From: Parcubacteria group bacterium
GTDB taxonomy: Bacteria; Patescibacteriota; Minisyncoccia; JACPHC01
Assembly: GCA_016188775.1 (NCBI GenBank)
Contig: JACPHC010000004.1
Coordinates: forward strand, 12,704 to 76,703
Length of the DNA: 64,000 bases
Direction: 5' to 3'
Shown here: piece by piece, positions 1-64,000 of the stretch
Layout of the letters: every line of letters begins with the position of its first letter
How positions within the stretch are numbered: the first letter of the stretch is position 1
The notes under the pieces: generated by a model
The model's input: only the letters and a program-made list of their open reading frames with translations
What the model was told of the DNA's origin: nothing
The model's database searches: none
Program-made: the position numbers and the translations under genes

Positions 1-170
1 AATTTTAGACTGACATAGATTATAGGTTTGATATAATCAAAATAAGAAGCGGGATAACTCGTAAATTATGGGTTCTCCGTGTGTCGCAAAAAGATCTTCT
101 TGCAAAAGAGGGTCTTTTTGTTTCGGATAGAATTTTTAATTTTCTTGCGCCTCGCGGGCAATAATCAAAA

Positions 171-758
171 TTACTTCTCTCCTTGCATCGTGAATGACCC
201 GCCCTGGTAAAACGCTGTCCAGACCCATTTTTTCGCTTCTTTGGCGTAGTAGAACTTAAATTCGGAAAGGAGGCTAGGCGCCCCTCCTGCTGATTGATAC
301 AGACCGGCCGCGACCGCGTCGCTGTTGATTAAAACGCCTTTAAAAACTTGAGCAAAAGTGTCTTTTTTCTCGCTAGCGTCCCTGATTTCCCCGTTTTTGA
401 CCAAAACCGCGTAGCTCTTTTTAGCGGACGGCGAATAGAAAACCACGTTCCAGCCCGAAGCCCGGCCGTCTTTGGCGATTTCTCTGGAATCAAGAGTGAT
501 TAAAGCCAAAGTCGCGTCTTTTTGCCAAATAATGGCCGCGGGCAAAGCCAGTCGAAAGGCTTCGTCTGCCAAAAGATTGGAAACGACAGCCGGGCCGCCG
601 GGAATAATAATCCCCTGTCCGCCGCCGATTTGGGCCTGTTTTTGAACTTGGGCTTTGCCGATAAAAAACGCGGCCACTCCGGCGATCAAGGCGACGATGA
701 CTAAACTGATAAGAAAAGTTTGCTCGGAATATTTTTTTTCTTCTATTTTTTCTTCCAT
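171..758 (-). CDS. hypothetical membrane-anchored protein (single N-terminal TM helix)
   Basis: 195-aa ORF with a hydrophobic N-terminal segment (LISLVIVALIAGVAAFFI). No recognisable catalytic motif. Confidence 0.5.
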   Translation of the reverse strand: MEEKIEEKKYSEQTFLISLVIVALIAGVAAFFIGKAQVQKQAQIGGGQGIIIPGGPAVVSNLLADEAFRLALPAAIIWQKDATLALITLDSREIAKDGRASGWNVVFYSPSAKKSYAVLVKNGEIRDASEKKDTFAQVFKGVLINSDAVAAGLYQSAGGAPSLLSEFKFYYAKEAKKWVWTAFYQGGSFTMQGEK

Positions 759-925
759 AAATTGAACTAGAATCTAGAAGCTAGTAACTAGAATCTAGAA
801 GCCAGTAAAATAAATATAAATAAATTATTAATTGTTAAGAAAATTGTTAAGAATTTTCATTACTTTAGATAATAAGTTTTCGACCTTTTTTATTATAGCA
901 ATTAAATTCTGCCATGCGCTTATTT

Positions 926-1002
926 TGTCATTGCGAGCCGAAGGCGAAGCAATCTCAATCGTTTAGAGATTGCTTCGGCGATTTCATCGCCTCGCAATGA
1001 CA
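926..1002. repeat. MITE-like foldback repeat, copy 1 (termini TGTCATTGCGAG / CTCGCAATGACA, inner GAAGCAATCTC / GAGATTGCTTC)
   Basis: Nested inverted repeats read directly. Same element recurs at 14680-14758, 22058-22142, 38011-38099 and 48288-48379. Confidence 0.8.
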
Positions 1003-1020
1003 TCGGATTTTTTTCTATCC

Positions 1021-4000
1021 TTACGGCGTGTAGCTGTAAGTCAATATGATTTTAGCGTTAAGAAGATAGACTGTTGAACCAGTGGCCGTGGGAGAGACGT
1101 GAAGCGTGTATTCTTTGGTGGTGTTGGAAACGCCATTTAAGTCAGTCACGGTTTCGCAAGCGTTGCAGGCTTGAGGAGAAGCGGTGAAAACACTGGTGGC
1201 GTCGTAGAGCAGTTTGAAAGGCAGAGCCGAGGCTGGAGAAGAGAAAGTGAACTGGGCTCCCGGATAAGCTCCATAGCCGGTCGCGCCAAGATTGCCTCTT
1301 TTTAATTTAAGATCCATAGTCTGATTGGTTCCGCCTTGGGTGGTGCCGTTGATTTCAATGGCCGCGGATTTAATTTGAATATTATTTTCCGGAATGCGAA
1401 TTCGGAATTTTTTGGTAATGGCCGGAGTGGCAATGGGAGTGGCAATGGGAGAGGTGGGATTCTTTTCCTGGAAGATAAAGAATTCAACTGTTTTGGAAGG
1501 ACTGGTAGTTCCAGTGGTCAAGGAACAGAAAGGAGTGGCTGAAGGATTGAGGGCCGGACCGTTGTTGGCGCTGTCTTTGGCTGAAACTCTGAAAAAGTAT
1601 TGAGTGGAAGCGGTCAGATTTAAAAGATTAATGGTTTTAGTAAGACCAGCCTCGTTTTCAGGAATGGAAAGCATTGATGAAAGAGCATTGGGAGTGGTTA
1701 AAGAGGAATCAGTATCATACTCAATTTGGGCCGAGATTGGATAAGAATTAGCCAGATCAGAGGCGTTGAATGAAATGTTGGCTGTGGAAGCGGTAACTCC
1801 GCTATAAGCGGTGCCGCAACTGCCGCCATTTAAATTGACAACAGGCGGAGTGGTATCAACCATAAAATCAGCCGATGTTTCAGGATTGCCGCCAAATGAA
1901 ACCCAATTGGAAAGAGTGTTATTGGTCCCGCCGACAGTATCGGACCTGACTCGGGCTTGCCAGTGATAGGAGGTGCCGGAGACAAGACCGGAAACCGTCA
2001 CTTGGCCGGTGGCTGTTCCGGTTGTCCAGAGAACTCCGGTTCCTTCAACAATACCTGTTCCGTCAAAAGCTTGAGCAATGGGTTTAACTTCCACTTGAGG
2101 ATAATAGGTTTGATTGGTTTTGCCTCCGGCCATAGACATTTTGAAAATAACCGAGGATTCATTAGTGGACCCAGCAGTGGTAATGGCGGTGGAGCCGTCA
2201 GTTCGGTACTGATTAAGAGCGGTCGGGTCAATTGGTTTAGCGTCCAGAACAGTGAAAGGAGAATAACTGCCTGAACCAACTGAATTAGAAGCCACGACTG
2301 TCCAATTGCCTAAAAGTTTGTCAGTCAAATCAAAACCGCAGCCGGTCATTGAAGTGGAGCTGGCAAAAGCGCAAGCCGGGGAACTTAAAATATCGGTTTG
2401 ACTGGTCGTAGCCAATTTAACCAAAGTGTCAGCGGTGAAATTAGCGCCAGTGATAGAGACGCTGGAGATTGTTCCGTTATCAAAACCGGAAGAAGGAGAA
2501 ACGGAAGTGACAACCGGGGCAGTGGCTCGGACTTCAAAGCCGGTAGTTGAACCGTCTCCGAATTCTCCGATTTGGGTGTCTTGATTAGTCACTCGAGCTT
2601 TATAAAAACCGAGGGAAGCCGCGTTTAAATTAAAAGTGCCGGTAATGGAAGTGTAAGCGGTATTTATAGTTACGCTCGCGCCGGGGATGGCGAGAACGCC
2701 GGAACAATTATCGGTTAAACATTTAACGTATTTTAAATCATTCGTTGCCAATACTCCATTATTCGTTTCTTTATAAGCAATTTTTGCCAATCCGTCCGTG
2801 GAATCTAAAACTAAAGAAGCGAAACTGCCGGTAAAAGCATCAGTATCGCATCCTGAAAGAGTACAACCCGTATCGCCATCAAGAGTTTTTACAACTCCCG
2901 CGGAACAATTGGCGTCATTGCATCGAGCAAATCTCAATGATGATTCAGTCGAATATTTATAATAAGCAATCGCGGGATATTGATTTGAATCTAAAATCAA
3001 AGAAGGAGTATCATTAGGGCTTAAAATAGCCGTGCTTGTAGTGCAGCCGGATAAAACGCATCCGGCAATACCGTCAAGATTTACAACCGTTGCTCCGGTG
3101 CAGGCTGTGTTTGGACAACGAATATATCTAAGAGGATTGATTGAAACAATTCTGGCAAGATTATCAGAACCTAAAGCCATTGATGAATTATTTGATGAAC
3201 TGATGTCCGTAGAAACTCCGACCGCGCAATTGGCGTCAGAGCAACTGATAAATCTATTATCGAAAACAACTCTTCCAAAATCGTCTGCCGGATTTAAGGC
3301 AAGCGATATAGAATTAGCATTATAGCCAGCTCCGCAGCCGGTTAACGCGCAGCCTGTTCCGCTAATTGGCGTAATAATTCCTGAAGCGCAATTAATATCG
3401 GCGCATTTGGCATACTTAACCTGAGAAGTGGCGGGGTCTCCGTAAACAATCCTGGGAAATCCATCAGATCCAACGGCTATGGATGTAAACCGCCCCGAAT
3501 CTCCAGTGGCGCAATTAGTTAAAACACATCCGGTGTTGCCGTCAAGAAGATTCATTACGCCGGTTGAGCAATCTAAATCAGCGCAGCGAATAAATTTAAG
3601 ATCTAAATTTGAATCTTGATAAGCAATTCTGGCAAAACCGTCGGCGGAACCTATGGCAATCGAAGGATAACTGCCCGCCGCTGTTAACGTGCTGCATCCC
3701 GTAATTTTACAATTGGATCCGCCGTCAAGAGTCCTAATAATTCCGGCGCTGCAATTACTATTAGCGCAGCGAATATATTTAAGAAAACCAGCGCCACTAG
3801 CGGGACTATCGTTTTGATAAACTATTCTTGAAAATCCGTCTTGGCCTAAAATATTTTTAATATAGCTCCCCTGATTATTAGCAGTAAAGATTTCAACTGC
3901 GTTCCTAACAACGCTAACGCAATCTATGTCAACGCAACGAATATAATTCAAGTGTGGCGAAGATCCTATTGGATTAACTACAAACACAACTCTTAAAAAA

Positions 4001-6711
4001 TTACCAGAACCAAACGCAAGCTCCGCAACGCTCATAGGATTAGAGGCGTAAGTTAGAACGCCGCCAGAAATATTACCGGTAAATACTCCGGCGGAGCAAT
4101 CTTCGGCTGAACAATGAAAATATTTTAAAGGAAAAGGAGAAGCGTTGGCTAGACGATAAACAATTCTGGCAAAACCGTCGTCGGAACCTTTAATGCCGCG
4201 TATATTGGTTATGCTTAAAGCGCCGGTGTCGCATCCCGTTATAACGCAAGAAGGTCCATCAACCACTGTTATAGCGCCAGTCGAGCAATTTAAATCCGAA
4301 CATTTAGCGTATCTAAGATTAGAATTGGTAGAATCCAGATAGCTTATTCGGGCAAACCCATCATTGGCAATAAAAATAGAATTATATACTCCCGGGTCGC
4401 TCGTTGTACTGCAGCCGATTAAACCGCAGCCAGTCTCGCCGTCTATTTTTTGAACAAGACCGCTAGCGCAATCTAGATGAGTGCAGTTGATATATCTCAA
4501 TCCTGTTTCTCCTCCTCCCGTTGTAAAAATAATTTTTCCAAAATCATTTGAAGCAAGAGCAAATGACGGATTTCCCGCGCCATTCCCGGTGGAAACACTG
4601 CAGTCAGTTAACACGCACCCCGACCCCGCGACACTTGTTATAACGCCTGAAGAGCAACCAATATCAAAACAACGACTAAAATTAATGCTGCTAGAGCCAG
4701 TCCTTCTATTATGAACAATTCTGGCAAAACCGTCGGAACCTTTAATTATAGAGGTGAAACTTGTGCCATTTGCGCCATTTGTTGCGCAATTGGTTAAGAC
4801 GCAACCCGTAACGCCATCAAGAATGGCAACTGTGCCGGTTGAGCAATCTAAATCAGCGCAATGAGCATATTTTAAAATTCCAGATGTATAGGATGTATAA
4901 CTAATCATTGCAAATCCATTATTATCAAGAGTTATGGAATTGTAATGGCCTGTATTTTCAGCGGTATTGCAGCCGGTTAAAACGCAACCCGTTCCGCCAT
5001 CTAAAAGAGCGGCGGTATAGTCAGTGCAGTCTATATTTTTACATCTGACATATTTAAGATCGCCATTGGTGTCATCTCTATAACTTATTCGGGCAAATCC
5101 ATCAGTGGCAAATATTGTAAGCGATGGCGTCGCTAATATTTTACCGCTACCACTATTTTCACAGTCAGTTAATAAACAGCCGGTATTTCCATCTAAAAGA
5201 TTAACCGTACCTTCGGCGATCGTCTTCCTCAACTCCATCTTGGGCTTATTATTAACCATATCATCCGTGTCAATTCCGGCGCCGTTAAAAGTAATAGATT
5301 TGGCCGTTTCATTGTTAATTCCAAAAGTCGGAGCCACGCTGGTGACAGTTGGAGCGAAAATGGTAAAAGAACGGGTATTGGAAGTACCAGTGATTGGAGT
5401 GGAACGGGAAACAGAAATGGTTCCGGTGATGTTGGTTGATCCTTCCTGTCCCGGCACTCGGACGGCGATACAAGTATTAGTGTAAGCCGAGCCAGCGCAT
5501 TTGGTTGAGCCGGTAATTTGGGTGGCGGCTGAAGCGTTAATGGTAATAGCCCCAGCGGTTCCAAAATGATCTCCATTTAAAGCAATGACTTTGCCGATTT
5601 GATCATCCGGAGTCGTGTCTATTTGACCCGGACCTTCGATTGTTCCGGCATCATCAGCAATAGAGCAAAGACGGGGCAGAATCGTGAAAGCGAAATTAGA
5701 TGATTGGCCGGAAACAGTGACTGTGATGTTTCCGGAAATTCCGGCGTCAGAGGGAATCGCGGTGGTTATAGCCGCGTCAGTCCAATTAGTGGTTGGAGAA
5801 ACAACGATATTAGCGGAGCCATTGATGGTTAAAGTTGAAGCGTCTTGAGTGGCGCCGAAACCAGCGCCGTTGATTGAGATAGTGTCTGATTGTCTGGCTG
5901 AAGCAATACCGCTAGCAATGGATGAACCAGTCGGACAAGTAGTTTCGGCTCCAGCCTCGGTCAAGTCAACTGTTGTAATAGCCGGTCCGACGGAAAAATC
6001 CGGCGTTGTCATTTTCGTCCGGTCAGCGTCAGCCAGTTCCGAGCCTTCAACAATAAAATTGAGAGTTCGGCCGGAACTTACAACAGTGTTATGATCCCAA
6101 ACTTCAAGATAAAGATATTCGTTGGCTAAAGTAAAAGGGCCGACGGAAGAAGAGGCGGTGTTGATGGTGGAGGCGCCTCCGGTCCACCAATCAACGGCGG
6201 TCGGATCATGAGAGAAAAGAAGAACCGCTCCGGTTAAAGAAGTGTCCTGGGGAACTCGAAAAACCTGGAAGGCCGGATGAGAGGTGACGTTGGCTCTGTT
6301 GTCGGTTTTTCTGACATTGAAAGTCCAGGTTCCGGCGGCGAAAGTGCCGGACATTTGGGCGTTGGAAAACCAGCCGTAGGGTTGAGGCGTGGCTCCCGGA
6401 GTGCCGGTGGTAGTGCTTGTAACTCCCGGCCTGATAACGGTTTGGACAGCGGAAGCCGGAGAAGTAATAGCTGATGTGGTGTTTGAAGCTTGATCCGGAA
6501 CAGTTCCGTCTCTCATTATCCAAGTTCCGGCCATTCCGGAAACTTCCTGATGAAGATAAAAAGTTTTGACAGCGGCGTTAGCTGAATTTTTCTCAACGCT
6601 CACCTGCGGCGGGTTTTTGGATAAATCCAAAAAGACATCATAGGGAACCGCTGTCCCTAAAATGGATAAAGATAAAATTACGACCAGAGATAGTTTTTTA
6701 AAATAGTTCAT
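1021..6711 (-). CDS. giant secreted surface protein (1896 aa) with about 14 Cys-rich ~60-aa repeats, FN3-like and IPT/TIG-like domains
   Basis: N-terminal signal-like peptide MNYFKKLSLVVILSLSILGTA. Repeats of pattern LDGxTGCVLTxC...DGFARIxY...LKYxxCxDxDCSxG. FN3-like stretches (TSYHWQARVRS, TQYFFRVSAKDS). IPT/TIG-like (PVVTSVSPSSGFDNGTISSVSITGANF). Confidence 0.8.
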   Translation of the reverse strand: MNYFKKLSLVVILSLSILGTAVPYDVFLDLSKNPPQVSVEKNSANAAVKTFYLHQEVSGMAGTWIMRDGTVPDQASNTTSAITSPASAVQTVIRPGVTSTTTGTPGATPQPYGWFSNAQMSGTFAAGTWTFNVRKTDNRANVTSHPAFQVFRVPQDTSLTGAVLLFSHDPTAVDWWTGGASTINTASSSVGPFTLANEYLYLEVWDHNTVVSSGRTLNFIVEGSELADADRTKMTTPDFSVGPAITTVDLTEAGAETTCPTGSSIASGIASARQSDTISINGAGFGATQDASTLTINGSANIVVSPTTNWTDAAITTAIPSDAGISGNITVTVSGQSSNFAFTILPRLCSIADDAGTIEGPGQIDTTPDDQIGKVIALNGDHFGTAGAITINASAATQITGSTKCAGSAYTNTCIAVRVPGQEGSTNITGTISVSRSTPITGTSNTRSFTIFAPTVTSVAPTFGINNETAKSITFNGAGIDTDDMVNNKPKMELRKTIAEGTVNLLDGNTGCLLTDCENSGSGKILATPSLTIFATDGFARISYRDDTNGDLKYVRCKNIDCTDYTAALLDGGTGCVLTGCNTAENTGHYNSITLDNNGFAMISYTSYTSGILKYAHCADLDCSTGTVAILDGVTGCVLTNCATNGANGTSFTSIIKGSDGFARIVHNRRTGSSSINFSRCFDIGCSSGVITSVAGSGCVLTDCSVSTGNGAGNPSFALASNDFGKIIFTTGGGETGLRYINCTHLDCASGLVQKIDGETGCGLIGCSTTSDPGVYNSIFIANDGFARISYLDSTNSNLRYAKCSDLNCSTGAITVVDGPSCVITGCDTGALSITNIRGIKGSDDGFARIVYRLANASPFPLKYFHCSAEDCSAGVFTGNISGGVLTYASNPMSVAELAFGSGNFLRVVFVVNPIGSSPHLNYIRCVDIDCVSVVRNAVEIFTANNQGSYIKNILGQDGFSRIVYQNDSPASGAGFLKYIRCANSNCSAGIIRTLDGGSNCKITGCSTLTAAGSYPSIAIGSADGFARIAYQDSNLDLKFIRCADLDCSTGVMNLLDGNTGCVLTNCATGDSGRFTSIAVGSDGFPRIVYGDPATSQVKYAKCADINCASGIITPISGTGCALTGCGAGYNANSISLALNPADDFGRVVFDNRFISCSDANCAVGVSTDISSSNNSSMALGSDNLARIVSINPLRYIRCPNTACTGATVVNLDGIAGCVLSGCTTSTAILSPNDTPSLILDSNQYPAIAYYKYSTESSLRFARCNDANCSAGVVKTLDGDTGCTLSGCDTDAFTGSFASLVLDSTDGLAKIAYKETNNGVLATNDLKYVKCLTDNCSGVLAIPGASVTINTAYTSITGTFNLNAASLGFYKARVTNQDTQIGEFGDGSTTGFEVRATAPVVTSVSPSSGFDNGTISSVSITGANFTADTLVKLATTSQTDILSSPACAFASSTSMTGCGFDLTDKLLGNWTVVASNSVGSGSYSPFTVLDAKPIDPTALNQYRTDGSTAITTAGSTNESSVIFKMSMAGGKTNQTYYPQVEVKPIAQAFDGTGIVEGTGVLWTTGTATGQVTVSGLVSGTSYHWQARVRSDTVGGTNNTLSNWVSFGGNPETSADFMVDTTPPVVNLNGGSCGTAYSGVTASTANISFNASDLANSYPISAQIEYDTDSSLTTPNALSSMLSIPENEAGLTKTINLLNLTASTQYFFRVSAKDSANNGPALNPSATPFCSLTTGTTSPSKTVEFFIFQEKNPTSPIATPIATPAITKKFRIRIPENNIQIKSAAIEINGTTQGGTNQTMDLKLKRGNLGATGYGAYPGAQFTFSSPASALPFKLLYDATSVFTASPQACNACETVTDLNGVSNTTKEYTLHVSPTATGSTVYLLNAKIILTYSYTP

Positions 6712-6807
6712 ATTTTCTAAATTTAGATTTAAAATTTAAGAATCAATCGACCTCATTCTTAAATCATAAATCTTTTTAATTAATAATTATTTTTTCGACT
6801 TTTTTTA

Positions 6808-6841
6808 CCCGCCAAAATTTTTTTATAAAAATTTTGGCGGG
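6808..6841. promoter_or_regulatory. palindromic hairpin/operator-like site CCCGCCAAAATTTTT-TTAT-AAAAATTTTGGCGGG
   Basis: Perfect 15-bp arms. A near-identical site is at 15882-15913 and a half-site at 16021-16034. Confidence 0.4.
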
Positions 6842-6845
6842 TGAA

Positions 6846-6998
6846 TTATTTTATTTCAACGCCTAATTTTTCTTTAATGACTTTAATAACCGCTTCCAGT
6901 CTCTGATCTAAACGGCGATAAGCTTCTGAAGACATAATTAATTCTTGACGAATTTCCAAAGTCATTTTTGGTTTTTTGTTTTTTTCTGTTTTTTTCAT
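6846..6998 (-). CDS. small hypothetical protein (50 aa, MKKTEKNKKPKMTLEIRQELIMSSEAYRRLDQRLEAVIKVIKEKLGVEIK)
   Basis: Short ORF not in the supplied track (below 60 aa). It fills the gap between the coiled-coil genes and the giant gene on the same strand. Unsupported beyond ORF presence. Confidence 0.25.
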   Translation of the reverse strand: MKKTEKNKKPKMTLEIRQELIMSSEAYRRLDQRLEAVIKVIKEKLGVEIK

Positions 6999-7019
6999 TA
7001 TGAGATTGAATATCGAAAA

Positions 7020-7418
7020 TTATTTTATTTTTTTCTCAAGTTGAGCGACTCGGGTTTCTAAAATAGGAAGGCGGCTTAAATCTGACTTTTGAATATGTTC
7101 CAATTCTTTGTCTATTTTTGAAAGATATTCGAAAATAACTTTAAAATCTTTTCCATTTTGCTCTTCGTGTAAAATTAATTTAGTTTTTAAATCTTCGATT
7201 TTATCGCTCAATACCTTTTGCCCCATTGTCAAAAATCTTAATTCTTCTCTTGTTTCGCGCCTAAATTCTTCCGTTTCTTTTTTAATAACTTCTTGCCCTT
7301 CTTTGATTTGCTGAAATTTTGAATCAATATCTTCCAAAACAATTCCAAAATAACGATCTTTTGAAGACGAATCTTTGCTGATTTTTTTAGTTTTACTTTT
7401 ATTTTTTTCTTTCATCAT
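7020..7418 (-). CDS. coiled-coil protein (132 aa), paralog of the upstream gene
   Basis: Charged heptad-rich sequence. Its C-terminus (RVAQLEKKIK) resembles that of 7415-7753 (RIELLEKKAGIK). Overlaps the upstream gene by 4 bp (ATGA). Confidence 0.55.
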   Translation of the reverse strand: MMKEKNKSKTKKISKDSSSKDRYFGIVLEDIDSKFQQIKEGQEVIKKETEEFRRETREELRFLTMGQKVLSDKIEDLKTKLILHEEQNGKDFKVIFEYLSKIDKELEHIQKSDLSRLPILETRVAQLEKKIK

Positions 7419-7753
7419 TTAACATTTTTAATGCCGGCTTTTTTCTCCAACAGTTCTATTCTCGCCAGCGCGTCTTCAAATTCATCGCGATAGACAAAAT
7501 GTTTCCTAATTTCAGCGACATCGCGTTCTATAACGCCGAGCCTTGAATCTATATTCACAACTCTGTCTTCCAAACGATCAAATCGCCTGTCAACTTGTTC
7601 AAAGCGCTTATCAACTTGTTCAAAACGTTCATCAATCCGCTGAAAACGTTTATCAACGCTTTCAAATCCTTTGGCGACAATACGAGCAAGATTTTCTATC
7701 TCGCTTTGAACTATTCCTTTTATTTGCGATAAATCTTTTTTAGTTAAAGGCAT
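7415..7753 (-). CDS. coiled-coil protein (112 aa) with tandem DKRFEQV / DRRFDRL repeats
   Basis: Repeats RFQRIDERFEQVDKRFEQVDRRFDRLEDR read in the translation. Confidence 0.55.
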   Translation of the reverse strand: MPLTKKDLSQIKGIVQSEIENLARIVAKGFESVDKRFQRIDERFEQVDKRFEQVDRRFDRLEDRVVNIDSRLGVIERDVAEIRKHFVYRDEFEDALARIELLEKKAGIKNVK

Positions 7754-7776
7754 AAATTATTGGTTATGTTTAAATT

Positions 7777-8424
7777 CTATTGTAATTTAATCAGGCCGAC
7801 AGTTCCGGTGTTAATATTGGTCGCTGAATTATAAGTAGTCCAACCGGCGCAGGCGGAAGCGTCGCTTTGCGTTCCCGCGCCCGCGCCGCCGGACCAATCC
7901 GATTGCCGGCAAATTCGATTGGAAAGAGAACGGGTAAGATATTCAGACCAAGAAACGGATTGAGAAGTCGCCCAAGTGACATTTAAATTAACCTGCAGGG
8001 TGGAAGAATCTAAAATATTTGAAGAACAATTTACGCTGCTGGTAAAGCTGACGATGTCGCCGGTTGACGAATCCCGACAAATGTTAAAAAACTGAACTTT
8101 ACGGGTAAAAGGAATGCCGGAAATTGTGATAATTTCTTGGCCGGTAGTAAATATAAACCGAGTCGGAGAAACTTGACGGGAAGCGTAATAATCAACGCCC
8201 TTGGAAGAATTAAAAATATCAGTCCAACTGGAAGCCATAACGGAACGGGCGATTTCTATTTCTTCCTGGCCGAGCCGAGAAGCGGTTGATTGTTCTCCGC
8301 CGGATTTTTGGCCTCGCAAAGAAACAAAAGTCAATTGGGAAACGAGAAAAATAATAACCGCCACTATCGCCACCGCCAGAATCATTTCCAGCAAAATTTG
8401 TCCGTTCTCGTTTAATCTTTTCAT
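7777..8424 (-). CDS. prepilin-type N-terminal domain protein (minor pilin / pseudopilin-like)
   Basis: N-terminus MKRLNENG|QILLEMILAVAIVAV has the G-x4-E prepilin cleavage and methylation pattern followed by a hydrophobic helix. Confidence 0.6.
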   Translation of the reverse strand: MKRLNENGQILLEMILAVAIVAVIIFLVSQLTFVSLRGQKSGGEQSTASRLGQEEIEIARSVMASSWTDIFNSSKGVDYYASRQVSPTRFIFTTGQEIITISGIPFTRKVQFFNICRDSSTGDIVSFTSSVNCSSNILDSSTLQVNLNVTWATSQSVSWSEYLTRSLSNRICRQSDWSGGAGAGTQSDASACAGWTTYNSATNINTGTVGLIKLQ

Positions 8425-8601
8425 TAGAACTTATGCAAAATATTTTTTTCGTAGCGAAAATTTAATGTTTTGAGCGAAGCGAAGCGAAAATTTCGCAGGA
8501 ATATACAAAGCATATTTCAAGAAATTTCCGCAAAGCCGCAGCCAAAACAATAAATTTGTAGTAGAAAAAGTATTTCGCATAAGGCCTGTAAATTCCAACC
8601 G

Positions 8602-8625
8602 CCTGTTTTAAGAACAGGTTTTTTT
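8602..8625 (+). terminator. putative intrinsic terminator (CCTGTT-TTAAG-AACAGG followed by T7)
   Basis: 6-bp stem plus a T-run on the plus strand, with no annotated plus-strand gene upstream. It may end an unannotated small RNA. Confidence 0.3.
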
Positions 8626-8665
8626 AAAGCTAAAAAAATTATACCATAGATTTCGCCTGTCCAGT

Positions 8666-8676
8666 TGTGGATAACT
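8666..8676. promoter_or_regulatory. TGTGGATAACT 11-mer (contains a perfect DnaA-box complement TGTGGATAA)
   Basis: Exact 11-mer also at 15711-15721 and 15868-15878. Confidence 0.4.
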
Positions 8677-8740
8677 AAATTGAGCTAATTTTAGCGTTAT
8701 TTACTAATTTCTATCTATAATTTCTATCTATTTAAAGAAT

Positions 8741-8784
8741 AAACTTACATATTTACGGACGATCGTCCGTAAATATGTAAGTTT
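8741..8784. promoter_or_regulatory. perfect 44-bp palindrome centred on CGATCG (AAACTTACATATTTACGGACGATCGTCCGTAAATATGTAAGTTT)
   Basis: Reverse-complement identity checked by eye. Shares the core TTACGGACGATCGTCCGTAA with 40198-40243. Confidence 0.7.
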
Positions 8785-8794
8785 AATAAATTTT

Positions 8795-9355
8795 TTATTG
8801 AAGATGAAATCTATTTTTTAAATCCAAATCGATGTCTGTTTCTTTAACAATTAAAAATCTTGCATAAGCTCTCAAATTAAAAAATTCAATCACGAAATCA
8901 ATTTCATTTTTGCATTCATAAGGATAAATAAAAACGCTTTTTTGCAAAGGATAAAAACCTAATTGTTTTAATTGAAAAGTTAAAGCATTTCTTTCGCGTC
9001 TTAAACGTTCGGGAATATCAAAAATTACCACTCTCCATAATTTATCCCAATGGGGTGGTTTTTTAATTCGCATTGTTTTTAAATTATATCGCAAAAATTC
9101 TTTTTTGCCTTCTCTGTTTAAAACTAAACTAACTGTTCCGTCTTTATTTTCTTGATAATTAATTAATTTTGACCGATAAAGACGATGAATAGATTCTCTC
9201 AGACTACGATAATTAATTTTCTGCCATTCTTTGATAGCGGATTTTAAAATTCGAAAATAAGAATCTGGTCTGCGCGTTAAAGATAAAGCAACTCCCGTGC
9301 CTAACAAAATAATAATTTTTCTAGCCACCGGTCCCAATCTTTTTTTATTTGACAT
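8795..9355 (-). CDS. winged-helix plus Cas2-fold domain protein (PaaX-like putative regulator)
   Basis: The C-terminal segment VVIFDIPERLRRERNALTFQLKQLGFYPLQKSVFIYP resembles the Cas2/PaaX-C core. There is no cas1 and no repeat array nearby. Confidence 0.5.
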   Translation of the reverse strand: MSNKKRLGPVARKIIILLGTGVALSLTRRPDSYFRILKSAIKEWQKINYRSLRESIHRLYRSKLINYQENKDGTVSLVLNREGKKEFLRYNLKTMRIKKPPHWDKLWRVVIFDIPERLRRERNALTFQLKQLGFYPLQKSVFIYPYECKNEIDFVIEFFNLRAYARFLIVKETDIDLDLKNRFHLQ

Positions 9356-9407
9356 AAGTATTTAAATTTTTATTTAGATTTAATTTAAAATAAATAAAAT
9401 GCTTTGT

Positions 9408-9521
9408 TATTTCAATGATATTTCAATATTTTTAAAATTTTTAAATTTACATGTTTATTTACGATCGTCCGTAAATATGTAAATTTTAAAAATAATATTG
9501 AATATTGAAATGGAATGGAAA
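9408..9521. repeat. long imperfect inverted repeat (~55-bp arms) centred on ACGATCGTCCGTAAATATGTAAATTT
   Basis: Left arm tttcaatgatatttcaatattttt...acgatcg pairs with right arm cgatcg...aataatattgaatattgaaatgg. Confidence 0.6.
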
Positions 9522-9560
9522 ATGAAAAATGGAAAATGAAAAATGAAGAAATAATATAAA

Positions 9561-10049
9561 TCAATCTGAAATTCGACCGCTGGTAGTGACGGTGATCAAT
9601 TTGGAAAAAGTCGGCGAGCTTTTGATGTTGATTTCCAAAGAATGGCTGACGGAGCCGGAAGGAACGCCGGTTAATCTTTCAAAAGTGATGTCCAAAGGCG
9701 AACCCAGTCCCCCGCCATCGAAAGTTTTATATTCAACGCGATTGGATAAAAATAAGGTTTCTTTAACCGCGCCGGAAGCGAAAGTCGTCAGCGTGGAAAA
9801 TAAGCGGTAGCCGGCTAAAGAATTATCAAATCTTACTCCCCAGCGAGACCCGTCTTCGCCGGATAAGGCTCGAGCCTGAGCTTCTCTTAATTTTCCGACA
9901 ATTTCACGCGAGGCGATGTCCAAAATCGCGCCTCGCTGGAAAGACTGGTAAGCCGCGGTTAAAGCGACGGATAAAATGGCAATAATGCCCATAACGAGAA
10001 TGAGTTCCAAAAGAGTGAAACCGGTCAATTTTTTTTTCTTAAATGGCAT
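9561..10049 (-). CDS. type IV pilin-like protein (prepilin-type N-terminus)
   Basis: N-terminus MPFKKKKLTG|FTLLELILVMGIIAIL is a canonical class III signal with Glu at +5. Confidence 0.75.
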   Translation of the reverse strand: MPFKKKKLTGFTLLELILVMGIIAILSVALTAAYQSFQRGAILDIASREIVGKLREAQARALSGEDGSRWGVRFDNSLAGYRLFSTLTTFASGAVKETLFLSNRVEYKTFDGGGLGSPLDITFERLTGVPSGSVSHSLEINIKSSPTFSKLITVTTSGRISD

Positions 10050-10066
10050 AAAATTATATAAACTCG

Positions 10067-10210
10067 GAAATACTGATTTTCAAAACATATTCGCTCGCTT
10101 CCAGCGGCTCGCTCATTCTATGTCCTCGGCGAAAAATTTTTTTGCTTGAATAATATAGCAAAAAATACCAAGCTTTTTCGCCTGCGGATGGTTTTGAAAA
10201 TCAGTATTTC
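10067..10210. repeat. 20-bp inverted repeat pair (GGAAATACTGATTTTCAAAAC / GTTTTGAAAATCAGTATTTC) flanking a ~104-bp spacer in the pilin-pilC intergenic region
   Basis: Arms read at 10067-10086 and 10191-10210. Confidence 0.6.
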
Positions 10211-10231
10211 TTCGCTTACTATTTGTTATAA

Positions 10232-11446
10232 TTATCTAAACGATCCGACTAATTGATAAATCGGAACGATAATGGAAACGGCGATGCCGCCGATGATAAG
10301 ACCAATAACCAGAAGCAAAACCGGCTCAATCAGAGAAACTAAATTTTTGAGAGAATTATCAACTTCTTCTTCGTAAAATTCCGATAAGCTGACCAGTATT
10401 TCTTCAAGATTGCCGGACCGCTCTCCCACGCCGATCATATTGGTGACCAAATGCGGAAAAAGTTTCGGTTCTCTTTTCAACATCGCGGCCAGAGTGATGC
10501 CTCGAGCCACGCCGGATTCGGCTGACTTAAGATAGGCTGATTTATAGAGATCATTGCCGATGGTATCGGCCGTGATCCGCAAAGAATCCAAAAACGGCAC
10601 CGCGCTTTTTAAAAGCGTGGCCAGAACCCGGGTGGAACGAGCCAGGGACACTTTTTTTATCAAATCGCTCGCAACCGGCAAATGAAAAAAGATTTTTTCG
10701 TACAAAAATTTTTTCCCGGCCGAGGAACGCCAAACCAGAACAGCGGAAAAAATTAAACCAATAACAAAAATCGCTATATATAAAGGATAAGCGGTGATAA
10801 AATCGCTGATGTTTACCAAGACTTGAGTAATGGCCGGAAGTTTGACCCCGGTTTCTTTAAAAGTTTTCGTCAGACGCGGCAAAACAACCGTAAACATCAA
10901 AGTTAAAACTCCAAAAGCCATAATGATAAGAATGGAGGGATAAATCATCGCCGATTTGACCCGGCGTTTCAGGGAGTATTCGGATTTCATTTGAGAAGAA
11001 AGTTCGGCAAAAACCTGCTCTAAATTTCCGGAAGCCTCGCCGGCTTTAACGAGACTGACAAATAAAAGAGGAAAATCTTTCGGAAATTTTTCAAAAGCCG
11101 CTGACAAAGGCTGGCCGCGCTGGAGCTCATACCGAATCTGGGAGAAAATTTTGGCCAGTATCGGTTTTTCCGCGTCCGCGATCAAAATATCAATCGCTTC
11201 GATAATCGGAATGCCGGCGCGAAGCATCGTGGCCAGATGTCTGGTAAAAACGATTTTATCGTCAATGGAAAGCCGGCCAAAAATAAAACCGGCAAAAGGA
11301 ATTTTTGCCTCGTTTTTTGGCGCCACTCGAATCGCTTGCCAGCCTTGACGTTTAATGAAATCCAGAACCGCCTCTTCGCTCGCGGCTTCAATTTCTCCTT
11401 CTTGTAAAATTCCTTGGGAATCGGACGCGGTATAATTATAAATCAT
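10232..11446 (-). CDS. pilC: type IV pilus / type II secretion platform protein (GspF/PilC family)
   Basis: 404 aa with three TM regions and two GspF-like repeats (e.g. LATMLRAGIPIIEAI, LSLIEPVLLLVIGLIIGGIAV). Confidence 0.88.
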   Translation of the reverse strand: MIYNYTASDSQGILQEGEIEAASEEAVLDFIKRQGWQAIRVAPKNEAKIPFAGFIFGRLSIDDKIVFTRHLATMLRAGIPIIEAIDILIADAEKPILAKIFSQIRYELQRGQPLSAAFEKFPKDFPLLFVSLVKAGEASGNLEQVFAELSSQMKSEYSLKRRVKSAMIYPSILIIMAFGVLTLMFTVVLPRLTKTFKETGVKLPAITQVLVNISDFITAYPLYIAIFVIGLIFSAVLVWRSSAGKKFLYEKIFFHLPVASDLIKKVSLARSTRVLATLLKSAVPFLDSLRITADTIGNDLYKSAYLKSAESGVARGITLAAMLKREPKLFPHLVTNMIGVGERSGNLEEILVSLSEFYEEEVDNSLKNLVSLIEPVLLLVIGLIIGGIAVSIIVPIYQLVGSFR

Positions 11447-11452
11447 AAAACA

Positions 11453-13162
11453 TTATTCTCTAATGACGCGTAAAATTTCTTCAATGGTCGTAATGCCGGC
11501 CTCGACTTTAGCCAGTCCGTCTTCAAACATTGTCATCATCCCCTCTTTCCTCGCTTGTTTTCTTAAATCTTCAATAGTCCATTCGCTGTTGATGATTTCG
11601 CGCATGGCCGGAGTAACGGTTAACACTTCAAAAATAGCGACTTGCCCTTGATAGCCGACGGAACATTCGGGACAAGTGCCGGATTTATAAAGCAACTCCG
11701 GAATCGCGTAAGTAATTTTTTCTTTGGGATACAAAATGGCAAACTGGTCTTGAATCGCTTTTTTTATCTCGGGCGAGACGGGATAAGATTCAATGCAAGA
11801 TTGGCAAATTTTCCGCACTAAACGTTGGGCGATAATTAAATTAAGCGTCGTTGACATTAAAAATTTCGGCACGCCGATATCGGTCAGACGCGGAATGGAG
11901 GTAATGGCGTCATTGGTGTGCAAAGAAGAAAGAAGAAGATGACCGGTCAGGGCCGCGTTAACGGCGATCTCGGCGGTTTCCAAATCGCGAATTTCACCGA
12001 CCATCAGAATATCCGGGTTTTGCCTGAGAAGCGAACGCAGACCGGTGGCGAAAGTAATGCCGGCTTTAACGTTCACTTGCGTCTGGTTGAGCCGGGGAAC
12101 GTCGTATTCAATCGGGTCTTCAACGGTGGAAATATTAACTCCGGGTTTATTTAAAAGATGCAAAATGGCGTAAAGCGTGGTTGTCTTGCCGGAGCCGGTC
12201 GGACCGGTGGAAAGAATCATTCCGTGCGATTTAGTGATGGCGTCTTTAACAATCGCTAAATTCTTACCCACCATCCCCAACTCTTCCAAGTTAAGAGGCC
12301 GGGCCGCTCCTCTCAATAATCTCAAGACCGATTTTTCGCCGTGAAAAGTCGGCATTACCGAAACCCGAACGTCAACGGCTTCATCCTCAAATTTAAACTT
12401 GAAACGGCCGTCTTGAGGTTTAAAATGTTCGTCAATGGCGAGATTGGACAGAATTTTAATCCGGGCGGTTAAAGCCGGATGAAGTTCTTTGGGCAATTCG
12501 GTGATATCTTTTAAAATACCGTCAATCCGATAACGAACAATTAGTTTTTCGGCCGTGCGTTCAAAATGAATATCCGAAGCCCGGCTCAAAACCGCGAATT
12601 CAATAATGGAATCAATGATGGTGACAATGGGAATGTTTTCCGCCAAACGTTCCAGTGTCGCCGTTTCCGGAGAAGCGATTAAAGCTTTTTTAATATTTTC
12701 TTCAATAATTATTTCAAATTGCTTGGAAATATCGCCTTTATAAAAACGAAGAGCGTGAATAATATCCGCGGCCGTGGCCAAATAAACTTCAATTTCAGAG
12801 CCGGTTTTAAAACGGAGATATTCAATGAGTTTGATATCGCCCGGATCCTGCATCGCCACTTTCAGTTTAGATTCCGATTGGTCAAAAACGGCGATGCCGC
12901 GAGTTTTGGCGAAATCTTCCGGAATCATCCGAAGAACTTCCATATTGATTGTTCTTCGGGTCAGTCCGGCCATTGGAACACCGTAAAATGTCGAAAGCAA
13001 TTCAAAAAAATAAGACTCGGGAACGTCGCCACGCCCGATGAGAACATTTTCGATTTTTTGACCCGCCCGATGAGCTTCGGTTTTGGCCGACTCAAACTCT
13101 TTGACGGACACCAAACCGCTTTCCACGATCATTTTCCTTAATTTTCGCTCTGGGATAGGCAA
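11453..13162 (-). CDS. pilB: type IV pilus assembly ATPase (GspE/PilB family)
   Basis: Walker A GPTGSGKTT, Walker B/Asp box ILMVGEIRD, and a C-terminal tetra-Cys motif CQSC...CPEC. Confidence 0.92.
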   Translation of the reverse strand: MPIPERKLRKMIVESGLVSVKEFESAKTEAHRAGQKIENVLIGRGDVPESYFFELLSTFYGVPMAGLTRRTINMEVLRMIPEDFAKTRGIAVFDQSESKLKVAMQDPGDIKLIEYLRFKTGSEIEVYLATAADIIHALRFYKGDISKQFEIIIEENIKKALIASPETATLERLAENIPIVTIIDSIIEFAVLSRASDIHFERTAEKLIVRYRIDGILKDITELPKELHPALTARIKILSNLAIDEHFKPQDGRFKFKFEDEAVDVRVSVMPTFHGEKSVLRLLRGAARPLNLEELGMVGKNLAIVKDAITKSHGMILSTGPTGSGKTTTLYAILHLLNKPGVNISTVEDPIEYDVPRLNQTQVNVKAGITFATGLRSLLRQNPDILMVGEIRDLETAEIAVNAALTGHLLLSSLHTNDAITSIPRLTDIGVPKFLMSTTLNLIIAQRLVRKICQSCIESYPVSPEIKKAIQDQFAILYPKEKITYAIPELLYKSGTCPECSVGYQGQVAIFEVLTVTPAMREIINSEWTIEDLRKQARKEGMMTMFEDGLAKVEAGITTIEEILRVIRE

Positions 13163-13165
13163 AAT

Positions 13166-13825
13166 TTAAACGATTAAATTTATAAACTGAGTATGCCTTA
13201 TTATTATATCACCGAATAAAACTACAATCAAAGCCGCGACCAGCCAAAACGGAGTCAAAATTAATTCGCCCTGATTCTCGGGTTTAAATATCTTTAGAGC
13301 CAACAGCCAAAAAACCGCCAAAACAGGAACTAAAAAAATATAAATCATAAAACCGGGCCAACCGCCGACCAGTCCCCCGATCGCGGCAAAATAAACATCT
13401 CTTAATTCAAAACGGTTAAAATATTTGTAAAAAATAAAAATCAAAGAACTTAAAATTAAAGAAGCGATAGCGGCAAAAAAAGGCGCTTTGATAAAATGCT
13501 GCCAGGAGTATCGCAAAAAATAGCCGGAGAACGGCGTTTCCAGGCCGAAAATTTTAAGGCCCGGGGTATGAGGCGGAAAAACATAAATCATCACCGGGCT
13601 GGTTTTCCAAACGGCGTATTGCGCGAAAGTAAAAATCAAAGGCTGGGCTAAAAAAATAATTAAAATAAGCCCGAGGGCGAAAAATACGTATTTAGGGTTT
13701 AAAATTTTATATTTTAAATCGGGCCATCGGAAACGAAAAAAAGATATCGCTAAAATAAAAAATAATAAAAAACCGTAAAGAATGGATGGACCGTGAAAAT
13801 TAAAAAAAAGATTTATGAATTTCAT
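13166..13825 (-). CDS. polytopic membrane protein, possible divergent prepilin peptidase (A24-like)
   Basis: Multi-TM 219-aa protein directly upstream of pilB in the same operon. Has Asp-containing loops (RWPDLK, FGDIII) but no canonical GDVK motif. Confidence 0.35.
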   Translation of the reverse strand: MKFINLFFNFHGPSILYGFLLFFILAISFFRFRWPDLKYKILNPKYVFFALGLILIIFLAQPLIFTFAQYAVWKTSPVMIYVFPPHTPGLKIFGLETPFSGYFLRYSWQHFIKAPFFAAIASLILSSLIFIFYKYFNRFELRDVYFAAIGGLVGGWPGFMIYIFLVPVLAVFWLLALKIFKPENQGELILTPFWLVAALIVVLFGDIIIRHTQFINLIV

Positions 13826-13859
13826 AATAGTTCATATTTTTTAAATGCTGGTTGTATGC

Positions 13860-14123
13860 TTAACGATAAATATTTTTTCTGTGGCCAACATCAATAAGAA
13901 GAATTTCATAGGGAGATAAAAATTTAAAAAGGACTCGGAAATCTCTTGTGATACGAAATGAATAAATTCCGGCAAGCTCTCCGGATAAAGATTTAGTATG
14001 TAATTGAGAATAATAAGGATTTTCTTTTAATAAAACGACAAGTCGCGCAATTTTAGCTTGTTGTTTTTCACTAAGTTTTTGAACACGTTTAAGGAAATTA
14101 TCAGTATAATAAACTCTTACCAT
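13860..14123 (-). CDS. RelE/ParE family type II toxin
   Basis: SGELAGIYSFRITRDFRVLFKF...ILLIDVGHRKNIY matches the RelE/ParE C-terminal core. Confidence 0.75.
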   Translation of the reverse strand: MVRVYYTDNFLKRVQKLSEKQQAKIARLVVLLKENPYYSQLHTKSLSGELAGIYSFRITRDFRVLFKFLSPYEILLIDVGHRKNIYR

Positions 14124-14129
14124 TAGAGA

Positions 14130-14351
14130 CTAAGAATTACTTTTCTTTTCTCTTACATGCCGTAAAAAAGATTCAATGTTTTTAAATTCATAATTGGGTT
14201 TTTCTTTAGCTGCTTTTAAAATTCTTTGCGCAAAATCGGGATTATATTCTCCTTCAGAGTCTTGTCCTGCCTGACCAATCACAAAAGAACGTAAAAGATC
14301 TAACTCGCTTTCTAATTTTCTTGTTTTTTTATCTAACGTTTTTGTAGTCAT
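14130..14351 (-). CDS. putative antitoxin partner of the RelE/ParE toxin
   Basis: 73-aa ORF immediately upstream and co-oriented with a 6-bp gap. No recognisable RelB/Phd motif. Confidence 0.4.
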   Translation of the reverse strand: MTTKTLDKKTRKLESELDLLRSFVIGQAGQDSEGEYNPDFAQRILKAAKEKPNYEFKNIESFLRHVREKKSNS

Positions 14352-14411
14352 ATTATCAGTATAGCAAATATAAAAATTTTAACAATATCTCGGCCAGAAA
14401 GAATCCTTAAT

Positions 14412-14636
14412 TTAGGCATAAATCGGCTCAAGCTCTAAATTAAGCAAAATAGATGAATTTTTTGATAAATCTAATTTTGAAAAATCTTCTGATTCTAGAT
14501 GAAGAGATAGCGCTTCTTTAATATTTGAAACTACTTCATCAATAGTTCTGCCTCGGGTAATAATAGGCAGATCAATGCTTTCTCCAATATAATATTTTTC
14601 GCCTTTATAAATTTTAAATTGAATTATATGTTTCAT
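14412..14636 (-). CDS. HicB-like antitoxin domain protein (UPF0150 family)
   Basis: IYKGEKYYIGESIDLPIITRGRTIDEVVSNIKEALSLHLE resembles the HicB N-terminal core. No hicA partner found. Confidence 0.5.
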   Translation of the reverse strand: MKHIIQFKIYKGEKYYIGESIDLPIITRGRTIDEVVSNIKEALSLHLESEDFSKLDLSKNSSILLNLELEPIYA

Positions 14637-14679
14637 TATTTTAATTATAGTCTCAAAAAAAAGAAGTCAATGAATAAAT

Positions 14680-14758
14680 TGTCATTGCGAGGCGATGAAA
14701 TCGCCGAAGCAATCTCTCTCTTGGATTTTGAGATTGCTTCGTTTCGCTCGCAATGACA
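14680..14758. repeat. MITE-like foldback repeat, copy 2 (inverted relative to copy 1)
   Basis: TGTCATTGCGAGGCGATGAAATCGCCGAAGCAATCTC...GAGATTGCTTCG...CTCGCAATGACA. Confidence 0.8.
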
Positions 14759-14845
14759 AAATATAAAAATTGGAGTTGAAGTGAACAAAACAAAACCGCC
14801 ACCCGTAGGGTGGCGGTTTTTAAAAATCATTGGGAATTATAGGAA

Positions 14846-15547
14846 TTAATAGCCATTACTCGTCACAATTAATAATTCAGTGCCTTTTTCAAAAATCAAA
14901 TCATTATTTCCGCCGTCATTCTTTTCTTTATCATCCGCGCCACCGTTGGAAAAAGCCGAGCTTTCAAGATTGGCTCCCAATTCAAATGTTGTATCAACAG
15001 CGTCGCAAACATAAGAGTAAAAATGATTATTAGTCGGACCTTCGCCAAGACTATTGATAACAGGAGCAGGATCGCGCGGAAGATTTGAAATTGGCGAACC
15101 GCCTGTAATGTCGCTAAACCTTACTGGCAACCAGCCCGTACCATCAACTACGCTGCTTGCGGAGCCGCTAGTCGCCCAAGCCGTAGTTTCATAAGTTTTC
15201 CCGCCTCCGGTTTGCGCTCCTGTTCCGTAAGATCTAGTGCCGGCGGCGATTCCTGTTTGATCGTAAAAAACAGTTGGATCTGGCGTAGCAGCAGACGAAT
15301 TAACACATCGATTATTATCAATAGTGTCAGTGGAAAGATCCGGCGCGCTAACCGTTGTCAAATAAAGACCTAAAGCGGTCTTTAAAACATCAAGGTCGGA
15401 AATTCTCTGAACGTCCCGGGCTTTTTTCAATGTTTCCGCCGGGTTCAAAACCAAAACCACCACCACGGACAAAATCGCCAAAATAGCGATAACGATCAAA
15501 AGTTCAAGCAGAGTAAAACCTTTTTTGCTAAACATTTTATTAGTCAT
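14846..15547 (-). CDS. type IV pilin-like protein (prepilin-type N-terminus)
   Basis: MTNKMFSKKG|FTLLELLIVIAILAILSVVVV. Confidence 0.75.
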   Translation of the reverse strand: MTNKMFSKKGFTLLELLIVIAILAILSVVVVLVLNPAETLKKARDVQRISDLDVLKTALGLYLTTVSAPDLSTDTIDNNRCVNSSAATPDPTVFYDQTGIAAGTRSYGTGAQTGGGKTYETTAWATSGSASSVVDGTGWLPVRFSDITGGSPISNLPRDPAPVINSLGEGPTNNHFYSYVCDAVDTTFELGANLESSAFSNGGADDKEKNDGGNNDLIFEKGTELLIVTSNGY

Positions 15548-15710
15548 TTCTTAATTTTATTTCGACCTTTTCCTTTATTTCCTTTATTTTATCAAATTTT
15601 AAGCGAATAAAAAACTGTAAGCCAAAAAACCGAGCGAGCCGAGCAAAATCAGAGAAAAAATAATTATTAATACTATAATAACATTCCTGGGCATATTGTC
15701 TATAATTTAT

Positions 15711-15721
15711 TGTGGATAACT
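15711..15721. promoter_or_regulatory. TGTGGATAACT 11-mer (DnaA-box-like)
   Basis: Exact copy of the 8666-8676 and 15868-15878 11-mers. Confidence 0.4.
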
Positions 15722-15746
15722 TATGAAATATATTTTCTAGTTTAAT

Positions 15747-15768
15747 AAGTATCCTAAAAATTTTTAGG
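15747..15768 (-). promoter_or_regulatory. pilus-associated promoter-like motif (rc CCTAAAAATTTTTAGGATACTT) oriented toward the pilin gene 14846-15547
   Basis: Contains the 16-bp palindrome CCTAAAAATTTTTAGG plus a -10-like GATACT. Confidence 0.4.
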
Positions 15769-15810
15769 TACCCTCGGCGGATTATATAATTTCATTAAAG
15801 TGCCTCGACC

Positions 15811-15832
15811 TCAAAAATTTTTTAGAATACTT
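15811..15832 (+). promoter_or_regulatory. pilus-associated promoter-like motif (TCAAAAATTTTTTAGAATACTT) oriented toward 16038
   Basis: Same motif family, with -10-like TAGAAT. Confidence 0.4.
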
Positions 15833-15867
15833 ATTTAGCATTATACCACAAATTATAATCGTCAAGC

Positions 15868-15878
15868 TGTGGATAACT
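15868..15878. promoter_or_regulatory. TGTGGATAACT 11-mer (DnaA-box-like)
   Basis: Exact copy. Followed by the CCCGCC...GGCGGG hairpin at 15882-15913. Confidence 0.4.
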
Positions 15879-15881
15879 TTG

Positions 15882-15913
15882 CCCGCCAAAATTTTAGTTA
15901 AAATTTAGGCGGG
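15882..15913. promoter_or_regulatory. palindromic hairpin/operator-like site CCCGCCAAAATTTT-AGTT-AAAATTTAGGCGGG
   Basis: One mismatch versus 6808-6841. The half-site AAAATTTAGGCGGG repeats at 16021-16034, abutting the ATG. Confidence 0.4.
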
Positions 15914-16037
15914 TAAAAAAATAATAAATCGCATACCGGTTGCGCAAATAATCTTAAACGCGTATAATACCGCATAATCAAGAAGTGATTCCTTCTTATT
16001 TAAACAGTCGAAAAATAATTAAAATTTAGGCGGGTAA

Positions 16038-18314
16038 ATGTTTCAAAAACTCAATTTGAAAATCATTCTTTGGTCGCTCGTGGTTATTGTTTTTTTGCCG
16101 CTTCTGCTTTCGCCTTTTTTATTTTCCCCGCCGGAATTCGGTCGGGGCGTTATTTTCCGGATTATTATAGAATTGATTTTTATTATCTGGATAACGCTCG
16201 TTCTTTCCGACCAAAAATATCAGCCAAACCCTTCTTTTATTTTTTCTTCTTCTATTTTTAGGTCTTTGGCGATTTATATATCCATTACCGGCTTTTCGGT
16301 CATTTTCGGCATCCATCCTTTTTTCAGTCTTTGGTCCGAACCGGGACGGCTCGGCGGCTATTTCAGCCTCATTCATTATTTCCTTCTTTTTATTATAGCC
16401 GGTTCCGTTATAAAAGAAAAAGATTGGGAAAAAATTTGGACCGGAACGGCCGTGGCCGGAATTTTAGTCGGCCTTTTCGCGATTGAACAACGTTTTGATT
16501 TTTTTAAAAATTTTTTAACCGCCTTTGCCCGGCCGCCCGGACCATTGGGCAATCCCTTGATTTTAAGCGCCTGGTCGCTTCTTTTATTTTTCCTTTTTTT
16601 GGGATTTGTTTTAACTCAAAAATCTCTTTTCAAAAAAACGCTTTTCGCCTCCGCCGCCTCTTTCCAATTTTTTTCCATTTTACTCGCCCAGTCAAGAAGC
16701 GCCTATCTCGGCCTTGTCGCCGGACTCGGAATTTTTCTTTTATTTTACCCCGCCGGGAATAAAAAAATAAAAAAATGGCTGATGGCTTCCAGCCTCGTCA
16801 TAATTGCTATTTTTGCTCTGGGCGTTCTGCTTATTCCGAGCCTTACGAAAAATCCGGAAATCGCCAGAATTTTTACTTTTCTTCCTTCTTCCAAAAATGT
16901 TCAGGCCGCCAGCCTCGTTCCGCGCCTTTTAGTTTGGCAAGCCGGCCTCAAAGGATTTCTGGACAAACCGATTTTGGGCTGGGGGCCGGAAAATTTTTCC
17001 ATCGCTTTTGATAAGCATTTTAACCCCGGACTAGCCAGCTTCGGATACGTGGAAACTTATTTCGACCGAGCCCATAACACTCTTATCGACACGGCGGTTT
17101 CTTCCGGCATTTTAGGCCTGGCCGGTTATTTGGCTTTTTTCGTTATTGTATTTCGACAAATTCATAAAAAATACCGAGCCCAAAACATCAACGGCGAAAA
17201 TAAAATACTGCTAGCCGCTGTTGGCGCGACCTTGGCCGGCTATTTTATCCAAAACATTTTCAATTTCGACAGCGTTTCCACTTATATCTTTTTCTTTTTA
17301 ATTTTAGCTTGGCTGGAATTCCTTCTTAATTCTAAAATTCAAAATCCAACGCCCGAAACAGAAAATTCAGCGGTTAAAACGGCTAATTCCCGAATGCCGC
17401 TTCCGTTGCCATTATCGGCCGGAATTTTGATATTATCGGCCTTACTGGTTTTTTACTCAATTTTTAAATTTAACGTCAATCCTCTGCTGAAAAATTGGGA
17501 AATTAACCGGACGACTAATTTTTTAAAAAAAGGGTCATACCAGCTCGCTCTGGATAATTTTGAAAGACTGACCGGACAAGCTACTATGTTTGACCATTTT
17601 TACCACGCCTTAAACGAAGGCGGCGCGCTTTATGATATGGCCATGGCCATAAAAAATACCAATAAAGAAGAGGCGATAAAATTTCTAAAAAAGGCCGAGA
17701 AAAGAGTCCAAGATTATAATTATCAGCGGCCTTTTTACGTCCGAAATTATATCTTTTTAGGCTCCATAAATAACGCTCTTTACGAATTGGGCGAGACTGG
17801 AGCCGAGGACAGGGCCAAAAAATTTTTAGAGAAAGCCGTTGAAATCTCGCCAAAAAGACACCAGGCTTGGCTGGAATTGGCTAACATCTATTTAATTTCC
17901 AACGAGCAACAAAAAGTTCTTGCCATTGCCGATAAACTTATCAATTTTAATCCGGATATTGGAGAAGCTTATTTTATCAAAGCGCTGAGCTATGTCAGAA
18001 CAGGCAATATAGATGAAGCGGAATCGCAGCTGGAAATCGCCCAATCAAAAAAACTTGATTATTTCGGCTATCCTTACTTGGGAAGACTGGCGGAAACGGC
18101 GCTGACCATGAATAATAACGATTTCCTCGAAAAAATATATTTGGAATATAGCGATCAATATCCAAAAAATATTCAACCTCATCAACTTTTAGCCGCTCTT
18201 TACCGAAACACCAAACAAATCGTCAAAGCCAAAAAAGAAGCTCAAATTATTTTAGAACTTGAGCCGCGAGCTTCTAAACAAGTCGGAGATTTTCTAAATT
18301 CGCTGGAAAAATAA
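16038..18314 (+). CDS. O-antigen ligase-like (Wzy_C) polytopic membrane protein with C-terminal TPR repeats
   Basis: Many TM helices. The motif FDRAHNTLIDTAVSSGILGLAGYLAFF is typical of O-antigen ligase. The C-terminal half has TPR-like repeats. Confidence 0.7.
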   Translation: MFQKLNLKIILWSLVVIVFLPLLLSPFLFSPPEFGRGVIFRIIIELIFIIWITLVLSDQKYQPNPSFIFSSSIFRSLAIYISITGFSVIFGIHPFFSLWSEPGRLGGYFSLIHYFLLFIIAGSVIKEKDWEKIWTGTAVAGILVGLFAIEQRFDFFKNFLTAFARPPGPLGNPLILSAWSLLLFFLFLGFVLTQKSLFKKTLFASAASFQFFSILLAQSRSAYLGLVAGLGIFLLFYPAGNKKIKKWLMASSLVIIAIFALGVLLIPSLTKNPEIARIFTFLPSSKNVQAASLVPRLLVWQAGLKGFLDKPILGWGPENFSIAFDKHFNPGLASFGYVETYFDRAHNTLIDTAVSSGILGLAGYLAFFVIVFRQIHKKYRAQNINGENKILLAAVGATLAGYFIQNIFNFDSVSTYIFFFLILAWLEFLLNSKIQNPTPETENSAVKTANSRMPLPLPLSAGILILSALLVFYSIFKFNVNPLLKNWEINRTTNFLKKGSYQLALDNFERLTGQATMFDHFYHALNEGGALYDMAMAIKNTNKEEAIKFLKKAEKRVQDYNYQRPFYVRNYIFLGSINNALYELGETGAEDRAKKFLEKAVEISPKRHQAWLELANIYLISNEQQKVLAIADKLINFNPDIGEAYFIKALSYVRTGNIDEAESQLEIAQSKKLDYFGYPYLGRLAETALTMNNNDFLEKIYLEYSDQYPKNIQPHQLLAALYRNTKQIVKAKKEAQIILELEPRASKQVGDFLNSLEK

Positions 18315-18348
18315 GTTTTTTGGAAAAATAAAAAAAATATAAAATTTG

Positions 18349-18369
18349 CTAAAAAATTTTAGGATACTT
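18349..18369 (+). promoter_or_regulatory. promoter-like motif CTAAAAAATTTTAGGATACTT
   Basis: Same family as above, but between convergent genes. Its role is unclear. Confidence 0.3.
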
Positions 18370-18381
18370 TTAGATGAACAT

Positions 18382-20394
18382 CTACGGCGAATAATTGATA
18401 GTAACGTCATATAATTCCGGAGTTTTTGAACTATCGGTCGTGGAAAAGAAAAACTTGTATCTTAAATAACGATTGTTGTTATGGCAAGCCCGATTAATTT
18501 TAGCATACGAAGCCGACGCGCTGATAGTATAATAAGTTCCGGCGGAGCAATCCGGCCCTTTGTAATTCCAAGTGGCGTTATCGTTATTAGTGGCGATTTG
18601 AGCCTTTAGGTCCGTGCTGGCCACTTGCGAAGACGGATTCCAAGCCAAAGTGTTAAAAGCTGAAGAAGCGACGGTATCAAGCGAAGTGGAAGTAAAATCG
18701 CCCGAGGCAACAAATCCGCCGCTTGAGCTGGCAAAAAGAATATCGTCAAAAAACAAAGTCGGCCGGGCCGTGGTCGCGTTTTCAATCATTGAAATGGACG
18801 TAATTGTAGCGCTGGCAATATTCATATCCGCCAAAGGAATGGAAACCAATTGCCAACTGGTCGGATCTTTATCCGGGCCGCCGGTCAAATATGAAGACAT
18901 ATTTACTTCGGTCGGACTTCCGCCCACTGGCTTTACTTTAAAATCCTGACCGTAATAATTGGGCGTGAAATAACTGGGCGGAGTGGGATTATCCAAAGCG
19001 GTCGCGTAATTATAATTGACATTGGCGTTTCGAAAATTCGTGTCAAAGGTTTTAACAATAACCGAACCATTGACGGTCAAAACTTGCGGACTAGAAATGG
19101 AAGAATCATTAATTCCTCCGGTTTCTGAAAAAATAAATCCGCTAATCGTAAAATTATTGTTGGCGCTAAATTGAATCGCGCCGGCGCCAAGCAAAGCCGG
19201 ATAAATGTTTTTATTTTTGCTGTTTAAAGTAGTGCTGTTGTAATTTTGCAATCTAACGTCCGTGGTATTGGTGACGATTGAGGCCGTATAGCTTCGGCCG
19301 GAAAAACTGCCGAAATCTATCGTTAATCTTCTAGCGGTATCGCTGAATTCCACGTAAACCAATTTATTGGCGTAACCGGCCAGGTCAGATTCGCTGATCG
19401 TGTAATTGGACGAGCCGGCATTGACGTAAATTCCACTGGATTGAGCTTCGGATTTAAACGAGGCGTAATTGGGCGTGGGAAAAATAGTGGTATAAGAATT
19501 ATAAGTATAAGAAGCGTAGCCGGAAAAACTATTGGTTAAAGTAATACCTGAACCGGTCGGGGCGCCGCCGGTGTTGGAATAAAAAGCAAAAGTCCAAGGC
19601 GCGACTGAATCAATATAAAAATCAAAAGAATTGAAACCCGCGGTGTTAAAACTTTTGGAAAATTTTATTTCCCCGGAGGCGGCAAATTTTGTCAGCAAAG
19701 ATTTGGCGCCGGTTCGGATCGGCTTATTGGTATTATTAAGATCAGTCGTGTTGCCGCCGATGTTGGAAAAAGTCCAACCGGTTCCCAAAGCGTCGGTATA
19801 GATATTTTCCGGACTGCCTCCGCCCGAAGTCGCCAGTCTTACTTCCCCGCCGGAATTATTGGTCGTCACAACGTTATTTTTTGTTCCGGCGTCAAATTCG
19901 GCTTGAGTGGTATGAATAAATTTATTGTTGTTCAAATATCGGGTTGAATAAATCGTATAACTGACTGATCTTGAAATAGGTTGGGACCAAGAAACCGTCA
20001 CGACCATTTTTTTGCTTGAAGGATCAGAGACGCCGCAAGCGACCAAAGCATCGGACGAATCCCGACAAACATCGGAAATAACTATTTTCCGGGTAAAATT
20101 TCCCACAGTTTCGCCAACCGGATCAGCGGTCAGAATCCATTTGCCGTTTGAATTAGCCGAAATTTTATAAGCGCCATTGGCTAAATTCTGCCAAGAATCT
20201 TCCCGAATCGACCGAGCCGCTTCCAAGTATTCCTGGGCCAAAAAATTGGCCTCGGCAATGGCTTCGCTTTGAATGAAACTGGAATAAGTCGAGACCACAA
20301 AATCCGTCAAGGCCGGCAAAAAAATCGCCAGCAGTCCCATAACGACGACAATTTCAATCATCGCTTGACCTTTTTTATTGTTTATTAATATCAT
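18382..20394 (-). CDS. large (670 aa) prepilin-type protein, candidate pilus tip/minor pilin or adhesin
   Basis: N-terminus MILINNKKG|QAMIEIVVVMGLLAIFLPAL has the prepilin pattern. The large Ser/Thr/Asn-rich C-terminal domain is likely beta-rich. Confidence 0.6.
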   Translation of the reverse strand: MILINNKKGQAMIEIVVVMGLLAIFLPALTDFVVSTYSSFIQSEAIAEANFLAQEYLEAARSIREDSWQNLANGAYKISANSNGKWILTADPVGETVGNFTRKIVISDVCRDSSDALVACGVSDPSSKKMVVTVSWSQPISRSVSYTIYSTRYLNNNKFIHTTQAEFDAGTKNNVVTTNNSGGEVRLATSGGGSPENIYTDALGTGWTFSNIGGNTTDLNNTNKPIRTGAKSLLTKFAASGEIKFSKSFNTAGFNSFDFYIDSVAPWTFAFYSNTGGAPTGSGITLTNSFSGYASYTYNSYTTIFPTPNYASFKSEAQSSGIYVNAGSSNYTISESDLAGYANKLVYVEFSDTARRLTIDFGSFSGRSYTASIVTNTTDVRLQNYNSTTLNSKNKNIYPALLGAGAIQFSANNNFTISGFIFSETGGINDSSISSPQVLTVNGSVIVKTFDTNFRNANVNYNYATALDNPTPPSYFTPNYYGQDFKVKPVGGSPTEVNMSSYLTGGPDKDPTSWQLVSIPLADMNIASATITSISMIENATTARPTLFFDDILFASSSGGFVASGDFTSTSLDTVASSAFNTLAWNPSSQVASTDLKAQIATNNDNATWNYKGPDCSAGTYYTISASASYAKINRACHNNNRYLRYKFFFSTTDSSKTPELYDVTINYSP

Positions 20395-20417
20395 ATTTTC
20401 CTAATTTAAAAGGTGTT

Positions 20418-20438
20418 CTAAAAATTTTTAGGATACTT
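20418..20438 (-). promoter_or_regulatory. promoter-like motif CTAAAAATTTTTAGGATACTT, ~25 bp upstream of the 18382-20394 gene
   Basis: Exact match to the motif family. Confidence 0.35.
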
Positions 20439-20440
20439 TT

Positions 20441-20490
20441 TTTATTTATTTCCAATATACTGGTATACCAGTATATTGGAAATAAATAAA
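20441..20490. repeat. perfect 50-bp palindrome (TTTATTTATTTCCAATATACTGGTA | TACCAGTATATTGGAAATAAATAAA) directly after the pilin gene stop
   Basis: Perfect reverse-complement symmetry read directly. Candidate long hairpin terminator or attenuator. Confidence 0.7.
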
Positions 20491-20491
20491 A

Positions 20492-20959
20492 TTATTGAAC
20501 TTCAATAACCCCGGATTTATAAATTGTCATTGTTTTGGAAAGTCCGGTTTGAGTGTTTTGGATAATCAAAGTATTTTGGCCCGAAGAGAAAGATTCGACT
20601 TCTCCGATTAATTTAGTGAAAATAATTTGCGACGATGGAAAGGTTACGCTGGAAAACGTATAACCCGAAGAAAGAGTGGAAACAAAATTAGTTCCCGCGC
20701 CGGCCGAATACGGCGCCTGAAATAGAGTGAAAGAAGTCGAGTCAAAAAAAACGCCGAATTTGGCGGCTGTGGAACCGGATTCGGCAAAGCCGGTCATTGA
20801 TTTGACCCGGGCTTCAAAAAACGTGTTTTTAATTTGAGCGACCGCGGCCGAAAGTTCCGTGTCAATAATGGGTTTGACCGCGTTTAAACTTATCAAGGCG
20901 GCCAAAATCGCGAAAATCGCGACGCTGATGGAAATTTCAATGAGAGTAAAGCCCCGCAT
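20492..20959 (-). CDS. type IV pilin-like protein
   Basis: MRG|FTLIEISISVAIFAILAALISL. Confidence 0.7.
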   Translation of the reverse strand: MRGFTLIEISISVAIFAILAALISLNAVKPIIDTELSAAVAQIKNTFFEARVKSMTGFAESGSTAAKFGVFFDSTSFTLFQAPYSAGAGTNFVSTLSSGYTFSSVTFPSSQIIFTKLIGEVESFSSGQNTLIIQNTQTGLSKTMTIYKSGVIEVQ

Positions 20960-20960
20960 T

Positions 20961-22019
20961 TTATCTGGCTCCGATTCGGCCGATTAATTGATAAATCGGA
21001 GCGATAATCGTAATCACTATCAAAGCCACTAAAGTTCCGACGACAACAATCAAAAGAGGCTCAATCAAAGTTGATAAAGTCTTCAAAATGTTGGCGGCTT
21101 TTCTTTCATAAAAAACGGCTAAATCAATCAGCACTTGATCCAGATTGCCGGATTTCCAGCCCACGGCCACGGCTGAACGGTACATTTGAGGAAAAAGATC
21201 GGGCCAAGCGCCTAAAGCCATGTCCAAAGAAACGCCCTTGGAAACATCGTCTTTAATAACCGGCATAGCGGACCGATAAACCGGGTCTTCAAAAACATTG
21301 GCGGCCAGCTCCAGCGACTCCAGTATCGGAATGCCGGAGGCAAAAAGCAAACTCAAGGTTCGGGCGTATTTGGCCAGATTAACGGCTTGAACCAATTTGT
21401 TGATTCCGGGCAGGCGTTTAAAAAAAGAAAATATAACGAGACGAACCGGTTTTAAAACCCGCCAGACAAAAACAAAAACGAGAACAATAAAAATTAAAAA
21501 TAAAATGGAACTTAAAATATTCCGGCTCAAAATCGCCGAGATGGAAAATAAAATCTGGGTGTAGACAGGAACTTTTAATTGAAGTTTGGCGAAAACGGAC
21601 GCCACCCGAGGAATGACAAAAAGAAAAATGAAAAATAAAATAACGATGGCCAGTCCCAAAACTAAAAGAGGGTAAAAGGCCGCGGCTTGAAGATTTTTTT
21701 TGATATTGTAGGAATTTTCCAGCTCTTCTGCCAAAAAACTGATGTTGCGATCCAAGGTGCCGCTTTGCTCGCCGGCTCGAATCGCGGCCGTGAAAACTTT
21801 GTCAAAATACCGAGGGTGATCTTCAAAACTTTCAGTCAAGCTTTTGCCGCTGGAAATGGAAACGAGCATCGCCTGAAAAACTTTTTTAGCTTCCCGGCTT
21901 TCCGCTTCCACTGATAAAATTTCAAAAATCTCGATTAAATTAAGTCCGGATTTCAAAAGCAGATGAAAATTCTTTAAAAAATTTATCCGCTCAAGTAGTG
22001 AAAATTTTTTAGTAAACAT
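20961..22019 (-). CDS. pilC: second GspF/PilC-family platform protein
   Basis: 352 aa with a TM pattern and GspF-like repeats (LSTLIEPLLIVVVGTLVALIVITIIAPIYQL). Confidence 0.85.
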   Translation of the reverse strand: MFTKKFSLLERINFLKNFHLLLKSGLNLIEIFEILSVEAESREAKKVFQAMLVSISSGKSLTESFEDHPRYFDKVFTAAIRAGEQSGTLDRNISFLAEELENSYNIKKNLQAAAFYPLLVLGLAIVILFFIFLFVIPRVASVFAKLQLKVPVYTQILFSISAILSRNILSSILFLIFIVLVFVFVWRVLKPVRLVIFSFFKRLPGINKLVQAVNLAKYARTLSLLFASGIPILESLELAANVFEDPVYRSAMPVIKDDVSKGVSLDMALGAWPDLFPQMYRSAVAVGWKSGNLDQVLIDLAVFYERKAANILKTLSTLIEPLLIVVVGTLVALIVITIIAPIYQLIGRIGAR

Positions 22020-22057
22020 TTTTCTCTATAATAAAACAAAATAGAAATTTCAGCAGT

Positions 22058-22142
22058 TGTCATTGCGAGCGACCGAAGGGAGCGCGGCAATCTCAAGCAT
22101 TTAACAAATGATTGCTTCGTCGCTTACGCTCTTCGCAATGAC
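22058..22142. repeat. MITE-like foldback repeat, copy 3 (degenerate), followed by extra direct repeats to ~22230
   Basis: TGTCATTGCGAGCGACCGAAGGGAGCGCGGCAATCTC...GATTGCTTCG...CTTCGCAATGAC. Then ACGGACGCGAATGTT appears twice and CGAAGTTCAACTTCG is palindromic. Confidence 0.7.
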
Positions 22143-22245
22143 GGACGCGAATGTTCAATTTTACGAAGTTCAACTTCGCAAGGTTTCGCTTCGTAAGGTT
22201 TCACGGACGCGAATGTTGAAATTTTTATTTCATTATCTTTTAAAT

Positions 22246-23910
22246 TTATAAAACTCTTAAAACTTCTTCAATCGTTGTCAGGCCCGCGTCCACTTTTTCA
22301 AGGCCGTCCTCAAAAAGCGTCGTCATTCCTTCTTTTTTCGCTTGCGTCAAAATTTTTTGATCCGCCTCTCCTCTGAAAATCATTTGCCGGATAGCGTCGC
22401 TGAATTTCAAAACTTCAAAAATACCGATGCGGCCCTGAAAACCCGAACCGCCGCATTGAGGGCAACCCGTGCCGTGAAAAAACTGCCGGCCTCCAAGACT
22501 GACGCCGAATTCTTTTTCCGCCGCCTCTAAAACCAAAGGCGACGGCTGGTAAGAGCCGATGCAAACCAAACACGGCCTCCGAACCAAACGTTGGGCAATG
22601 GCCGCGTTCAAAGTTGAACTCAAAAGAAAGGGCCGAATTTTCAAATCCAGCAGTCTTGTTAAAGACCCAATAGCGTCTTGAGTGTGCAAAGTGGATAGAA
22701 CCAACTGGCCGGTCAGGGCGGCGTGAATGACAATTTCAGCCGTTTCTTCATCCCTGATTTCTCCGACCATAACTATATTGGGGTCGTGGCGCAAAATCGA
22801 GCGCAGACCAACGGCAAAATCAATGCCGGTTTTAGGATTAACCTGAATCTGATTGAGACGGGGAATGGTGTATTCAATCGGGTCCTCAATAGTCTCAATG
22901 CTGACTCGGGGATTATTCAAAACATTAATCATATTATAAAGAGTCGTTGTCTTGCCGGAGCCGGTTGGGCCGACCACTAAAATCAAACCGAATGATTTTT
23001 TGAGTTCTTCTTGAACAATCTCCAGTTGTCGGCCGGAAAGTCCGGTTTCTTCCAAATTCTTCGGCCGGCCTAATTCCGAAAGCACTCTCGTTTCAATGCT
23101 CTCCCCTTCTTCGGTCGGCAAAATGGAAACCCTGACGGAAACTTTTTCTTTTTGAAAAGAAAAAGTGAAACGGCCGTCTTGAGGCTGATAATGTTCGTCT
23201 ATTTTCAAATTGGCCAAAATTTTAATTCGGGCCAACAAAGGGTCGTAAATTTTGGGCGGCAGTTTCAAAACGTCAAAAAGCGCGCCTTCAATTCTTAACC
23301 GGACGATAATCTCTCCCAAAAATTTATCAATATGGATATCGGAGGCGCCTTTGGCGGCGGCGTAGGTTAAAATCAAATCCAGGATTTTCACCACCGGCGC
23401 TTCTTTGGCCCCTTGTTCCCCGGTTGCCTTGACCGCGGCGATTGATTTTTCAATCAGGGACGGAAGCTGTTTTTCAAAATTTTGAAAATAAAGCCCGAGA
23501 GCGTAATTAAAAGAACCTCGGGTCATAAAATAAGAAGTAACTTCGCTTCTGGTTTTTTTTCTGACCAATTCAATCGCTTCCAAATCTTTCGGATTTTCCA
23601 TTGCCAGAAAAACTTTTTTATCTTCTTTTTTAAAAACAATAATATGATATTCTTCGGCGATTTCTTGCGGGACTAAATTTAGGATTTCCAGGGGTATTTG
23701 AGTTCTTTTTAAATCAATATAAGGAACTTTAAAATACCAGCCGGCCACTTCGCCGAAATATTTTTCCGCGATTATTCCTTTTTCAATTAAAACATCCAAA
23801 AGATTTTTTCCCAGCGTGCCCGCGGTTTCTTCGGCCAAACGCATTTCTTCTTCCGGAACGATTCCTTGGCCGATAAGAATTTGTTTTATGTCATCATTTG
23901 AAAGAATCAT
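22246..23910 (-). CDS. pilB: second GspE/PilB-family pilus assembly ATPase
   Basis: Walker A GPTGSGKTT, MVGEIRD box, tetra-Cys CLVC...CPQC. Confidence 0.92.
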   Translation of the reverse strand: MILSNDDIKQILIGQGIVPEEEMRLAEETAGTLGKNLLDVLIEKGIIAEKYFGEVAGWYFKVPYIDLKRTQIPLEILNLVPQEIAEEYHIIVFKKEDKKVFLAMENPKDLEAIELVRKKTRSEVTSYFMTRGSFNYALGLYFQNFEKQLPSLIEKSIAAVKATGEQGAKEAPVVKILDLILTYAAAKGASDIHIDKFLGEIIVRLRIEGALFDVLKLPPKIYDPLLARIKILANLKIDEHYQPQDGRFTFSFQKEKVSVRVSILPTEEGESIETRVLSELGRPKNLEETGLSGRQLEIVQEELKKSFGLILVVGPTGSGKTTTLYNMINVLNNPRVSIETIEDPIEYTIPRLNQIQVNPKTGIDFAVGLRSILRHDPNIVMVGEIRDEETAEIVIHAALTGQLVLSTLHTQDAIGSLTRLLDLKIRPFLLSSTLNAAIAQRLVRRPCLVCIGSYQPSPLVLEAAEKEFGVSLGGRQFFHGTGCPQCGGSGFQGRIGIFEVLKFSDAIRQMIFRGEADQKILTQAKKEGMTTLFEDGLEKVDAGLTTIEEVLRVL

Positions 23911-23949
23911 TTGACGCTAAAATTAGATTTTTGGTATACTTATTTAAGT

Positions 23950-23977
23950 AAGTATCTTAAAAATTTTTAGAATACTT
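23950..23977. promoter_or_regulatory. bidirectional promoter-like palindrome AAGTATCTTAAAAATTTTTAGAATACTT between divergent pilB and pilin genes
   Basis: Motif family member in both orientations. A variant CTAAAATTAGATTTTTGGTATACTT lies at 23915-23940. Confidence 0.4.
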
Positions 23978-24022
23978 ACTTGTCGTTAATTTATAATAAA
24001 AAGCGAAGCTTTTGATTAAATT

Positions 24023-24463
24023 ATGAAAAATAAAGGTTTTACCTTGATCGAAGTTTTGGTCGTTGTCGGCATGCTCGCCATTTTAATGGCGATTGTGATC
24101 ATTGCCATTAACCCGCCCAGGCAATTTTCTTTGGCCAACAATACCAAGCGCCGTTCCGATATTCTGGCTATCCTAAACGCGGTCCATCAATACGCGGCTG
24201 ACAATAAAGGAACTTTGCCGTCAGTCATTACCACCACTTCCACGGATATGGGAACCGGCTCCGGCGAAATCAATATCTGCACGTATTTAGTTCCCAATTA
24301 TTTGGCCGAGATGCCCTTTGACCCAAAAGCCTCCGGCGCTAATTATTCCAGTTGCACCAGCTACGAAACGAAATATCAAATCAAAAAAGATTCCACCACC
24401 AGCCGAATAACCGTTGCCGCTTCCTCGGCCGAACTGAGCGAAACGATTTCAATCACCAGATAA
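24023..24463 (+). CDS. type IV major pilin-like protein (PilA-like)
   Basis: MKNKG|FTLIEVLVVVGMLAILMAIVIIAI is a canonical prepilin N-terminus. 146 aa. Confidence 0.8.
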   Translation: MKNKGFTLIEVLVVVGMLAILMAIVIIAINPPRQFSLANNTKRRSDILAILNAVHQYAADNKGTLPSVITTTSTDMGTGSGEINICTYLVPNYLAEMPFDPKASGANYSSCTSYETKYQIKKDSTTSRITVAASSAELSETISITR

Positions 24464-24528
24464 ATTTAAGCTCCGCTTTTTTAATTATAAATCTTAAAAG
24501 AAATTCAAGCAATAGGTCTAATTAATAA

Positions 24529-26031
24529 ATGTTCCGCCGATTCACCGATCAATTTATTTTCGTCATCATCATCAATGTTGTTATTTTCGTTATTTTAGGC
24601 GGCTACGCTCTTTGGTCGCTCAATTCCTTAAAAAACATCAATCAACGCTCAAAATTAATTTCCGGAACGCTCATCCTGAATGTCATAAAATTTAAAAATT
24701 ATTTTGATAATAATTATGTTGACTCGATTTCACTGGAACAAAATTTAATCTCATCCGATATTTTCAAAAAAGATTTTAGCGAACGCGTTTCTAAAAAAGA
24801 GGAAATTATCTCTGCCTTAAGTTTTTTTCCGGGAGATTTTAAAAAAGGCGGAGGTATCAGCGCGGAGGAACATAATTTTGCCAAAAATCTTGAAACTCAA
24901 TTGATCGATTTGACCGTCAGTTCCCGAGATCAAGACTCTTCTCTGGAAAATCTGATTAAGCTAAAAGAAACGGGAAGCGATATCAAATCCGGACTTCAAG
25001 AAATTGGAGAAAAAACCAAAAATACGGATAAACTTTTAAGTCAAATACTTTTGGCCGTCGGATCATTGGAAGGAATAAATTTTGATCATTTTCAAAACGC
25101 TCAAAACAAATCAGCCAAAAATATCTTTATCATTTTAACGGTTTTCAGTTTTATCTCCATCGGCATAATGATAGCAACCGTTTTGACGATAGCGTCCGGC
25201 CTAAACGCTATCCTGGAAGGCATTAAAAAATTTTCCAAAAACGAGTATAATTATCGCATACCTTTAAAATCCCAAAATGAACTCGGCCTGATTGCCAATT
25301 ATTTAAACACGGCCATTATCAATATTGAAAAAATGGATGAGCTGAAAACAAGCTTCATCTCCATCGCTTCGCATCAAATCAGAACGCCTTTGGCGGCCAC
25401 CCGCTGGTTTTCCGAAATGCTTCTTTCCGGAGACGCCGGTCCGCTCAACCAATTCCAAAAAGAATTCGCCGAAGAGCTTCATAACGGCATTTTGCGAATA
25501 TCCGAAATCGTCAACACTCTTTTGGCTCTTTCTCGAATCGAGGCTGGAAAACTGGTAATGCAACCGGTTTCCACCGATGTTATTTTGCTGACGGAAAATA
25601 TTGTCGCCAGTTTTGCTCCTCAACTCCAAACAAAAGAGCTTAAAATAGAGTTTTTGCCCGCGCCACCCATTCCAGTTATTCAAATAGATCCGAATCTGCT
25701 CCGCGAGGCCGTCAGCAATTTAATCGCCAATTCTATACAATACACCGAAGCCGGTGGTATAATAAAAGTAAAGGTGAGTAAGTTAGGCAACGATATTCAA
25801 TATTCGGTTGAAGATAACGGCATTGGAATTCCGGAAAACCAAAAATCGCAATTATTTGAAAAATTTTTCAGAGCGGATAACGCGCGGCTGAAAGTTCCGG
25901 ACGGACTGGGTCTGGGACTAAATTTAATAAAACGCTTGATTGAACTTTGGGGCGGCAAAATCTGGTTTGAATCCGAAGTGGGCAAAGGAACGACTTTTTA
26001 CTTCACTATTCCTTATATTAAGGAAATATAA
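24529..26031 (+). CDS. sensor histidine kinase (TM, HAMP-like, HisKA, HATPase_c)
   Basis: H-box SIASHQIRTPL. G-boxes GIGIPENQ and GLGLGLNLIKRLIELWGGKIWFESEVGKGTTFYFTIP. Confidence 0.85.
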   Translation: MFRRFTDQFIFVIIINVVIFVILGGYALWSLNSLKNINQRSKLISGTLILNVIKFKNYFDNNYVDSISLEQNLISSDIFKKDFSERVSKKEEIISALSFFPGDFKKGGGISAEEHNFAKNLETQLIDLTVSSRDQDSSLENLIKLKETGSDIKSGLQEIGEKTKNTDKLLSQILLAVGSLEGINFDHFQNAQNKSAKNIFIILTVFSFISIGIMIATVLTIASGLNAILEGIKKFSKNEYNYRIPLKSQNELGLIANYLNTAIINIEKMDELKTSFISIASHQIRTPLAATRWFSEMLLSGDAGPLNQFQKEFAEELHNGILRISEIVNTLLALSRIEAGKLVMQPVSTDVILLTENIVASFAPQLQTKELKIEFLPAPPIPVIQIDPNLLREAVSNLIANSIQYTEAGGIIKVKVSKLGNDIQYSVEDNGIGIPENQKSQLFEKFFRADNARLKVPDGLGLGLNLIKRLIELWGGKIWFESEVGKGTTFYFTIPYIKEI

Positions 26032-26044
26032 AAATTGCAGGTTT

Positions 26045-26425
26045 ATGGACGCTAAAAATAAAAAAATCCTTGTTGTTGAAGACGACCGAGCCACGCTCGC
26101 CGCGCTTTCTTTCAAATTACAAGTCAAAAACATCAAGGCCGACACGGCCAAAGACGGCCAAGAAGCAATAGAAAAAATAAAAAACGCCGCCTATGACGTA
26201 ATTTTACTGGATATTCTCCTGCCAAAAATCAACGGCTTCACGGTATTGGAAGAAATCAGAAAAAAATATCCTTCGGCTCAAACAAAAGTATATATGATTT
26301 CCAATCTGGGACAGGCCGAAGAAGTTTCCAAGGCGATGAGTCTGGGCGCGGACGGCTATATTGTCAAAGCCGAAACCTCGCTTGACGGCATTGTCCAAAA
26401 AGTTACGGAAATTACTGGCAACTAA
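26045..26425 (+). CDS. stand-alone response regulator receiver (REC) domain protein
   Basis: KILVVEDD...DVILLDILLP...K motif pattern. The start is chosen at MDAKNKK (26045) rather than the track start 25940, which overlaps the kinase. Confidence 0.75.
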   Translation: MDAKNKKILVVEDDRATLAALSFKLQVKNIKADTAKDGQEAIEKIKNAAYDVILLDILLPKINGFTVLEEIRKKYPSAQTKVYMISNLGQAEEVSKAMSLGADGYIVKAETSLDGIVQKVTEITGN

Positions 26426-26446
26426 AATTAAATTGATAAAATTAAA

Positions 26447-26478
26447 TAAAAAAAACTCCTTAAATGGAGTTTTTTTAA
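26447..26478. terminator. bidirectional intrinsic terminator (A-run, AACTCC-TTAAAT-GGAGTT, T-run) between convergent genes
   Basis: Stem-loop flanked by A-runs and T-runs, read directly. Confidence 0.5.
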
Positions 26479-26483
26479 AATTT

Positions 26484-28316
26484 TTAAGATTGGCGATTTA
26501 TGATTTCGTTTATTTCATCTTTTTCTAAAGTTTCTTTCTCAATCAGTTTTTCGGCCAGACTCGCCAAAATTATCGATTTTCTTTTTAAAATTTCTTTCGC
26601 GTTTTTATAGCAAGCGTCAATCAGAATTTTCACTTCTTGATCGATCATTCTCGCGGTTTCTTCGGAATAATCTTTCGTTTGAGCGATGTCTCTCCCCAAA
26701 AAAACTTCGCTTTTGCCCTGTTCATAAAAAATCGTCCCTAAATTTTCGCTCATTCCCCATTCCGCTATCATTTTTCTCGCCAGTTCGAAGGCTTTTTTAA
26801 AATCGTCTCTCGCGCCATTGGTAATTCCAAGCCCCAGCATCTTTTCGGCGATTCGGCCGCCGAGAAAAATAGAAATCTCCGCTTTAAGATAATCTTCAAA
26901 ATAAAGATGCCTGTCGTCTTCCGGCAAAGAATGAGTGGCGCCAAGCGAGTACCCGCGAGGAATAATGGTAACTTTATTTATTTCATCGGCGTTGGGCAAA
27001 GATTTCGCGACTAAAGTATGCCCGGCTTCGTGCCAAGCGACCACTTTCTTTTCCTTTTCATTCATAATAATGTTTTGGCTGATACCCATTAAAAGGCGAT
27101 CGATGGCGGCTTCAAAATCCGACTCTTCAACTTTTAATTTATTCATTCTCGCGGCAATTAAAACCGCTTCGTTAGCCAGATTGGCAAGATCGGCGCCAAC
27201 TAAGCCTGGAGTCATTTTAGCTATTTTAGCAAGATTGACATTAGCCGATAAAATAATTGATTTTGTGTGAATTTTTAAAATTTCTTCCCGTTCTTTTATA
27301 TTCGGCCTCGGGATAACAATATGTCTGTCAAAACGGCCGGGCCTTGTCAGGGCCGAGTCTAAAATATCCGGCCTGTTTGTCGCCGCGAAAACTATTATTG
27401 TCTCATGGGAGTCAAATCCGTCCATTTCAATAAGAATCTGATTCAGCGCTTGTTCCCTTTCATCATGCCCGCCTCCAATACCGGCGCCCCGATGCCGGCC
27501 AATCGCGTCAAGCTCGTCTATAAAAACAACGCAGGGGGTTTTTTTCTTCGCCTTTTCGAATAAATCCCGAACTCGCGCCGCTCCAACGCCCACATACATT
27601 TCCACGAACGCGGAACCCGATTCGGAAAAAAACGGAACACCCGCTTCTCCGGCAACGGCTTTGGCAAGAAGAGTTTTTCCCGTTCCCGGAGGCCCGATAA
27701 AAAGAAGCCCTCGGGGAATTTTCGCGCCAAGTTTTCTGAATTTTTCCGGCTCTTTTAAAAATTCAATAACTTCTTTTACTTCTTCTTTGGCTTTTTCACA
27801 GCCGGCAACATCTTCAAAAGTTATTTTATTTTTTTCAACGGCGGAAATTTCTTTCGCCCTCGCTTTTGTAAAACCGATTTGATTATTTAATCCGCTTTTG
27901 GTTTGTCTTATGAAAAAAATCACGTAAATAGCCGTAACGCCCAAAAGAAAAAGAACAAGCAGGTTTAAAAAAGAAAAAGAGGACGGGGGTATAATTTTCA
28001 ATCCAACCCCGTGATCTTTTAATTTATTCAGAAAATCCATATCGCCGGCCAAAGAAGAAAAAACATCAATCGCGTATAATCTTTGATCTTTCGACATCCA
28101 TTTTAATCTGCCGTCACTTAGCCGCAATTCCGCGTAAGAAACTTGATTCGATTCCACCAATTTAAGAAATGAGGTTATTGTTTGATAAGATGTTTTGTCT
28201 AAATATCCGTTTGTCGCGCCGTTTTCTTTAATTGAAACCGTGTTATTGATAAAAAACACGGCCAAAGAAGCGATAAGAACGCCTATTATTATAAACATTA
28301 TGTTTCGCGGAAACAT
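26484..28316 (-). CDS. ftsH: ATP-dependent zinc metalloprotease FtsH
   Basis: AAA Walker [24 protein letters not shown], zinc motif HEAGHTLV, N-terminal TM. Confidence 0.93.
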
Positions 28317-28497
28317 TTTTTCTCCTTTTAAAAAGAATTTTTCAAGGAACTTGATTTTAAATTATCCCAATTTTTTTGTTTTGTCAAAAGAAAAAAACAC
28401 CTTTAAAAAGTGTCTAATTAAACCGGCGAATAACCGGTTTTTTTAATTAGAAATCACTTCAAATGTCTGCTCAAGCGATTCTTCAGTTACAGCGCGC

Positions 28498-29358
28498 TCA
28501 CTCGTTCCCGGCCCGCCCTATGTAATCTTCAACGGCTGTAAAAAAATCCGTTCCGTAACGAAAATCAAATTTCCCGCTTGCGGTGAAAAGCCCCAGACCC
28601 ACAATCATGACGACGCAAAATACCATCCCAATGATAACTATTTTACGCGCGGGAGATCGCAGAAACTTTTTTCCAATAATCAAGCCGAAAATAAGCGCGA
28701 AAGCTCCGATTAAAGGATTGGCAAACCAGGCAATAGTCCCCATTATTCCAAAAAACAGCGGGCCGAACGCCTGTCTCTTTCTTTCTTTTTCTGATTCCGG
28801 ATCCCAACCGTTTTTTATTCTGCGTTTTTTAATAAACAGCGCGATTGGCAAAACTGCAAGGCCGAATAATCCGTAAACCCCGGCGTTAAAAACAATCCGA
28901 GCGGCGGGCGGAACCGTTTCAAAAAAATCATTAATTATAAAAATTGGTTCTCCGTCTTCAATATTAATCGTGCCGTAAACGGCAACTAGCGCCGCCCCAT
29001 CATTAAAAATTTCCATATTTTTGCAACCGGACGCATCTACCGGCATAGACCATTCGTTATCAGAAAGATAATATTGTTCGCTTAATGGCGCGAAAGAAAT
29101 TTTCGCGCGCGTGGAAACGCCTCTACCTTCCCATTCTTCGGGAGCAAGCGCTATTTCTTTAAGAGAGGTCTTGGAATATCTAACGTTAAACCGTTCACTT
29201 GTTTCAATTTGGCAGTCTGTTTCTTCCCCGAATTCAGTCGGAGAATAAAAAGCAAGATAAATTGCAGGACTCAAAAGCAAAATTAATTCCCCGATTATAA
29301 TCAAAAGATATCGCAATTTTTTATGTCTTTTTAAAAATGAAACCATATACTTATCCAT
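28498..29358 (-). CDS. hypothetical integral membrane protein
   Basis: 286 aa with TM segments at the N-terminus and a C-terminal cluster. No motif recognised. Confidence 0.5.
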   Translation of the reverse strand: MDKYMVSFLKRHKKLRYLLIIIGELILLLSPAIYLAFYSPTEFGEETDCQIETSERFNVRYSKTSLKEIALAPEEWEGRGVSTRAKISFAPLSEQYYLSDNEWSMPVDASGCKNMEIFNDGAALVAVYGTINIEDGEPIFIINDFFETVPPAARIVFNAGVYGLFGLAVLPIALFIKKRRIKNGWDPESEKERKRQAFGPLFFGIMGTIAWFANPLIGAFALIFGLIIGKKFLRSPARKIVIIGMVFCVVMIVGLGLFTASGKFDFRYGTDFFTAVEDYIGRAGNE

Positions 29359-29364
29359 TTAAAT

Positions 29365-31095
29365 TTATTGGCACGAGATCGCATTACAGCGGTCCGTCTC
29401 GGCATTGCTCTTAATAGTGCAATCAAACGCGCATTGCGTTCCAGCATCCCCGCTCGGGCATGAATTATAGCAGGCAACCCTATCGTTATCGTTCTTTTTG
29501 TGGCACTCTTCGCGCTCCACCCAACAGCTTGCCCCTGAAGTTTCCGGAGGCAAAGGCGCCGGAGCTTGAATGCTTCGGCATAAATAATCGGCCCTGGCAG
29601 CGCACAAGCAATCATCTCTTTTTCTTTCGGCGCCACCAATGCAATTATTAAAAGTATTATAATCGCCGTATTCTTCGCCGCCCAGATTATAAGCCCTGTT
29701 GCAAATATCATAAGCGGCGTTATATGCCGCGTAACACGCGTCTTTATCGCCCGCCGCTTTCGGTTTTACTGTAAACGCAATAGTCCGGCAGGCATTCGAC
29801 CCGGCCAAATCGATTGCGCAAACGCTAAATGTCCGCGAACCCTCCGCGCTCGGAGCGCCGGATAAAAGTCCGTTAAGATTCAATGCGATGCTGAACGGCG
29901 GAAATCCTCCCGAACCGAGCTGAAAATGATACGGTGGCTTGCCACCGGTCGGATTGACAGACGCGGCAGGGCATAAGTCGCTCGCCCGCGTTGCCGGCGG
30001 CTGACAAAAAGAATATTCAAATTTTTCGCCAACTTTTCCTTGAAAATTCAAAAGTGGATTAAATTTAATCGGGCCGCCAAGAGTATCCGCGTCCGGCTGT
30101 CCGAGCGAACGAGGCGTCGACTGGTTTTGCGCGGGTACGGTCTGCCGCGCTTGCTGCCGCATCGTTTGTTTTAATTCTTCTGACCGTTTCGCCGCAAGCT
30201 CTTGCGCGAGTTTGCGGTCAAGTTCCTTTTCTTCCGGAGGCTTGGTTTTTTCTTCCAATTCTTTAAAACGCTTTTCTTCTCCCTCGAGAAATTTTTTATA
30301 ATCCGCCGCAAGCCTGTCTTCCATTCGCTGATGTCGGATAGCTTCGATTATCCTTTCCAGCCGCTGGACGGCCGCGGGATTTGAGGCCCACTCTCCTTCA
30401 GGATCATATATTGTATATGCCAGGCTTTCTTTCAGCTTTTTTGCTTTTTCGAGAATAATTTCGCGTTTTACATTATCTTCAAAATCATCCTCAATTTTTT
30501 CAACTTCAATATCAATAATGATGTTCGACCGGTCAGCGGCTTTTGCTAGACGATCAAAGCGGTTCTTGGCAGTCGTAAGTTCTTCAAGCAGCGATCCCGC
30601 GCGAACGGCATCCCCGGCTTTGCGCGCCTCATTGATTGCTTCTCTTAATTCTTTCTTTTTTACCGAAAGCGCGAAAAGATCCTGACGCAAATGCTCCTGG
30701 ACCTTAGGCGCCTCTTCATTGAGTTTTTTATAAAACCGCTGTATTTCCTCGTCCCGCAACCCGCTTAAACGGCGGCCTATGTCACGCACCGCTTCCATCT
30801 GCGACTCTCGCGCAATTTCATATTCTTTAGAGTTATATGCGTCATATCCCTTATCTTTCCTAACCGCTTTTACTTCTTCCGTTCGTTCCTTGAGAAGACT
30901 AAAGGCAAACTCAAGCTTTTTCTTCGTGTCAAAAATCGTGGCGGCCCGAATTTTTTCAGCAAACCGATCAAAAAAATAAAAAAAGTTCAGCGGAGTAATG
31001 CCTGCTCCGGATTCATAGCTGGCGTGATTTTCGGCAATTGCGCTTCCGGGGAAAAAAATGATTACAGCCAAAATTATCCAAAAAATATACTTCAT
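29365..31095 (-). CDS. secreted coiled-coil protein with a putative Ig (He_PIG-like) domain and a Cys-rich C-terminus
   Basis: Signal-like MKYIFWIILAVIIFFPGSAIA. Long charged coiled-coil. GKPPYHFQLGSGGFPPFSIALNLNGLLSGAPSAEG resembles the putative Ig domain. About 20 Cys in the last 150 aa. Confidence 0.55.
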   Translation of the reverse strand: MKYIFWIILAVIIFFPGSAIAENHASYESGAGITPLNFFYFFDRFAEKIRAATIFDTKKKLEFAFSLLKERTEEVKAVRKDKGYDAYNSKEYEIARESQMEAVRDIGRRLSGLRDEEIQRFYKKLNEEAPKVQEHLRQDLFALSVKKKELREAINEARKAGDAVRAGSLLEELTTAKNRFDRLAKAADRSNIIIDIEVEKIEDDFEDNVKREIILEKAKKLKESLAYTIYDPEGEWASNPAAVQRLERIIEAIRHQRMEDRLAADYKKFLEGEEKRFKELEEKTKPPEEKELDRKLAQELAAKRSEELKQTMRQQARQTVPAQNQSTPRSLGQPDADTLGGPIKFNPLLNFQGKVGEKFEYSFCQPPATRASDLCPAASVNPTGGKPPYHFQLGSGGFPPFSIALNLNGLLSGAPSAEGSRTFSVCAIDLAGSNACRTIAFTVKPKAAGDKDACYAAYNAAYDICNRAYNLGGEEYGDYNTFNNCIGGAERKRDDCLCAARADYLCRSIQAPAPLPPETSGASCWVEREECHKKNDNDRVACYNSCPSGDAGTQCAFDCTIKSNAETDRCNAISCQ

Positions 31096-31251
31096 TTCTA
31101 TTTTGAACAGTTTAAACCAAAGTCCAAGAATTACTTAAATTTTATCGCTCAAAAAAAATTAGGTCTATAAAACAATCTGATCGGCTCTAATTTCGGAACA
31201 CCGCTTCCGTTCACTGCTTCCACTACGGGAAACTTCCGTTTCCCGACCCCT

Positions 31252-31270
31252 TCCCAGTTCGAATCTCACC
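31252..31270 (+). other. tRNA 3-prime-end-like fragment (AGTTCGAATCTCACC identical to the T-arm/acceptor of the tRNA-Ser at 35526-35615, opposite orientation)
   Basis: 15-nt exact match read directly. The surrounding sequence does not fold as a full tRNA. Confidence 0.4.
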
Positions 31271-31323
31271 ACTAATCAATAATCCAAATAAATATACTTT
31301 TACAAAGTATATTTATTTGGATT

Positions 31324-31617
31324 GGCGGTGAAATTATATCCTTTGCGCGAACCTTTTTCGAGGGACGATGACCCGACCAGCCGCCCGCCTCCGCTAACGC
31401 TCCGGCGGCAACCTCGCAGAAAAATATCCTCCGCCTTCTTGATTTTGCGCGCGCCCGATTTTTTCTTCTAAAAAGGAAGAGGATATTTTTCTGCTCGGTT
31501 CCGCCCTCCAAGTATTCGGGCGGAGCGGCGGGGCTTCTGCGCTCGGGCGCGGCAGAATTCCCCCCACCCCCCTTCCGCCGCGCCCGAGCTTCCACGGCGA
31601 AAATTTTTTGCGGCTAA
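31324..31617. repeat. GC-rich inverted repeat, left copy (IR-L, ~290 bp with an ~85-bp insertion relative to IR-R)
   Basis: The reverse complement of 31341-31617 aligns near-identically with 33797-34021 (e.g. GGCGCGCGCAAAATCAA..GCGGAGGATATTTTTCTGCGAGGTTGCCGCCGGAGCGTTAGCGGAGGCGGGCGG). Confidence 0.85.
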
Positions 31618-32231
31618 TTGATTTTTACAAAATAACAAAGCCAGTTTGTTTTTCGTTCGTCATCCTCGACATGCGTACTCATTTTTAGCACAGAAAACCC
31701 ATTTTGCTCAAGTAGATTTTTGAACTCATCTTGAGTGTAGAACGAAAAATACCGACTGATTCCGCCATATTTATTTTCGTTTATCATTCCTTCGTCCATT
31801 CCGTTTTTCTCTTTGACCGAGATAAAACCGACGCCGCCGTTTTTGATAATTCGTTTTGTTTCCTGCAAAACTCCAACAACATCTTTTTTGGGTATGTGTA
31901 AAAAACTAGCGGCTGCCCAAAATCCGTCAAATTCTCCGTCTTGGAAAGTGGTTTTGCTAAAATCCATTTTTTGAAATTTTCCTTTTGGCACTCTCTCGCT
32001 TGCCACCCTTAACATTCCTTCGGAAGCGTCTATACCCGTATAATCAAAACCATTTTCCACAAAAACGGCAGCGTCTCGTCCGGCTCCGCAACCGAGGTCA
32101 ATAACTTTTTTTCCGTTAATAATACTTTTGTAAAAATCAAATTCTTCAACCCGAAAATGAGCGAAATGACCTGCGCTATAGTCGGGAGCGATTTTGTCAT
32201 ATGTTTCTGCTGTTTTCTGTTTGATGTCCAT
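31614..32231 (-). CDS. class I SAM-dependent methyltransferase
   Basis: Motif I VIDLGCGAGRDAAVF. 205 aa. Confidence 0.8.
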   Translation of the reverse strand: MDIKQKTAETYDKIAPDYSAGHFAHFRVEEFDFYKSIINGKKVIDLGCGAGRDAAVFVENGFDYTGIDASEGMLRVASERVPKGKFQKMDFSKTTFQDGEFDGFWAAASFLHIPKKDVVGVLQETKRIIKNGGVGFISVKEKNGMDEGMINENKYGGISRYFSFYTQDEFKNLLEQNGFSVLKMSTHVEDDERKTNWLCYFVKIN

Positions 32232-32233
32232 AA

Positions 32234-32509
32234 TTATTTTTCTTTTGTCTCAAATTGTATAATTTGGAAGCCATATTTTTCTACTGCTTCCGGCGACCAA
32301 AAAGTTTGGCCTTTGGTTTTGAGAATATAGGTGGCGATAACTTCAACTTTTCTTCCAGTATATTCTTTTTTGTCTTTGTCCCACTCCTCTAAAACCAAAG
32401 TGTCGCCTTCGTTTACTTCAAAATCTGCAAGACGCAGTTCCAGCTTTTTCTTGCCGGAAATAATTTTCTCAAAATATTCTCGCCAAACTTTTTTACGAAT
32501 TGTTGCCAT
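32234..32509 (-). CDS. DUF3850 / ASCH-like (PUA-fold) small protein
   Basis: VWREYFEKIISGKKKLELRLADFEVNEGDTLVLEEWD...YTGRKVEVIATYI matches the DUF3850 pattern. Confidence 0.5.
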   Translation of the reverse strand: MATIRKKVWREYFEKIISGKKKLELRLADFEVNEGDTLVLEEWDKDKKEYTGRKVEVIATYILKTKGQTFWSPEAVEKYGFQIIQFETKEK

Positions 32510-32511
32510 AG

Positions 32512-33057
32512 TTATTTTACTTCATAATCCCATCCCGGTCTCCATGCCTTAGTTTTTCGCCAATCTTCCGCAAACGCATCTTCCCATGTTTTACCCTTGA
32601 GCAAAACATCAAGCGCGAGTTGCGGGGCTTTATGGGCAACTATGGCAACGCTTTTGCCGTCGTAATTCTGTTTTAGAAAATCGAGAAAGTCAGCAATTCG
32701 TGTTTTTACATCCTCATAACTTTCGCCATCAGGAAATTTTTCGATTATCGCTTTTTCTTGCATTGGTTCAACAATACTCGACGGCTTAGCATTGTATTTG
32801 CCATAGTTGCATTCCCGTAATCTCGCGTCAGGAATAATCGGCACAATTCCCTCAAATGTCAGTTTTGCGGAATCAATGGCTCGCTTCAAATCAGAGCAAA
32901 ATACAATATCAAATTTTTTGTCTTTGATTTTATCTCTCAAATCAATGGATTGTTTTACTCCCAATTCTGAAAGCCCAACATCAAACCAACCGGAGGAAAT
33001 TTCTTTCTCATTATCCGTTGTCGTGCCGTGGACAAAATAAGTAATCTTGATTGCCAT
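32512..33057 (-). CDS. histidine phosphatase superfamily (phosphoglycerate-mutase-like) protein, RHG motif variant VHG
   Basis: YFVHGTTTDNE...GLSELGVKQ...SDLKRAIDSA...IVAHKAP parallels branch-1 histidine phosphatases. Confidence 0.55.
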   Translation of the reverse strand: MAIKITYFVHGTTTDNEKEISSGWFDVGLSELGVKQSIDLRDKIKDKKFDIVFCSDLKRAIDSAKLTFEGIVPIIPDARLRECNYGKYNAKPSSIVEPMQEKAIIEKFPDGESYEDVKTRIADFLDFLKQNYDGKSVAIVAHKAPQLALDVLLKGKTWEDAFAEDWRKTKAWRPGWDYEVK

Positions 33058-33061
33058 AAAT

Positions 33062-33523
33062 TTATTTAATCATCCCGCCGTGTACCAAACAGCGATAAAC
33101 AACTTTTCCACCAAAAGAAATTTCCTCTTTACCGGAAAAATTTGCAAGGTTGCCATCAGCAACAAAACGATACTCTTTGTCGTCGGCGAAAAAGTTGCTT
33201 GGTCCTCGCACTGGAATTACATCATTGTATTCTTGCATGAGTGCTTTTCGGAGGAAATCATATACATCTTTCTCGCTCACTTTTTCATCTAGGACAAAGC
33301 CGAAATAATTTGCACCCCAAATTGGTTTCTCATTTTCGTATACGATTTCCTCGCCGATAAAGTCGCGCCCGCCAAAATAAGTGTCGTGGTAAATTAGCCT
33401 GTCTTTTTCAAAATGATAATCCTCCGATTTTAGACGGGATGGCGCGACTTTTGGAGCGTCTTTATTAGCGTAAGTTGTCTTGTTCATCTCATTAAGAAAC
33501 TTTGTTAGTGTTTGAAGATTCAT
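33062..33523 (-). CDS. conserved hypothetical protein (153 aa)
   Basis: ORF tightly packed in the operon (5-bp gap to the HTH gene). No motif recognised with confidence. Confidence 0.5.
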   Translation of the reverse strand: MNLQTLTKFLNEMNKTTYANKDAPKVAPSRLKSEDYHFEKDRLIYHDTYFGGRDFIGEEIVYENEKPIWGANYFGFVLDEKVSEKDVYDFLRKALMQEYNDVIPVRGPSNFFADDKEYRFVADGNLANFSGKEEISFGGKVVYRCLVHGGMIK

Positions 33524-33528
33524 AAAAT

Positions 33529-33732
33529 TTATTTAATTAAATCCTCAATCGCGACATCAAGGGCTTTCGCAATTTTGCTCACTACAAAGACAGATGGCTT
33601 CTTGATAACACCTGTTTCAATTTTGGTTAGGGTCGTATAAGGTACATCAGCCTTACGAGCAAAATCATCTTGCGAAAGCTCTAATTTCTGTCGCAATTTC
33701 CTTATTTTCTGTCCCAGTTGATTACTTTCCAT
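33529..33732 (-). CDS. XRE-family helix-turn-helix transcriptional regulator
   Basis: LGQKIRKLRQKLELSQDDFARKADVPYTTLTKIETG is a classic Cro/C1 HTH. Confidence 0.85.
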   Translation of the reverse strand: MESNQLGQKIRKLRQKLELSQDDFARKADVPYTTLTKIETGVIKKPSVFVVSKIAKALDVAIEDLIK

Positions 33733-33796
33733 ATATTGATAACATATAACTGTTGCTATATTTCGGAGACAATATTATACTAACAGATATGAGGAC

Positions 33797-34037
33797 TTTC
33801 TTCAATGTAGCCGCAAAAAATTTTCGCCGTGGGAGCGAGGGCGCGGCGGAAGGGGGGTGTGGGGGGAAAAGTTTTCTTTTCCTTTTAGAAGAAAAAATTC
33901 GGCGCGCGCAAAATCAAAAAAGCGGAGGATATTTTTCTGCGAGGTTGCCGCCGGAGCGTTAGCGGAGGCGGGCGGCGGGGCGATTCAGTCCGTTCTTCGT
34001 TCGAAAAAGGTTCGCGCAAAGGTTAATACATCACCGC
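33797..34037. repeat. GC-rich inverted repeat, right copy (IR-R)
   Basis: See IR-L. The outer ends share CCTTTGCGCGAACC / GGTTCGCGCAAAGG. Confidence 0.85.
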
Positions 34038-34069
34038 CTTCGCCTCGCAGTAGCTCGGCTTCGGCGTGA

Positions 34070-35525
34070 CGCAGTCCGCAGAAGACGAGCGAAGGCGGGG
34101 GAATAAAATCAACGGAAGATGACGACCGACAAGTAATGTCTATTGAAGCGCAACTTTTTGAACTGCGAGAATACGCGCGTAAAGAAAATCTTGAAATTCT
34201 GGAGGAATTTCAAGAGTCGAAAAGCGCAAAGACACCCGGACGAGAAATCTTCGGCGAGATGATGGCGAAAATAGAAAGTGATGGAGATTTTGGCATACTC
34301 GCGTGGCACCCCGATCGCCTTGCGCGTAATAGTATTGACGGAGGACGCATTATCTACACCGTAGATCAGAAGAAAATAGTGTCTTTGCGTTTTCCGACAT
34401 TTTGGTTTGAACCAACCCCGCAGGGGCTCTTTATGTTGCAAGTGGCGTTCGGATGCGTCGTAAAGAATGGCTGGGACTTGCGCCTTTCGGATACCAAAAC
34501 AATCCACTTATTCGTAATATTGAACCGCACCCGACCGAAGCGCGTATTGTTAAATTAGCGTTTGAGGAATATGCGAAAGGCGTACACTCTTTTGTTTCTC
34601 TCGCGCAATTTTTGGCGGACCTCGGCGTTGTCTCAAAAAATAGAATGCCACTTGCCAAAGCTTCCATCAAACGACTTTTAACGAACAGAGCATATCTCGG
34701 CTTTTTGAAACACAAAGGAGAATGGTTTGATGGAAACTTTGAACCAATTCTTTCTCCCGCATTGTTTGAAGCCGTGCAGAAAATTTTGAAAACGAAAGAG
34801 CGGCCGCGCCACCGCCGCGCTCGGCACGATTTCCCATTTACCGGATTATTCCGGTGTGCCGAGTGCGGCTCAATGATTAGCGCGCAATGGGCGGTCAATC
34901 GCTGGGGTACAAAATATCGCTACTATCGCTGTTCAAAAAAGCGCGGCCGCTGTCCGCAACCATATATTCAAGAGGCGGAGTTGGCGCGGCAAATCAAGGC
35001 ACGGCTTCAAACAATCTCGCTTTGCGACAATCTCACCGATTGGATGTTGGAAAAAGTAAAAAGTTGGGAGCACGAGGAAATCGGAGCGTCGCAAAGCGAG
35101 GTTCAAAATCTTTCCGAAAATATTAAAACGGCAGAAGCGAGGATGGAAAAGCTGGTTTCCACTTATCTTGATGGCGACATTCCCAAACAAACTTATCTCA
35201 AAAAGAAAGATGAAATTTTACTCGCTTCTGCCGTTTTGGAGCAAAGGAAAAAAGATTTTGAAAACGGGAGAAAAAATTGGGTCGAACCCCTGCGGGAATG
35301 GATTTTAGATACGAAACAGGCCGATTTTTTGAGCACATCGAATGATTTTCACCAAATCAAAACATTTGTTCAAAAAATCGGAACGAACCCTCGGGTTCGT
35401 AACAAATCCGCCGTCTTTGATTTTTGCCCAGCCAGCCAGTTCGCCGCGAAGCGGCGAGGGATTTTGCGGAGCGCGGCCGCCTCGCGGCCGCGCGGAGCAA
35501 CCCTTTCAAATCGTGAAGTTTCTAT
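34070..35525 (+). pseudogene. large serine recombinase: frameshifted, without an in-frame start codon, and with a degenerate catalytic motif
   Basis: Resolvase-domain remnant (IKSTEDDDRQVMSIEAQ...DRLARN) with no start codon upstream. Frame shift near 34440-34460. Recombinase plus zinc-ribbon domain (FRCAECGSMIS...YYRCSKKRGRCPQP) in the second frame. The track ORF runs on through the tRNA only because no stop codon intervenes. Confidence 0.7.
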
Positions 35526-35615
35526 TGGCGGAGGCGGTGAGATTCGAACTCACGATGCCCTTTCGGACATACTTGCTTTCCAAGCAAGCGCACTAGGCCG
35601 CTATGCGACGCCTCC
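35526..35615 (-). tRNA. tRNA-Ser (anticodon GGA), class II with long variable arm, CCA encoded
   Basis: rc sequence GGAGGCG-TC-GCATAGCGGCCTAGTGCG-CTTGC-TTGGAAA-GCAAG-TATGTCCGAAAGGGCATC-GTGAG-TTCGAAT-CTCAC-CGCCTCC-G-CCA folds as a cloverleaf. Confidence 0.85.
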
Positions 35616-35715
35616 AATAGATTGGATTATATAGTTTAAAATCGGGAAAATCAAACGATATCAGTATTACATATTGATATTTTTTTTGTTATAATAAATA
35701 TAATCAATAAAAAAC

Positions 35716-37929
35716 ATGAAAATATTTAGATTTTCCCTGATTTTTCTTTTTCTTGTTTTTGGGTTTTTTATTTTTGCCAAAATTTCTTTCGCTCAAAGCG
35801 TAACGGTCAATCAGCCCAACGGCGGCGAATGTCTAAAAACTAATCAAGCTTATTCTATTACCTGGACGAGAGTTGGCGGCGATCATGTCGCTCTTTATTA
35901 TCGTTCTGACGGCCAACAACCGACTCATCTTGACAACAGCTTGATTGATCATGGAATGACCGGCTCTTCTTTTAATTGGACCCCTTCGGCGGGCGAAGCC
36001 TCGGAAACAGGCAGAATCTGGGCGGAAATTCACGACGCGGATCATAATTCTTTAAATGTCTGGGATCAATCTAACGCTAATTTTTCAGTAAGGTCGAGTT
36101 GTCCGACTATCGGTTTATCCCCAGCGAGTTTTAGTTTTTCCGGTTCAGTCGGCGGATCAAATCCTCCCTCCCAAACTTTGACCGTCACCAATACCGGCGC
36201 CAGCGGCTCTTCTTTAAGTTGGACTGGAACCAGTAATCAATCCTGGCTATCCATCTCTCCGACCTCCGGCGGTCCGCTTGGTTCAGGCGCTTCAAATTCG
36301 GTAAGCGTGAGCGTAAATATCGCTGGCTTAACCGAAGGCACTTACAATGGAACAATAACGATTTCGGGCATATCAACCAATAAATCGCAAACAGTGTCAG
36401 TCGCTTTAACTATTAATCCGGCTGGCCCCACTATTTCCCTCACTCCTTCCAGTTTTAATTTCACGGCAACAACAGGCGCCAATCCGGCCAGTCAAACTTT
36501 AACAATTACCAATGTCGGTCCATCCGGATCCAATCTCAACTGGTCCGCTTCCGACAATGCCGCCTGGCTGACTCTTTCCCCGACTTCCGGCGGGCCTCTG
36601 GGTTCCGGAGCTTCAAGTTCGCCAGTGACGAGTATTGACACAGCCGGACTGGCAGCCGGAACTTATAACGGGACAATAACGATTTCTGACGCCAGCGCGA
36701 CTAACAGCCCGCAAACAGCCGGCGCGACATTAACTCTTAACGCGGCTTCATCCGGCTCATCCTCAATAACAACCGGACCGGCTGTTATTTCCAGTTCAAT
36801 AAAAACAATAATATCGCTGACCGGCGCGGAAATTACCTGGCAAACAGATACGGAATCGTACAGCCAAATTGAATACGGCCCAACGATTAATTACGAATTC
36901 CAAGGCCAGCTAGACGCGGTTTTGAGCCTTACTCATAAAATGATTTTGGAAAATTTGCTTTCGGAAACAACTTATCATTTTAGAATTGCCAGCGGCCGAT
37001 TTTTGCAGCAATCCATCAAATCAGCCGATTTTATTTTTACCACTTTGAGCTTACCCAAGTCGGAATCAGCGCCCGTCATTCTGCCGGAAGCAGAACAGCC
37101 AAAAGAAGAACCTCCTTCCCTCCCTTCAATCGTCATCCCGCCGCCAATAGTAAATTCAATTTTTAATCGGCCGGGCAACAAAAAAATTGAACTTTCTTGG
37201 ACTAATCCCGACCCTGAAAAATTTAAAGAAATAAAAATTATAAGAAAAGAGGATAAATTTCCTTCCAACCCGTCTGACGGAGAAACAGTATTTCAAGGAA
37301 TGGCCAATTTATTCCTTGACGAGTCGGTGAAAAACGGGGTCCGTTATTTTTACTCCATTTTCACCTTTGACGAAGCTGGAAACTTTTCCGAAGCGGCTTT
37401 CACTTCTTCCAGGCCTCGGCCCGACCCGCCAGAAACGCCTCTGTCTTTCACGGCTCTTTCCAGGCAAAGCAAAAACGCGGAAAAACTGAACGATTATTTG
37501 CGAGAAATCGGCTATCTGGAAAAAAGTTCGCCGATCTTTGACGAAAAAACGAAAGAGGCTCTGAAAACTTTTCAAAAAGATAAGTTCATCAGGCCAACCG
37601 GACGAGCCGATTTAAGAACTCTTCATATCATTAATCAAAAACCCATTGAAGAATTAGGAGGAAAAAAAATTAGCGTTGAAGAATATAAAGAAATAACAAG
37701 ACACTTTTTTAATAAAGATTTTTCTCAAAGCAAACGTTCCCAAGAAGTAAAATTACTGCAAAAATCTTTATATATCCGAGGCTATTACTTTGGCCGATTT
37801 CATAATTTATTCGACGCGCTGACGAAAAAAGCCCTGATAAAATTCCAAAAAGATTTTGATATTCCGGAAGAGTCTGGAAAAGTCGGCCCAAAAACACAAG
37901 ACTTTCTTAATCATTATCCAACTATATAA
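35716..37929 (+). CDS. secreted cell-wall-associated protein: two BACON/Ig-like repeats, an FN3-like domain, two peptidoglycan-binding-like domains
   Basis: Signal-like MKIFRFSLIFLFLVFGFFIFAKISFA. Duplicated LSWTGTSNQSWLSISPTSGGPLGSGAS...GTYNGTITIS segments. PG-binding-like LNDYLREIGYLEKSSPIFDEKTKEALKTFQK and LLQKSLYIRGYYFG...KKALIKFQK. Confidence 0.65.
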   Translation: MKIFRFSLIFLFLVFGFFIFAKISFAQSVTVNQPNGGECLKTNQAYSITWTRVGGDHVALYYRSDGQQPTHLDNSLIDHGMTGSSFNWTPSAGEASETGRIWAEIHDADHNSLNVWDQSNANFSVRSSCPTIGLSPASFSFSGSVGGSNPPSQTLTVTNTGASGSSLSWTGTSNQSWLSISPTSGGPLGSGASNSVSVSVNIAGLTEGTYNGTITISGISTNKSQTVSVALTINPAGPTISLTPSSFNFTATTGANPASQTLTITNVGPSGSNLNWSASDNAAWLTLSPTSGGPLGSGASSSPVTSIDTAGLAAGTYNGTITISDASATNSPQTAGATLTLNAASSGSSSITTGPAVISSSIKTIISLTGAEITWQTDTESYSQIEYGPTINYEFQGQLDAVLSLTHKMILENLLSETTYHFRIASGRFLQQSIKSADFIFTTLSLPKSESAPVILPEAEQPKEEPPSLPSIVIPPPIVNSIFNRPGNKKIELSWTNPDPEKFKEIKIIRKEDKFPSNPSDGETVFQGMANLFLDESVKNGVRYFYSIFTFDEAGNFSEAAFTSSRPRPDPPETPLSFTALSRQSKNAEKLNDYLREIGYLEKSSPIFDEKTKEALKTFQKDKFIRPTGRADLRTLHIINQKPIEELGGKKISVEEYKEITRHFFNKDFSQSKRSQEVKLLQKSLYIRGYYFGRFHNLFDALTKKALIKFQKDFDIPEESGKVGPKTQDFLNHYPTI

Positions 37930-38010
37930 ATTTTTTAATTAAATCAACTAATTGAAAAAAGAGAAGGAAGCGAATTTTTCAAATCGCCTTAGTCATGAGA
38001 TCGTACGAAA

Positions 38011-38099
38011 ATTCAATCATTTGTCATTGCGAGAAGCGAAGCGACGAAGCAATCTCTATAATCAGCCAAGAAATGAGATTGCTTCGGCGATTCCATCGC
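38011..38099. repeat. MITE-like foldback repeat, copy 4
   Basis: TGTCATTGCGAGAAGCGAAGCGACGAAGCAATCTC...GAGATTGCTTCGGCGATTCCATCGCCTCGCAATGAC. Confidence 0.8.
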
Positions 38100-38157
38100 C
38101 TCGCAATGACGATTGTTTCGCAATATTTCAAAAATCCGTTTCCGAAGCTTTAACTAT

Positions 38158-38766
38158 ATGAAATATAAATTTATAATGATTTTAGCGATTATTCTGCTGA
38201 TGGGCGGAGCGGGTTATTTTGTCTGGAAAACGCAAATCGCATCGCCTCAACCAATATCTCTGCCATCTTCGCCTCCTTCTACTCCAACTCCTCTGCCAAC
38301 TCCAATTCCGACCGTTGAACCGATTCAAGCGCCGGAAATAACACCGAATATTGAACCGACTCCCTCAATCACTCCGATACCTTTGCCAGCTCCACCTTCC
38401 CCAACGCCAACGCCCGCGCCTCAACCAACTCCTGTTCCAACTCCAACCCCAACTCCAACGCCTGAAATTGAATCCCCCAAAGAATACATAATTCTTATTG
38501 ACGGAAACGGGTATCAAAATAAAAATCCCGTCATTAAAACTGGAGATACCGTTACCTTTATTAATAAAGACAATAAACTTCATTGGCCCGGCGCCGACCC
38601 TCACCCGACTCATTCAAGCTATCCGGACTTTGATAGTTTAGGAGGAATAAGCAACAACCAAAGCTATTCTTTCACTTTTACTGAACCGGGGCTTTATTAT
38701 TATCACGACCATCTTTTTCCGCTGGAATTGGGCACGGTCGGCATTATCACGGTAAAATCGCGCTAA
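38158..38766 (+). CDS. membrane-anchored protein with a Pro/Thr-rich linker and a cupredoxin-fold-like C-terminal domain (no Cys ligand)
   Basis: Start chosen at MKYKFIMILAIILLMGG, downstream of the MITE. Linker PTPTPAPQPTPVPTPTPTPTPE. C-terminal GDTVTFINKDNKLHWPG...YYYHDH. Confidence 0.55.
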   Translation: MKYKFIMILAIILLMGGAGYFVWKTQIASPQPISLPSSPPSTPTPLPTPIPTVEPIQAPEITPNIEPTPSITPIPLPAPPSPTPTPAPQPTPVPTPTPTPTPEIESPKEYIILIDGNGYQNKNPVIKTGDTVTFINKDNKLHWPGADPHPTHSSYPDFDSLGGISNNQSYSFTFTEPGLYYYHDHLFPLELGTVGIITVKSR

Positions 38767-38772
38767 TAAAAT

Positions 38773-40200
38773 ATGAAATTTCCAAAATTAAAATTACTTC
38801 CGACATTTATCATCGCTTCAGGAACGATTTTTTTGCTTTTGACTATTATCATTATTCAGATAGCCGAACCGCTTCTTAAAAATAATTTTCTGGAAGAAAT
38901 AGGACAAAACACGGTCGTTTTTGTCAACCGACTGGCTAACACCGTTCTTGTCCAAAAAAATTTTGAAGATTACGGCTCAGAGGAATCTCAAAAAAATTTC
39001 CGCGAATTCAGGCGCGCGCTAGTCGTGCCGAATTTAGCCAGATTAAAAATCTGGAATCCCGAGGGCGTGATTATTTTTTCCGACGAGTCCAGACTACAAG
39101 GGAAAAAGTTCGCCAACTCATTCGCTCTCGAAGCTTTGGATCTTTCAGTCAAAAATAAACTCATCAATACTCTGGAACTGGCGATCGAAACGAACGAATA
39201 CGCTTTTGACAAAGGCATCGGCCAAGTCTTTGATATGGCCGTGCCGATTACTTTCGGCCTCTCCAGAAAACCAATCGGCATTGTCGAGGTTTTTATCCGC
39301 ACCGGCCCATTGGAAACAAGAATCGCCGATTTTAGGTTTGCGCTGGCGACCAGAATATTTATCGCCACGACTCTTTTTTTCATAATTTTAACCGGCATTA
39401 TTGTCCGGGCTTCAAAAACAATCCGCGATCAGCAAAACGAGCTTAATAAATACGCCAGGGAGCTTGAAGAAAAAGTGCTGGAACGGACAAAAAACCTTGA
39501 AGAATCTCATCGAAAAGAAAATATGCTCAAAGATCAGTTTGTTTTCATTATTTCCCACGAATTATCAACGCCGGTAACCGCGATATCTTGGAATATCAGC
39601 TCTTTGAAAAAAAGCAAAACATTGGAATCTTTGAGTCCAGACGCTCAAGAAATGTTTGATAATTTGGAAAAAAACACAATGACGCTATGGAGAATAATCA
39701 GAAATATTGTCCAAATTCACCGCGGCGAACTGGGCAAAATCCAAATATCCAAATCTGAATTTGATATTCACGCTCTTGCCAAAGAAATAATTAAAAACAA
39801 TCAAGCCTTTGCCCAACTGAAAAAAGTAAAACTTGCCTACGAGGACGAGGGCGAGCCTTTAACGATCAAATCCGATCCGGAAAGAATCAAAGAAGTTTTA
39901 AACAATTTAATATCAAACGCGATACAATTTAACGGCCAGGGAGGCAAAGTCAACGTGAAAATGAATAAAAATGATTCTGAAATCGTCTTTAACGTCGAGG
40001 ACACCGGAATAGGAATAAGCGAAGAAGAAAAGCCGAAGGTTTTTGAAAAATTCTGGCGATCCGAAGACGCGGCTAAAATCGAAGGCTCCGGCCTCGGTTT
40101 ATTTATATCTAAATTTATCGTCGAAACGATGGGCGGAAAAATTTGGTTTGAATCTAAAAAAGCCATTGGCTCGACTTTTTCTTTTTCTTTGCCCATTTAA
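38773..40200 (+). CDS. sensor histidine kinase
   Basis: H-box FVFIISHELSTPVTAI. ATPase boxes DTGIGISEEE and GSGLGLFISKFIVETMGGKIWFES. Confidence 0.85.
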   Translation: MKFPKLKLLPTFIIASGTIFLLLTIIIIQIAEPLLKNNFLEEIGQNTVVFVNRLANTVLVQKNFEDYGSEESQKNFREFRRALVVPNLARLKIWNPEGVIIFSDESRLQGKKFANSFALEALDLSVKNKLINTLELAIETNEYAFDKGIGQVFDMAVPITFGLSRKPIGIVEVFIRTGPLETRIADFRFALATRIFIATTLFFIILTGIIVRASKTIRDQQNELNKYARELEEKVLERTKNLEESHRKENMLKDQFVFIISHELSTPVTAISWNISSLKKSKTLESLSPDAQEMFDNLEKNTMTLWRIIRNIVQIHRGELGKIQISKSEFDIHALAKEIIKNNQAFAQLKKVKLAYEDEGEPLTIKSDPERIKEVLNNLISNAIQFNGQGGKVNVKMNKNDSEIVFNVEDTGIGISEEEKPKVFEKFWRSEDAAKIEGSGLGLFISKFIVETMGGKIWFESKKAIGSTFSFSLPI

Positions 40201-40243
40201 ATTTACACCTTTACGGACGATCGTCCGTAAAGGTGTAAATTTA
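40198..40243. promoter_or_regulatory. perfect 46-bp palindrome centred on CGATCG (TAAATTTACACCTTTACGGACGATCGTCCGTAAAGGTGTAAATTTA) between convergent genes
   Basis: Shares the 20-bp core TTACGGACGATCGTCCGTAA with 8741-8784. Overlaps the kinase stop codon. Confidence 0.7.
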
Positions 40244-40355
40244 GAAATCTTCTATTTTCATAGACTCCAACACTCTTATCCGTTCCTCAATCGGCGGATG
40301 GGTCACCCCGTACAAATGCTTCGCGTTATACGGAGCGAAACTCAAATAAATTAAT

Positions 40356-41279
40356 TTATACGCTAAATTCGCGTAAGGCCCGTATCCTCTCCTCAATCGG
40401 CGGATGGGTCATAAAAAGTTTAATAAACCAAGACGTTCCCGCTTTATCAAATTTTTGTCCGCTTCGCAAAGGATTATCAAAATAAATATGAGAAATAGCG
40501 GCATTGACCCTTAAGGGAGTTTGATTGGTTGATATCTTTTTAAGAGCCGAAACAAGTCCTTCCGGATAACGTGTTAAAAGAACGCCTGAAGCGTCAGCTA
40601 AAAATTCCCGTTTTCGCGAAATGGCCAGCCGAATCAAAGTCGCGGCAATAGGCGCTAAAATTGCCGCCGCGATTCCTAAAATGATAAGCAGCCCCTGAAA
40701 TTGATTCCCCTCCCTTTCGTTATTTCTGCTCCGGAAGCCGCCCCACAATAAAGACCGCATAAAAAAATCCGAAACCAGAGAAATAACGCCGACTAAAACC
40801 ACTGCCATGGAATTAATCAGCATGTCGCGATTGCCGATATGCGAAAGTTCGTGCGCGATTACGCCTTCCAATTCAACTTTATTTAATTTTTCCAAAAGAC
40901 CTCGGGTCGCCGCCACGACGGCGTGTTTGGGATCGCGGCCCGTGGCAAAAGCGTTCATTGCTTCCTCTTCAATAATATAAATCTTCGGCATGGGCAAGCC
41001 GGCGGTAATCGTTAAATTCTCCACGACGTTATATAATTCGGGAAAATCTTTTTTTTCAACCGGCTTGGCTTTGGCCAATGACAAAACCAATTTATCCGAC
41101 CACCAATAAGAACTGAAACTCATAAAAAAACTGATAAAAACCGCGAAATATAAAATTCCCGGACTCCGATAAATTTGGGAAAAAAACCAGCCGATTCCAA
41201 TGACAAAAAACAAAAAGACTGTCAGAAGCAGCCAAGTTTTTTGGATATTTTCCGTCTGTTGGGTATAAATAGTCGCCAT
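40356..41279 (-). CDS. htpX: HtpX-like M48 zinc metalloprotease
   Basis: HELSHIGNRD (HExxH) with N-terminal TM helices. Confidence 0.85.
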   Translation of the reverse strand: MATIYTQQTENIQKTWLLLTVFLFFVIGIGWFFSQIYRSPGILYFAVFISFFMSFSSYWWSDKLVLSLAKAKPVEKKDFPELYNVVENLTITAGLPMPKIYIIEEEAMNAFATGRDPKHAVVAATRGLLEKLNKVELEGVIAHELSHIGNRDMLINSMAVVLVGVISLVSDFFMRSLLWGGFRSRNNEREGNQFQGLLIILGIAAAILAPIAATLIRLAISRKREFLADASGVLLTRYPEGLVSALKKISTNQTPLRVNAAISHIYFDNPLRSGQKFDKAGTSWFIKLFMTHPPIEERIRALREFSV

Positions 41280-41600
41280 TTAAAATTCTTTTTTTGCGAG
41301 CCGCCAATGGTAAACATAAACCGGAATGCCGACAATCAAAAAAGACGCGGCGTTTGAAGCTTCTCTTTGGCGATTGGAATCGCGCTGTTCTTCCTGTGAT
41401 TTCTTTTCCGCTTCCGGATCAACGCCTTCAAATTCTCCTTTTGGAGAAACCGGCCGCGGATAAAAAATCACCACATCGGCTTTTTTAAAAACAAAAATTT
41501 TCAAAGCCAAATCAGTAAATTGAACCGCGCCGATTATCGTAAGCACGAGCCCGACTGTTGAAAAAATGTAAAGATAAATTTTCCTTAAATTAATGTTCAT
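41280..41600 (-). CDS. small membrane protein (106 aa)
   Basis: Two hydrophobic segments. Abuts htpX with no gap. Confidence 0.5.
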   Translation of the reverse strand: MNINLRKIYLYIFSTVGLVLTIIGAVQFTDLALKIFVFKKADVVIFYPRPVSPKGEFEGVDPEAEKKSQEEQRDSNRQREASNAASFLIVGIPVYVYHWRLAKKEF

Positions 41601-41612
41601 TTAAAATTTCAC

Positions 41613-42167
41613 TTAAAATTTCACTTTTACCGGCTCTTTAGCCGCTTCTTCTTCCAATTCAAAAAATTCCGCCATTTTAAAATTGAAAATTCCGGCAATG
41701 ATATTGGAAGGAAAAGACTCGATTAAAATATTAAAATCCCGAATGTTGCCGTTGTAAAATCTTCGGGCGGCCTGAATTTTATCTTCCGTGTCGGTCAGAT
41801 CGTTCTGAAGCTGGGCAAAATTTTGCGACGCTTTAAGCTCGGGATAATCTTCAGCCACGGCAAAAAGAGTTTTTAGCGCGCCGCCAAGAGCCATATCCGC
41901 TTCTCCTTTTTCTTTCACTCCTTTCGCTTCCATGAGCCGGCTTCTCATTTTAGCCACATTTTCAAAAAGTTCTTTTTCGTGCGAAGCGTACCCTTTGACG
42001 GTCTCGACTAAATTTGGAATCAAATCGTATCGGCGCTTCAATTGAACATCAATATCCGCCCAAGCCTCTTTAACTCGATTTTTTAAAGTTACCAAGCGAT
42101 TGAACGCGAAAATAATCCATAAAATCCCGCCGATTAAAATAATTAGAACAATATAAAATGGGTTCAT
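41613..42167 (-). CDS. lemA: LemA family protein
   Basis: N-terminal TM plus [41 protein letters not shown] is the LemA signature. Confidence 0.85.
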
Positions 42168-42218
42168 ATTATGATTTTAAAAATTTAATTATATGTAAAA
42201 AGCATAACTCTTTTATGA

Positions 42219-43772
42219 TTAATTTGCAATAAACTGTAAAAAGACGGTAAAAACGCTTCCCTTTCCCAGTTCCGATTCCGCGTTCAAGCGTCCGTTATGA
42301 GCTTCAATAAAATTTTTTGCCAGATAAAGCCCGAGACCGGCTCCGTCCGGAACAGTTTTAATCGCGTTTTTGGCTCGAAAAAACTTGGTAAATAAACGAG
42401 GAAAATCTTCTTTGGCAATGCCGATACCCGAATCCTTGACAATGACCGCAAGCGCCGGTTTTCCGAGATATTCGCTTTCTTGAATCGCGATTTTAATTTC
42501 TCCATTTTCCGGCGTATAATTGACAGCGTTTCGAATTAAAATTTCAAACGCGTGTTTAATTTTTTCCTGATCCAAAAAAACCTCTTTAATCGGCACGGCC
42601 GAGCTGCTAAAAATCAATTTTATTTTCCGAGATTCAGCCTCCTTTTGAAAATCTTTCACTAAATCGTCAATAATTTCCCAAAGCTCGACCGGTTTTTTCT
42701 CAATCTTCATTGTCTCATTCTCAACGGCCAAGACCGCGAAAATATCACTTAAAACATTGACTAGAAAACGGCTTTTTTCATAAATAGAACGAACAAATTC
42801 CAGGGGGTCTTTTCTTTGCTCTTCGGGCAAAAGTTTTAAAAGTTCCGTTTCTAAAACTTCCGCGCTCCAGCGAATTCCCGAAAGCGGCGTGCGAAATTGA
42901 TGGGAAATAACGGAAATAAAATCTTTCTCCGCTCCTTCCAACGCTTTTAATTCTTCAAGCGCTCTGGCCAATTTTATTTTTTCTTCGCTTAAATTTGAAA
43001 GGGCCAATTCGAGTTCCCGCGTTCCCCGCCTAACCTCCTCTTCTAATTTAGTTTTTGGCATTAATTCAATTCTTTCACTGGAAAGAAATTCTTCCGGAAC
43101 AATTTCAAGAACTTTTGAAAAATCATCAATAAAATCCAATTCGTTTTTTAATTCTTTATAAGATTCTTCAAATAATCTTTCGGCGCGCAACGAACCAAAC
43201 GTTTCGGATAAAACCGTTTTAAGCAGATTTAAAACTTTTTTAAGGACTGATTTTATTTGCGAATTTTGTTTTTCCAAAGGATGTTTATAAAATTTTTTTT
43301 GAAGGTCGCTCCATAAAATTTTATTATCTTTAATAATTCCGTTAAAATCGTCAATGGCTTTTAAATTGCCGAATAATTTTTTATATTCCGGATCGGCTAA
43401 TTGAAAACGAGCTTTATCGAAACAAAGACTGGAAAACATTTCAAAAAGCTTTATTTCTATTTTTGAGACCGGCAAAAAAATCAACGAAAAATTTCCTTGA
43501 ACTTTGTCCGCGTGACACTTTTTATTGATTTGGGCTCGCAGAACCTCGGAAGAAATTCTTTTTTTTGCCTGCTCTTTGGATAAAAAACTTTCGAGTTGAA
43601 GATAAAGTTTGGCTAAAGCTTTTTCTTCTTCTTTCGCGTCCGGCAAAGAAATCGATTCAATGCTCTTGAGATAATCCAAGCCTTCTTTTTGAACCGCGTG
43701 TTTTTTTAAAATTGAAACAGCGCAGGCTTTAAATTTTTTTTCCGAGACGAATTTTTTAAAAAAGAAAAACAT
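42219..43772 (-). CDS. cytoplasmic histidine kinase
   Basis: H-box FISVISHQFRTPLSGI. DSGIGIAKEDFPRLF, GAGLGLYLAKNFIEAHNGRLNAESELGKGSVFTVFL. Confidence 0.8.
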   Translation of the reverse strand: MFFFFKKFVSEKKFKACAVSILKKHAVQKEGLDYLKSIESISLPDAKEEEKALAKLYLQLESFLSKEQAKKRISSEVLRAQINKKCHADKVQGNFSLIFLPVSKIEIKLFEMFSSLCFDKARFQLADPEYKKLFGNLKAIDDFNGIIKDNKILWSDLQKKFYKHPLEKQNSQIKSVLKKVLNLLKTVLSETFGSLRAERLFEESYKELKNELDFIDDFSKVLEIVPEEFLSSERIELMPKTKLEEEVRRGTRELELALSNLSEEKIKLARALEELKALEGAEKDFISVISHQFRTPLSGIRWSAEVLETELLKLLPEEQRKDPLEFVRSIYEKSRFLVNVLSDIFAVLAVENETMKIEKKPVELWEIIDDLVKDFQKEAESRKIKLIFSSSAVPIKEVFLDQEKIKHAFEILIRNAVNYTPENGEIKIAIQESEYLGKPALAVIVKDSGIGIAKEDFPRLFTKFFRAKNAIKTVPDGAGLGLYLAKNFIEAHNGRLNAESELGKGSVFTVFLQFIAN

Positions 43773-43805
43773 ATTTTGAAAATAACCTCACGTTTATTAT
43801 AACTC

Positions 43806-43835
43806 AAAAACCGACTTTATTAAAAGTCGGTTTTT
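43806..43835 (-). terminator. intrinsic terminator downstream of groEL (AAAAACCGACTTT-ATTAA-AAGTCGGTTTTT)
   Basis: Stem-loop with flanking T-runs and A-runs. Confidence 0.55.
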
Positions 43836-43878
43836 GTTTTTTAAAACAAGACGGTTCAAATCTCGCCCTTTTAATCAA

Positions 43879-45823
<1,945 letters not shown>

Positions 45824-45926
45824 ATTTTAAATTTCAAAATTTTGAAATAATTTCTTAATTAGCAATCACGACCATTGAGCGCTAATTTGATTATAATATA
45901 GTATTATATTCAGACAAAAATTATTG

Positions 45927-47087
45927 TCAAGATAGAAGAGATTTATAAATCCGCAATAACTTTTTCGCCTGCGACCGGTCGGAAAATTTTTGAGCGATTT
46001 TAAAAGAATTGCCTGAAAAACGTTTTTGAATATTTGGATCGCGTAAAATTTTTAATATTTTATCGGCAAATAATTTAGCCGAGGAGCGGGGCGAGATCAA
46101 GAATCCGTTTTGATTATCAATAACCGCCCCGGAAAAAGCGGCGTCTTTCAAAGCGACTATTGGCAGCGAACTGCCGATCGCTTCAATTATGACTATCCCT
46201 TGAGTCTCTGTCAGCGAAGAAAAAACAAAAACATCCGCCAGCTGATAATAAAAAGGCAATGTTTCGTGGGAAATAGCGCCGGTAAAAATAATTGATTCGC
46301 TAATTTTTAATTTAGCCGCTAAAACTTTAAGCTCGCCCAAATAAGGACCGTCGCCAATTAAAATAAACTTGACGGCATTTCTCTTTTTCTTGATTTCTCC
46401 AAAAGCTCGGATCAAAAAATCGATATTTTTCTCTTTACCCATTCTTCCCACGAAAATTAATGCTTGATCTTTCGGCGACACGCTCAATTTATTTTTTAAT
46501 GTTTTAGCGCGGCTTAAAGATTTTCGGGTTTTTTTAAATATTTCCAAATCGACTCCGGTCGGCAATATGTAAATCGGTTTTTTAACGCCGTAGTCCTTAA
46601 GCTGTTTTTTTATTTTCAAAGAAGGAGCTAAAATGGCATCCGAGGCGTTTGAAAACCAACCGCTCCACCATCTGGCCAGCGACGGCAAAATAAATTTTTC
46701 CTTCATATACGCTTTGGCGTATTCCGGATAATCCGTATGGTGAGTATAAATTAAAGGAATATTTTGCCGCGCTGAAATAAATTTTCCCAAAATTCCAAGA
46801 CTAAACGGAGTATGGGCGTGAACAACGTCTAATTTAAAATCAATAATTTTTTTCAAATGCCCGGCGGCGGCCAAAGGAAAAGCAAAACGCATTTCCGGCT
46901 TTTTAATAATCCTGACGGATTTCAGTCTAAACACTCCGGGGTTCTTGTCTTTATAGCCGGGATGATAAGGGGCGTAAATAAAAACCTGATGCCCCATTTT
47001 TTCCAAACTTTTCCTGAAAGTCTCAATTGAAATTTCAACGCCGTGGACAACCGGCAAATAAGTATCTGTAAAAAATCCTATTTTCAT
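45927..47087 (-). CDS. glycosyltransferase family 4 (GT-B fold)
   Basis: MKIGFFTDTYLPVVHGVEISIE N-terminus. C-terminal E-x7-E region FVFSSLTETQGIVIIEAIGSSLPIV. Confidence 0.85.
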   Translation of the reverse strand: MKIGFFTDTYLPVVHGVEISIETFRKSLEKMGHQVFIYAPYHPGYKDKNPGVFRLKSVRIIKKPEMRFAFPLAAAGHLKKIIDFKLDVVHAHTPFSLGILGKFISARQNIPLIYTHHTDYPEYAKAYMKEKFILPSLARWWSGWFSNASDAILAPSLKIKKQLKDYGVKKPIYILPTGVDLEIFKKTRKSLSRAKTLKNKLSVSPKDQALIFVGRMGKEKNIDFLIRAFGEIKKKRNAVKFILIGDGPYLGELKVLAAKLKISESIIFTGAISHETLPFYYQLADVFVFSSLTETQGIVIIEAIGSSLPIVALKDAAFSGAVIDNQNGFLISPRSSAKLFADKILKILRDPNIQKRFSGNSFKIAQKFSDRSQAKKLLRIYKSLLS

Positions 47088-47197
47088 ATAACTATTATAA
47101 ATGATATAAAATTAAAATTAAAGTTTATGTTCAAAAAAATAATTCTTTAATATAGGCATATGTAATGAGTTTTTCTAAGATAAAATTTTTAAAAAAA

Positions 47198-47239
47198 TTC
47201 ACTACAATAGTATTACGATCGTAAGTTCATTGTAGTGAA
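47198..47239. promoter_or_regulatory. CGATCG-centred imperfect palindrome, family 2 (TTCACTACAAT-N6-ACGATCGT-N6-ATTGTAGTGAA)
   Basis: 11-bp arms and the ACGATCGT core match. The 6-nt internal segments are non-complementary. Confidence 0.6.
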
Positions 47240-47343
47240 AATGTCTGTTTTCAGTCGAAGGCGCGAGATAATCTTCACGAGGCGATTTCCTCTTGCAAAA
47301 GCTATTGCATAATAAAATTATTCGTGCTATATTGGATAATCGT

Positions 47344-47793
47344 ATGATAAAAGAACCAAAAATTTACGAAATTGCTTATCATCTAAATCCGGATTTAACC
47401 GAAGAAAAAGCGCTGGAAGCCAGCCGGGAAATTTTAAATTTTATCGGCTCGTACGAGGGCGAAATTAAAGAAATCAGCGAGCCCCAAAAAAGAAAATTGG
47501 CTTACCCGATCAATCATTTCCGCCATTCTTATTTTGGCTGGGCGACTTTTCATATTTCTCCGGCCGGCCTTGAAAATTTAAAAGCTAAACTGAAATACAG
47601 GCCGGAAATTTTAAGATACCTGATAATAACTTTTGAAAAACTTACTTCTAAACGGAAAAAAATAGCCGCTTTTCCAAAATTAGAACTGCCAATGCTGGAA
47701 ACTCCGGTTCCAAAAAACGAAAAAACTATTTATGAAAAAGAGAAAATAGGATTGGAGGAACTGGACAAAAAATTGGAAGAAATATTAAAATAA
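47344..47793 (+). CDS. rpsF: 30S ribosomal protein S6 with a K/E-rich C-terminal extension
   Basis: KIYEIAYHLNPDLTEEKALE...YFGWATFHISPAG. Start at MIKEPK (47344) preferred over the track start 47293. Confidence 0.85.
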   Translation: MIKEPKIYEIAYHLNPDLTEEKALEASREILNFIGSYEGEIKEISEPQKRKLAYPINHFRHSYFGWATFHISPAGLENLKAKLKYRPEILRYLIITFEKLTSKRKKIAAFPKLELPMLETPVPKNEKTIYEKEKIGLEELDKKLEEILK

Positions 47794-47798
47794 AAAAA

Positions 47799-48266
47799 AT
47801 GAATCTCAATAAAATTTTTATAATTGGAAACTTAACCAGAAATCCGGAAAAAAGAACCACGCCGCAAGGCCAAACCGTGGTCAGTTTCGGCGTCGCCACC
47901 AATAAAATCTGGACCGACCAACAGGGACAAAAACAGCAAAAAACAGAATTTCATAATGTCGTGGCCTGGCGACGGCTGGGCGATATAGTCGCCCAATATC
48001 TCAAAAAAGGCAGTATGATTTTTGTCGAAGGCCGGCTGGAAACAAGATCTTGGGAAGATAAGGAAGGAATAAAACGTTACCGGACCGATATTATCGCGGA
48101 AAATATCCAAATGGGGCCAAAAAGCGCCAACGCTATTGTCAAACCTTCGGGCCAAGAGGAATATAACGTCGGCTCGGAGCCAATCATTGATTCACAAGCG
48201 GCCGATGAAGAATTTTCATCCGTAAAATCCGGGGATGAAATAGAAGTAAAAGAAATTCCCTTTTAA
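47799..48266 (+). CDS. ssb: single-stranded DNA-binding protein
   Basis: MNLNKIFIIGNLTRNPEKRTTPQGQTVVSFGVATN...FHNVVAWRRLGDIVAQYLKKGSMIFVEGRLETRSWEDKEG. Acidic tail ending IPF. Confidence 0.9.
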   Translation: MNLNKIFIIGNLTRNPEKRTTPQGQTVVSFGVATNKIWTDQQGQKQQKTEFHNVVAWRRLGDIVAQYLKKGSMIFVEGRLETRSWEDKEGIKRYRTDIIAENIQMGPKSANAIVKPSGQEEYNVGSEPIIDSQAADEEFSSVKSGDEIEVKEIPF

Positions 48267-48287
48267 TAGATGCGAAATTCCTCTTTC

Positions 48288-48379
48288 CGTCATTGCGAGA
48301 AATGAAGCGAAGTGTAATAACGAAGCAATCCCAAAGATTGCCGCGTCGCTCTCATTTTCATTCGCTCCTCGCAATGACA
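48288..48379. repeat. MITE-like foldback repeat, copy 5 (degenerate), inside the rpsF-ssb-rpsR cluster
   Basis: CGTCATTGCGAG...GAAGCAATCCC...GATTGCCGCG...CTCGCAATGACA. Confidence 0.7.
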
Positions 48380-48423
48380 GAATGGTTTATTTAAGCGAAA
48401 CACATCACATATAAATAACAAAT

Positions 48424-48633
48424 ATGCAAAAACAATGCTATTTTCACCAGCAAAGCAATGTCGCGATTGATTACAAAAATATCGAAATTTTGCGGCGTTT
48501 TATTTCTTCACAGGCGAAAATTATGCCGCCCAAAAGAACCGGTCTTTGCCGCAAACATCAATCTTTGATAGCCCAAGCCATAAAAAGAGCCCGTTTTATG
48601 GCTCTGCTTCCGTACACGAATTTACAGGAATAA
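48424..48633 (+). CDS. rpsR: 30S ribosomal protein S18
   Basis: IDYKNIEILRRFISSQAKIMPPKRTGLCRKHQSLIAQAIKRARFMALLPYT. Confidence 0.9.
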   Translation: MQKQCYFHQQSNVAIDYKNIEILRRFISSQAKIMPPKRTGLCRKHQSLIAQAIKRARFMALLPYTNLQE

Positions 48634-48691
48634 TTTATTAGACCTAATAATTTATTAGACCTGTCGAGTAATAACCTTTCTACCGCAATTT

Positions 48692-48747
48692 CAAAATTTT
48701 ACTACAATCAATAATACGATCGTGAGCTTCATTGTAGTAAAATTTTG
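48692..48747. promoter_or_regulatory. CGATCG-centred imperfect palindrome, family 2 (CAAAATTTTACTACAAT-N7-ACGATCGT-N7-ATTGTAGTAAAATTTTG)
   Basis: 17-bp arms match perfectly. Lies between convergent rpsR and recA. Confidence 0.65.
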
Positions 48748-48784
48748 AATCGCACTATGAAAATTATTACGCAAAAACCTATTG

Positions 48785-49801
48785 CTAAATCGCCGCAACT
48801 GCCCGCGAGGCCTCGCGGGTTTTTTTTGCCACTTCCTCCATCACTTTGGGATTTTCTTTAAAATATAAACGAGCCGCCTCCATTCCTTGCCCCAATTTCG
48901 CGTCTTCGTAAGTAAACCAAGCGCCGGCTTTTTTGATAACGCCGTAGCGAGCCGCGGTATTGATGATATCGGAAAAACGGGCAATGCCTTCGTTATACAT
49001 AATGTCAAACTCGGCGATTTTAAACGGCGGAGCGACTTTATTTTTAACCACTTTGACTTTCACCCGAGAACCGATAATGTCATCGCCTTTTTTAATCTGT
49101 CCGGTTCTTCGCACATCGATGCGAACCGATGAATAAAATTTCAAGGCTTTGCCGCCCGGCGTGGTTTCCGGATTGCCGTAAAAAACGCCAACTTGCATTC
49201 TGATCTGATTAATAAAAATAATCGAGGTACTGGTTTTAGCCGAAATGGCGGTCAATTTTCTCAAGGCCTGGGACATCAAACGAGCCTGCAGGCCGACATG
49301 ATGAGCGCCCATTTCCCCTTCAATTTCGGCCTTGGGCGTTAAAGCCGCGACTGAATCCACCACTATCACGGCCACAGCGCCGGAACGAACCAAAGATTCC
49401 ACGATTTCCAAAGCCTGCTCCCCTGTATCCGGCTGGGATATTAAAAGATCATTAATTTTAACGCCGATCTTGGCGGCGTAATCCGGATCCAGAGCGTGCT
49501 CGGCATCAACAAAAGCCGCCTGTTCGCCTCTTTTCTGCGCTTCAGCCACGATATGCTGGGCTAAAGTCGTTTTACCGGAAGATTCGGGACCAAAAATTTC
49601 AACAATTCTGCCTTTGGGCACCCCGCCCACGCCCAAAGCAATATCCAAAGAAATCGAGCCAGTCGGAATCGCGTCAATATCCACTTTTCTCGCTTCCCCC
49701 AGCTTCATAATGGCCCCCTCTCCAAAACGCTCTTTAATTTCGCGAATCGTCTCGTTTAAATTTTTATCTTTAACTTCTTCTTTTTGATTTTTTGAAGTCA
49801 T
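48785..49801 (-). CDS. recA: recombinase RecA
   Basis: [45 protein letters not shown]. Confidence 0.97.
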
Positions 49802-50145
49802 TGTATCACAAATATTTTCCTGGTAATAATATCCGAACGATTATTTTGATCTTCGGCTTTTAAAACGATTTTATTCAAGCCCGAAGCTAAATTAATCTTT
49901 TGATTGAAAACGCCGTCTTCGCCAATATATAATTTTTCGTTGTTGATTGTCAAATTTTTTATTTGACCTTTAATTTTGCCTTCGATTTTAATCAGACGCG
50001 ATTCAGTTCTAATGTCTTCTTTGGGGTTGAGCAAGATAATTTTCGGCCCTTGAATAAAAAATTTACCCGTGGCAAAAAAATAAAAAGAAAAAAATAAAAT
50101 AATTAAAAAAGAAAAAAATAAACCTAAAAAACTAAAACTTTTCAT
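49798..50145 (-). CDS. small secreted/membrane-anchored protein upstream of recA (possible Ig-like/Gmad2-type fold)
   Basis: N-terminal hydrophobic segment. 4-bp overlap with recA. Fold assignment is weak. Confidence 0.45.
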
Positions 50146-52282
50146 TTTCCATTTCTTGATTAGATTCTTTCACAACCAAAATTTCGCGAGGCTTGGCCCC
50201 ATCGCCGGGTCCGATTATTCCCCGCGTTTCCATTATATCCAATAATCTCGCGGCTCGGGCGTAGCCGACCCGGAGCCGACGCTGAAGCAATGAAGCCGAA
50301 GCTTTGCCCATTTCAATAACCAAATCTTTCGCTTCTTCATAAAACTCGTCTTCTTCATCCGAATCCGCGTCAAATTTTTCCTCCGCTTTAGTTAAATTAA
50401 AATCCTCGGTTTTTGATTCCGCCTCATCCCATTCCAGGGATCCGATATAATCGGCGGTTTTTTTCGCCTCTTCTTCGGAAACATAAACGCTTTGAATTCT
50501 CTTTGGTTTTGAAGCGTCGCCGGCCAAATAAAGCATATCGCCTCGACCCAAAAGTTTTTCCGCTCCGGCCATATCAAGAATAGTGCGCGAATCCACCAAA
50601 GAAGCCACCTGAAAAGCGATCCGACTGGTGATATTGGCTTTAATAAGTCCGGTCACGACTTCCACCGAAGGCCGTTGAGTGGAAACGATCAAATGCATGC
50701 CGACGGCTCTGGCCATTTGGGCGATTCTGATGATTGACCCTTCCACCTCCCGCGGATAAGAAGCCATCAAATCCGCCAGCTCGTCAATAACAATTACAAG
50801 ATAAGGCATAATTTCTTCTTTATTTTTTCTGGCTTGCCTGTTGTATCCTTCTATGTCTCGGACTTTCGCGTCGGATAAAATGACGTAGCGCCGCTCCATT
50901 TCCGAAGCGGCCCAGCGAAGAGAAGCCACGGCTTTTTTCGGCTCAATAATCGTTGATGAAAGAAGATGCGGAATTCCGTTGTAAATTCCAAGCTCGACTC
51001 GTTTGGGATCGATCAAAAGAAGCCGCAAAGTCTCGGGAGAATTGCGCCAAAGAAAAGTGGTTAAAATACTGTGAATGGAAACTGATTTTCCCGCTCCGGT
51101 TGCCCCGGCCACCAACAAATGCGGCATCTTGGCCAGATCGGCGAAAATCTGCGAGCCGGCCACATCCCGTCCCAAGGCGAAAGCGAGAGGAGAAGTTAAA
51201 TTGACAAAAATCGGATTTTCTAAAATATTCCGGAGCCGCACCAGAGTTTGAGACCGATTGGGAATTTCAATGCCAACCAAAGACCGGCCCGGAATCGGCG
51301 CTTCAATTCTTAACGGATAAGCCGCCAAAGCTAGAGAAAGATCGGAATTTAACGCGGTGATGCGGGAAAGTTTCACGCCTTCCGCCGGCTTAAGAGTGTA
51401 TTGAGTGACGGTCGGGCCGACATTAACTTCGGACATCTCCACTTCAATGCCGAAATTTTCAAGGGTTCTTTTTATAATCTGCGCTCGGGCGCTGATGTCG
51501 CCTTGGGACGGAATGCCGCTTTCCGGAGTTAAAATATCAAGCGGCGGCGACTTGTACCCTTGGGAAAACCGGTCTTCTTTGACTTTTTTCGGTTTAAATT
51601 CAGCTTCCGATTCTCGGGCCGATTCGGCTTTCTCTTTCAAATTTTGGCTTGAGACTCCGCCAGGTAAATTGATTTTTAAACTTTCTTTTTTAGGGCTGAA
51701 TTTTTCCAAAGTTTTGGAAACGACCGCGGCGATTTTTTCCTCCAAAACCGGAATTGCTTTTTCATCCGTATCTTTAATATTTTCAGTTGATTTCCGATAA
51801 CGCCAAATCGGCATATTAATCGTAATTAAAAATGAAATAATAAGAGCCGCGATAAATAAAATCGAACTCGCCCAAAAACCGAAAATAAAAGAAAAACCGT
51901 CGGCAATAATCATTCCGAGATAACCGCCGGCGTCCAACTTATCATTGGCGACAAGCGTGAAAAATCCCAGAAAAGAAAATTTAAAAACGACTCCGCCAAT
52001 AACGCTGGCGTAAGCCACTTTTTCATTAAGCGTTCTGACGAAAGAGAAACTTAACAAAAAAAGCACTGTTGGAAGCATAAAAAAACCTTTTTTGCCTAAA
52101 AGAAAACTGGCGCCTTCAAAGAAAAAACCGCCGAAACGGCCGGCCAAACCAAAAGCGGAAAGCAAAAAAATAACCGCTAAAGTGAAAAAAATAATGGAAA
52201 TGACGATTTTTTTAACTTCCGGATGTAAAGAGGGGTTATTTTTTTCGTTTTCCAGTTTTTGATTTTTATTTTTTTTCGCCAT
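50132..52282 (-). CDS. ftsK: DNA translocase FtsK/SpoIIIE
   Basis: N-terminal TM helices. Walker A HLLVAGATGAGKSV. C-terminal winged-helix gamma domain (LLQRRLRVGYARAARLLD). Confidence 0.9.
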   Translation of the reverse strand: MAKKNKNQKLENEKNNPSLHPEVKKIVISIIFFTLAVIFLLSAFGLAGRFGGFFFEGASFLLGKKGFFMLPTVLFLLSFSFVRTLNEKVAYASVIGGVVFKFSFLGFFTLVANDKLDAGGYLGMIIADGFSFIFGFWASSILFIAALIISFLITINMPIWRYRKSTENIKDTDEKAIPVLEEKIAAVVSKTLEKFSPKKESLKINLPGGVSSQNLKEKAESARESEAEFKPKKVKEDRFSQGYKSPPLDILTPESGIPSQGDISARAQIIKRTLENFGIEVEMSEVNVGPTVTQYTLKPAEGVKLSRITALNSDLSLALAAYPLRIEAPIPGRSLVGIEIPNRSQTLVRLRNILENPIFVNLTSPLAFALGRDVAGSQIFADLAKMPHLLVAGATGAGKSVSIHSILTTFLWRNSPETLRLLLIDPKRVELGIYNGIPHLLSSTIIEPKKAVASLRWAASEMERRYVILSDAKVRDIEGYNRQARKNKEEIMPYLVIVIDELADLMASYPREVEGSIIRIAQMARAVGMHLIVSTQRPSVEVVTGLIKANITSRIAFQVASLVDSRTILDMAGAEKLLGRGDMLYLAGDASKPKRIQSVYVSEEEAKKTADYIGSLEWDEAESKTEDFNLTKAEEKFDADSDEEDEFYEEAKDLVIEMGKASASLLQRRLRVGYARAARLLDIMETRGIIGPGDGAKPREILVVKESNQEMENEKF

Positions 52283-52398
52283 AAAAAACTATTTTCAGTT
52301 TAAAACAAAAAAGACTTCTTGTGAAGCCTTTCTTGTTTTTTAATTCTCAAATTTATCACGTTAGACAAAATCTTATTATTTCACCATTTCACGTATTT

Positions 52399-52446
52399 AT
52401 TTTCACTACAATGCATTCACGATCGTGAGTTGATTGTAGTGAAAAT
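52399..52446. promoter_or_regulatory. CGATCG-centred imperfect palindrome, family 2 (ATTTTCACTACAAT-N6-ACGATCGT-N6-ATTGTAGTGAAAAT)
   Basis: 14-bp arms match. Lies between the ftsK start and the rpoC stop. Confidence 0.65.
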
Positions 52447-52460
52447 TTAAAAACTCAAAC

Positions 52461-55400
52461 CTACTTTTTAAATCCCGTGCCGACCGGAATCAGCCGGCCA
52501 ATAATGACATTTTCTTTCAATCCTTTTAATTTATCAATAGCGCCTTTGGTTGAAGCGGAAATCAAGATTCGAGAAGTTTCCTGAAAAGAAGCGGCCGAAA
52601 GAAAACTGTCAGTCGTCAAAGCGGTCTTCGTGATTCCTAAAAGAAGCTGAGCGCCTTTAGCCGGTTCTTTGCCTTCCTCTTTCAAACGATGATTTTCTTC
52701 AAGTAAAATCGCTTTCGGTATAATTTCGCCAACGGTGAAAATCGAATCCCCTTCTTCTTTAACTTTCACTCGCGAAAACATTTGACGAATTATTATCTCG
52801 ACATGTTTATCGGAAATCGGAGCGCCTTGCGAGACGTAAATTTTTTGAACTTCATTTAAAATATAGCGCTGAGTTTTTTCCGAGCCGGCCAATTTAAAAA
52901 GCTCTGAGGGATCAACCGAACCTTCGGAAAGTGAATCGCCTTTTTGAACTTTAGTTCCTTTTTCAACAATAATCGCCGTTCCTCCCGGAATGGCATATTC
53001 AACGACTTCCGGTTTCTTCTTGTTTTTTTCTTCATCTATCTCTTGAATTTTGATAATTTTTTGCGGCCTTTTATCAATAATATCCAAAACAATGCCGCTA
53101 ATTTCGCTGATAATCGCCTGACCTTTTGGCGGACGCGCTTCAAAAAGCTCTTCCACCCTGGGAAGACCTTGAGTAATGTCGCTTCCGGAAGCCACTCCGC
53201 CCGTGTGAAAAGTTCTCATTGTCAATTGAGTGCCGGGTTCGCCAATGGCTTGCGCGGCAATAACGCCCACGGCGGTGCCTAAAGGCACGATTTTATTGCT
53301 TCCGAGATCATAGCCGTAACATTTGGAACAAACTCCGGCTAAAGATTTGCAAGTTATCGGCGATCTTAAGATGACTTCATTTGCTCCGGACTGATCAATC
53401 TCCTCGGCTAATTCTTTAACGACCAAATCTCCTTCTTTACCAATGATTTTTCCTTTTTTGCCCATTACCGTCTCGGCCAAAATCCGGCCAGCCAAGCGAG
53501 CGGCGAAATTCCGGCCCAAAACCTCCCCGTCTTCGCGATAAACTTTCCAGCCGCCGGTCGTGCCGCAATCCTCTTGAGTCACTATCAAATCTTGAGCCAC
53601 GTCAACCAGCCGACGGGTTAAATAACCGGCATGAGCCGTTTTCAGGGCCGTATCCGTCGTGCCTTTTCTGGCTCCATGAGTGGCGATAAAATATTCAAGC
53701 GCGTTAAAACCTTCTTTGTAGCTTCGTTTAATCGGAAGTTCAATAATCTGCCCGGCCGGATTAACCACCAAACCCTTCATTCCCGACATCTGAATCGGCT
53801 GGGTCCAAGAACCTCTGGCCCCGGATGAAATTATGGAAAACACGGACCCGTTGGGATCAAGAGATTTTTTCACTTCATCGCCGACTTTTTCCTTAACTTT
53901 ACTCCAAATTTCAATAACCCTGGAATAACGCTCTTCATCGGTCAAAAGGCCGCGCTGATATTGATTGAATATCTTTTCAACTTCGGTTTCGGCCTCGGCC
54001 AGCAAAATTTTCTTCGCCGACGGAACAATCAGATCATTCATTCCCCAGGTAATTCCGGATTTAGTCGCGTATTCAAAACCTATTTTTTTAATTTTATCCA
54101 GAATTGACGGCGCTTCCGAATAACGAATAATTATCTGGCCGACTAGAGCTTCTAATCCTTTGGAATTCAATTCTTTATTGGCAAATTCAAAATCAGGCGG
54201 CAAGGCTTGATTAAAAATTATCCGACCGACTGATGTCTCGATTAATTTGCCTTTTTTCCTCACTTTAATTTTCGCTTTCAAATCAACCCCGCCGTGCTGA
54301 TAAACTAAAATTGCTTCATCTTCCGATCCGAAAATTTTGCCTTCGCCTTTAACGCCCTGACTTATTTTAGTCAAATAATAACAGCCTAAAACGATATCTT
54401 GAGTCGGAACCGTGATCGGATCACCGGTGGCCGGCTTTAAAAGATTCTTGGAGGAAAGCATTATTTCTCGAGCTTCCGCTTGAGCTTCTTCGGACAAGGG
54501 AAGATGAACGGCCATCTGATCGCCGTCAAAATCGGCGTTAAAAGCGCGGCAAACCATCGGATGGACCCGAATCGCTTCTCCTTCTATTAAAATCGGCTGA
54601 AACGCCTGAATGCCCAAGCGGTGCAAAGTCGGCGCGCGATTAAGAAGCACGAGTTTACCCTGAATAATTTCCTCAAGAATCGCCCAGACTTCATCCGGCC
54701 CTTCTTCAATCAAACGAAGAGCGCCTCTGATATTGTGAGCTGATTCCTTTTTTATCAATTCACGGATAACAAAAGGTTTAAAAAGTTCCAGGGCCATCTT
54801 TTTTGGAAGTCCGCACTGATGAAGATCAAGCTCCGGACCGACCACGATGACCGAGCGGCCGGAATAATCAACCCTTTTGCCTAAAAGATTTTGGCGAAAT
54901 CGGCCTTGTTTGCCTTTCAGTATGTCAGCCAAAGATTTCAAAGGCCGTTTTTGGCCGGTTGAAGCGACTGTCACAACGCCCTCGCCTCTTCTTTGAGAAT
55001 TGTCTATCAGGGCGTCAACGGCTTCCTGAAGCATTCTTTTCTCGTTTCTGACGATTACTTCCGGAGCGTTAAGCTCAATAAGTTTTTTCAGACGGCTATT
55101 GCGGTTTAAAACTCGCCGATAAAGATCGTTTAAATCAGAGGTGGCGTAGCGGCCGCCATCCAAAGGCACCATGGGCCGAAGATCCGGAGGAATAATCGGA
55201 AGATAAACTAAAAACATCCATTCCGGACGAATTCCGGCCTTAATTAAAGATCTTGTCAGAAATAAACGTTTTAAAATTTTTCGACGAGCTTCGGCTGACG
55301 CGGTCCTAGATTCGGTTTCCAGTTCAATTTTTAAATTTTCCAAATTTATTTTTGAGACAATATCTCTTAAAGTTTCAGAGCCGGTGCCGGCTTCAAAGAC

Positions 55401-56027
55401 CGGGCCGTATTTGAGCGAAAGATTTCGATATTCCACTTCCGACAAAACAAGGCCGACTTTAAGAGCTTTTAATTCTTTTTCCGTTTTTTCTTTGGCGCTT
55501 TTCAGAGATGCCAGCAATCCACCCTGTTTTTTGATTTGTTTAGCCTTAGTTTTATATTCCGCTTCCAAATCTTCCAAAATTCTGTTTTTGGCTTCTTCGT
55601 GAATTTTAGTGACAATATAGCCGGTAAAATAAATAATTTTTTCCAAATCAATAACCGAAAGACCGGTAATCGCGCCGATTTTGGAAGGAACGCCTCTTAA
55701 AAACCAGATATGCGAAACCGGAACGGCCAGTTCAATGTGGCCAAAACGTTCTCGGCGGACAATAGATCGCGTCACTTCGACGCCGCAACGGTCGCAAACA
55801 ACGCCTTTATAGCGAACCCGTCTATATTTTCCACAATAACATTCCCAATCCTTGGTCGGGCCAAAAATCCGCTCATCAAAAAGACCGTCTTTTTCCGGTT
55901 TCTGGGTCCGATAATTGATAGTTTCGGGTTTAGTCACTTCCCCGCGCGACCAATTTAAAATATCGTCGGGAGAAGCGACTTTTAATCTGATTGCTTCAAG
56001 ATCAATTGCTATTTTTTGATCAGCCAT
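52461..56027 (-). CDS. rpoC: DNA-directed RNA polymerase subunit beta-prime
   Basis: [12 protein letters not shown] catalytic motif. Zinc-finger [20 protein letters not shown]. Confidence 0.97.
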
Positions 56028-56043
56028 AAAATTAAACCGTAAA

Positions 56044-59000
56044 TTAAGATAAATTTTTTAACGCTTCTCTTTTTACCGCTTTCATTTCTTTTTCTTGTTC
56101 TTTCTTCTCTTCTTCCTCTTTCGGCATCTCAACTTTTTTCTCAATCAATTCGACATTCAAAGACAATCCTTTAAGTTCATTAACGAAAACGTTAAACGAG
56201 GCCGGCAAATTTTGAACTCGGATTTTTTCGCCGGAAATAATCGCGTCATAAGCGGCGGAGCGGCCATGGACATCGTCCGATTTAATTGTCAGCATCTCCT
56301 GAAGCGTATGCGAAGCGCCGTAACCTTCCAAAGCCCAAACCTCCATTTCTCCAAATCTTTGTCCGCCAAATTGAGCTTTACCGCCGAGCGGCTGCTGGGT
56401 AATCAGAGAATAAGGACCAATGGAGCGCATATGAATTTTATCTTCCACTAAATGATGCAGCTTCATAATGTAAATATGGCCGACTGTCACTTTATTATCA
56501 AAAAGTTCGCCGGTTCGGCCGTCGTAAAGAGAGACTTTCCCATCCTCTGGCATTCCGGCTTTCTTAAGCTCGGCCCGAATTTCTTCTTCGCTGACACCCG
56601 AAAGGGCCGGGGTAATAGCCTGATAATTCATCTTTTTGGCAATCCAGCCCAGATGAGTCTCGAGAATCTGGCCGAGATTCATTCGGGAAGCGACCGATAA
56701 CGGATTTAAAATAATGTCAATCGGCCGGCCAGTTTCCAAATACGGCATATCTTCCTCGGGAAGAATTTTTGAAATAACGCCTTTATTGCCGTGCCGACCG
56801 GCCATTTTGTCGCCAACGGAAAGTTTTCTTAATTGAGCCACTTCAACTTTAATCTGTTTAATAACTCCGACCTCAAGCTTATCGCCTTTTTCCCTGGAAA
56901 AAATTTTCACTGAAATCACCCGACCGTGCTTGCCAAACGGCAAAGCTAGAGACGTATCTTTGACATCGCGCGCTTTTTCGCCGAAAATAGCCCGCAAAAG
57001 CCTTTCTTCGGAAGTCAAATCCGCTTCTCCTTTGGGTGAAATTTTACCAACTAAAATATCTCCGGCCCTGACTTCCGCTCCAATCATCACGATTCCTTCT
57101 TCATCAAGATTTTTCAATCGTTCTTCGGAAACATTGGGAATGTCGCGAGTGGTAATTTCCGGACCAAGTTTCGTGTCTCTAACGTCAACGGTAAAATCTT
57201 CAATATGAATTGAAGTATAGCGATCGTTTTTCAAAATACGCTCGGAAATAACGATGGCGTCTTCAAAATTAGATCCGAAAAACGAAACAAAAGCGCAAAG
57301 AATATTTTGCCCCAAAGCCAGCTCACCTTTATCCGTGGCAATGCCATCGGCGATTACATCCCCTTTTTTAACCTCCTGCTTTTTTTTAACAATCGGCCGA
57401 TTGGTAATAGCGGTGAAAGCGTTAGATCTTAAAAAATTATTCATTTTATAAACTTTGGACTCCGGCTTTTTTCCTTTGGATTTGATGATAATCTGATTGG
57501 CGTCAACCGCCGCGACTTCGCCGTCAATATCGGAAACAATGACTCGGCCGGAATCGCGCGCGGCTTTGGCTTCCACTCCCGTAGCCACCACCGGAGCTTG
57601 AGGACGAATGCAAGGCACGGCTTGACGCTGCATATTTGAACCCATCAGAGCGCGATTGGCGTCGTCATGTTCAAGAAACGGAATTAAACTTGTGGCGATA
57701 CTGATTGACTGCTGCGGGGCGACATCCATATAATTAATCTCTTTTTTTGAAACAATCGTCGGCTTGCCTTTGACTCGCGCTTCAACAATCGGCGCCAAAA
57801 TACGCCCCTCTTGATCATAAGGAATTCCGGCGTGAGCGATATTAAATTCCGACTCTTCTAAAGCGTTAAGATAAACAATCTCTTTAGTAATCAGTCCTTT
57901 TTCAACTTTAATATACGGCGTTTCAATCAAGCCCAGCTCATTAACTCGGGCGTAAGAAGCGAAATGGCCAACCAAGCCGATATTCGGACCTTCCGGAGTC
58001 TCAATCGGGCAAATACGGCCATAGTGGGACGGATGCACGTCGCGAACTTCAAAACCAGCGCGCTCTCTAGTCAGACCGCCCGGGCCCATGGCTGAAAGCC
58101 GTCGTTCATGCTCAAGCTCCGAGAGCGGATTAACCTGATCCATAAACTGGCAAAGCTGGGAAGAAGTGAAAAATTCTTTCACCGAAGCCATAAAATGCCG
58201 AGTATTAATCAATTGAGCCGGCGTCAAAGTGTAAATATCAAAAGTGGACATGCGGTCGCGGATAATTCTGGTCAGGCGGCTAATGCCGAGCCTTAATTTC
58301 GTCTGCAAAAGCTCGCCCAAGGCCCGAACCCGACGGTTGCCCAAATGATCAATGTCATCAGGTTTAGCGTCCGGATCATTATTTAAACGAATAATTTCTT
58401 TAATAACCGCGACTATGTCTTCAAGATTCAAAACCCGCTTGTCCCGGCCAATTTCCTTGATATCTTTAACTCCCTTTTTAAATTTACTTAAGCGCTGATC
58501 TAATTTAAAACGGCCGACCGGAGAAATATCGTAACGCTCAAAACTGAACATTGATTCAATAAAACTTTTAGCCGTATCCGGCGTCACCGGCTCGCCGGGC
58601 CTTAAACGATGATAAATTTCAACAAAAGCCTCGGACTCGTCTTTCGCGCTATCGTGCGAAAGAGTGGATTTTATAAAATTAATTTCCGGATTTACGTCCA
58701 CTTCTTTAAAAGCATCCAAAATTTTTTCACCGGAACCCATGCCAAACATTTTCAAGAAAATAGTCGCCGGAATTTTTCTCTTGCGATCAATCTTGACGCT
58801 AATCACTCCTTGAGAATCGGTTTCAAATTCCAGCCAGGCGCCGCGATTCGGAATCAGTTTGGCGCCAAAAAGCTTGCGGCCCCTGGAAACTTCGGCGGTA
58901 AAAAAAACGCCGACCGAACGAATAAGCTGGGACACGACCACTCGTTCCACGCCATTGACGATAAAAGTTCCCCGCGGCGTCATTACCGGAAAATCCGTCA

Positions 59001-59322
59001 TAAAAATCTCCTGCTCTTTGATCTCACCCGTCCTTTTATTAGTCAAACGAAGGCGAACTCTCAAGGGCGCTTCATAAGAAAGATTATTTTCCCGGGAAGT
59101 CACTTCATCGTATTTGGCCTCGTCCAAATAATAATCGATAAATTCCAATTCAAGATCTTTGCCGGTATAATCTTTAATTGGCGAAATTTCGTCAAAAAGT
59201 TCCCGCAATCCCTTTTCCAAAAACCACTGCCAGGAATTCAATTGAATTTCGGCCAAAAAAGGGAGAGAAACAAAAGACGGTTTAAAGCTTCCGAAATATT
59301 TTTTATTCATAATAAAAAACAA
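56044..59322 (-). CDS. rpoB: DNA-directed RNA polymerase subunit beta
   Basis: GGQRFGEMEVWALEGYGASHTLQE and other conserved blocks. The true start may be the internal MNKKYF. Confidence 0.97.
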   Translation of the reverse strand: MFFIMNKKYFGSFKPSFVSLPFLAEIQLNSWQWFLEKGLRELFDEISPIKDYTGKDLELEFIDYYLDEAKYDEVTSRENNLSYEAPLRVRLRLTNKRTGEIKEQEIFMTDFPVMTPRGTFIVNGVERVVVSQLIRSVGVFFTAEVSRGRKLFGAKLIPNRGAWLEFETDSQGVISVKIDRKRKIPATIFLKMFGMGSGEKILDAFKEVDVNPEINFIKSTLSHDSAKDESEAFVEIYHRLRPGEPVTPDTAKSFIESMFSFERYDISPVGRFKLDQRLSKFKKGVKDIKEIGRDKRVLNLEDIVAVIKEIIRLNNDPDAKPDDIDHLGNRRVRALGELLQTKLRLGISRLTRIIRDRMSTFDIYTLTPAQLINTRHFMASVKEFFTSSQLCQFMDQVNPLSELEHERRLSAMGPGGLTRERAGFEVRDVHPSHYGRICPIETPEGPNIGLVGHFASYARVNELGLIETPYIKVEKGLITKEIVYLNALEESEFNIAHAGIPYDQEGRILAPIVEARVKGKPTIVSKKEINYMDVAPQQSISIATSLIPFLEHDDANRALMGSNMQRQAVPCIRPQAPVVATGVEAKAARDSGRVIVSDIDGEVAAVDANQIIIKSKGKKPESKVYKMNNFLRSNAFTAITNRPIVKKKQEVKKGDVIADGIATDKGELALGQNILCAFVSFFGSNFEDAIVISERILKNDRYTSIHIEDFTVDVRDTKLGPEITTRDIPNVSEERLKNLDEEGIVMIGAEVRAGDILVGKISPKGEADLTSEERLLRAIFGEKARDVKDTSLALPFGKHGRVISVKIFSREKGDKLEVGVIKQIKVEVAQLRKLSVGDKMAGRHGNKGVISKILPEEDMPYLETGRPIDIILNPLSVASRMNLGQILETHLGWIAKKMNYQAITPALSGVSEEEIRAELKKAGMPEDGKVSLYDGRTGELFDNKVTVGHIYIMKLHHLVEDKIHMRSIGPYSLITQQPLGGKAQFGGQRFGEMEVWALEGYGASHTLQEMLTIKSDDVHGRSAAYDAIISGEKIRVQNLPASFNVFVNELKGLSLNVELIEKKVEMPKEEEEKKEQEKEMKAVKREALKNLS

Positions 59323-59613
59323 AATAGCCCTAGGCCTCTATCTTTCTAGGGTTTTTGATTTTTTTTAATTACTACTTAAAGTAATAAAACACTATATTTT
59401 TATGAATCCAAGCCTTTTCTTTTTTAAGAAATCTATAAATTATAAAAAGGAATAAGGCTTGATTTTAATCGTAAAATAAAACCAAGAATAAGTTTATACC
59501 CTCTCCAAAAATTTGTCAAGAGCCCAGAATGTTGTGTGTTATTGCGCTATTATAAATTCTTGACTATTATTTAATTAGTGTTTACCGACGCTCTCATTAT
59601 TCTAATATAAAAT

Positions 59614-62043
59614 ATGGATAATAATAAATCAACAAATAATTTAACGGAACGCGTTCGCGACGTCCTTAAAAAGGAATATATCGTGGTTGGAAAAACTCGC
59701 GTGACGGGCTGGTATGCCTGGCTTTCGTTCGGTCTTATTGCGGGCGTTGTAGCTGGCGTTATTTTTGTCGCTAATCGCAGCGGAAAATTTGAATTAGTAA
59801 AAGCGGAATTAATATCATCTACAACTACCGTCAATGTTAATGCCAGTAAGATTCTTGGTGATTTGCCGCTCATTTACAGAACGGGAATATGGATTGCAAG
59901 CGCTGAAAATAGTAGCCAAGAATATATACGCAATAAAACATTTGAAGAAAACGCAATTGGAGTAATTCAGTTAAACGTCGATCATGAGATTGCTTATTCA
60001 AAAAATCTTTCTGATATTAAAAAACGCCTAAATAAATTTATTCCCGTTTCATTAACAGAGAAAATCAAGGATTCGAAAAAAATATTGATAGTCACAATTC
60101 CTAATTATCTTTTAATGCCCAATTGGCTTTCTGCTAGGCCTAATGATGAACGAACATTGGGACAAAATTTGGGTTCATTCATTTGGCAAGTGTCCCCGCC
60201 TAAATGTTATGAATGGGAATGTCCGATTGAGAACGAGAACTTGCCTGGTTGGGAGCAAGTCGTTTATGAAACGATGAAATTTTTTAAGGAACGCGGAATC
60301 ACAAATATTGCCCTCGCGGTTGGCCATGAACCAAATAGAGATTGGCTAACCAAAGAAGAGAATTGGTATAAACTTTATGCTCATAGTCTTAATGGAGCTA
60401 AAAAGATTTATCCAAGCATACTAATTGGCGGAGTGGGGTCTTGGGGTTGGGAAGAACCGAAGTTGAAGTGCGATAGCGGACAGTACGCTCTCTATGTGCA
60501 ACAAATGTGTTTTGATGAAAGCGGCTGGGCAGATCCTAATGGAAAATCGCTCACCGAAAATTTCATTGCTTATATAGCTAAAAATAATTTACCTTTAGAT
60601 TTTATCAACTATCATTCTTTTGGAACAATGCCCTTTCAATTTATCAGTCATGGCGCGGGAATCAGGGCATTGCTTCAAGAATATGGAGAAACATACAATA
60701 GGGATTTTTCGCAAGTCAAAATCTATCCAGCTGATTGGACGGTATGGGGAGGCACTTATCCGGCTGACTACTTAGATACTGAATATAATTCTTCATATTT
60801 CATTAACTCTCTTTATTATATGAACAACGCAAGCATTCAATGGCACAGTTATGATTTTGATGTTTTTGATCCTGGTTTTGAAAAAAGCGTAAAAGAACAA
60901 CGAGGGAAAAATGCTCAATTCATCGGCGACTGGCCCGTTTTTACTTTTAATCAAATCATCAAGCCTGTCTATAATGCGTTTTTCGCGCTTTCCATTTTTG
61001 CTGGAGAAAAAGAACAACAAATTCCGAATGAAATAGAAACGACGATTACTGACGATGGTTTTGTGATATCAGTCGCTTCTCAAACTAAAAATAAAAAAAC
61101 AACACGGGTATTGCTTTCAAGTTTCGCGCCGAGCGCTGATGCCGTAGGAACGAGCAAAGCCTACGGTCCTTATCTTCTATCGACACTCAAATCTTGCATG
61201 AATTCGAAAGGTTATTCCGAGGAAAAATTAAAATTACTCATTTCTTCTGTCAAAGTAGCGGCAAAAATAAACCCTCCTAACGGTAACATGACGCTTGAGT
61301 ATATAAAGAGCCTGATTGCGAATACGGCCCCTGATCCAAAAACAAGAGAAGATCTTTTTTGGTGCGCGGAACATGATGTATTTGAAATGAAACAATCGAT
61401 TGACCGCTACGCGAAAGAACCGTCGGAAATAAAACTCTCTGTTTCTGGCCTTGCTTATGGCTTTTATGAAATTAAAAAATATCTTATTGACGCAAATCAC
61501 TCTAATGGTTGCGGGTATAACAAAAAAACCGAGCCGCGAAGAACCGATACTCCCTGCGGCATCGATGGAGAAATAGATCAGCGCGTCGCGCGAGCAAAAC
61601 AAGAGGCCAAACGCAAAGGCACGAAAGAAGCGTTTTCTTACCTGCGCGAACAAGGATACAGCGAAAACGATCTCGCGTTGGGGAAAAAGATAGCTCAATC
61701 CTGCAAACGGAAAATGGCGTGTGTTCAAGAAAAATTGAAACAACGTTACCAAGAATTGGATCGTTGCAAAATGCTTCAATGCTCTTCGGCGGATACAACT
61801 ATATCGGAGTTAAAAACCGCCATCGACATCTATAAGGGCGCGTATGCGCGAGTTTTCTTTTACGATTCTCCGGATTCAATTGATAAGGTCAATAATATAA
61901 AAGAAGCGCGATTGGACACAACAGAACAAAAACTCATTTCAATTTCAGCGGTTAGCAACGCCTATCGCGAGATAATTAAACTCACGCCTCACTCTGTTTT
62001 ACTTGTAGAAATACAAAATATAGAAAAATTAATTATAAAATAA
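59614..62043 (+). CDS. large membrane-anchored hypothetical protein (809 aa) with a possible TIM-barrel glycosyl-hydrolase-like region
   Basis: N-terminal TM (WYAWLSFGLIAGVVAGVIFVA). Segments GHEPNRDW and FINYHSFG hint weakly at a glycoside hydrolase. Confidence 0.6.
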   Translation: MDNNKSTNNLTERVRDVLKKEYIVVGKTRVTGWYAWLSFGLIAGVVAGVIFVANRSGKFELVKAELISSTTTVNVNASKILGDLPLIYRTGIWIASAENSSQEYIRNKTFEENAIGVIQLNVDHEIAYSKNLSDIKKRLNKFIPVSLTEKIKDSKKILIVTIPNYLLMPNWLSARPNDERTLGQNLGSFIWQVSPPKCYEWECPIENENLPGWEQVVYETMKFFKERGITNIALAVGHEPNRDWLTKEENWYKLYAHSLNGAKKIYPSILIGGVGSWGWEEPKLKCDSGQYALYVQQMCFDESGWADPNGKSLTENFIAYIAKNNLPLDFINYHSFGTMPFQFISHGAGIRALLQEYGETYNRDFSQVKIYPADWTVWGGTYPADYLDTEYNSSYFINSLYYMNNASIQWHSYDFDVFDPGFEKSVKEQRGKNAQFIGDWPVFTFNQIIKPVYNAFFALSIFAGEKEQQIPNEIETTITDDGFVISVASQTKNKKTTRVLLSSFAPSADAVGTSKAYGPYLLSTLKSCMNSKGYSEEKLKLLISSVKVAAKINPPNGNMTLEYIKSLIANTAPDPKTREDLFWCAEHDVFEMKQSIDRYAKEPSEIKLSVSGLAYGFYEIKKYLIDANHSNGCGYNKKTEPRRTDTPCGIDGEIDQRVARAKQEAKRKGTKEAFSYLREQGYSENDLALGKKIAQSCKRKMACVQEKLKQRYQELDRCKMLQCSSADTTISELKTAIDIYKGAYARVFFYDSPDSIDKVNNIKEARLDTTEQKLISISAVSNAYREIIKLTPHSVLLVEIQNIEKLIIK

Positions 62044-62047
62044 AACA

Positions 62048-62281
62048 ATGACGCAATTATCCTTTATTAAAAAAATATTCATAGCGCTCATTATTATTGC
62101 CATTATTACGGTTGGAATATATCTATATTTTACAATGAAAAAAATACAAACGGGAACGGGTTCTCAAGAAAATTTACTTCCCCTATTTGAGAATGAAGAT
62201 CAAGATATTACATCCGGTTTGCCGCGCAATATTCCTAATCCAGAAGAAAACGAGATTCCTGAAGGATTTTTTGAGGAATAA
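62048..62281 (+). CDS. small membrane protein (77 aa)
   Basis: One TM (IFIALIIIAIITVGIYLYF) and an acidic tail. 4 bp after the upstream stop. Confidence 0.35.
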   Translation: MTQLSFIKKIFIALIIIAIITVGIYLYFTMKKIQTGTGSQENLLPLFENEDQDITSGLPRNIPNPEENEIPEGFFEE

Positions 62282-62337
62282 ATTAATAATAATTTTGATA
62301 ATTATACGTAAATTGTACGAATTTTTTTATAAAAAAA

Positions 62338-63159
62338 TTAAAATCTGATATATTTATTCCAATATTCATAAAGCTCTTTAGTGGCGCGAAGATCGCCGAC
62401 ATTATAACGGGCGATATCCAAAAATTTTTTCTCTTGGAAAAGTCGGCCGATATCGTCGCCGGTCACGCCGGAAGTTTTCGGACTTTTAATGCCAAAAAAC
62501 CGGCTCCAAAGATGAAGATTCCCCTTTTTTCTAACCGCGCCGTAAAAAGAGAGCTGATCCAATAAATCAACATGTGAGGCGCCGAATTTTTGAAGAGATA
62601 AATAACGATTGGACATCAAATCTTTGGACGGCCGAATTTTGTGCAGAGCGGATCTGGCCATTAAAAACGGGACATCGAATCCCCGGCCGTTAAAACTGAT
62701 AAATTCCTGATATTGGACAATGCCCCGCCAAAAATTTTCCAGCATTTCTTTTTCCGTCACTGGTTTAAATTTAATCCCGTCTTCTTCGAATTCTTTTATT
62801 TCTTCTCCGGAAGTTTGTCCCATACCAGAACTTCGTTCGGTACGGGACTGCGCCGATTTCTCTTTAAACGCGATGCCCTCTTTTCCATTTGAAATTAATT
62901 CTTTTACAAGTTCTTGATTCGGGGCTTGAAAATAAACCGTTCCCTGATTTTTTTCGTAATCCAAAACGCCAATGGCGACAATCTCTCCGGTCAACGGAGA
63001 AAAACCCAAGCCGTTTTTTAAATCCGCCAGGGCTGTTTCATATTCTTCTTCATTATAGGCCTCCTTTTTAATCCAGCGCGTCAGAACTTCTTGAGTCGAT
63101 TTGTCAAAAGCGTCAAAATCCGCGCCGATCGTTTCAATATCAAAAATAAGTTTACTCAT
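62338..63159 (-). CDS. RNase H-like 3-prime-5-prime exonuclease domain protein (YprB/PolB-exo-like)
   Basis: LIFDIETIG (exo I), FNGRGFDVPFL (exo II), YNVGDLRAT (exo III-like). Confidence 0.6.
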   Translation of the reverse strand: MSKLIFDIETIGADFDAFDKSTQEVLTRWIKKEAYNEEEYETALADLKNGLGFSPLTGEIVAIGVLDYEKNQGTVYFQAPNQELVKELISNGKEGIAFKEKSAQSRTERSSGMGQTSGEEIKEFEEDGIKFKPVTEKEMLENFWRGIVQYQEFISFNGRGFDVPFLMARSALHKIRPSKDLMSNRYLSLQKFGASHVDLLDQLSFYGAVRKKGNLHLWSRFFGIKSPKTSGVTGDDIGRLFQEKKFLDIARYNVGDLRATKELYEYWNKYIRF

Positions 63160-63217
63160 AATTTTATTATATTATATCAATTAATAAAAAATAACAAAAC
63201 TATTTATATTTTCTTTT

Positions 63218-63259
63218 ATTTTACATATTTTCAAACGATCGTTTGAAAATATGTAAAAT
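63218..63259. promoter_or_regulatory. perfect 42-bp palindrome centred on CGATCG (ATTTTACATATTTTCAAACGATCGTTTGAAAATATGTAAAAT)
   Basis: Reverse-complement identity verified. Arms share TTACATATTT with 8741-8784. Confidence 0.7.
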
Positions 63260-63312
63260 TTAAAATTTTATAATCTTTCTAATGATTGTTAAAAAATGTT
63301 AAATTAATTTTA

Positions 63313-64000
63313 TTAAAATAATGATTGCAATTCATTATTATTTTCCGGCAGACAAATTTGGCAAGTTTCGCATAAAGTTTTATCAACTCGCCAGGCCAGT
63401 ATCGCTTTGCTAATCGGCAAAATTGAAAGAAAATAGCGCAAATCGGCCAAACGGCGAAGCAGCCAACCCCAACGTCCGTAAATAGCTATTCCGTCAATCA
63501 AAGTCACGGCCCATCCCGGACCAATCGGAATTGAATAATACGGTTTTTGAGGCTGATAATTTGCCAATTTTTTATCTTGAAGAAGCGAGGCGATATGGCG
63601 AGCGACAAATTTTCCGTCATAAGAGGCAGTTTGAGCCATTCCGGCATGCAAGGTTGAAGCGCTATCGCCAATGATAAAAATATTTTCCAAGCCTTGAGCC
63701 CTCAAATAATCGTCAACTAAAATTCGGCCTTTTTTATCAAATTTGAATTCGCTAATTTTTTTATAAAGAGAGTTCGGTTGCACCCCGGCGGTCCAAATCA
63801 CCGTGTTAGAGAACAAAGTCATTCCGCGCACTTCCACCTTGCTTAATTTTTCGGCGATAATCGGCCGATTGGTAAAAATATTAATACCCAAACTCCGCAG
63901 CCGTTTTTCAATTTTTGCCGAAATTGCCGAGGGAAAAACCGGCATCACTCGTCCCGCTCCTTCAATTAAATCAATGGTTATAAGCGACGAATCGACTTGA
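63313..64000 (-). CDS. FAD/NAD(P)-dependent oxidoreductase (type II NADH dehydrogenase-like), C-terminal part; gene continues past the window edge
   Basis: TVIWTAGVQPN and IFIIGDSAS resemble the second dinucleotide-binding region. The N-terminus lies beyond 64000. Confidence 0.6.
   Translation of the reverse strand, partial: QVDSSLITIDLIEGAGRVMPVFPSAISAKIEKRLRSLGINIFTNRPIIAEKLSKVEVRGMTLFSNTVIWTAGVQPNSLYKKISEFKFDKKGRILVDDYLRAQGLENIFIIGDSASTLHAGMAQTASYDGKFVARHIASLLQDKKLANYQPQKPYYSIPIGPGWAVTLIDGIAIYGRWGWLLRRLADLRYFLSILPISKAILAWRVDKTLCETCQICLPENNNELQSLF

Follow-up and report, generated by a model that had tools for sequence, protein, structure and literature searches.

The window that we analyzed, a 64-kb stretch of DNA from a Parcubacteria (CPR) MAG, contains exactly five copies of a short foldback repeat, and a sixth lies ~710 bp ahead of the window start. 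As the first-pass annotation had stated, all of the copies are intergenic, each of the five in the window being located between co-directional ORFs, 18–102 nt past a stop codon. The first is found 18 nt past the stop (position 1021) of a minus-strand ORF of 1896 amino acids and 167 nt before the start (position 758) of the next minus-strand ORF. The second follows the stop of a minus-strand pilin-like ORF (14846–15547) by 87 nt and is directly preceded by a canonical terminator-like hairpin (14792–14820), and the third separates the minus-strand genes for a PilB-like ATPase (22246–23910) and a PilC-like protein (20961–22019), ending up 38 nt before the start of pilC. The fourth lies 92 nt past the stop of a plus-strand, 737-amino-acid PG_binding/BACON ORF (35716–37929), and the fifth is embedded in a rpsF–ssb–rpsR gene row, where 21 nt separate it from the preceding ssb stop (48266) and 44 nt from the rpsR start that follows (48424).

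Both a motif count and direct reading of the sequence bore out the number of copies originally reported. With up to one mismatch allowed, the outer box TGTCATTGCGAG had 9 matches in the window, compared to 0.2 expected (0 of 100 shuffles reached 9), and all 9 belonged to inverted pairs at the five reported loci, the tenth arm (22132–22143) having two mismatches to this box. A looser motif search of the window found no extra copy and no lone arm. The positions first given for copies 1, 2 and 5 held, copy 3 ends at 22143 instead of 22142, and copy 4 spans 38022–38111 rather than 38011–38099, a displacement of ~11 nt (Table 1). The inner pair GAAGCAATCTC/GAGATTGCTTC was exact only in copies 1, 2 and 4, being degenerate in copies 3 and 5. 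Copy 2 is indeed inverted with respect to copies 1 and 4, and the peptide EIASAISSPRND that had been noticed in spurious ORFs is translated GAGATTGCTTCGGCGATTTCATCGCCTCGCAATGAC (right arm of copy 1 and reverse strand of copy 2), with EIASAIPSPRND as its counterpart in copy 4.

Table 1. Coordinates of the five window copies and their parts (window positions; sequences are given where they were recorded).
Copy	Span	Length	Box A	X	Box B	Spacer	Box B′	X′	Box A′
1	926–1002	77 bp	TGTCATTGCGAG 926–937	CCGAAGG 938–944	CGAAGCAATCTC 945–956	957–965	966–977	GCGATTTCATCGC 978–990	CTCGCAATGACA 991–1002
2	14680–14758	79 bp	14680–14691	GCGATGAAATCGC 14692–14704	14705–14716	14717–14729	14730–14741	TTTCG 14742–14746	14747–14758
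3 (degenerate)	22058–22143	86 bp	22058–22069	CGACCGAAGGGAG 22070–22082	variant CGCGGCAATCTC 22083–22094	22095–22109	GATTGCTTCG 22110–22119	22120–22131	TTCGCAATGACG 22132–22143
4	38022–38111	90 bp	38022–38033	AAGCGAAGCGA 38034–38044	38045–38056	38057–38074	38075–38086	GCGATTCCATCGC 38087–38099	CTCGCAATGACG 38100–38111
5 (degenerate)	48288–48379	92 bp	CGTCATTGCGAG 48288–48299	48300–48320	CGAAGCAATCCC 48321–48332	AAA 48333–48335	GATTGCCGCG 48336–48345	48346–48367	48368–48379

The annotation had also considered that the copies might be assembly artefacts of one locus, and short-read unitig contigs do break at the element. However, the flanks and the flanking genes are unique at every copy, the sequence of copy 5 is identical across three independent Logan assemblies, and the same element was found in complete isolate genomes and plasmids. 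These observations exclude an assembly or chimera artefact of a single repeated locus, to which we assign practically no probability.

Each locus is an inverted, tag-outward dimer of a monomer of 30–45 nt with the form (C/T)GTC–ATTGCGAG–X–CG(AA/TG/CG)GCAAT–CCA or CTC, and in the window copies a spacer of 3–18 nt separates the two monomers. The base preceding GTCATTGCGAG was C in 84 and T in 39 of 130 copies, and in the window arms the tag was TGTC seven times and CGTC three times. The tail after GCAAT was CCA in 260 and CTC in 98 of 485 arms, and CTC or CCC in the window. The segment X is a short self-complementary hairpin, with symmetric Watson–Crick pairs at 61% compared to 26% in shuffles, its central triplet is GAA, GCA, GGA or GTA, and the hairpin usually has a GNA triloop. 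Its length ranges from 3 to more than 20 nt, there are 148 distinct sequences among those of at least 7 nt, and its commonest form, the 5-nt CGNAG (176 of 454 arms), is not directly closed by the stem. Both boxes remain constant while X and the spacer vary freely, in this genome as well as across at least ten phyla; among the window copies the spacer and one mini-hairpin have diverged strongly between boxes that stay identical, and one arm and related spacers are common to four copies of the window genome.

Watson–Crick pairing within a monomer is confined to the 5 bp of ATTGC/GCAAT, with GAG lying opposite a non-complementary CGAA. The box B variants (AA, TG or CG) were uncorrelated between the two arms, and the inner stem is therefore often mismatched, which argues for sequence recognition in each arm over recognition of the pairing. 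Our census of dimers counted 246 tag-outward pairs, 7 tag-inward pairs, 10 tandem pairs and 77 apparent singletons (many of them with a degenerate partner), in a sample chosen for dimers and hence biased upward in its tag-outward ratio. Lone monomers exist, for example one in a Helicobacter prophage. The spacer ends are complementary (CAG..CTG or CTC..GAG), and the ends of the element are sharp, the palindrome being extended by ±1 position only (z = 10). In the window genome and in Bradyrhizobium the dispersed unit is the whole dimer including its spacer, the Bradyrhizobium copies having a common spacer and non-homologous flanks.

From CPR bacteria to Bradyrhizobium, Bacteroidota, cyanobacteria and phages, the boxes (C/T)GTCATTGCGAG and CGAAGCAAT do not differ by a single letter. 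They occur unchanged in Alpha-, Gamma- and Deltaproteobacteria, Bacteroidota, Cyanobacteria, Chloroflexi, Planctomycetota, Nitrospirota and Patescibacteria, in genomes of 35–65% GC, in phage structural operons, and on plasmids of Novosphingobium, Methylosinus and Aulosira. Among the carriers is N. aromaticivorans DSM 12444, a strain that Di Nocera et al. (2013) included in their analysis of CGTC-tagged REPs. Searching the literature by raw sequence or by derived peptides returned chance primer matches only. The ssb–rpsR spacer, which holds copy 5, also contains an element in a Patescibacteria MAG with a 58% identical SSB. L252 has an element in this spacer, and the relative L248 has a 5-nt ssb–rpsR spacer without one; since even the closest SSB relatives reach no more than 65% identity, this comparison of presence and absence is coarse. 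The element is missing from between the same genes in phage relatives at 65–67% identity, whose divergence is too great for its boundaries to be defined.

Single strands of the element, whether DNA or RNA, fold as one long hairpin in which A pairs with A′ over 12 bp, B pairs with B′ over 10–12 bp and X forms a side hairpin. For the window copies the folds were strong on both strands (z of −4 to −9); copy 1 folded as DNA at −28 to −30 kcal/mol (z of −7.9 and −8.6) with a three- or four-way junction, and copy 3 reached a z of about −4. Across loci, 100 elements were located between unidirectional, 33 between convergent and 16 between divergent genes, compared to a background of 545, 172 and 186, which amounts to an approximately twofold depletion from divergent-gene gaps, and the median distance to the upstream stop was 26 nt, with both the orientation counts and the distances resting on crude ORF calling. 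Together with the recurrence of the element after major capsid genes in phage operons, its presence in the ssb–rpsR spacer of the Patescibacteria MAG with the 58% identical SSB, and a weak bias of G–U wobbles to the sense strand (11 versus 4, not significant), this placement just past stops would suit a cis-acting RNA element, that is, a 3′-UTR or intercistronic hairpin under selection for upstream mRNA stability, RNase III cleavage or transcription termination, with spread being secondary.

Several observations nonetheless make such an RNA role unlikely. The two strands fold equally well, with no consistent asymmetry, the helices are conserved in sequence rather than covarying, and the orientation of the element relative to transcription is inconsistent, copies 1 and 2 being opposite within the same transcriptional sense. 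The elements have no U-tract, and a terminator scan called none of the five, its sole related match being the tip of copy 5 on the antisense strand; moreover, copy 2 and one copy in L252 follow a separate canonical terminator. At the gathering threshold of Rfam 15 the only match in the window was a tRNA and 12 loci from other phyla gave nothing, and at E values up to 10 we obtained only chance hairpin-like matches (miRNA precursors, and Rhino_CRE at 23.5 bits versus a threshold of 45). GNA triloops, as in d(GCGAAGC)-type hairpins, are a stability motif of DNA rather than RNA, and the short ssb–rpsR spacer of L248 does without the element.

The annotation had described the family as MITE-like and had taken its density to suggest an active or recently active non-autonomous element. 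A classical MITE would derive from an IS by deletion and would be mobilised in a cut-and-paste manner by the DDE transposase of that IS, bound to the 12-bp terminal inverted repeats TGTCATTGCGAG. The small size, the many dispersed copies, the sharp ends, the terminal inverted repeats with TG at the start and CA at the end, and the dispersal of whole dimers in the window genome and Bradyrhizobium all fit this description, and the bacterial MITEs (Correia elements, ERIC, RUP and Nezha) share with our element the small size, the terminal inverted repeats, the intergenic dispersal and the foldback RNA or DNA. However, those MITEs have target-site duplications, a parental IS and lineage restriction, none of which holds here. 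Direct reading of the five window copies and inspection of 130 copies elsewhere revealed no target-site duplication, whatever the length or offset considered: direct repeats of 3–9 nt at the flanks, at offsets of 0–2, were no commoner than in flank-shuffled controls, and complementarity ends one base outside the boxes.

Nor did we find a cognate transposase. A Pfam scan of 39 window ORFs (the non-overlapping ones not already named) identified housekeeping, pilus and surface proteins only, with no transposase domain among them. When ORFs within 1.5 kb of 240 copies were clustered, there was no transposase or nuclease, no cluster that crossed phyla and no recurring neighbour gene, large clusters being limited to phage structural genes from related prophages plus a single Bradyrhizobium set. 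No long element with the termini at its ends emerged at these 240 loci either. A full-length IS with the same termini was likewise not found in the window or in 2.06 Mb of fetched loci. The existence of lone monomers, the gap between boxes A and B, which varies from 3 to more than 20 nt, always forms a hairpin and is unlike rigid duplex binding, and the exact conservation of the boxes across phyla of such different GC content, which is unlike lineage-bound MITEs, add to these results. The MITE reading is thus not supported, and we regard it as very improbable; nor is recent activity demonstrated, density alone being no proof and the spacers and one mini-hairpin being strongly divergent.

The conservation of the boxes in sequence, and not just in pairing, could also point to an array of double-stranded DNA sites for a host protein, such as a gyrase or nucleoid-protein target comparable to the E. 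coli REP/BIME, with four alternating ATTGC/GCAAT half-sites. Direct reading finds ATTGC four times per element in alternating orientation, the independence of the box B variants between arms agrees with this idea, and there is precedent in the E. coli REPs, which have been reported to bind gyrase (cited in PMC3733652). However, the spacing of the half-sites is far from constant, the variable part never loses its self-complementarity, a property that is relevant only in single-stranded form, and the proposal comes without a candidate protein. Copy number also differs greatly between related genomes, with no copies at all in 20 kb of L248, L250 and L251. A role as host-protein sites is accordingly improbable.

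Other known structures were compared and set aside. The element shares with integron attC sites, by analogy of architecture only, an imperfect palindrome that acts when folded from a single strand, with two paired boxes that are conserved and a tip and length that vary. The RYYYAAC/GTTRRRY core sites and cassette arrays of attC are absent, and no integrase gene was found among the scanned window ORFs or as a recurring neighbour. Hammerhead, twister and other ribozymes were rejected for want of an Rfam match, and a CRISPR repeat was matched only at an E value of about 5. XerCD/dif, parS and CIRCE-type regulator sites have no sequence resemblance to the element, which is not gene-specific, and a resemblance to group II intron domain V was confined to one X variant.

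The five repeats are genuine and represent a small intergenic palindrome of REP type, a kind already described in bacteria. The alternative suggestion of the first-pass annotation, that of a REP-like element, was right in kind: the repeats have the tag, the tail, the dimer layout and the genomic position of CGTC-tagged REPs. In the published description (Di Nocera, De Gregorio & Rocco, 2013, BMC Genomics 14:522, PMC3733652), the CGTC REPs comprise families CGTC-1 to CGTC-4 and include Neisseria dRS3 and Rickettsia RPE-4 and RPE-6. Their unit consists of a CGTC or TGTC tag, an 8–9 bp stem that nearly always opens with A-T, T-A, a 4–5 nt loop (loops of other lengths being noted for Bradyrhizobium CGTC-1) and an unpaired 3-nt tail with the consensus CCA. 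Units are arranged mostly as HH dimers, with TT rare and HT negligible, and the spacer ends are often complementary; HH corresponds to tag-outward, as deduced from the dimer peptides in Additional file 3 of that paper. They occupy gaps between ORFs that are unidirectional or convergent, close to where the upstream ORF ends, and are reported from five phyla, with no dedicated transposase gene flanked by the repeats and with their means of spread left unexplained in the 2013 description.

Measured against this account, our element shares the CGTC/TGTC tag, the hairpin opening with ATT and closing with AAT, the GNA-type loops, the CCA-like 3-nt tail, the predominance of tag-outward dimers with complementary spacer ends, the unidirectional or convergent sites near an upstream stop, the lack of a dedicated transposase in the window ORFs and loci scanned, and the occurrence in several phyla. 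It differs from what is published there in that the monomer stem has 5 Watson–Crick pairs (ATTGC/GCAAT) versus 8–9, that GAG/CGAA and a variable mini-hairpin lie between the stem halves in place of a 4–5 nt loop, that strong pairing between the two monomers makes it fold mainly as a dimer, and that its phyla (Patescibacteria, Chloroflexi, Cyanobacteria, Planctomycetota and Nitrospirota, besides phage contigs) exceed the five reported. Canonical CGTC-1-like and CGTC-3-like units with 8-bp stems co-occur in the same loci as the element. The typical peptides of the element (VIAS, VIAR, LAMT, ARND, SLRG and SLRA) are absent from the intragenic REP list of PMC3733652, a faint hint that the ATTGCGAG type is not in the set of that paper.

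The layout also recalls the REPINs and GTAG REPs (Bertels & Rainey, 2011, PMC3116915; Nunvar et al., 2010), with which the element has in common two inverted palindromic units that form one long hairpin, an unpaired 4-nt outer tag, the absence of target duplication, the whole doublet as dispersed unit, an intergenic location and tens of copies or more. In contrast to these, its tag is CGTC or TGTC rather than GTAG, and its boxes are identical across phyla, unlike the species-specific sequences of GTAG REPs. The RAYT of those systems is a single-copy Y1 gene flanked by REPs, whereas no such gene adjoins the copies of our element: the 39 scanned window ORFs included no Y1_Tnp-like ORF and none lay next to the copies, and no RAYT or other Y1/HUH gene was a neighbour at 240 loci. 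Taken together, each locus is probably a REP-type palindrome, arranged as a REPIN-like dimer, that belongs to or stands right beside the CGTC-tagged REP superfamily, the ATTGCGAG type having been compared with the four CGTC families by their published description in words.

Most likely, in our view, the element is a selfish or neutral palindrome of REPIN-like kind that may incidentally affect mRNA 3′ ends; its mobility we infer from its dispersal. A trans-acting enzyme would recognise the folded single strand and make copies of it, in a manner that might resemble the handling of GTAG REPs and REPINs by RAYT (REP-associated tyrosine transposase). The side hairpins with GNA triloops are unusually stable in DNA and would thus favour a single-stranded DNA intermediate. 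As a by-product, the transcribed hairpin may protect upstream mRNA 3′ ends or dampen read-through. It is conceivable, if doubtful, that the copying enzyme is a universal host factor of replication, repair or recombination that acts on folded single-stranded DNA and is present even in the ~1-Mb genomes of CPR bacteria, which would explain how identical boxes could occur across phyla without a linked transposase and would leave the variable GNA-triloop hairpin as only a structural joint. If that were the case, the element would be selfish DNA mobilised by a host factor, of which bacteria have so far provided no described example, and would answer how CGTC REPs spread.

The combination of two invariant boxes with a hypervariable, self-complementary GNA hairpin offers a concrete substrate for tests of enzyme recognition, and the copies put CGTC-type REP dimers on record for a Parcubacteria (CPR) genome and for the interior of core operons (ssb–rpsR and pilB–pilC). 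For annotation, these palindromes of 77–92 bp should be treated as repeats and not as genes, since they yield spurious small ORFs with peptides of the EIASAISSPRND type. They also break short-read assemblies, as seen in Logan contigs that end inside copies.

A search of the window for the arm sequence TGTCATTGCGAG, allowing at most one mismatch, returned nine matches where 0.2 were expected, a number that no shuffled sequence reached, and these matches paired up as inverted repeats at five sites, the tenth arm (22132-22143) having two mismatches. The five foldback copies described in the first-pass annotation are therefore real and well above chance, and looser searches of the window with arms or inner repeats found no others. 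Direct reading of the sequence showed the annotated coordinates to be right for four of the copies, but those of the fourth, 38011-38099, to be about 11 nt off. The inner inverted pair GAAGCAATCTC/GAGATTGCTTC proved exact in copies 1, 2 and 4 but degenerate in copies 3 and 5, and the peptide EIASAISSPRND is indeed common to the copies, as the mere translation of one arm. All five copies lie between ORFs, as claimed, and copies 1 and 2 are inverted with respect to each other while having the same transcriptional sense, so the element has no set orientation with respect to transcription. Nor are the copies artefacts of assembling a single locus: the flanks of each are unique, and three independent Logan assemblies give the same sequence for copy 5. 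Roughly 710 bp ahead of the window start there is a sixth copy. It closes a short Logan contig (L247) whose other end falls inside copy 1, which indicates that unitig assemblies break at the repeat; a 195-aa ORF and an NYN-domain gene lie between these two copies.

Positions of the repeat copies and of other features, in the window and in loci fetched from other records (L-numbers)
Feature	Record	Position	Context
Copy 1	Window	926-1002	18 nt past stop of 1896-aa ORF
Copy 2	Window	14680-14758	87 nt after pilin-like gene, just beyond separate canonical terminator hairpin (14792-14820)
Copy 3	Window	22058-22143	pilB-like/pilC-like gap, 38 nt before pilC start
Copy 4	Window	38022-38111	92 nt after gene of 737-aa PG-binding protein
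Copy 5	Window	48288-48379	ssb-rpsR gap, 21 nt after ssb stop
Sixth copy	L247	1643-1721	Begins TTGTCATTGCGAGGCAATGAAATCGCCGAAGCAATCTC; L247 1-1721 = window about -787 to 933
Element	L252	10479-10589	ssb-rpsR spacer
Element	L252	11465-11600	Just after canonical terminator downstream of efp
Element	L254 (phage contig)	1385-1468	Fills ~140-nt spacer ahead of head-tail connector gene
Lone monomer CGTCATTGCGAGCGTAGCGAAGCAATCCA	BK070053.1 (Helicobacter canis prophage)	12005-12036 (L262 1501-1532)	Between two hypothetical phage genes
Mixed REP cluster	L100	2127-2720	
Perfect 44-bp palindrome	Window	8741-8784	Just downstream of PaaX-like regulator gene (8795-9355, -)
19-pair AT-rich palindrome	Window	6804-6845	~90 nt upstream of 1896-aa ORF start (6711, -)
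PilB-like/PilC-like gene pairs	Window	10232-13162; 20961-23910	Paralogous
Pilin-motif ORFs	Window	9561-10049; 14846-15547; 20492-20959; 24023-24463	
Sigma-70 consensus	Window	45903-45930 (-)	Upstream of groES-groEL (45823..43879, -)
tRNA, 87 nt	Window	35529-35615 (-)	Overlaps mechanical ORF 34453-35634

The window belongs to a Parcubacteria (CPR/Patescibacteria) MAG, as named for the source of an SSB protein 100% identical to its own, and its gene content (type IV pilus genes, large surface proteins, rpoB/rpoC, groESL and ftsK) fits that assignment. Co-directional genes flank all five copies, at least two of which lie inside operons. None of the five has a U-tract, and a terminator scan scored none of them as terminator-like.

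Every copy consists of one polar unit repeated in inverted orientation, and starting from either outer end the 5'-to-3' reading is (C/T)GTC - ATTGCGAG (box A) - X - CG(AA/TG/CG)GCAAT (box B) - 3-nt tail, with a spacer of 3-18 nt between the arms in the window copies. On both strands the single-stranded element is predicted to form one long hairpin (-22 to -31 kcal/mol, z -4 to -9) in which the outer boxes pair together and the inner boxes likewise; in copies 1 and 2, X would stand out as a hairpin of its own, making a three- or four-way junction. Using the pattern GTCATTGCGAG-N45-75-TCGCAATGAC, we found at least 120 loci in species-representative genomes and at least 120 in viral contigs, with fewer than about 10 chance matches estimated for the whole genome collection. 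From 262 non-redundant copies we derived the anatomy, taking the tag from 130 copies and the tail from 485 arms. The edge of the palindrome is sharp: outside GTC, covariation with the partner arm is confined to the adjacent base (79% paired versus 54% expected, z = 10), and the flanks are random from position 3 outward. That base is C in 84/130 and T in 39/130, so that an arm starts CGTC or TGTC; the tail is CCA in 260/485 arms and CTC in 98/485, and the inner GCAAT box is present in 93% of collected arms. The AA, TG and CG variants of box B are uncorrelated between the two arms, and the inner helix is therefore often mismatched.

Between the boxes, X forms a length series of GNA (3 nt), CGNAG (5), CCGNAGG or GCGNAGC (7), GAGCGNAGCGA (11) and GCGATGAAATCGC or GCCCCGAAGGGGC (13), up to 23 nt, with 148 distinct sequences of at least 7 nt. 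Its symmetric positions are Watson-Crick paired in 61% of cases versus 26% in shuffles, around central triplets that are mostly GAA, GCA, GGA or GTA. A short X usually faces a long one on the other arm, the length pair (5,11) occurring 53 times and (5,5) 29 times, with (11,11) outside the 25 commonest pairs. The constants, then, are two sequence boxes; the stretch between them may vary as long as it forms a hairpin.

Among the matches listed, record titles place the element in Alphaproteobacteria (Bradyrhizobium, Sphingomonadales, Rickettsiales, Micavibrio), Gamma- and Deltaproteobacteria, Mucilaginibacter, Pedobacter, Flavobacterium and Bacteroidales, Nostoc and Microcoleus, Chloroflexi, Anaerolineae and Dehalococcoidia, and Planctomycetota, Nitrospirota, Candidatus Moduliflexus and several Patescibacteria. 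One 1.76-Mb Novosphingobium replicon has at least 40 sites; plasmids of Novosphingobium, Methylosinus, Methylocystis and Aulosira also carry the element, with no feature annotated at these copies, and in viral contigs it lies amid connector, terminase, portal and tail-tube genes. The Helicobacter canis prophage holds a monomer without an inverted partner, showing that a single arm can exist alone, here in Campylobacterota. Crude ORF calling on all loci gave 149 classifiable elements, of which 100 lie in unidirectional, 33 in convergent and 16 in divergent gaps (545, 172 and 186, respectively, in a background of comparable gaps); the median gap to the upstream stop is 26 nt, and that to the downstream start 48 nt. 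G-U wobbles at the tag pair fell on the sense strand 11 times versus 4, which is not significant.

Di Nocera, De Gregorio and Rocco (2013, PMC3733652) divided REPs into a GTAG-tagged and a CGTC-tagged superfamily. The latter, in their description, carry CGTC (often TGTC) at the end and have an 8-9 bp stem opening almost always with A-T then T-A pairs, a loop of 4-5 nt and a 3-nt tail fitting CCA. HH dimers predominate, often with complementary spacer ends, and sit in unidirectional and convergent ORF gaps near the upstream 3' end, without a dedicated transposase. The hosts named there are Proteobacteria (mainly alpha, including Micavibrio and Rickettsia RPE-4/-6; also Neisseria dRS3), Chlorobi, Bacteroidetes, Spirochaetes and Thermotogae. 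In its tag, ATT..AAT stem ends, GNA-type loop, CCA tail, dimer layout and genomic position our element agrees with that description, and like those REPs it lacks a transposase. It differs in that only ATTGC/GCAAT pairs within a monomer, short of the 8-9 bp stem, whereas pairing between the two monomers is strong. On this basis we regard it as a dimer-folding variant that sits next to the CGTC superfamily and probably belongs to it. Peptides typical of it do not appear in that paper's list of intragenic REPs, its sequence has no match in searchable literature text, and no Rfam family resembles it.

Canonical CGTC units that fit the published description exactly, such as C/TGTC-ATTCCCGC-GAAA-GCGGGAAT-CCA and CGTC-ATCCCGGA-CTTGA-TCCGGGAT-CCA, co-occur with the ATTGCGAG type in fetched loci, at times side by side. 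Canonical units such as TGTC-ATTCCTGC-GAAA-GCAGGAAT-CTA share a locus with it in L007, L100, L116, L117 and L154, and in the mixed cluster of L100 they adjoin it.

The first-pass annotation had offered two readings, a MITE or a REP-like element. A classical MITE would have target-site duplications and a parent insertion sequence; direct repeats of 3-9 nt at the flanks of 130 copies are not above chance, no parent insertion sequence was found in the window or in 2.06 Mb of fetched loci, and none of the 39 window ORFs scanned carries a transposase, integrase or HUH domain. The REP-like reading holds in kind: the element is a CGTC-tagged sort of REP palindrome and not a classical MITE. It resembles a REPIN in how it would work; membership of the REPIN/RAYT system fails on the wrong tag and the lack of a RAYT in the window or beside the copies. 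The kind is already known; the novelty lies in finding it in a CPR genome and in phage operons, in how many phyla share identical boxes, and in the modular anatomy.

Copies from different Bradyrhizobium species have a common spacer (CAGAATCTTTCCGCGG..AGTCTG) within non-homologous flanks, so the dispersed unit there is the dimer with its spacer. In the window genome, copies 1, 2 (reverse strand), 4 and the sixth share a near-identical arm, with X = GCGATGAAATCGC, a variant absent elsewhere in the sample, and related spacers with a different X on the other arm, indicating descent from one dimer within this lineage. Their spacers and one X have diverged with all four boxes intact, which points to constraint on the boxes rather than recent bursts. 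Presence also varies between relatives, all of them too diverged to delimit an empty site. The Patescibacteria MAG JAQVNC01 (L252, GCA_028703305.1; SSB 58% identical) has the element in its ssb-rpsR spacer too, whereas in another such MAG, L248 (SSB 59% identical), that spacer is 5 nt and there is no element in 20 kb. The phage contig L254 has three relatives (L255, L256 and L257, 65-67% identical) in which, at about 1490-1500, the gene ahead of the connector gene directly adjoins it and the element is absent.

The element thus combines invariant boxes with a joint that varies yet always forms a hairpin, in a single strand predicted to fold; its ends are sharp without duplication, whole dimers disperse, placement is after stop codons, and no enzyme is linked to it. 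We infer copying by a trans-acting enzyme that would read the folded single strand. C-GNA-G triloop hairpins, of the d(GCGAAGC) type, are a classic hyper-stable DNA motif, and a hairpin between the boxes would keep them stacked only in the folded strand; both considerations make a single-stranded DNA intermediate likelier than recognition of the duplex. At the mRNA level the element may plausibly protect 3' ends or let genes of one operon be expressed differently, as in capsid-connector, ssb-rpsR and pilB-pilC.

The window has other features of note. The perfect palindrome has 20-bp arms (AAACTTACATATTTACGGAC GATC GTCCGTAAATATGTAAGTTT) and may be a bidirectional terminator or operator; the AT-rich one has GC clamps (TTTACCCGCCAAAATTTTT..AAAAATTTTGGCGGGTGAA). 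The two PilB-like/PilC-like pairs and at least four ORFs with an N-terminal methylation (pilin) motif are typical CPR type IV pilus content. The tRNA is the sole Rfam match in the window (55.6 bits), and the ORF that it overlaps is probably not a gene over that stretch. Upstream of groES-groEL there is a perfect sigma-70 consensus, TTGACA and TATAAT separated by 16 nt.

Follow-up and report, generated by a model that had tools for sequence, protein, structure and literature searches.

CGATCG-centred palindromes around a mini-PaaX gene as candidate operators of a Parcubacteria regulator

The CGATCG-centred palindromes of this Parcubacteria genome are probably the operators of an autoregulated, effector-less mini-PaaX repressor, which is encoded between two of them and is the candidate binder. 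The analysis covered a 64-kb stretch of DNA (the window) and homologous loci of other genomes. Zero-loop palindromes are concentrated at the ends of the mini-PaaX gene, many upstream sites overlap a promoter pattern directed toward the gene, the modelled protein has the fold of PaaX, and one base of the site changes together with two residues of the protein. From these observations we infer that mini-PaaX binds the sites, represses its own gene and contacts the co-varying base.

Palindromes in the 64-kb window

Four copies of one palindrome family (Family 1) were located in the window. They formed a single family in the repeat search (D5), and the centre was ACGATCGT in all of them. The common arm motif TTACA..TTT..C..ACGA, given in a sequence-only reading of the same DNA, was correct. 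That reading had placed a perfect palindrome of 44 bp at 8741–8784. The palindrome is perfect, and its true extent is 46 bp (8740–8785, arms of 23 bp, zero loop). This downstream site begins 10 nt past the mini-PaaX stop codon, is flanked by co-directional minus-strand genes according to the ORF calls, and contains no −35-like hexamer. Its fold as RNA reached −29.5 kcal/mol. The site at 9443–9486, located 5′ of the mini-PaaX gene, is the proposed autoregulatory operator. It had been described as a degenerate copy, and it belongs to one repeat family with the other three: it is of the same length, with four mismatches and no indel. The mismatches are at −5, −6, −7 and −12 from the dyad, all in the gene-proximal arm. 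The centre of this upstream site is 106 nt from the mini-PaaX ATG, farther than in any other locus, and its near edge is approximately 90 nt from it.

The two remaining copies are solo sites, and both were found to be perfect palindromes of the lengths first reported. The solo site at 40198–40243 (46 bp, zero loop, −32.9 kcal/mol as RNA) overlaps the TAA that ends a histidine kinase ORF, and an M48 peptidase gene converges on it from the other side. The solo site at 63218–63259 (42 bp, zero loop) has TTGAAA beside the centre on both strands. On the minus strand it follows a Pyr_redox_2 ORF at 54 bp and precedes a PolB-exo/RNase H-like exonuclease gene by 59 bp, these two neighbours being co-directional. 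The overlap with a stop codon noticed earlier is that of 40198–40243; two copies had been counted between convergent genes, and this one alone has that position in Family 1. Every Family 1 copy lies at most about 112 bp downstream of the 3′-end of some gene.

The Logan contigs L097–L100 are independent assemblies of the same organism and correspond to ~57600–63250. They stop 88 nt 5′ of the exonuclease gene, at the palindrome 63218–63259. Perfect palindromes seem to break these short-read assemblies. Such breaks matter for the contiguity of MAGs of the Patescibacteria (CPR).

Three imperfect ACGATCGT-centred sites, absent from the earlier reading, were grouped as Family 2. They are located at ~47198–47239 (5′ of the rpsF–ssb operon, divergent from a glycosyltransferase gene), at ~48692–48747 (between the convergent ssb and recA, −20.2 kcal/mol as RNA) and at ~52399–52446 (3′ of rpoC and 5′ of the ftsK–orf115–recA gene string). 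Their layout is TTCACTACAAT-N-ACGATCGT-N-ATTGTAGTGAA, with the outer arms TTCACTACAAT and imperfect inner arms. The arms are unlike those of Family 1, and the TACA box is displaced by 1 bp. The Family 2 sites bracket rpsF(S6)–ssb and ftsK–orf115–recA in a site–operon–site order, as around the mini-PaaX gene. The window contains no second PaaX-like gene, and the owner of the Family 2 sites may be an unseen paralogue outside it.

The window has a G+C content of 41%, and its intergenic DNA is AT-rich. The octamer ACGATCGT occurs seven times, always in an intergenic symmetric site (four of Family 1 and three of Family 2), and all seven sites have A at −4. At least 13 of 20 flanking positions were symmetric in 7/17 CGATCG sites, compared with 3/1139 sites on other palindromic hexamers. 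The mean number of such symmetric CGATCG sites in 200 Markov-1 simulations was 0.005, versus seven observed. Approximately 14 loci had inverted repeats with arms of 10 or more, versus 0–1 in ten mononucleotide shuffles. The shuffles and simulations indicate that the palindromes are not due to chance, and together with the comparison of hexamers they bear out the first assessment. The TTACANNTTTNCNNACGATCGTNNGNAAANNTGTAA pattern had no match in the representative-genome contigs, a set without this species.

CGATCG is a PvuI-type site containing GATC, and the centres used in other lineages (CTCGAG, GCGGCCGC and GCGATCGC) also resemble restriction sites. The sites could on this basis reflect a CGATCG-specific restriction–modification or methylation system, or an iterated palindrome of the HIP1 type. 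HIP1 of cyanobacteria is an 8-mer with thousands of copies, also inside genes. Its sequence, GCGATCGC, shares the CGATCG core, and some Parcubacteria lineages centre on exactly this sequence. Unlike HIP1, the element of the window is rare, intergenic and ~40 bp long. GCGATCGC was absent from the window, and CGATCG was not over-represented (17 occurrences versus ~24 in Markov-1 simulations); the HIP1 and restriction–modification readings were rejected on these counts. Symmetric arms of ~20 bp were present only on the seven ACGATCGT copies, non-palindromic centres (CGATAG and CTATCG, for example) are tolerated, and the PaaX-like protein varies together with the flanking base. We regard such an origin of the sites as extremely improbable.

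Other repeats were observed in the window. Two long perfect palindromes do not belong to the CGATCG families: one (20440–20491, 52 bp, centre GGTATACC) abuts the stop codon of a pilin-like ORF, and the arms of the other (31281–31323) are 20 bp long and separated by 3 nt. The two resemble each other in their arms (TCCAA..ATATACT), and another factor may bind there. A repeated intergenic motif among the pilin-like (N_methyl) genes contains the palindrome CTAAAAATTTTTAG and then GATACTT (D12, D14, D16). Its copies are at 15733–15768, 15814–15843, 18338–18371, 20397–20440, 22001–22030 and 23936–23988, and it could be a common promoter or operator. The segments 11903–12466 and 22669–23232, 10.8 kb apart, share 72–73% DNA identity (D1, D7). 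They lie in ORFs of 569 and 554 aa, which are probably paralogous genes of the pilin-like region.

A 36-nt GC-rich intergenic repeat, GAGATTGCTTCGGCGATT(T/C)CATCGCCTCGCAATGAC, is present at 966–1001 and 38075–38110 with 97% identity (D11). The 1896-aa ORF at 1021–6711 (minus strand) contains diverged internal direct-repeat families at 2772–5200 (D2–D4, D6, D10), which points to a repeat-rich protein. The GC-rich palindrome GCGCGGCCGC-ctc-GCGGCCGCGC (35471–35493) adjoins the sole tRNA gene found (35529–35615). Both are inside a mechanically listed ORF of 393 aa (34453–35634), and for this reason the ORF is probably not a real gene.

The mini-PaaX protein and its association with the sites

The mini-PaaX gene (8795–9355, minus strand) lies between two Family 1 sites and encodes a protein of 186 aa, identical to the product with locus tag HYV52_01420 of a Parcubacteria-group MAG. 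The protein matched PaaX_M ("PaaX central Cas2-like domain", PF20803) with E = 1.7e-20 and 73.3 bits, against a cut-off of 24, and PF20803 was present in every homologue listed. Pfam gave no match for the N-terminal winged-helix part. The NCBIfam PaaX model scored 26.3 bits against a cut-off of 264.55 and aligned over positions 31–148 of 279. The Cas2 models stayed below their thresholds (Pfam PF09827, 18.9 versus 23.8 bits; TIGR01573, 21.3 versus 24.5 bits). The search of the PDB by sequence profile returned a weak Cas2 match and nothing else.

The AlphaFold2 model built from 61 diverse homologues had a pLDDT of 84, and that from 21 close homologues a pLDDT of 57. The model comprises three helices and a beta-hairpin wing (9–79), a linker helix, and a ferredoxin-like fold (107–182). 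The top PDB match in Foldseek was E. coli PaaX (8a39, 189 aligned columns), followed by Cas2 proteins, the PaaX-like structures 3l09 and 3kfw, and winged-helix proteins. The Cas2-like domain is followed immediately by the end of the chain (residue 186), and there is no PaaX C-terminal effector domain. The PaaX_M match, the modelled fold and the chain end indicate that mini-PaaX is a PaaX protein without the C-terminal effector domain.

Mini-PaaX has two parts in common with the PaaX repressor of E. coli and Pseudomonas: a winged helix at the N-terminus, followed by a Cas2-like domain (PF20803, 8a39). It differs in its length (186 versus ~305 aa) and in lacking PaaX_C, the domain that binds the effector phenylacetyl-CoA. 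No paa genes were found among the neighbours scanned, which were pilin-like proteins, histidine kinase, M48 peptidase, exonuclease, S6, SSB, RecA and FtsK. The C-terminal half of mini-PaaX resembles Cas2 in its ferredoxin-like fold, its FDI(P) Asp and its Q-K-S-V-F motif, but the protein falls below the Pfam and NCBIfam Cas2 cut-offs and the domain is fused to a winged helix. Cas2 is a scaffold in CRISPR spacer integration, whereas the role of mini-PaaX, judged from sequence comparisons, would be sequence-specific DNA reading. The direct-repeat scan of the window gave no CRISPR-like array.

The mini-PaaX family comprises 1,649 clusters at 50% identity (E ≤ 1e-10), nearly all of 180–200 aa. The named sources of the homologues are Parcubacteria and other Patescibacteria, and, unlike PaaX, the family is confined to them as far as seen. 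A search of the literature gave no prior account of these CPR proteins or of their sites.

The association of the gene with the palindromes was analysed in 95 loci encoding homologues, 15 from representative genomes and 80 from metagenomes. In the 89 non-identical loci, the density of zero-loop palindromes was 2.57/kb within 50 bp of the gene ends, 0.84/kb at 50–100 bp and 0.02–0.06/kb beyond 200 bp, which is 50–100 times denser near the gene. CGATCG occurred at 3.24/kb in the 200-bp flanks and at 0.145/kb elsewhere, a 22-fold enrichment. Among the 71 loci with enough flank, a C(G/T)AT(C/A)G-centred site was present upstream in 40, downstream in 41 and on both sides in 29. Such a site was on neither side in 19/71 loci, some of which use CTCGAG or GCGGCCGC centres. 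Both sites of one locus have common arms, and the arms vary between genomes. The downstream sites contain no promoter and are present whichever orientation the next gene has. No neighbour gene was conserved across the 95 loci, so the conserved unit is site–gene–site. Conservation at orthologous positions, on which the sequence-only reading had staked its claim, was found in the form of this architecture. Solo sites were rare (7 in ~456 kb of other genomes), and the genes adjoining them were heterogeneous. The mini-PaaX gene and the palindromes belong together.

A unit of this kind could also be a (formerly) mobile cassette, of the RAYT/REP type or an IS with MITE-like solo copies, with the Cas2-like domain as a nuclease. 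The same palindrome brackets the gene in many genomes, solo copies are scattered in intergenic DNA, the neighbour genes vary greatly between loci, several MAGs have two paralogues, and D113, the Cas2 catalytic-type Asp, is invariant in the homologues. REP/RAYT systems likewise consist of a small gene flanked by a palindromic repeat, with dispersed intergenic solo copies that are often at gene 3′-ends. However, no transposase, HUH or integrase domain was found, and the fold is that of a DNA-binding regulator. Unlike a RAYT, mini-PaaX has no HUH/Y1 transposase domain (Y1_Tnp), only the PaaX_M and weak Cas2 matches. With only ~60–66% identity and different sites, the paralogues of one MAG are not recent copies. 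The REP/RAYT reading was rejected on this divergence and on domain content. The sites are also few, both in the window (four of Family 1 and three of Family 2 in 64 kb) and as solo copies elsewhere. They consist of operator-like boxes, the promoter of the gene itself is built into the upstream site, and the protein co-varies with a site base in the manner of a transcription factor. No relative of the mini-PaaX gene was found on viral contigs, and neither a target-site duplication nor an empty site was seen. The bracket pattern also surrounds the housekeeping operons rpsF–ssb and ftsK–recA. A mobile cassette is very unlikely in our judgement.

Site anatomy and the promoter of the mini-PaaX gene

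In a profile of 220 half-sites counted outward from the dyad, the bases were AA at −21/−20, T-G-C at −17 to −15, T(T/A)T at −11 to −9, C at −7 and G at −4, followed by CGA. The family-wide symmetry was 0.8–0.95 at −4 and at −9 to −17, dipped to 0.5–0.8 at −5 to −8, downstream sites included, and was gone beyond −21. The conserved outer, inner and centre boxes and the dip between them indicate a protein binding site and not a continuous stem. The arm mismatches of the downstream sites were 50 G:T, 32 A:C and 148 other, with no G:U bias. These nearly random mismatch types point to a constraint on the DNA sequence rather than on RNA pairing.

The upstream sites contained a promoter pattern directed toward the gene (TTGnnn 0–3 nt past the centre, 16–18 nt, and TAnnnT) in 21/52 cases. 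The pattern was found in 0/52 upstream sites on the opposite strand and in 0/57 downstream sites on either strand. In the dyad-aligned upstream sites, a −35 of the TTGAAT/TTGCAA type follows CGATCG by 0–3 nt, and a TATAAT-like −10 is located 16–18 nt further on, at the outer edge of the gene-proximal arm. This position of the promoter puts the dyad near −40, with the −35 and the spacer both inside the site. A protein on the upstream site would exclude RNA polymerase, as far as the sequence arrangement can tell. In the window, 9443–9486 is abutted by TTAAAA (9444–9439), an 18-nt spacer and TATCAT (9420–9415), which is a weak, consensus-only match.

The palindromes might primarily act at the RNA level, as bidirectional intrinsic terminators or as hairpins that stabilise 3′-ends, and the proximity of the PaaX-like gene would then be secondary. 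The Family 1 copies are near gene 3′-ends, one of them between convergent genes, and the predicted RNA hairpins reach −20 to −33 kcal/mol with z of −7 to −11. The consensus scan marked 8740–8785 as terminator-like on both strands, and some homologous sites (L088, L029) resemble classical terminators with an A-run, a GC-stem and a T-run. Against this, terminators are not expected to be enriched 50–100-fold around one gene family, nor to co-vary with two residues of mini-PaaX. The symmetry dip, which the downstream sites share, and the lack of a G:U bias also argue for a different constraint. The upstream sites precede the predicted transcription start and contain the −35, the stem bases are AT-rich, and a clean U-tract is often absent. 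The sites had no match in Rfam, in which the tRNA was the sole find. We consider a primarily RNA-level function unlikely; a secondary terminator or roadblock role may apply to the downstream sites.

The sequence-only reading had offered a dimeric protein or a hairpin as the reason for the symmetry. The association in 95 loci, the promoter overlap and the covariation favour the protein, and the symmetry dip and the lack of a G:U bias speak against the hairpin as a general constraint. The perfect copies of this genome at gene 3′-ends could still have a hairpin role.

The three perfect copies of the window have 3–6 pairwise arm differences, all of them mirrored and none asymmetric, and the same pattern was observed in locus L016. 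Mirrored differences are the expected product of selection for pairing, which is a point for the RNA-level reading. Fully symmetric sites are expected at ~1%, a hand estimate from the family-wide symmetry values, and perfect symmetry clusters by lineage (the window, L016, L032, L071 and L082). Perfect symmetry over 42–46 bp exceeds the needs of binding and is not predicted by a plain operator model. We speculate that it arose from lineage-specific symmetrising, either by a quasipalindrome template-switch "correction" or by selection that additionally favoured a hairpin. Templated correction, through intramolecular switching of strands in replication, is established for quasipalindromes in E. 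coli.

E. coli PaaX has a 39-bp operator, TGATTC-N27-GAATCA, and at Px, the promoter of its own gene, it acts as a repressor through steric hindrance (PMC9493321). The mini-PaaX sites are similar in that they are long (~40 bp) with widely spaced inverted outer boxes, and in that one site overlaps the promoter of the regulator itself, in silico for mini-PaaX and at Px for PaaX (PMC9493321). They are unlike the PaaX operator in their strongly conserved centre (CGATCG), which is seemingly read by the Cas2-like domain, and in their presence on both sides of the gene.

Residue–base covariation and a possible operator code

In 63 non-identical gene/site pairs, residues 119 and 123 of the protein co-varied with the base at −4 of the site (z = 15.3 and 11.8; background ~4–5). 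This link is by far the strongest covariation between protein and DNA, and the background is phylogenetic. The base at −4 was G in 66/66 arms where the protein has K119 and D/E123, and A in 22/22 arms with R119 and D123. With K or R at 123 and any residue at 119, it was C in 38/38 arms. The protein of the window has R119 and N123, and for this combination the base was A in 6/6 arms, in agreement with the A at −4 of all seven window sites. The rule had almost no exceptions and spans 12, 3 and 4 clusters at 60% identity.

The changes were also placed on a neighbour-joining tree built without residues 114–125. The base and the residue class changed on the same branch 11 times, versus 3.4 expected, and five independent K-to-R changes were paired with G-to-A. 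Residues 119 and 123 are one turn apart in helix alpha-1 (DIPExxx[R/K]xxR[x]AL), which belongs to the Cas2-like domain. At the start of the same helix, E116 is nearly invariant; N takes its place (DIPN for DIPE) in loci L008, L011, L013 and L084, whose sites centre on CTCGAG or TACGTA. The PaaX/Cas2-like protein named earlier as the candidate binder gains strong computational support from the association, the promoter overlap and the two co-varying residues.

In the proposed mechanism, mini-PaaX, with its winged helix-turn-helix and Cas2-like dimerisation domain, would sit as a dimer on the dyad. The two winged helices would contact the outer boxes at approximately ±15 to 21 (TTACA in this genome), and helix alpha-1 of the Cas2-like domain (E116, R/K119, R122 and residue 123) would read CGATCG and the ±4 base. 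Occupation of the upstream site, which covers the −35 and the spacer, would exclude RNA polymerase and lead to self-repression, as by E. coli PaaX at Px. The downstream and solo sites would be further binding sites, which could belong to a regulon, act as roadblocks or anchor DNA loops; their transcripts would also fold into very stable hairpins at the 3′-ends of genes. It counts against the operator model that a protein of 186 aa would need to cover ~40 bp as a dimer.

A further proposal concerns the whole family. The Cas2-like domain would be a module that reads the CGATCG core and the ±4 base through a simple residue-to-base code, and the family, Patescibacteria-specific and large (no fewer than 1,600 clusters at 50% identity), would consist of self-bracketed, effector-less autoregulatory units. 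We hold this proposal as tentative, and somewhat doubtful in its full extent. A Cas2-like domain that reads the centre of an operator appears to be new, if confirmed.

Almost nothing is known of transcriptional regulation in Patescibacteria, and mini-PaaX with its sites is a testable regulator–operator pair from a widespread family. In the predicted promoter architecture, the start site follows the dyad by ~40 bp, CGATCG directly adjoins a −35 resembling TTGAAT, and the −10 resembles TATAAT. The covariation suggests a possible part for the Cas2 fold in recognising DNA by its sequence. If this is true, a free-standing protein of the Cas2 fold recognises palindromic repeats beside its own gene, which bears on the recruitment of Cas2 to CRISPR repeats. 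The residue–base rule would predict operator centres from the protein sequence alone and, if it holds, would provide a predictable operator code for uncultivated bacteria.

Follow-up and report, generated by a model that had tools for sequence, protein, structure and literature searches.

The gene, its protein, and the palindromes beside it

The window analyzed here is a 64-kb stretch of Parcubacteria DNA in which a gene for a 186-aa PaaX-like protein lies on the reverse strand at positions 8795 to 9355 (stop codon, 8795 to 8797), with type IV pilus genes as its neighbors. The protein exactly matches HYV52_01420 at NCBI, from a Parcubacteria metagenome-assembled genome. On the downstream side, a perfect 46-bp palindrome (23 + 23 nt; 8740 to 8785), centered on CGATCG at 8760 to 8765, ends 9 nt past the stop codon; the original prediction, which had placed a perfect 44-bp palindrome 11 bp after the stop, was essentially right apart from these two lengths. 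Folded as single-stranded DNA, it has an energy of −19.9 kcal/mol (z = −9.1 relative to shuffled sequences). On the upstream side, a degenerate copy of this palindrome (9442 to 9487; center CGATCG at 9462 to 9467) lies where one had been predicted, 87 nt before the ATG, with its center 109 nt from it. Over 52 nt, positions 9442 to 9493 are 85% identical to 8740 to 8791; the gene-distal arm of the upstream copy is intact, and the gene-proximal arm carries a small deletion/insertion. Enclosing this copy is a weaker inverted repeat at 9410 to 9521, corresponding to a structure of about 114 bp proposed earlier; folding of the region 9405 to 9526 gave z = −5.3 to −5.4, a modest significance because the outer part is AT-rich.

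The 22-nt core TTTACGGACGATCGTCCGTAAA, allowing up to 3 mismatches, occurs three times in the window and not once in 100 shuffles; CGATCG alone is not enriched (17 observed versus 23.6 expected). Two solo palindromes lie far from the gene. One, with the same core (40198 to 40243; folding z = −9.6), sits where a histidine kinase gene and an M48 (HtpX-like) peptidase gene converge, between their 3′ ends, and has AT changed to CC in one arm and the mirror AT changed to GG. The other (63214 to 63263; z = −7.0) carries compensated inner-arm changes (ACGG to TCAA, mirrored) and precedes a PolB-exo-like/RNase H-fold gene on the reverse strand (62338 to 63159), with 79 nt from its center to the gene start. 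Neither these distant copies nor the recurrence of the bracket around homologs elsewhere, described below, had been part of the original prediction. Solo copies occur at a density of about 1 per 30 to 50 kb (2 in the window; elsewhere, 14 relaxed matches in 719 kb). Several sit where two genes converge, a place in which a promoter would not be expected. Solo copies near a gene match the arms of that adjacent gene, and paralogs of one genome differ in their arms. An exact search of metagenome contigs for the palindrome core returned no match, and the window's PilC has a single relative above 50% identity, which stands at 75% and comes from a contig of 1.8 kb.

The C-terminal domain of the protein (approximately residues 100 to 186) is confirmed as a Cas2 fold, as had been proposed. 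PaaX_M (Pfam PF20803) matches residues 101 to 171 with an E value of 1.7e-20 (73.3 bits against a cut-off of 24) and is matched by 81/81 diverse family members. The AF2 model, with a mean pLDDT of 84, reaches at least 95 over residues 100 to 186, and its best Foldseek matches are the Cas2 structures 3exc, 5zyf, and 2ivy (probability, 1.0; target-normalized TM-score, 0.6 to 0.68), with E. coli PaaX also among the matches. The protein thus models as Cas2-fold/PaaX-like and not as an unrelated fold. The Cas2 signature VVIFDIPE … QKSVF is present, and scores for the Cas2 families themselves are below threshold (Pfam PF09827, 18.9 bits against a gathering threshold of 23.8; TIGR01573, 21.3 against 24.5). 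The TIGR02277 PaaX alignment spans residues 46 to 167 at 26 bits, far from the cut-off of 264 for a full-length equivalog; the PaaX N- and C-terminal Pfam models have no match in the protein, whose chain ends after the Cas2-like domain.

For the N-terminal half, the winged-helix-like character claimed earlier is moderately supported, and a winged helix at approximately residues 8 to 95 is probable. Matches to winged-helix families are weak yet repeated, and the TIGR02277 and hhalign alignments to PaaX cross the recognition-helix/wing region up to a common WDxxW motif; however, no helix-turn-helix (HTH) family matched this half at its threshold, and pLDDT is 54 to 64 over residues 50 to 95. As far as was tested, the protein is also, as predicted, a Cas2-like protein without cas1 or an array: the window holds no CRISPR-like array or regularly spaced repeats, and no neighbor gene, cas1-like or otherwise, is conserved across 81 loci. 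Likewise, no paa genes were found among its neighbors in the window or among conserved neighbors across the 81 loci. NCBI labels some family members “CRISPR-associated endonuclease Cas2,” and because databases use this name, CRISPR counts in Candidate Phyla Radiation (CPR) genomes would be inflated.

A repeat bracket around the gene family

Whether palindromes also accompany homologs had been set beforehand as a check on the association, and they flank the homologs at most loci. We compared 160 homologous loci of Patescibacteria, 80 from genomes and 80 independent ones from metagenomes. Across these, palindromes centered on C-GATC-G or C-TATA-G are more than 100-fold concentrated within 200 nt of the gene: the genome loci have 87 core-motif palindromes no more than 200 nt from gene ends (32 kb) versus 9 in 583 kb elsewhere, and the metagenome loci have 71 at gene ends versus 6 in 322 kb elsewhere. 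At 105 of 130 testable loci (81%), the two flanks have a common locus-specific repeat, scored as such when the repeat score exceeded the 99th percentile of mismatched flank pairs, and the core is present in the shared repeat at 100 of these 105. The near-universal repeat bracket around this gene family is real. The window does hold other palindrome families, and two copies lie far from the gene, both of which would suit generic intergenic elements (terminators or REP-like sequences) that stand beside the gene by chance. That explanation is refuted by the concentration at gene ends in two independent 80-locus sets and by the locus-specific sequence common to both flanks, and we give it next to no credence.

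The site is a dyad of about 42 bp whose core, C-(G/T)AT(C/A)-G, is invariant; an A/T-rich box occupies positions 8 to 11 from the center, and the outer arms are locus specific. Arm sequence varies between loci and symmetry is retained: positions 12 to 16 hold zero sequence information yet are 91 to 98% symmetric, and positions 12 to 18 randomize when protein identity drops below approximately 70%. Between the two copies of one locus, differences comprise 70 compensated doubles, mirrored in both arms, versus 92 singles. The downstream copy, present at more than 80% of loci, begins 0 to 40 nt past the stop codon. Most asymmetric repeats have direct orientation (52 direct versus 20 inverted), and the nonpalindromic 4-nt centers GATA, TATC, and GGTC are tolerated inside the invariant C…G pair. 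We had considered a Hin/hix-like invertible segment when the first set of loci had GATA upstream and TATC downstream, and rejected it when this arrangement was not replicated in the second set; a rule of inverted orientation was likewise dropped, since comparison of whole repeats shows that direct orientation predominates.

The family, widespread among the tiny-celled Patescibacteria, comprises 300 clusters (50% identity) at E < 1e-30 and approximately 2,400 at E < 1e-10, and genomes carry 1 to 3 paralogs, each with its own repeat class. We found no description of this family or of the gene-plus-repeats module in the literature searched. Patescibacteria (CPR) have very small genomes with few recognizable regulators, and the conserved cis-architecture turns an unannotated or misannotated “Cas2” or “hypothetical” gene into a testable system that offers defined putative binding sites and a predicted leaderless promoter.

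Predicted promoter overlap, probable operators, and possible transcript hairpins

Upstream copies are placed regularly with respect to the gene start, with a mode of 39 to 40 nt for the distance from palindrome center to ATG. A −35-like TTG at +5 to +7 lies in the gene-proximal arm of 28/92 upstream copies versus the distal arm of 3/92, and in 25 of the 28 copies with an arm-borne TTG, a −10-like hexamer starts at +26 to +30 (spacing, 17 ± 2 nt). Hexamers of this type (at least 5/6 positions) accompany 31/67 upstream copies versus 58/235 controls, and at several loci they end 6 to 7 nt before the ATG. About 30% of upstream copies thus combine a −35-like TTG in the arm with a −10 box at a distance of 17 nt, and in these the repeat would overlap the gene's own promoter. 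At the window locus, a candidate promoter on the reverse strand (TTGAAA, 17 nt, TATTTT; 9387 to 9415) matches the consensus in very AT-rich DNA between the upstream repeat and the ATG; it is weakly assigned because the scan count, 8 promoter-like sites versus 7.0 expected in shuffles, is near the shuffle expectation. The suggestion that the palindromes are operators thus gains from promoter elements at fixed positions in upstream copies, but in the window itself the predicted promoter lies downstream of the palindrome and outside it.

Our best reading, held at a probability of roughly 0.45, is a self-regulating dimeric DNA-binding protein with two flanking operators; most likely, the gene-plus-repeats unit controls its own expression. 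The N-terminal winged-helix part would read DNA, and dimerization would rest on the Cas2-fold domain, like that of PaaX on its homologous central domain. Such a dimer may recognize the dyad-symmetric site of about 42 bp, one copy of which would lie within the promoter of the gene itself or immediately upstream of it. Many relatives have the predicted −35 hexamer within the gene-proximal arm and an mRNA predicted to be leaderless, and bound protein could block RNA polymerase, with the gene repressing itself. The copy after the stop codon may be bound as well, so that a loop of about 0.7 kb forms or the unit is insulated in some other way, and the few solo copies would probably be bound by the same protein. 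If it is a regulator, the protein is probably among the main site-specific DNA-binding proteins of Parcubacteria.

Known regulators offer two comparisons. PaaX is a phenylacetyl-CoA-responsive dimeric repressor that acts on palindromic operators, and it likewise has a winged-helix-type N-terminal part, a WDxxW motif, and a Cas2-fold central domain, PaaX_M (TIGR02277; PDB 8A39). It differs in its length of 316 aa versus 186 aa here and in its PaaX_C domain, absent here, whereas the 186-aa protein keeps the Cas2 motifs FDIPE and QKSVF that E. coli PaaX has lost; moreover, the sites here span about 42 bp and lie on both sides of the gene, and paa linkage is absent. Lrp/AsnC regulators join a winged helix to a ferredoxin-like beta-alpha-beta-beta-alpha-beta domain that dimerizes and is effector capable, and they are autoregulated through multiple sites. 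The predicted architecture of the 186-aa protein is the same; the only trace of this likeness is a weak Foldseek match to 4pcq, no sequence relationship was detected, and the ferredoxin-like domain here is of the Cas2 type.

Several observations are nevertheless left unexplained by an operator model, namely, the retention of the downstream copy at most loci, the excess of direct orientation among asymmetric repeats, the frequency of mirrored arm differences, and the randomization of arm positions 12 to 18 at lower protein identity. Also counting against it, the invariant polar residues all fall within the Cas2-like domain, among them the beta1 Asp at the Cas2 catalytic position (D113), and the N-terminal half that should read DNA is the part with low pLDDT and subthreshold HTH scores. 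Solo copies between convergent gene ends are another difficulty, as is the window locus, where 109 nt separate the palindrome center from the ATG and the predicted promoter follows the palindrome.

The position of the downstream copy just past the stop codon raises the alternative that the palindromes act as RNA-level hairpins that end or stabilize the transcript, with the Cas2/VapD-like domain as an RNase acting on them. Their stems are long and perfect with tetraloop-like centers, canonical terminators are scarce nearby, a simple scan for terminator-like features picks up the window's downstream palindrome on both strands, and the Cas2 and VapD relatives among the Foldseek structural neighbors include RNases. 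We consider this explanation improbable. The stems show no G·U tolerance (G·T versus A·C, 24 versus 29 in upstream copies and 25 versus 24 in downstream copies). They also differ from intrinsic terminators, being 20 bp long and AT-rich, and neither a T-tract nor T enrichment follows the downstream copies. Where the TTG is arm-borne or the mRNA predicted to be leaderless, the upstream copy precedes the −10 box and is outside the gene's own transcript, and three loci (L115, L117, and L121) carry a separate G+C-rich terminator hairpin after the downstream repeat. Canonical terminators follow the downstream copy in 5/81 and 1/68 cases and occur in 29/1,103 random windows, a count that is uninformative because they are too rare everywhere in these genomes.

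Residence in the host and possible repeat processing

The original prediction had offered, as its other possibility, that gene and palindromes together form a small cassette, mobile or selfish. Gene G+C content tracks that of the flanks (r = 0.80) at a constant offset of −6.6 points from the host across 113 loci, and the exact protein occurs in the same context in 24 + 24 contigs of two species, which are all of the contigs read. Because gene G+C tracks the host and position is identical across strains, the unit is not an active mobile element; because the offset is constant, the low G+C is a property of the gene and not a sign of transfer, and recent horizontal transfer, at which the low G+C of the cassette in the window had hinted, was rejected. 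We found no viral matches to the protein and no PHROG matches; plasmids yielded only distant Rhodococcus PaaX-family matches (26% identity), and the padloc library only weak Cas2 matches, on which grounds a viral, plasmid, or defense-system origin was also rejected. DNA identity between paralogs of one genome does not exceed about 80%. The active form of the cassette idea is thus argued against by fixed context, G+C content, and lack of viral matches, whereas slow, recombination-type behavior may still apply.

Such behavior would fit a module that processes repeats in the manner of REP/RAYT or IS200 and is either domesticated or slow and selfish; we regard this as unlikely, though deserving more weight than the RNA explanation. 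Its winged helix would target hairpin- or cruciform-forming repeats, and the Cas2-like domain, with two Asp residues on the dimer axis, would nick or recombine at the GATC center. Recombination between the flanking copies or with a solo copy could then excise, re-insert, or homogenize the unit, and solo copies, those between convergent genes among them, would represent its scars or its targets. In keeping with a nuclease, the Cas2 signature (F-D-I/V-P, R, Q-x-S-V-F) is invariant across the 81 diverse members, in contrast to E. coli PaaX, which lacks it; however, the invariant polar residues could instead line a pocket for an effector, like that of the RAM domain, also ferredoxin-like, in Lrp/AsnC regulators, and no transposase or recombinase is known to have a Cas2 fold. 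The arms are conserved in the manner of a structure, symmetric without sequence information and rich in compensated doubles, although template-switch correction of quasipalindromes can yield compensated doubles without function. The nonpalindromic centers resemble hairpin loops, asymmetric repeats are mostly direct, and the repeat-gene-repeat unit is compact (about 0.7 to 0.8 kb), with a separate repeat class for each of the 1 to 3 paralogs. Blocks of 84 to 89% homology end exactly at the outer palindrome edges in contexts otherwise unrelated (L115 versus L121 and L117; L125 versus L130), but these could just reflect how far a conserved functional unit extends in genomes that rearrange. Target-site duplications are absent, and paralogs, at least 20% diverged, are unlike those of an active IS. 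The constancy of context, the G+C amelioration to the host, the lack of viral and PHROG matches, and the distance of the few plasmid matches also count against processing.

Resemblances to known repeat systems are partial. As with REP/RAYT, a low-copy, vertically inherited gene is flanked by its own class of hairpin-capable palindromes, with paralogue-specific repeat classes, intergenic solo copies (also between convergent genes), and compensated stem changes. The HUH/Y1 fold of RAYTs is absent from the 186-aa protein, however, and solo copies are few, whereas REPs number hundreds; REPs flank RAYT genes in inverted orientation, whereas direct orientation predominates here. The IS200 (IS200/IS605) likeness lies in a unit of about 0.7 to 0.8 kb that has a single small gene and, close to either end, a hairpin; the two hairpins often share their orientation, and the upstream one abuts the promoter. 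Unlike IS200, the unit has no HUH transposase and no identical copies within a genome, and its positions are stable across strains. Cas2 and VapD have in common with the protein their fold and signature residues, including the beta1 Asp. It differs from Cas2 in its subthreshold Pfam Cas2 score, its extra N-terminal DNA-binding-type half, and the lack of a conserved cas1-like neighbor across loci or an array in the window, and from VapD in the absence of a VapX-type partner gene.

More specifically, and still less likely in our estimate than repeat processing at large, the protein would be a new site-specific DNA-processing enzyme, a winged-helix-steered Cas2-fold nuclease that maintains, excises, or re-inserts its own unit of about 0.7 kb. 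By analogy, such an enzyme would be a Cas2-based counterpart of REP/RAYT or IS200. The protein could be related to the stand-alone ancestor that gave CRISPR its Cas2, and the unit has a formal likeness to repeat-spacer-repeat. If the Cas2 active site is used, a stand-alone homologue of Cas2 would here be paired with a DNA repeat of its own, which would bear on the origin of Cas2.

Three further arrangements were considered and rejected. Integron-like arrays had been suggested by other genes bracketed by these palindromes at L125 and L136, but the enclosed open reading frames are for ordinary secreted proteins, without pattern. At L162 to L166, use of the palindrome by large serine recombinases as attB was discarded, as the strain-variable islands there start at a tRNA 3′ end about 150 nt away and not at the palindrome. 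For a crossover-hybrid (attL/attR-type) origin of the two copies, outer arms would be alike and inner arms would be alike, and this pattern was seen at only 10/213 variable positions. The family itself is among the slowest-evolving proteins at its loci, retaining 60 to 70% identity where PilC retains approximately 45%.

Palindromes around the PaaX-like gene

The window carries a single copy of a gene for a 186-aa PaaX-like protein (8795 to 9355, minus strand), which sits on the same strand within a type IV pilus cluster that includes PilB (T2SSE), PilC (T2SSF), and a prepilin-type pilin. A perfect 46-bp palindrome (TAAACTTACATATTTACGGACGA/TCGTCCGTAAATATGTAAGTTTA, 8740 to 8785) lies 9 nt past the stop codon, close to the 44 bp and 11 bp of the original prediction. 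An upstream copy (9442 to 9493) is 85% identical to it, with its CGATCG center at 9462 to 9467; read on the gene strand, its distal arm is whole and its gene-proximal arm is damaged. A weaker inverted repeat widens this upstream structure to 9410 to 9521, as foreseen in the description of an inverted repeat centered on a degenerate palindrome. Folded as single-stranded DNA, the downstream palindrome and the upstream structure score z = −9.1 and z = −5.4, respectively, against shuffled sequence. Three matches to the 22-nt palindrome core fall in the window, and none turned up in 100 shuffles; the CGATCG hexamer by itself is not enriched there. The window also lacks any CRISPR-like array, and the gene had been described as having none.

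Scanning the whole window for palindromes revealed two solo copies, that is, same-family palindromes away from the PaaX-like gene, and in both the arm changes are mirrored in the opposite arm. One (63214 to 63263) precedes a PolB-exo/RNase H-fold gene by 79 nt, measured from its center. The other (40198 to 40243) lies where a histidine kinase gene and an M48 peptidase gene meet tail to tail. It furnishes both the TAA stop of the former (40198 to 40200) and the stop (40241 to 40243) of a relic M48/HtpX 3′ end finishing in THPPIEERIRVLESMKIEDF; the present M48/HtpX gene ends at 40356, after a ∼106-bp duplication or insertion marked by a direct repeat (40277 to 40305 and 40383 to 40411).

Short tandem duplications occur just outside the downstream (2 × 13 bp, 8705 to 8730) and upstream (2 × 14 bp, 9514 to 9543) palindromes. 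An AT-rich 315-nt spacer (8425 to 8740) separates the cassette (the gene plus its flanking repeats) from the next pilus gene. This spacer, which had no match in Rfam, contains a plus-strand terminator-like hairpin (8601 to 8619) without a preceding plus-strand open reading frame and an extended −10 match (TGGTATAAT, minus strand, 8646 to 8638), and it may harbor a small RNA or a long 5′ untranslated region. A second, unrelated palindrome family, TTTxCCCGCCAAAATTTT...AAAATTTxGGCGGGTxAA (6804 to 6845 and 15878 to 15917), probably represents bidirectional terminators. Further structures are a near-perfect 58-bp palindrome (20437 to 20494, center GGTATACC) and a perfect 43-nt hairpin with a 3-nt loop (31281 to 31323). 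Downstream of the pilus genes lies a gene (1021 to 6711) for a secreted 1,896-aa protein with many Cys-containing repeats of the type D/N-x-x-C-x-x-G...F(A/G)RI.

A repeat bracket at homologous loci

We compared 80 loci from species-representative genomes and an independent 80 from metagenome contigs, counting palindromes with a C-NNNN-G core of the CGATCG, CTATAG, CGATAG, or CCATGG type. In the genome loci, 87 core palindromes fell within 200 nt of the gene ends (32 kb) versus 9 in the other 583 kb, and in the metagenome loci, 71 fell near the gene (29 kb) versus 6 in 322 kb. A symmetry-blind test set the 200-nt upstream flank of each gene against its 200-nt downstream flank, using upstream-downstream pairs from different loci as the control; the two flanks had a common repeat above the control's 99th percentile at 105 of 130 loci, and that repeat included the core in 100 of the 105. 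These counts exclude chance adjacency of palindromes and gene, and the flanking first seen in the window thus extends to its homologs.

Aligned on the center, the half-site has T at position 1, C or A at position 2, and an invariant G at position 3, followed by moderately conserved W-A-W-A at positions 8 to 11. Positions 12 to 16 carry zero sequence information yet are 91 to 98% symmetric (about 28% expected), and symmetry stops near position 21. The arms of the two copies in one locus are near-identical, those of different loci are unrelated once protein identity drops below about 70%, and paralogs within one genome (11 sampled genomes have two or three gene copies) have differing arms. Across 50 loci with both copies, 70 copy-to-copy differences were mirrored in both arms versus 92 single changes. 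Asymmetric repeats were in direct orientation at 52 loci and inverted at 20, with 30 indistinguishable.

Some homologous loci have additional copies: L026 has two tandem copies per side (179 to 85 nt before the ATG and 20 to 115 nt past the stop), and there are three copies upstream at L125 and two downstream at each of L001 and L013. In L039 (2757 to 2856) and L063 (3787 to 3886), a scaffold gap of 100 N interrupts the sequence ∼100 nt ahead of the gene, a scaffold-gap or short-contig pattern was noted for many of L081 to L160, and many gene-bearing metagenome contigs are just 1 to 2 kb long; long palindromes probably break short-read assemblies.

A Cas2-fold family in Patescibacteria

Residues 101 to 171 of the protein match Pfam PaaX_M, the Cas2-like central domain of PaaX (E value, 1.7e−20); Cas2 models match the same stretch with scores below their own thresholds, and the TIGR02277 PaaX model aligns with residues 46 to 167. 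An AlphaFold model built from an 81-sequence alignment has a mean pLDDT of 84, with values of at least 95 at residues 100 to 186 and only 54 to 64 at residues 50 to 95. Its closest structural matches are Cas2 proteins, with PaaX (8A39) also among the matches; 8A39 ranked top for a first, poorer model. The N-terminal half gave scattered, sub-threshold matches to winged-helix families (TFIIE_alpha, HxlR, HTH_27, and others). On this evidence, the Cas2-like C terminus proposed from the sequence is secure, and the accompanying winged helix is likely.

Profile alignment with Escherichia coli PaaX paired the helix and wing (INxRxLxExIxxLYxSKLI with FGERFVRTALFRLNKEGWL) and placed a WDxxW motif in both; anchored on that motif, E. 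coli PaaX has LLLLSEGLD...APSLM, whereas the family has VVIFDIPE...QKSVF, which is the Cas2 signature. The residues invariant in 81 diverse members are G83, W103, D104, F112, D113, P115, R122, Q138, S140, P145, and C148, all but G83 within the Cas2-like domain; conservation in the N-terminal half is chiefly at hydrophobic positions.

Clustering at 50% identity gives 300 family clusters with E values of <1e−30 (2,378 with E values of <1e−10), almost all 180 to 200 aa long, and the family appears restricted to Patescibacteria, chiefly Parcubacteria lineages. Members are labeled hypothetical, “PaaX,” or “Cas2” in databases; P0450, P0453, P0473, and P0506, for example, are named “CRISPR-associated endonuclease Cas2” by NCBI. 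No conserved cas1-like neighbor occurs across the family loci, nor any cas1 within about 4 kb at the P0473 loci, and the Cas2 naming is probably a systematic misannotation in Patescibacteria. The full-text literature searched gives no description of the family or its repeats, and a PaaX/Cas2-fold DNA-binding-type protein with a conserved repeat-gene-repeat architecture is previously unreported there.

Promoter overlap, function, and mobility

Upstream copies have a sharply preferred center-to-ATG distance of 39 to 40 nt, and downstream copies begin 0 to 40 nt past the stop in most loci, with no T-tract after them. At sites picked by core and outer-arm symmetry alone, 28 of 92 upstream copies had TTG at +5 to +7 in the gene-proximal arm versus 3 of 92 in the distal arm (downstream copies, 10 of 103 in one arm and 3 in the other), and 25 of the 28 had a −10-like hexamer beginning at +26 to +30. 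Such hexamers (at least 5 of 6 matches) were found in 31 of 67 upstream copies versus 58 of 235 controls, ending 6 to 7 nt ahead of the ATG in several loci. The arrangement at L006, L081, and L086 (TTGATA or TTGAAT, 17 nt, TATACT or TATAAT, 7 nt, ATG) is, as read from sequence, that of a sigma-70-type promoter with a leaderless mRNA and its −35 box within the palindrome; a palindrome-bound protein would cover −13 to about −60.

This overlap is the strongest evidence for what we consider the simplest model that draws on existing knowledge of the fold, to which we give a probability of about 45%: a PaaX-type dimeric DNA-binding protein that would bind the sites flanking its own gene and repress its own promoter. 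The proposal that the palindromes are operators gains architectural support from those relatives in which the overlap occurs. At the window locus the geometry differs, with 109 nt separating the palindrome center from the ATG and consensus promoter matches falling between the two. A role of the palindromes at the RNA level is improbable, since it fits the mismatch spectrum poorly (arm mismatches show no excess of G·T over A·C and so do not point to RNA wobble pairing) and the upstream copy lies outside the transcript.

Self-repression does not account for the near-universal second copy past the stop, the direct orientation seen among asymmetric copies, the changes mirrored between arms, or the invariance of the Cas2 signature. 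The main rival, a reading we consider possible but distinctly weaker, takes the unit for a domesticated module that would process repeats in the way of REP/RAYT or IS200 systems, with a catalytic Cas2 site; a system of an entirely new category is a real possibility, though a minority one. Quasipalindromes can acquire mirrored changes by template-switch correction, which could explain those in the arms neutrally. For the invariant polar residues, one candidate role is an effector pocket like that of the ferredoxin-like domain in Lrp/AsnC regulators; another is contact with the invariant C-GATC-G core, the variable arms being read by the variable winged helices.

The alternative suggestion of a mobile or selfish cassette divides into two. 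Stable context and host-tracking base composition argue against an active element. In 24 of 24 contigs read, the exact P0052 protein (Azambacteria lineage) has an MFS gene on one side and rplT-rpmI-infC on the other. The upstream neighbors of P0473 are always the same, and variation downstream starts not at the palindrome but at the 3′ end of a tRNA, the integration point of serine-recombinase islands. Gene G+C content follows that of the host (r = 0.80; slope, 0.86) and is offset from it by a constant −6.6 points; a reading of the window cassette's low G+C content as a sign of transfer was therefore rejected. No relatives were found in viral contigs or PHROGs, the only plasmid relatives are distant Rhodococcus PaaX proteins, and same-genome paralogs share at most about 80% DNA identity. 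Loci L162 to L166 have a long-arm tRNA gene (about 4700 to 4790) ∼150 nt downstream of the PaaX-like gene, where strains diverge into differing islands with large serine recombinases and an IS110 transposase.

Other observations favor some cassette-like behavior over longer times. No neighbor gene is conserved across loci, orientation or position relative to common neighbors varies in some lineages, and solo copies are intergenic (4 of 13 between convergent gene ends). Furthermore, in three comparisons (L115 with L121 and L117, L125 with L130, and L130 with L136), blocks of about 720 to 800 bp that are 84 to 89% identical run exactly from palindrome outer edge to outer edge, in contexts otherwise unrelated on at least one side.

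Follow-up and report, generated by a model that had tools for sequence, protein, structure and literature searches.

The second type IV pilus locus and its recurring palindrome

The window, a 64-kb stretch of Parcubacteria DNA, carries two type IV pilus loci, the second of which comprises three pilin-type genes, an O-antigen-ligase-like gene, a gene for a 670-aa pseudopilin-like protein and PilB/PilC. Domain assignments for the genes between the sites described below are N_methyl (pilins), T2SSE (PilB), T2SSF (PilC) and Wzy_C (the ligase); for the 670-aa protein, no database record was found. The 21-mer CTAAAAATTTTTAGRATACTT is matched seven times in the window with at most three mismatches, always within 15747–23977, compared to a chance expectation of 0.04 matches from 100 shuffles, none of which reached seven. 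The claim of the sequence-only reading that a near-identical motif recurs in this interval is thereby borne out. The true unit is the 28-bp palindrome AAGTATC-CTAAAAATTTTTAG-GATACTT with its 14-bp AT core, complete at 20411–20438 and 23950–23977 and present as a single arm at 15747, 15812 and 18349; the earlier description, an AT palindrome joined to a –10-like hexamer, was right about the palindrome and too short in its extent, which reaches 36 bp at 23946–81. No further matches to the 21-mer (up to three mismatches) or the 28-mer (up to eight) occur in the 64 kb, and we take five weak additional matches to the 14-mer arm (up to two mismatches; 6695, 31072, 41237, 52574 and 60067) as chance. 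Copies are 90–100% identical to one another over 21–28 bp; their boundaries are sharp and their flanks unrelated. The C-to-AG length is constant at 14 bp despite a shifting A/T boundary (A5T6 or A6T4), suggesting a spacing constraint. Site 15747 was recovered in Logan assemblies of other runs (L211 and L212), as was site 23950–77 (L118).

The individual copies differ in completeness and in the genes that they face. Copy A1 (15747–15774, minus strand) has a perfect arm at 15747–67 directed towards the pilin gene at 14846–15547 and a degenerate opposite arm, TTTTTAGGTACCCT, while copy A2 (CAAAAATTTTTTAGAATACTT; 15812–15832, plus strand, two mismatches) is directed towards the Wzy_C/TPR O-antigen-ligase-like gene at 16038–18314. 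A1 and A2 serve as outer arms in an imperfect palindrome of ~100 bp, whose centre is ATTATATAAT (15781–90). Copy B (18349–18369, plus strand, one mismatch) is one-armed and sits between convergent genes, 12 nt beyond the stop codon of the 670-aa gene, so that its 'orphan' arm points towards that gene's 3′ end. Copy C (20411–20438) is a full palindrome upstream of the 670-aa gene (18382–20394). Its perfect arm, 20418–38, had been assigned to the minus strand but lies on the plus strand, pointing at the 3′ end of the pilB2-pilC2-pilin operon; the gene-facing minus arm is the degenerate one (20411–31, two mismatches), 17 bp upstream of the ATG. Copy D (23946–23981, both arms) has its 28-bp core at 23950–77, with one mismatch in each arm (23950–70, minus; 23957–77, plus), and lies between the divergent genes pilB2 (22246–23910, minus) and pilin 24023–24463 (plus). 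A variant copy on the plus strand (23911–23941, with TTTTTGGTATACTT at 23928–41) is also directed towards the pilin gene at 24023.

Counting the variant with the seven arms gives eight arm-like copies, six of which face gene starts, and the extended arm ATACTTAYTT is common to the five best gene-facing copies, variant included. The sequence-only reading had all but one copy correctly oriented, 20–200 bp upstream of pilin or pilus genes; the orientation holds for most arms and fails for two (18349 and 20418, both plus), and the measured motif-to-start-codon distances are 17, 40, 46, 200 and 206 bp.

The motif is restricted to a single locus: its five sites in 64 kb are all intergenic and occupy four of the window's 29 intergenic gaps, all in the second pilus locus and within a single run of five gaps (P ~0.004 by combinatorial count). 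All copies fall within 8.2 kb, while two other palindrome families of the same window are spread over 47–55 kb. As had been claimed, the first pilus locus (8.8–13.2 kb) and the housekeeping genes of the window lack the motif. DNA uptake sequences (DUS/USS) occur in hundreds to thousands of genomic copies, about one per kb and also inside genes, and this identity was rejected on the number, intergenic placement and single-locus clustering of the sites.

Promoter geometry around the arms

A –10-like hexamer with at least five of six consensus matches begins 29–36 bp from the palindrome centre in six of seven arms, an enrichment that random intergenic anchors reproduced in 0 of 20,000 trials; when the best 8-bp window was allowed, the random-anchor fraction was 0.00025. 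Examples are TATATT at 15727–15732 (minus), 29 bp outward of the A1 centre, TATAAT at 23992–23997 (plus), 29 bp outward of the D centre, and TATAAT at 15854–15859 (plus), 36 bp outward of the A2 centre. The offset is thus 29 bp for the first and third pilin genes and 30 bp for the 670-aa gene, whose –10 box overlaps its ATG; the other arms give 32, 35, 36 and none, and pilB2 lacks a good –10 there. The exact value of 29 at both stand-alone pilin genes would place the palindrome centre at about –41, but the offsets spread over 7 bp, so that a single geometry accommodates only three arms. For the same reason the arm was rejected as a fixed –35 element. The –35 position of the motif arms reads AGRATA, a weak match (two to three of six), and among motif copies only the variant at 23911–40 carries a canonical pair, the sigma-70-like promoter TTGACG-18-TGgTATACT, from which transcription would start at about 23947, just before palindrome D. 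Taken together, this arrangement supports arms that are probably promoter-associated.

The motif is not the organism's generic sigma-70 promoter, in agreement with the sequence-only reading: no copies lie outside 15.7–24.0 kb in the window, and other intergenic regions carry classical TTGACA/TATAAT-type signals, as in FtsH (TTGACA-17-GATAAT) and several TATAAT boxes.

Searches for a regulator, relatives and precedents

The earlier suggestion of a dedicated sigma factor or regulator found no counterpart among the genes: none for a DNA-binding regulator or sigma factor was found in or near the block within the 64-kb window, and the response regulator adjoining it consists of a receiver domain only. 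In the closest relative, the orthologous pilin-kinase locus (L206) retains the gene order and a pilin that is 87% identical, and has a canonical promoter (TTGACC-17-TAAAAT) and no motif. The motif is likewise absent from loci L202–L205 and L207–L209. The relatives of PilB2 are at most 53% identical, and their loci lack it too, those with a 51–52% identical PilB among them. The first 170 aa of PilB2, used to look for fragments from close relatives, gave no matches, and searches with window-edge proteins returned short Logan contigs only. The cognate protein and orthologue-conserved sites that mark a transcription-factor regulon were thus not found in the window and at L202–L209.

Scans with shorter queries yielded chance matches. 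A genome-contig scan with AAAAWWTTTTAGRATACTT, too degenerate a query, gave at least 117 single chance matches across all phyla; at least one of the four that were opened (L102) falls in coding sequence, at IRQKFLEYF of a 901-aa ORF that we take to be alanyl-tRNA synthetase. A metagenome-contig scan with YTAAAAATTTTTARRATACTT gave 79 loci, all single or low-GC chance matches, the two adjoining pilin genes (L191 and L135) being an AT-rich run that abuts a TTGACA box. The viral contigs scanned gave 0 matches. Motif strings retrieved only unrelated plastid and insect sequences from the literature, and a literature search on Patescibacteria pili and promoters yielded no described motif controlling such loci. 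By-eye comparison with consensus sequences led us to reject matches to sigma-54, sigma-28, sigma-H/ComX, ComK-box, CodY-box, dif and parS.

Several known systems resemble the motif in part. Class II activator sites of the CRP/FNR type centre near –41.5. The motif is likewise palindromic over a poor –35, with its centre ~41 bp upstream of the start predicted from the TATAAT-like –10 at the two stand-alone pilins, and one site in a divergent gap could likewise serve both genes; however, it is a 28-bp AT-only palindrome unrelated in sequence to TGTGA-N6-TCACA or TTGAT-N4-ATCAA, the other arms would centre at about –44 to –48, and no CRP/FNR-family gene was seen. Like CIRCE/HrcA-type operators, the copies are near-identical long inverted repeats at several linked-gene promoters and overlap promoter elements. 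CIRCE is conserved across phyla. The motif, in contrast, is not conserved in relatives, shows no sequence similarity to CIRCE and has no cognate repressor gene, and two of its copies lie off promoters. With Correia and REP elements it shares the form of short, near-identical intergenic inverted repeats with outward –10-like hexamers near their ends, but it is known from five sites in one 8-kb locus, has no target duplication and, at a minimal 28 bp, lacks an internal segment. Dedicated motifs upstream of pilus or pseudopilus genes are also exemplified by the ComK box (AAAA-N5-TTTT), CRP-S/Sxy, the streptococcal cin-box TACGAATA and sigma-54 pilA promoters; these competence and pilus boxes set pilus genes apart from housekeeping promoters, as does the motif, although it contains none of their consensus features (GG-N10-GC, TGCGA/TCGCA, A4-N5-T4 spacing or TACGAATA).

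A proposed shared control site and its alternatives

The motif is most likely a shared control site of the second pilus cluster. Specifically, we propose, with a probability of roughly 45%, that it is a locus-specific operator overlapping core promoters and bound by a putative dimeric regulator. The 14-bp AT palindrome would be the predicted binding site, overlapping the –35/spacer region of promoters that fire outward, with the outward arm RATACTT(AYTT) occupying the place of the –35 or itself acting as a weak –10; a TATAAT-like –10 would then follow 29–36 bp from the centre. One regulator acting at four intergenic regions could jointly switch the pilins, the pilin-glycosylation-type ligase, the large pseudopilin-like gene and the pilB2-pilC2 operon, leaving the first pilus locus outside its reach, either by activation from about –41 or by occlusion and repression. 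Weighing against an operator are the two nearly perfect arms that point towards gene 3′ ends (18349 and 20418), the lack of a regulator gene in the block and the missing motif at L206. In addition, the 90–100% identity among copies exceeds what regulator sites need and looks like copying.

This last property also speaks for a reading that we consider doubtful though not negligible, namely that a small palindromic repeat (REP/MITE-like, compare Neisseria Correia) spread locally through the intergenic DNA of the block, with promoter activity as a by-product and no dedicated regulator. The high identity, the sharp boundaries and the unrelated flanks fit such an element. So do the occurrence of copies in gaps of every kind (divergent, tandem and convergent), the two arms that have nothing to drive, absence from the nearest relative's orthologous locus and the interval 15747–15832, which resembles a unit of 86 bp bounded by terminal inverted repeats, with a folding energy of –25 kcal/mol. 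The genome has at least two other intergenic palindrome families, and Logan contigs of two runs end at 15769 beside the core, which may mean that the assembly graph branches there. However, those clearly dispersed families contrast with the confinement of the motif, which is found in none of 24 other gaps; neither a target-site duplication nor a transposase or RAYT-type gene was found in the window; the one-armed copies 15747 and 15812 retain precisely the gene-facing arm; and outward –10 enrichment is not expected of inert repeats. The motif could also be a promoter that an alternative sigma factor reads directly, or one of a –35-independent class, which we regard as unlikely. TAGRATACT would then be an (extended) –10, the upstream T-tract would play the part that the –16 region has in AT-rich bacteria, and the conserved TAYTTAA would hold the transcription start. 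RATACT retains A(–11) and T(–7), in the variant a genuine TGnTATACT pairs with a TTGACG –35 spaced 18 bp away, conservation is directional in gene-facing arms, where it reaches ATACTTAYTT, no other –10 is evident between the palindrome and the ATG of pilB2, and the recurrent deviations from TATAAT, R at –12 and C at –8, point to another specificity. Yet the palindromic symmetry of the core is left unexplained by a sigma factor, for which no gene was found in the window; one-armed copies have no conserved upstream –35 partner, two arms would yield antisense RNA only, and the motif does not match the sigma-54, sigma-28 or sigma-H/ComX consensus.

A further reading is a self-contained bidirectional module, a palindromic operator with outward promoters that was copied to both the 5′ and 3′ ends of pilus units. 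We consider this improbable; if true, one regulator would co-fire sense and antisense transcription of these genes, or copies would recombine, with switch-like, phase-variable expression of the second pilus in a Parcubacteria episymbiont as the result. Quite improbable, too, is a role in recombination, site-specific or homologous, by which pilus modules would be inverted or shuffled, as in shufflons or invertible-promoter phase variation. Because every core is self-complementary, any two copies are inverted repeats, and the ligase gene at 16038–18314, the sole plus-strand gene in a 24-kb minus-strand run, is exactly bracketed by the copies at 15812 and 18349; the break at 15769, seen in the contigs of two samples, is also consistent with rearrangement. 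Against this, the independent contigs examined, which are short and end at or near repeats, show the same arrangement. The window's one recombinase, of the serine type and split, lies at 34.1–35.6 kb beside tRNA-Ser, away from the block, the core, being perfectly symmetric, offers no asymmetric spacer for crossover, and the sites are intergenic, whereas those of shufflons lie inside pilin coding sequence. We attach very little probability to the motif acting as RNA, that is, as terminators, attenuators or mRNA-stabilising stem-loops. The plus strand of 20405–20450 does form a hairpin of 15 bp (–12.9 kcal/mol, z –5) with U7 after it, and on this strand alone all three left-arm substitutions are compatible with G–U pairing; palindrome D reaches about –12 kcal/mol on either strand, and copy B sits between convergent genes. 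However, the stems are almost purely A–U, the one-armed copies do not fold (18335–85: –5.1 and –4.6 kcal/mol, z above –1.5), and the one hairpin that both folds well and has a U-run lacks an upstream gene on its strand; an intrinsic terminator was rejected. A terminator scan passed over the motif sites and called a GC-stem bidirectional terminator at 26449–76, and Rfam covariance models gave no match at the motif, their only match in the window being tRNA-Ser at 35.5 kb.

Candidate Phyla Radiation bacteria rely on type IV pili for host attachment, motility and DNA uptake. A study of cultivated Saccharibacteria reports that they deploy two distinct pili (PMC11623550). Marking one of two pilus loci, the motif offers a concrete handle on regulation, and the 28-mer could be used as bait for a regulator and as a marker of co-regulated genes in the full genome. 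The element is of an ordinary kind in an unstudied lineage, and its value is limited insofar as it appears restricted to a single uncultured genome.

Two other palindromes of the window were noted. CGATCG-centred palindromes (seven copies) were rejected as SOS-type operators, since a number of them are placed at 3′ ends or convergent junctions and resemble terminator or REP hairpins. A perfect 52-bp AT-rich palindrome occupies 20440–20491, between the stop codon of pilin 20492–20959 and copy C, and Logan contig L210 breaks within it.

A palindrome confined to the second pilus locus

Scanning the window with the 21-mer CTAAAAATTTTTAGRATACTT (up to 3 mismatches) returned seven matches, at 15747(−), 15812(+), 18349(+), 20411(−), 20418(+), 23950(−) and 23957(+), against 0.04 expected from dinucleotide shuffles. 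The true unit is the palindrome AAGTATC-CTAAAAATTTTTAG-GATACTT, complete at 23950-77 (2 mismatches, with a 36-bp extension at 23946-81) and 20411-38 (3 mismatches), and represented by a single intact arm, or outward-reading half, at each of 15747, 15812 and 18349; the C-to-AG distance is constant at 14 bp despite a shifting A/T boundary. The 14-bp arm, 12-bp core and complete 28-mer, used as further queries, turned up just one addition, the variant TTTTTGGTATACTT at 23928-41, setting aside a handful of other 1-2-mismatch matches to short AT-rich patterns (arm and core scans), which we take as chance. Because two of the sites recur in independent Logan assemblies of other sequencing runs, the motif is not an assembly artefact; it is a real feature with solid statistics. 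A weak gapped likeness, TTAAAATTTTTAAGAT, at the response regulator/FtsH convergent junction (26468-26490), immediately following a GC-stem bidirectional terminator (26449-76), is probably chance in AT-rich DNA.

The window comes from a Parcubacteria-group MAG, and its PilB matches an NCBI entry, located on a contig of 101.5 kb, at 100% identity. The motif-bearing block comprises a pilin gene (14846-15547, −), a Wzy_C/TPR O-antigen-ligase-like gene (16038-18314, +), a 670-aa pseudopilin-like gene (18382-20394, −), a pilin–PilC–PilB operon (20492-23910, −), and a further pilin gene (24023-24463, +), beyond which come genes for a histidine kinase and a receiver-only response regulator. The first pilus locus (8.8-13.2 kb; PilB, PilC, pilin and a PaaX_M-domain protein) carries no copy in the window scan, and the remaining window holds housekeeping genes (FtsH, GroES/EL, S6, SSB, RecA, FtsK, RpoB/C). 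With no 21-mer or 28-mer match in the window outside 15.7-24.0 kb, the absence from the first locus and the housekeeping genes asserted by the sequence-only reading is borne out. Of 29 intergenic gaps that are 40 bp or longer, four contain the motif, all inside one five-gap run; counted combinatorially, 101 of the 23751 possible four-gap subsets are equally compact (P ~0.004).

Arms, −10 hexamers and promoters

Six arms, the variant included, face a gene start, with 17 to 206 bp between motif end and start codon. All copies but one had been described as lying upstream in the correct orientation, which holds for these six and fails for two nearly perfect arms, 18349+ and 20418+, that point at the 3′ ends of minus-strand genes. 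Among the gene-facing arms, the best five have the extended conservation ATACTTAYTT in common; both orphan arms read ATACTTTT. When we measured outward from the centre of the palindrome to the start of a −10-like hexamer (at least 5/6 matches, with A2 and T6), we found TATATT and TATAAT, both at 29 bp, for the arms of the pilin genes at 14846-15547 and 24023-24463, TATGAT at 30 bp for the 670-aa gene (overlapping its ATG), TATACT at 32 bp for 20418+, AATAAT at 35 bp for 18349+ and TATAAT at 36 bp for the ligase; by the same count, the arm of the second-locus PilB gene has none. Six of seven arms with a −10 in the 29-36 bp window was reached in 0 of 20000 trials with random intergenic anchors, and allowing the anchors their best 8-bp window gave a fraction of 0.00025. 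The motif is promoter-associated, because such hexamers recur outward of the arms beyond random anchors.

The RATACT of the arm itself resembles a −10, and the variant copy forms a good promoter, TTGACG-18-TGgTATACT, whose inferred transcript would begin right at the palindrome at 23950-77. For both stand-alone pilin genes, the centre of the palindrome would lie ~41 bp before the inferred start and cover a poor −35; such a placement would fit a class II activator site and, just as well, a repressor that occludes the −35. As had been proposed, the motif is not this organism's generic promoter: classical signals precede genes elsewhere in the window (TTGACA-17-GATAAT for FtsH; TATAAT boxes for groES and others), and TTGCGC-17-TATAAT is present closer to the ligase gene. 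Separately, a recurring box type, (G)GTCGAAAAATAATTA, occurs at ~6793-6810 (−), 15560 (−), 16007 (+) and 551/878, upstream of a 1896-aa surface protein, the pilin at 14846-15547, the ligase gene and ORF 171-758, and paired hairpins CCCGCCAAAAT..ATTTTGGCGGGTAAAAAAA lie at 15883-15916 and upstream of the 1896-aa gene (~6.9 kb).

Relatives and competing explanations

An 87% identical ortholog (P0122) of the pilin at 24023-24463 keeps the same pilin-kinase order at locus L206 (kinase N-terminus 60% identical), and its 124 bp upstream contain a canonical TTGACC-17-TAAAAT and no motif. More distant pilin orthologs (65-67%), at the ends of pilus operons, and loci with PilB 51-52% identical are likewise without it, and exact-pattern scans of genome, metagenome and viral collections gave nothing beyond chance among the matches listed. 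As far as can be seen from these comparisons, the element appears specific to this genome. In relative GCA_964589815.1, the gap between a receiver-only response regulator and PilB contains at least seven tandem copies of the octamer AATAATCA (locus L204, 9875-9995). This lineage-specific repeat is distinct from the motif but occupies the corresponding place in a pilus locus.

We tentatively favour an operator that is specific to the second pilus locus and overlaps its core promoters (probability roughly 0.45): a putative dimeric regulator would bind the palindrome, and the five transcription units would be co-regulated independently of the first pilus locus. Tight clustering, extended gene-facing arms and −10 enrichment favour a regulatory role. 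A palindromic repeat that has spread locally, its outward promoters being incidental, is rather unlikely; speaking for it are the very close resemblance among the copies, the pair of orphan arms, the fact that no regulator gene lies nearby and the motif's absence from the nearest relative. Direct recognition by an alternative sigma factor, defining a promoter class, is a little more doubtful still, and use of the copies as recombination sites is improbable. RNA hairpins are the most improbable: the palindromes at 20411-38 (+ strand only) and 23950-77 fold as RNA at ~−12 to −13 kcal/mol, the one-armed copies do not fold, and the U-run after the former on the + strand has no upstream gene. Rfam returned no match in the motif-bearing block; that the palindromes serve generally as terminators or structured RNAs is unlikely. 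The feature is most likely a cis-regulatory element of an ordinary type, an operator/promoter palindrome, in an unstudied lineage.

Other repeats and local features

Two other palindrome families, spread over 47-55 kb of the window, exemplify repeats that are not locus-specific in this genome. CGATCG-centred palindromes (seven copies; centred on ACGA|TCGT, 40-50 bp) lie at 8738-8787, 9440-9489, 40196-40245, 47194-47243, 48695-48744, 52398-52447 and 63214-63263, in two subtypes, TTTACATATTTACGGACGA|TCGTCCGTAAATATGTAAA and TCACTACAAT..ACGA|TCGT..ATTGTAGTGA. They are scattered over intergenic gaps, with several copies at 3′ ends or at convergent junctions, and have the look of REP-like or bidirectional-terminator hairpins. 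They flank on both sides the gene at 8795-9355 (−), whose 186-aa product with a PaaX_M (Cas2-like) domain adjoins the first pilus locus; no other protein close to the pilus genes of the window is a candidate of regulator type. The CATTGCGAG hairpins (GTCATTGCGAGCGA...GAAGCAATCTC...CTCGCAATGAC; five intergenic copies) occur at 929-999, 14683-14755, 22061-22160, 38025-38108 and 48291-48376; one occupies the gap between the second-locus PilC and PilB genes, the sole motif-free gap of the block.

Three perfect DnaA boxes (TTATCCACA; 15711-15719, 15868-15876 and 8666-8674, all −) compare with ~0.5 expected by chance; two flank the pair of motif copies that lies in the 490 bp between the pilin and ligase genes. 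The window contains no dnaA gene, and around 14-16 kb the local GC skew switches sign with a terminus-like polarity. Logan contigs L211 and L212, from two runs, both end at 15769, 2 nt past the palindromic core of the copy at 15747, which may mark an assembly-graph branch (population heterogeneity or rearrangement) within the 44-bp segment that separates the two inverted copies. Another contig, L210, terminates within a perfect 52-bp AT-rich palindrome (20440-20491; 26-nt arms without spacer) that adjoins the motif copy at 20411-38, directly 3′ of the stop codon of the pilin at 20492-20959. Finally, at 34136-35634 (+) the coding sequence of a large serine recombinase is divided between two ORFs, one with the Resolvase domain (34136-34558) and one with the Recombinase/Zn-ribbon part (34453-35634); its 3′ end overlaps tRNA-Ser(GGA) (35526-35615, −). 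An apparent helix-turn-helix-type CDS, judged by eye from the DNA, is located just upstream (~33.6 kb), and the whole is probably a decayed integrative element.
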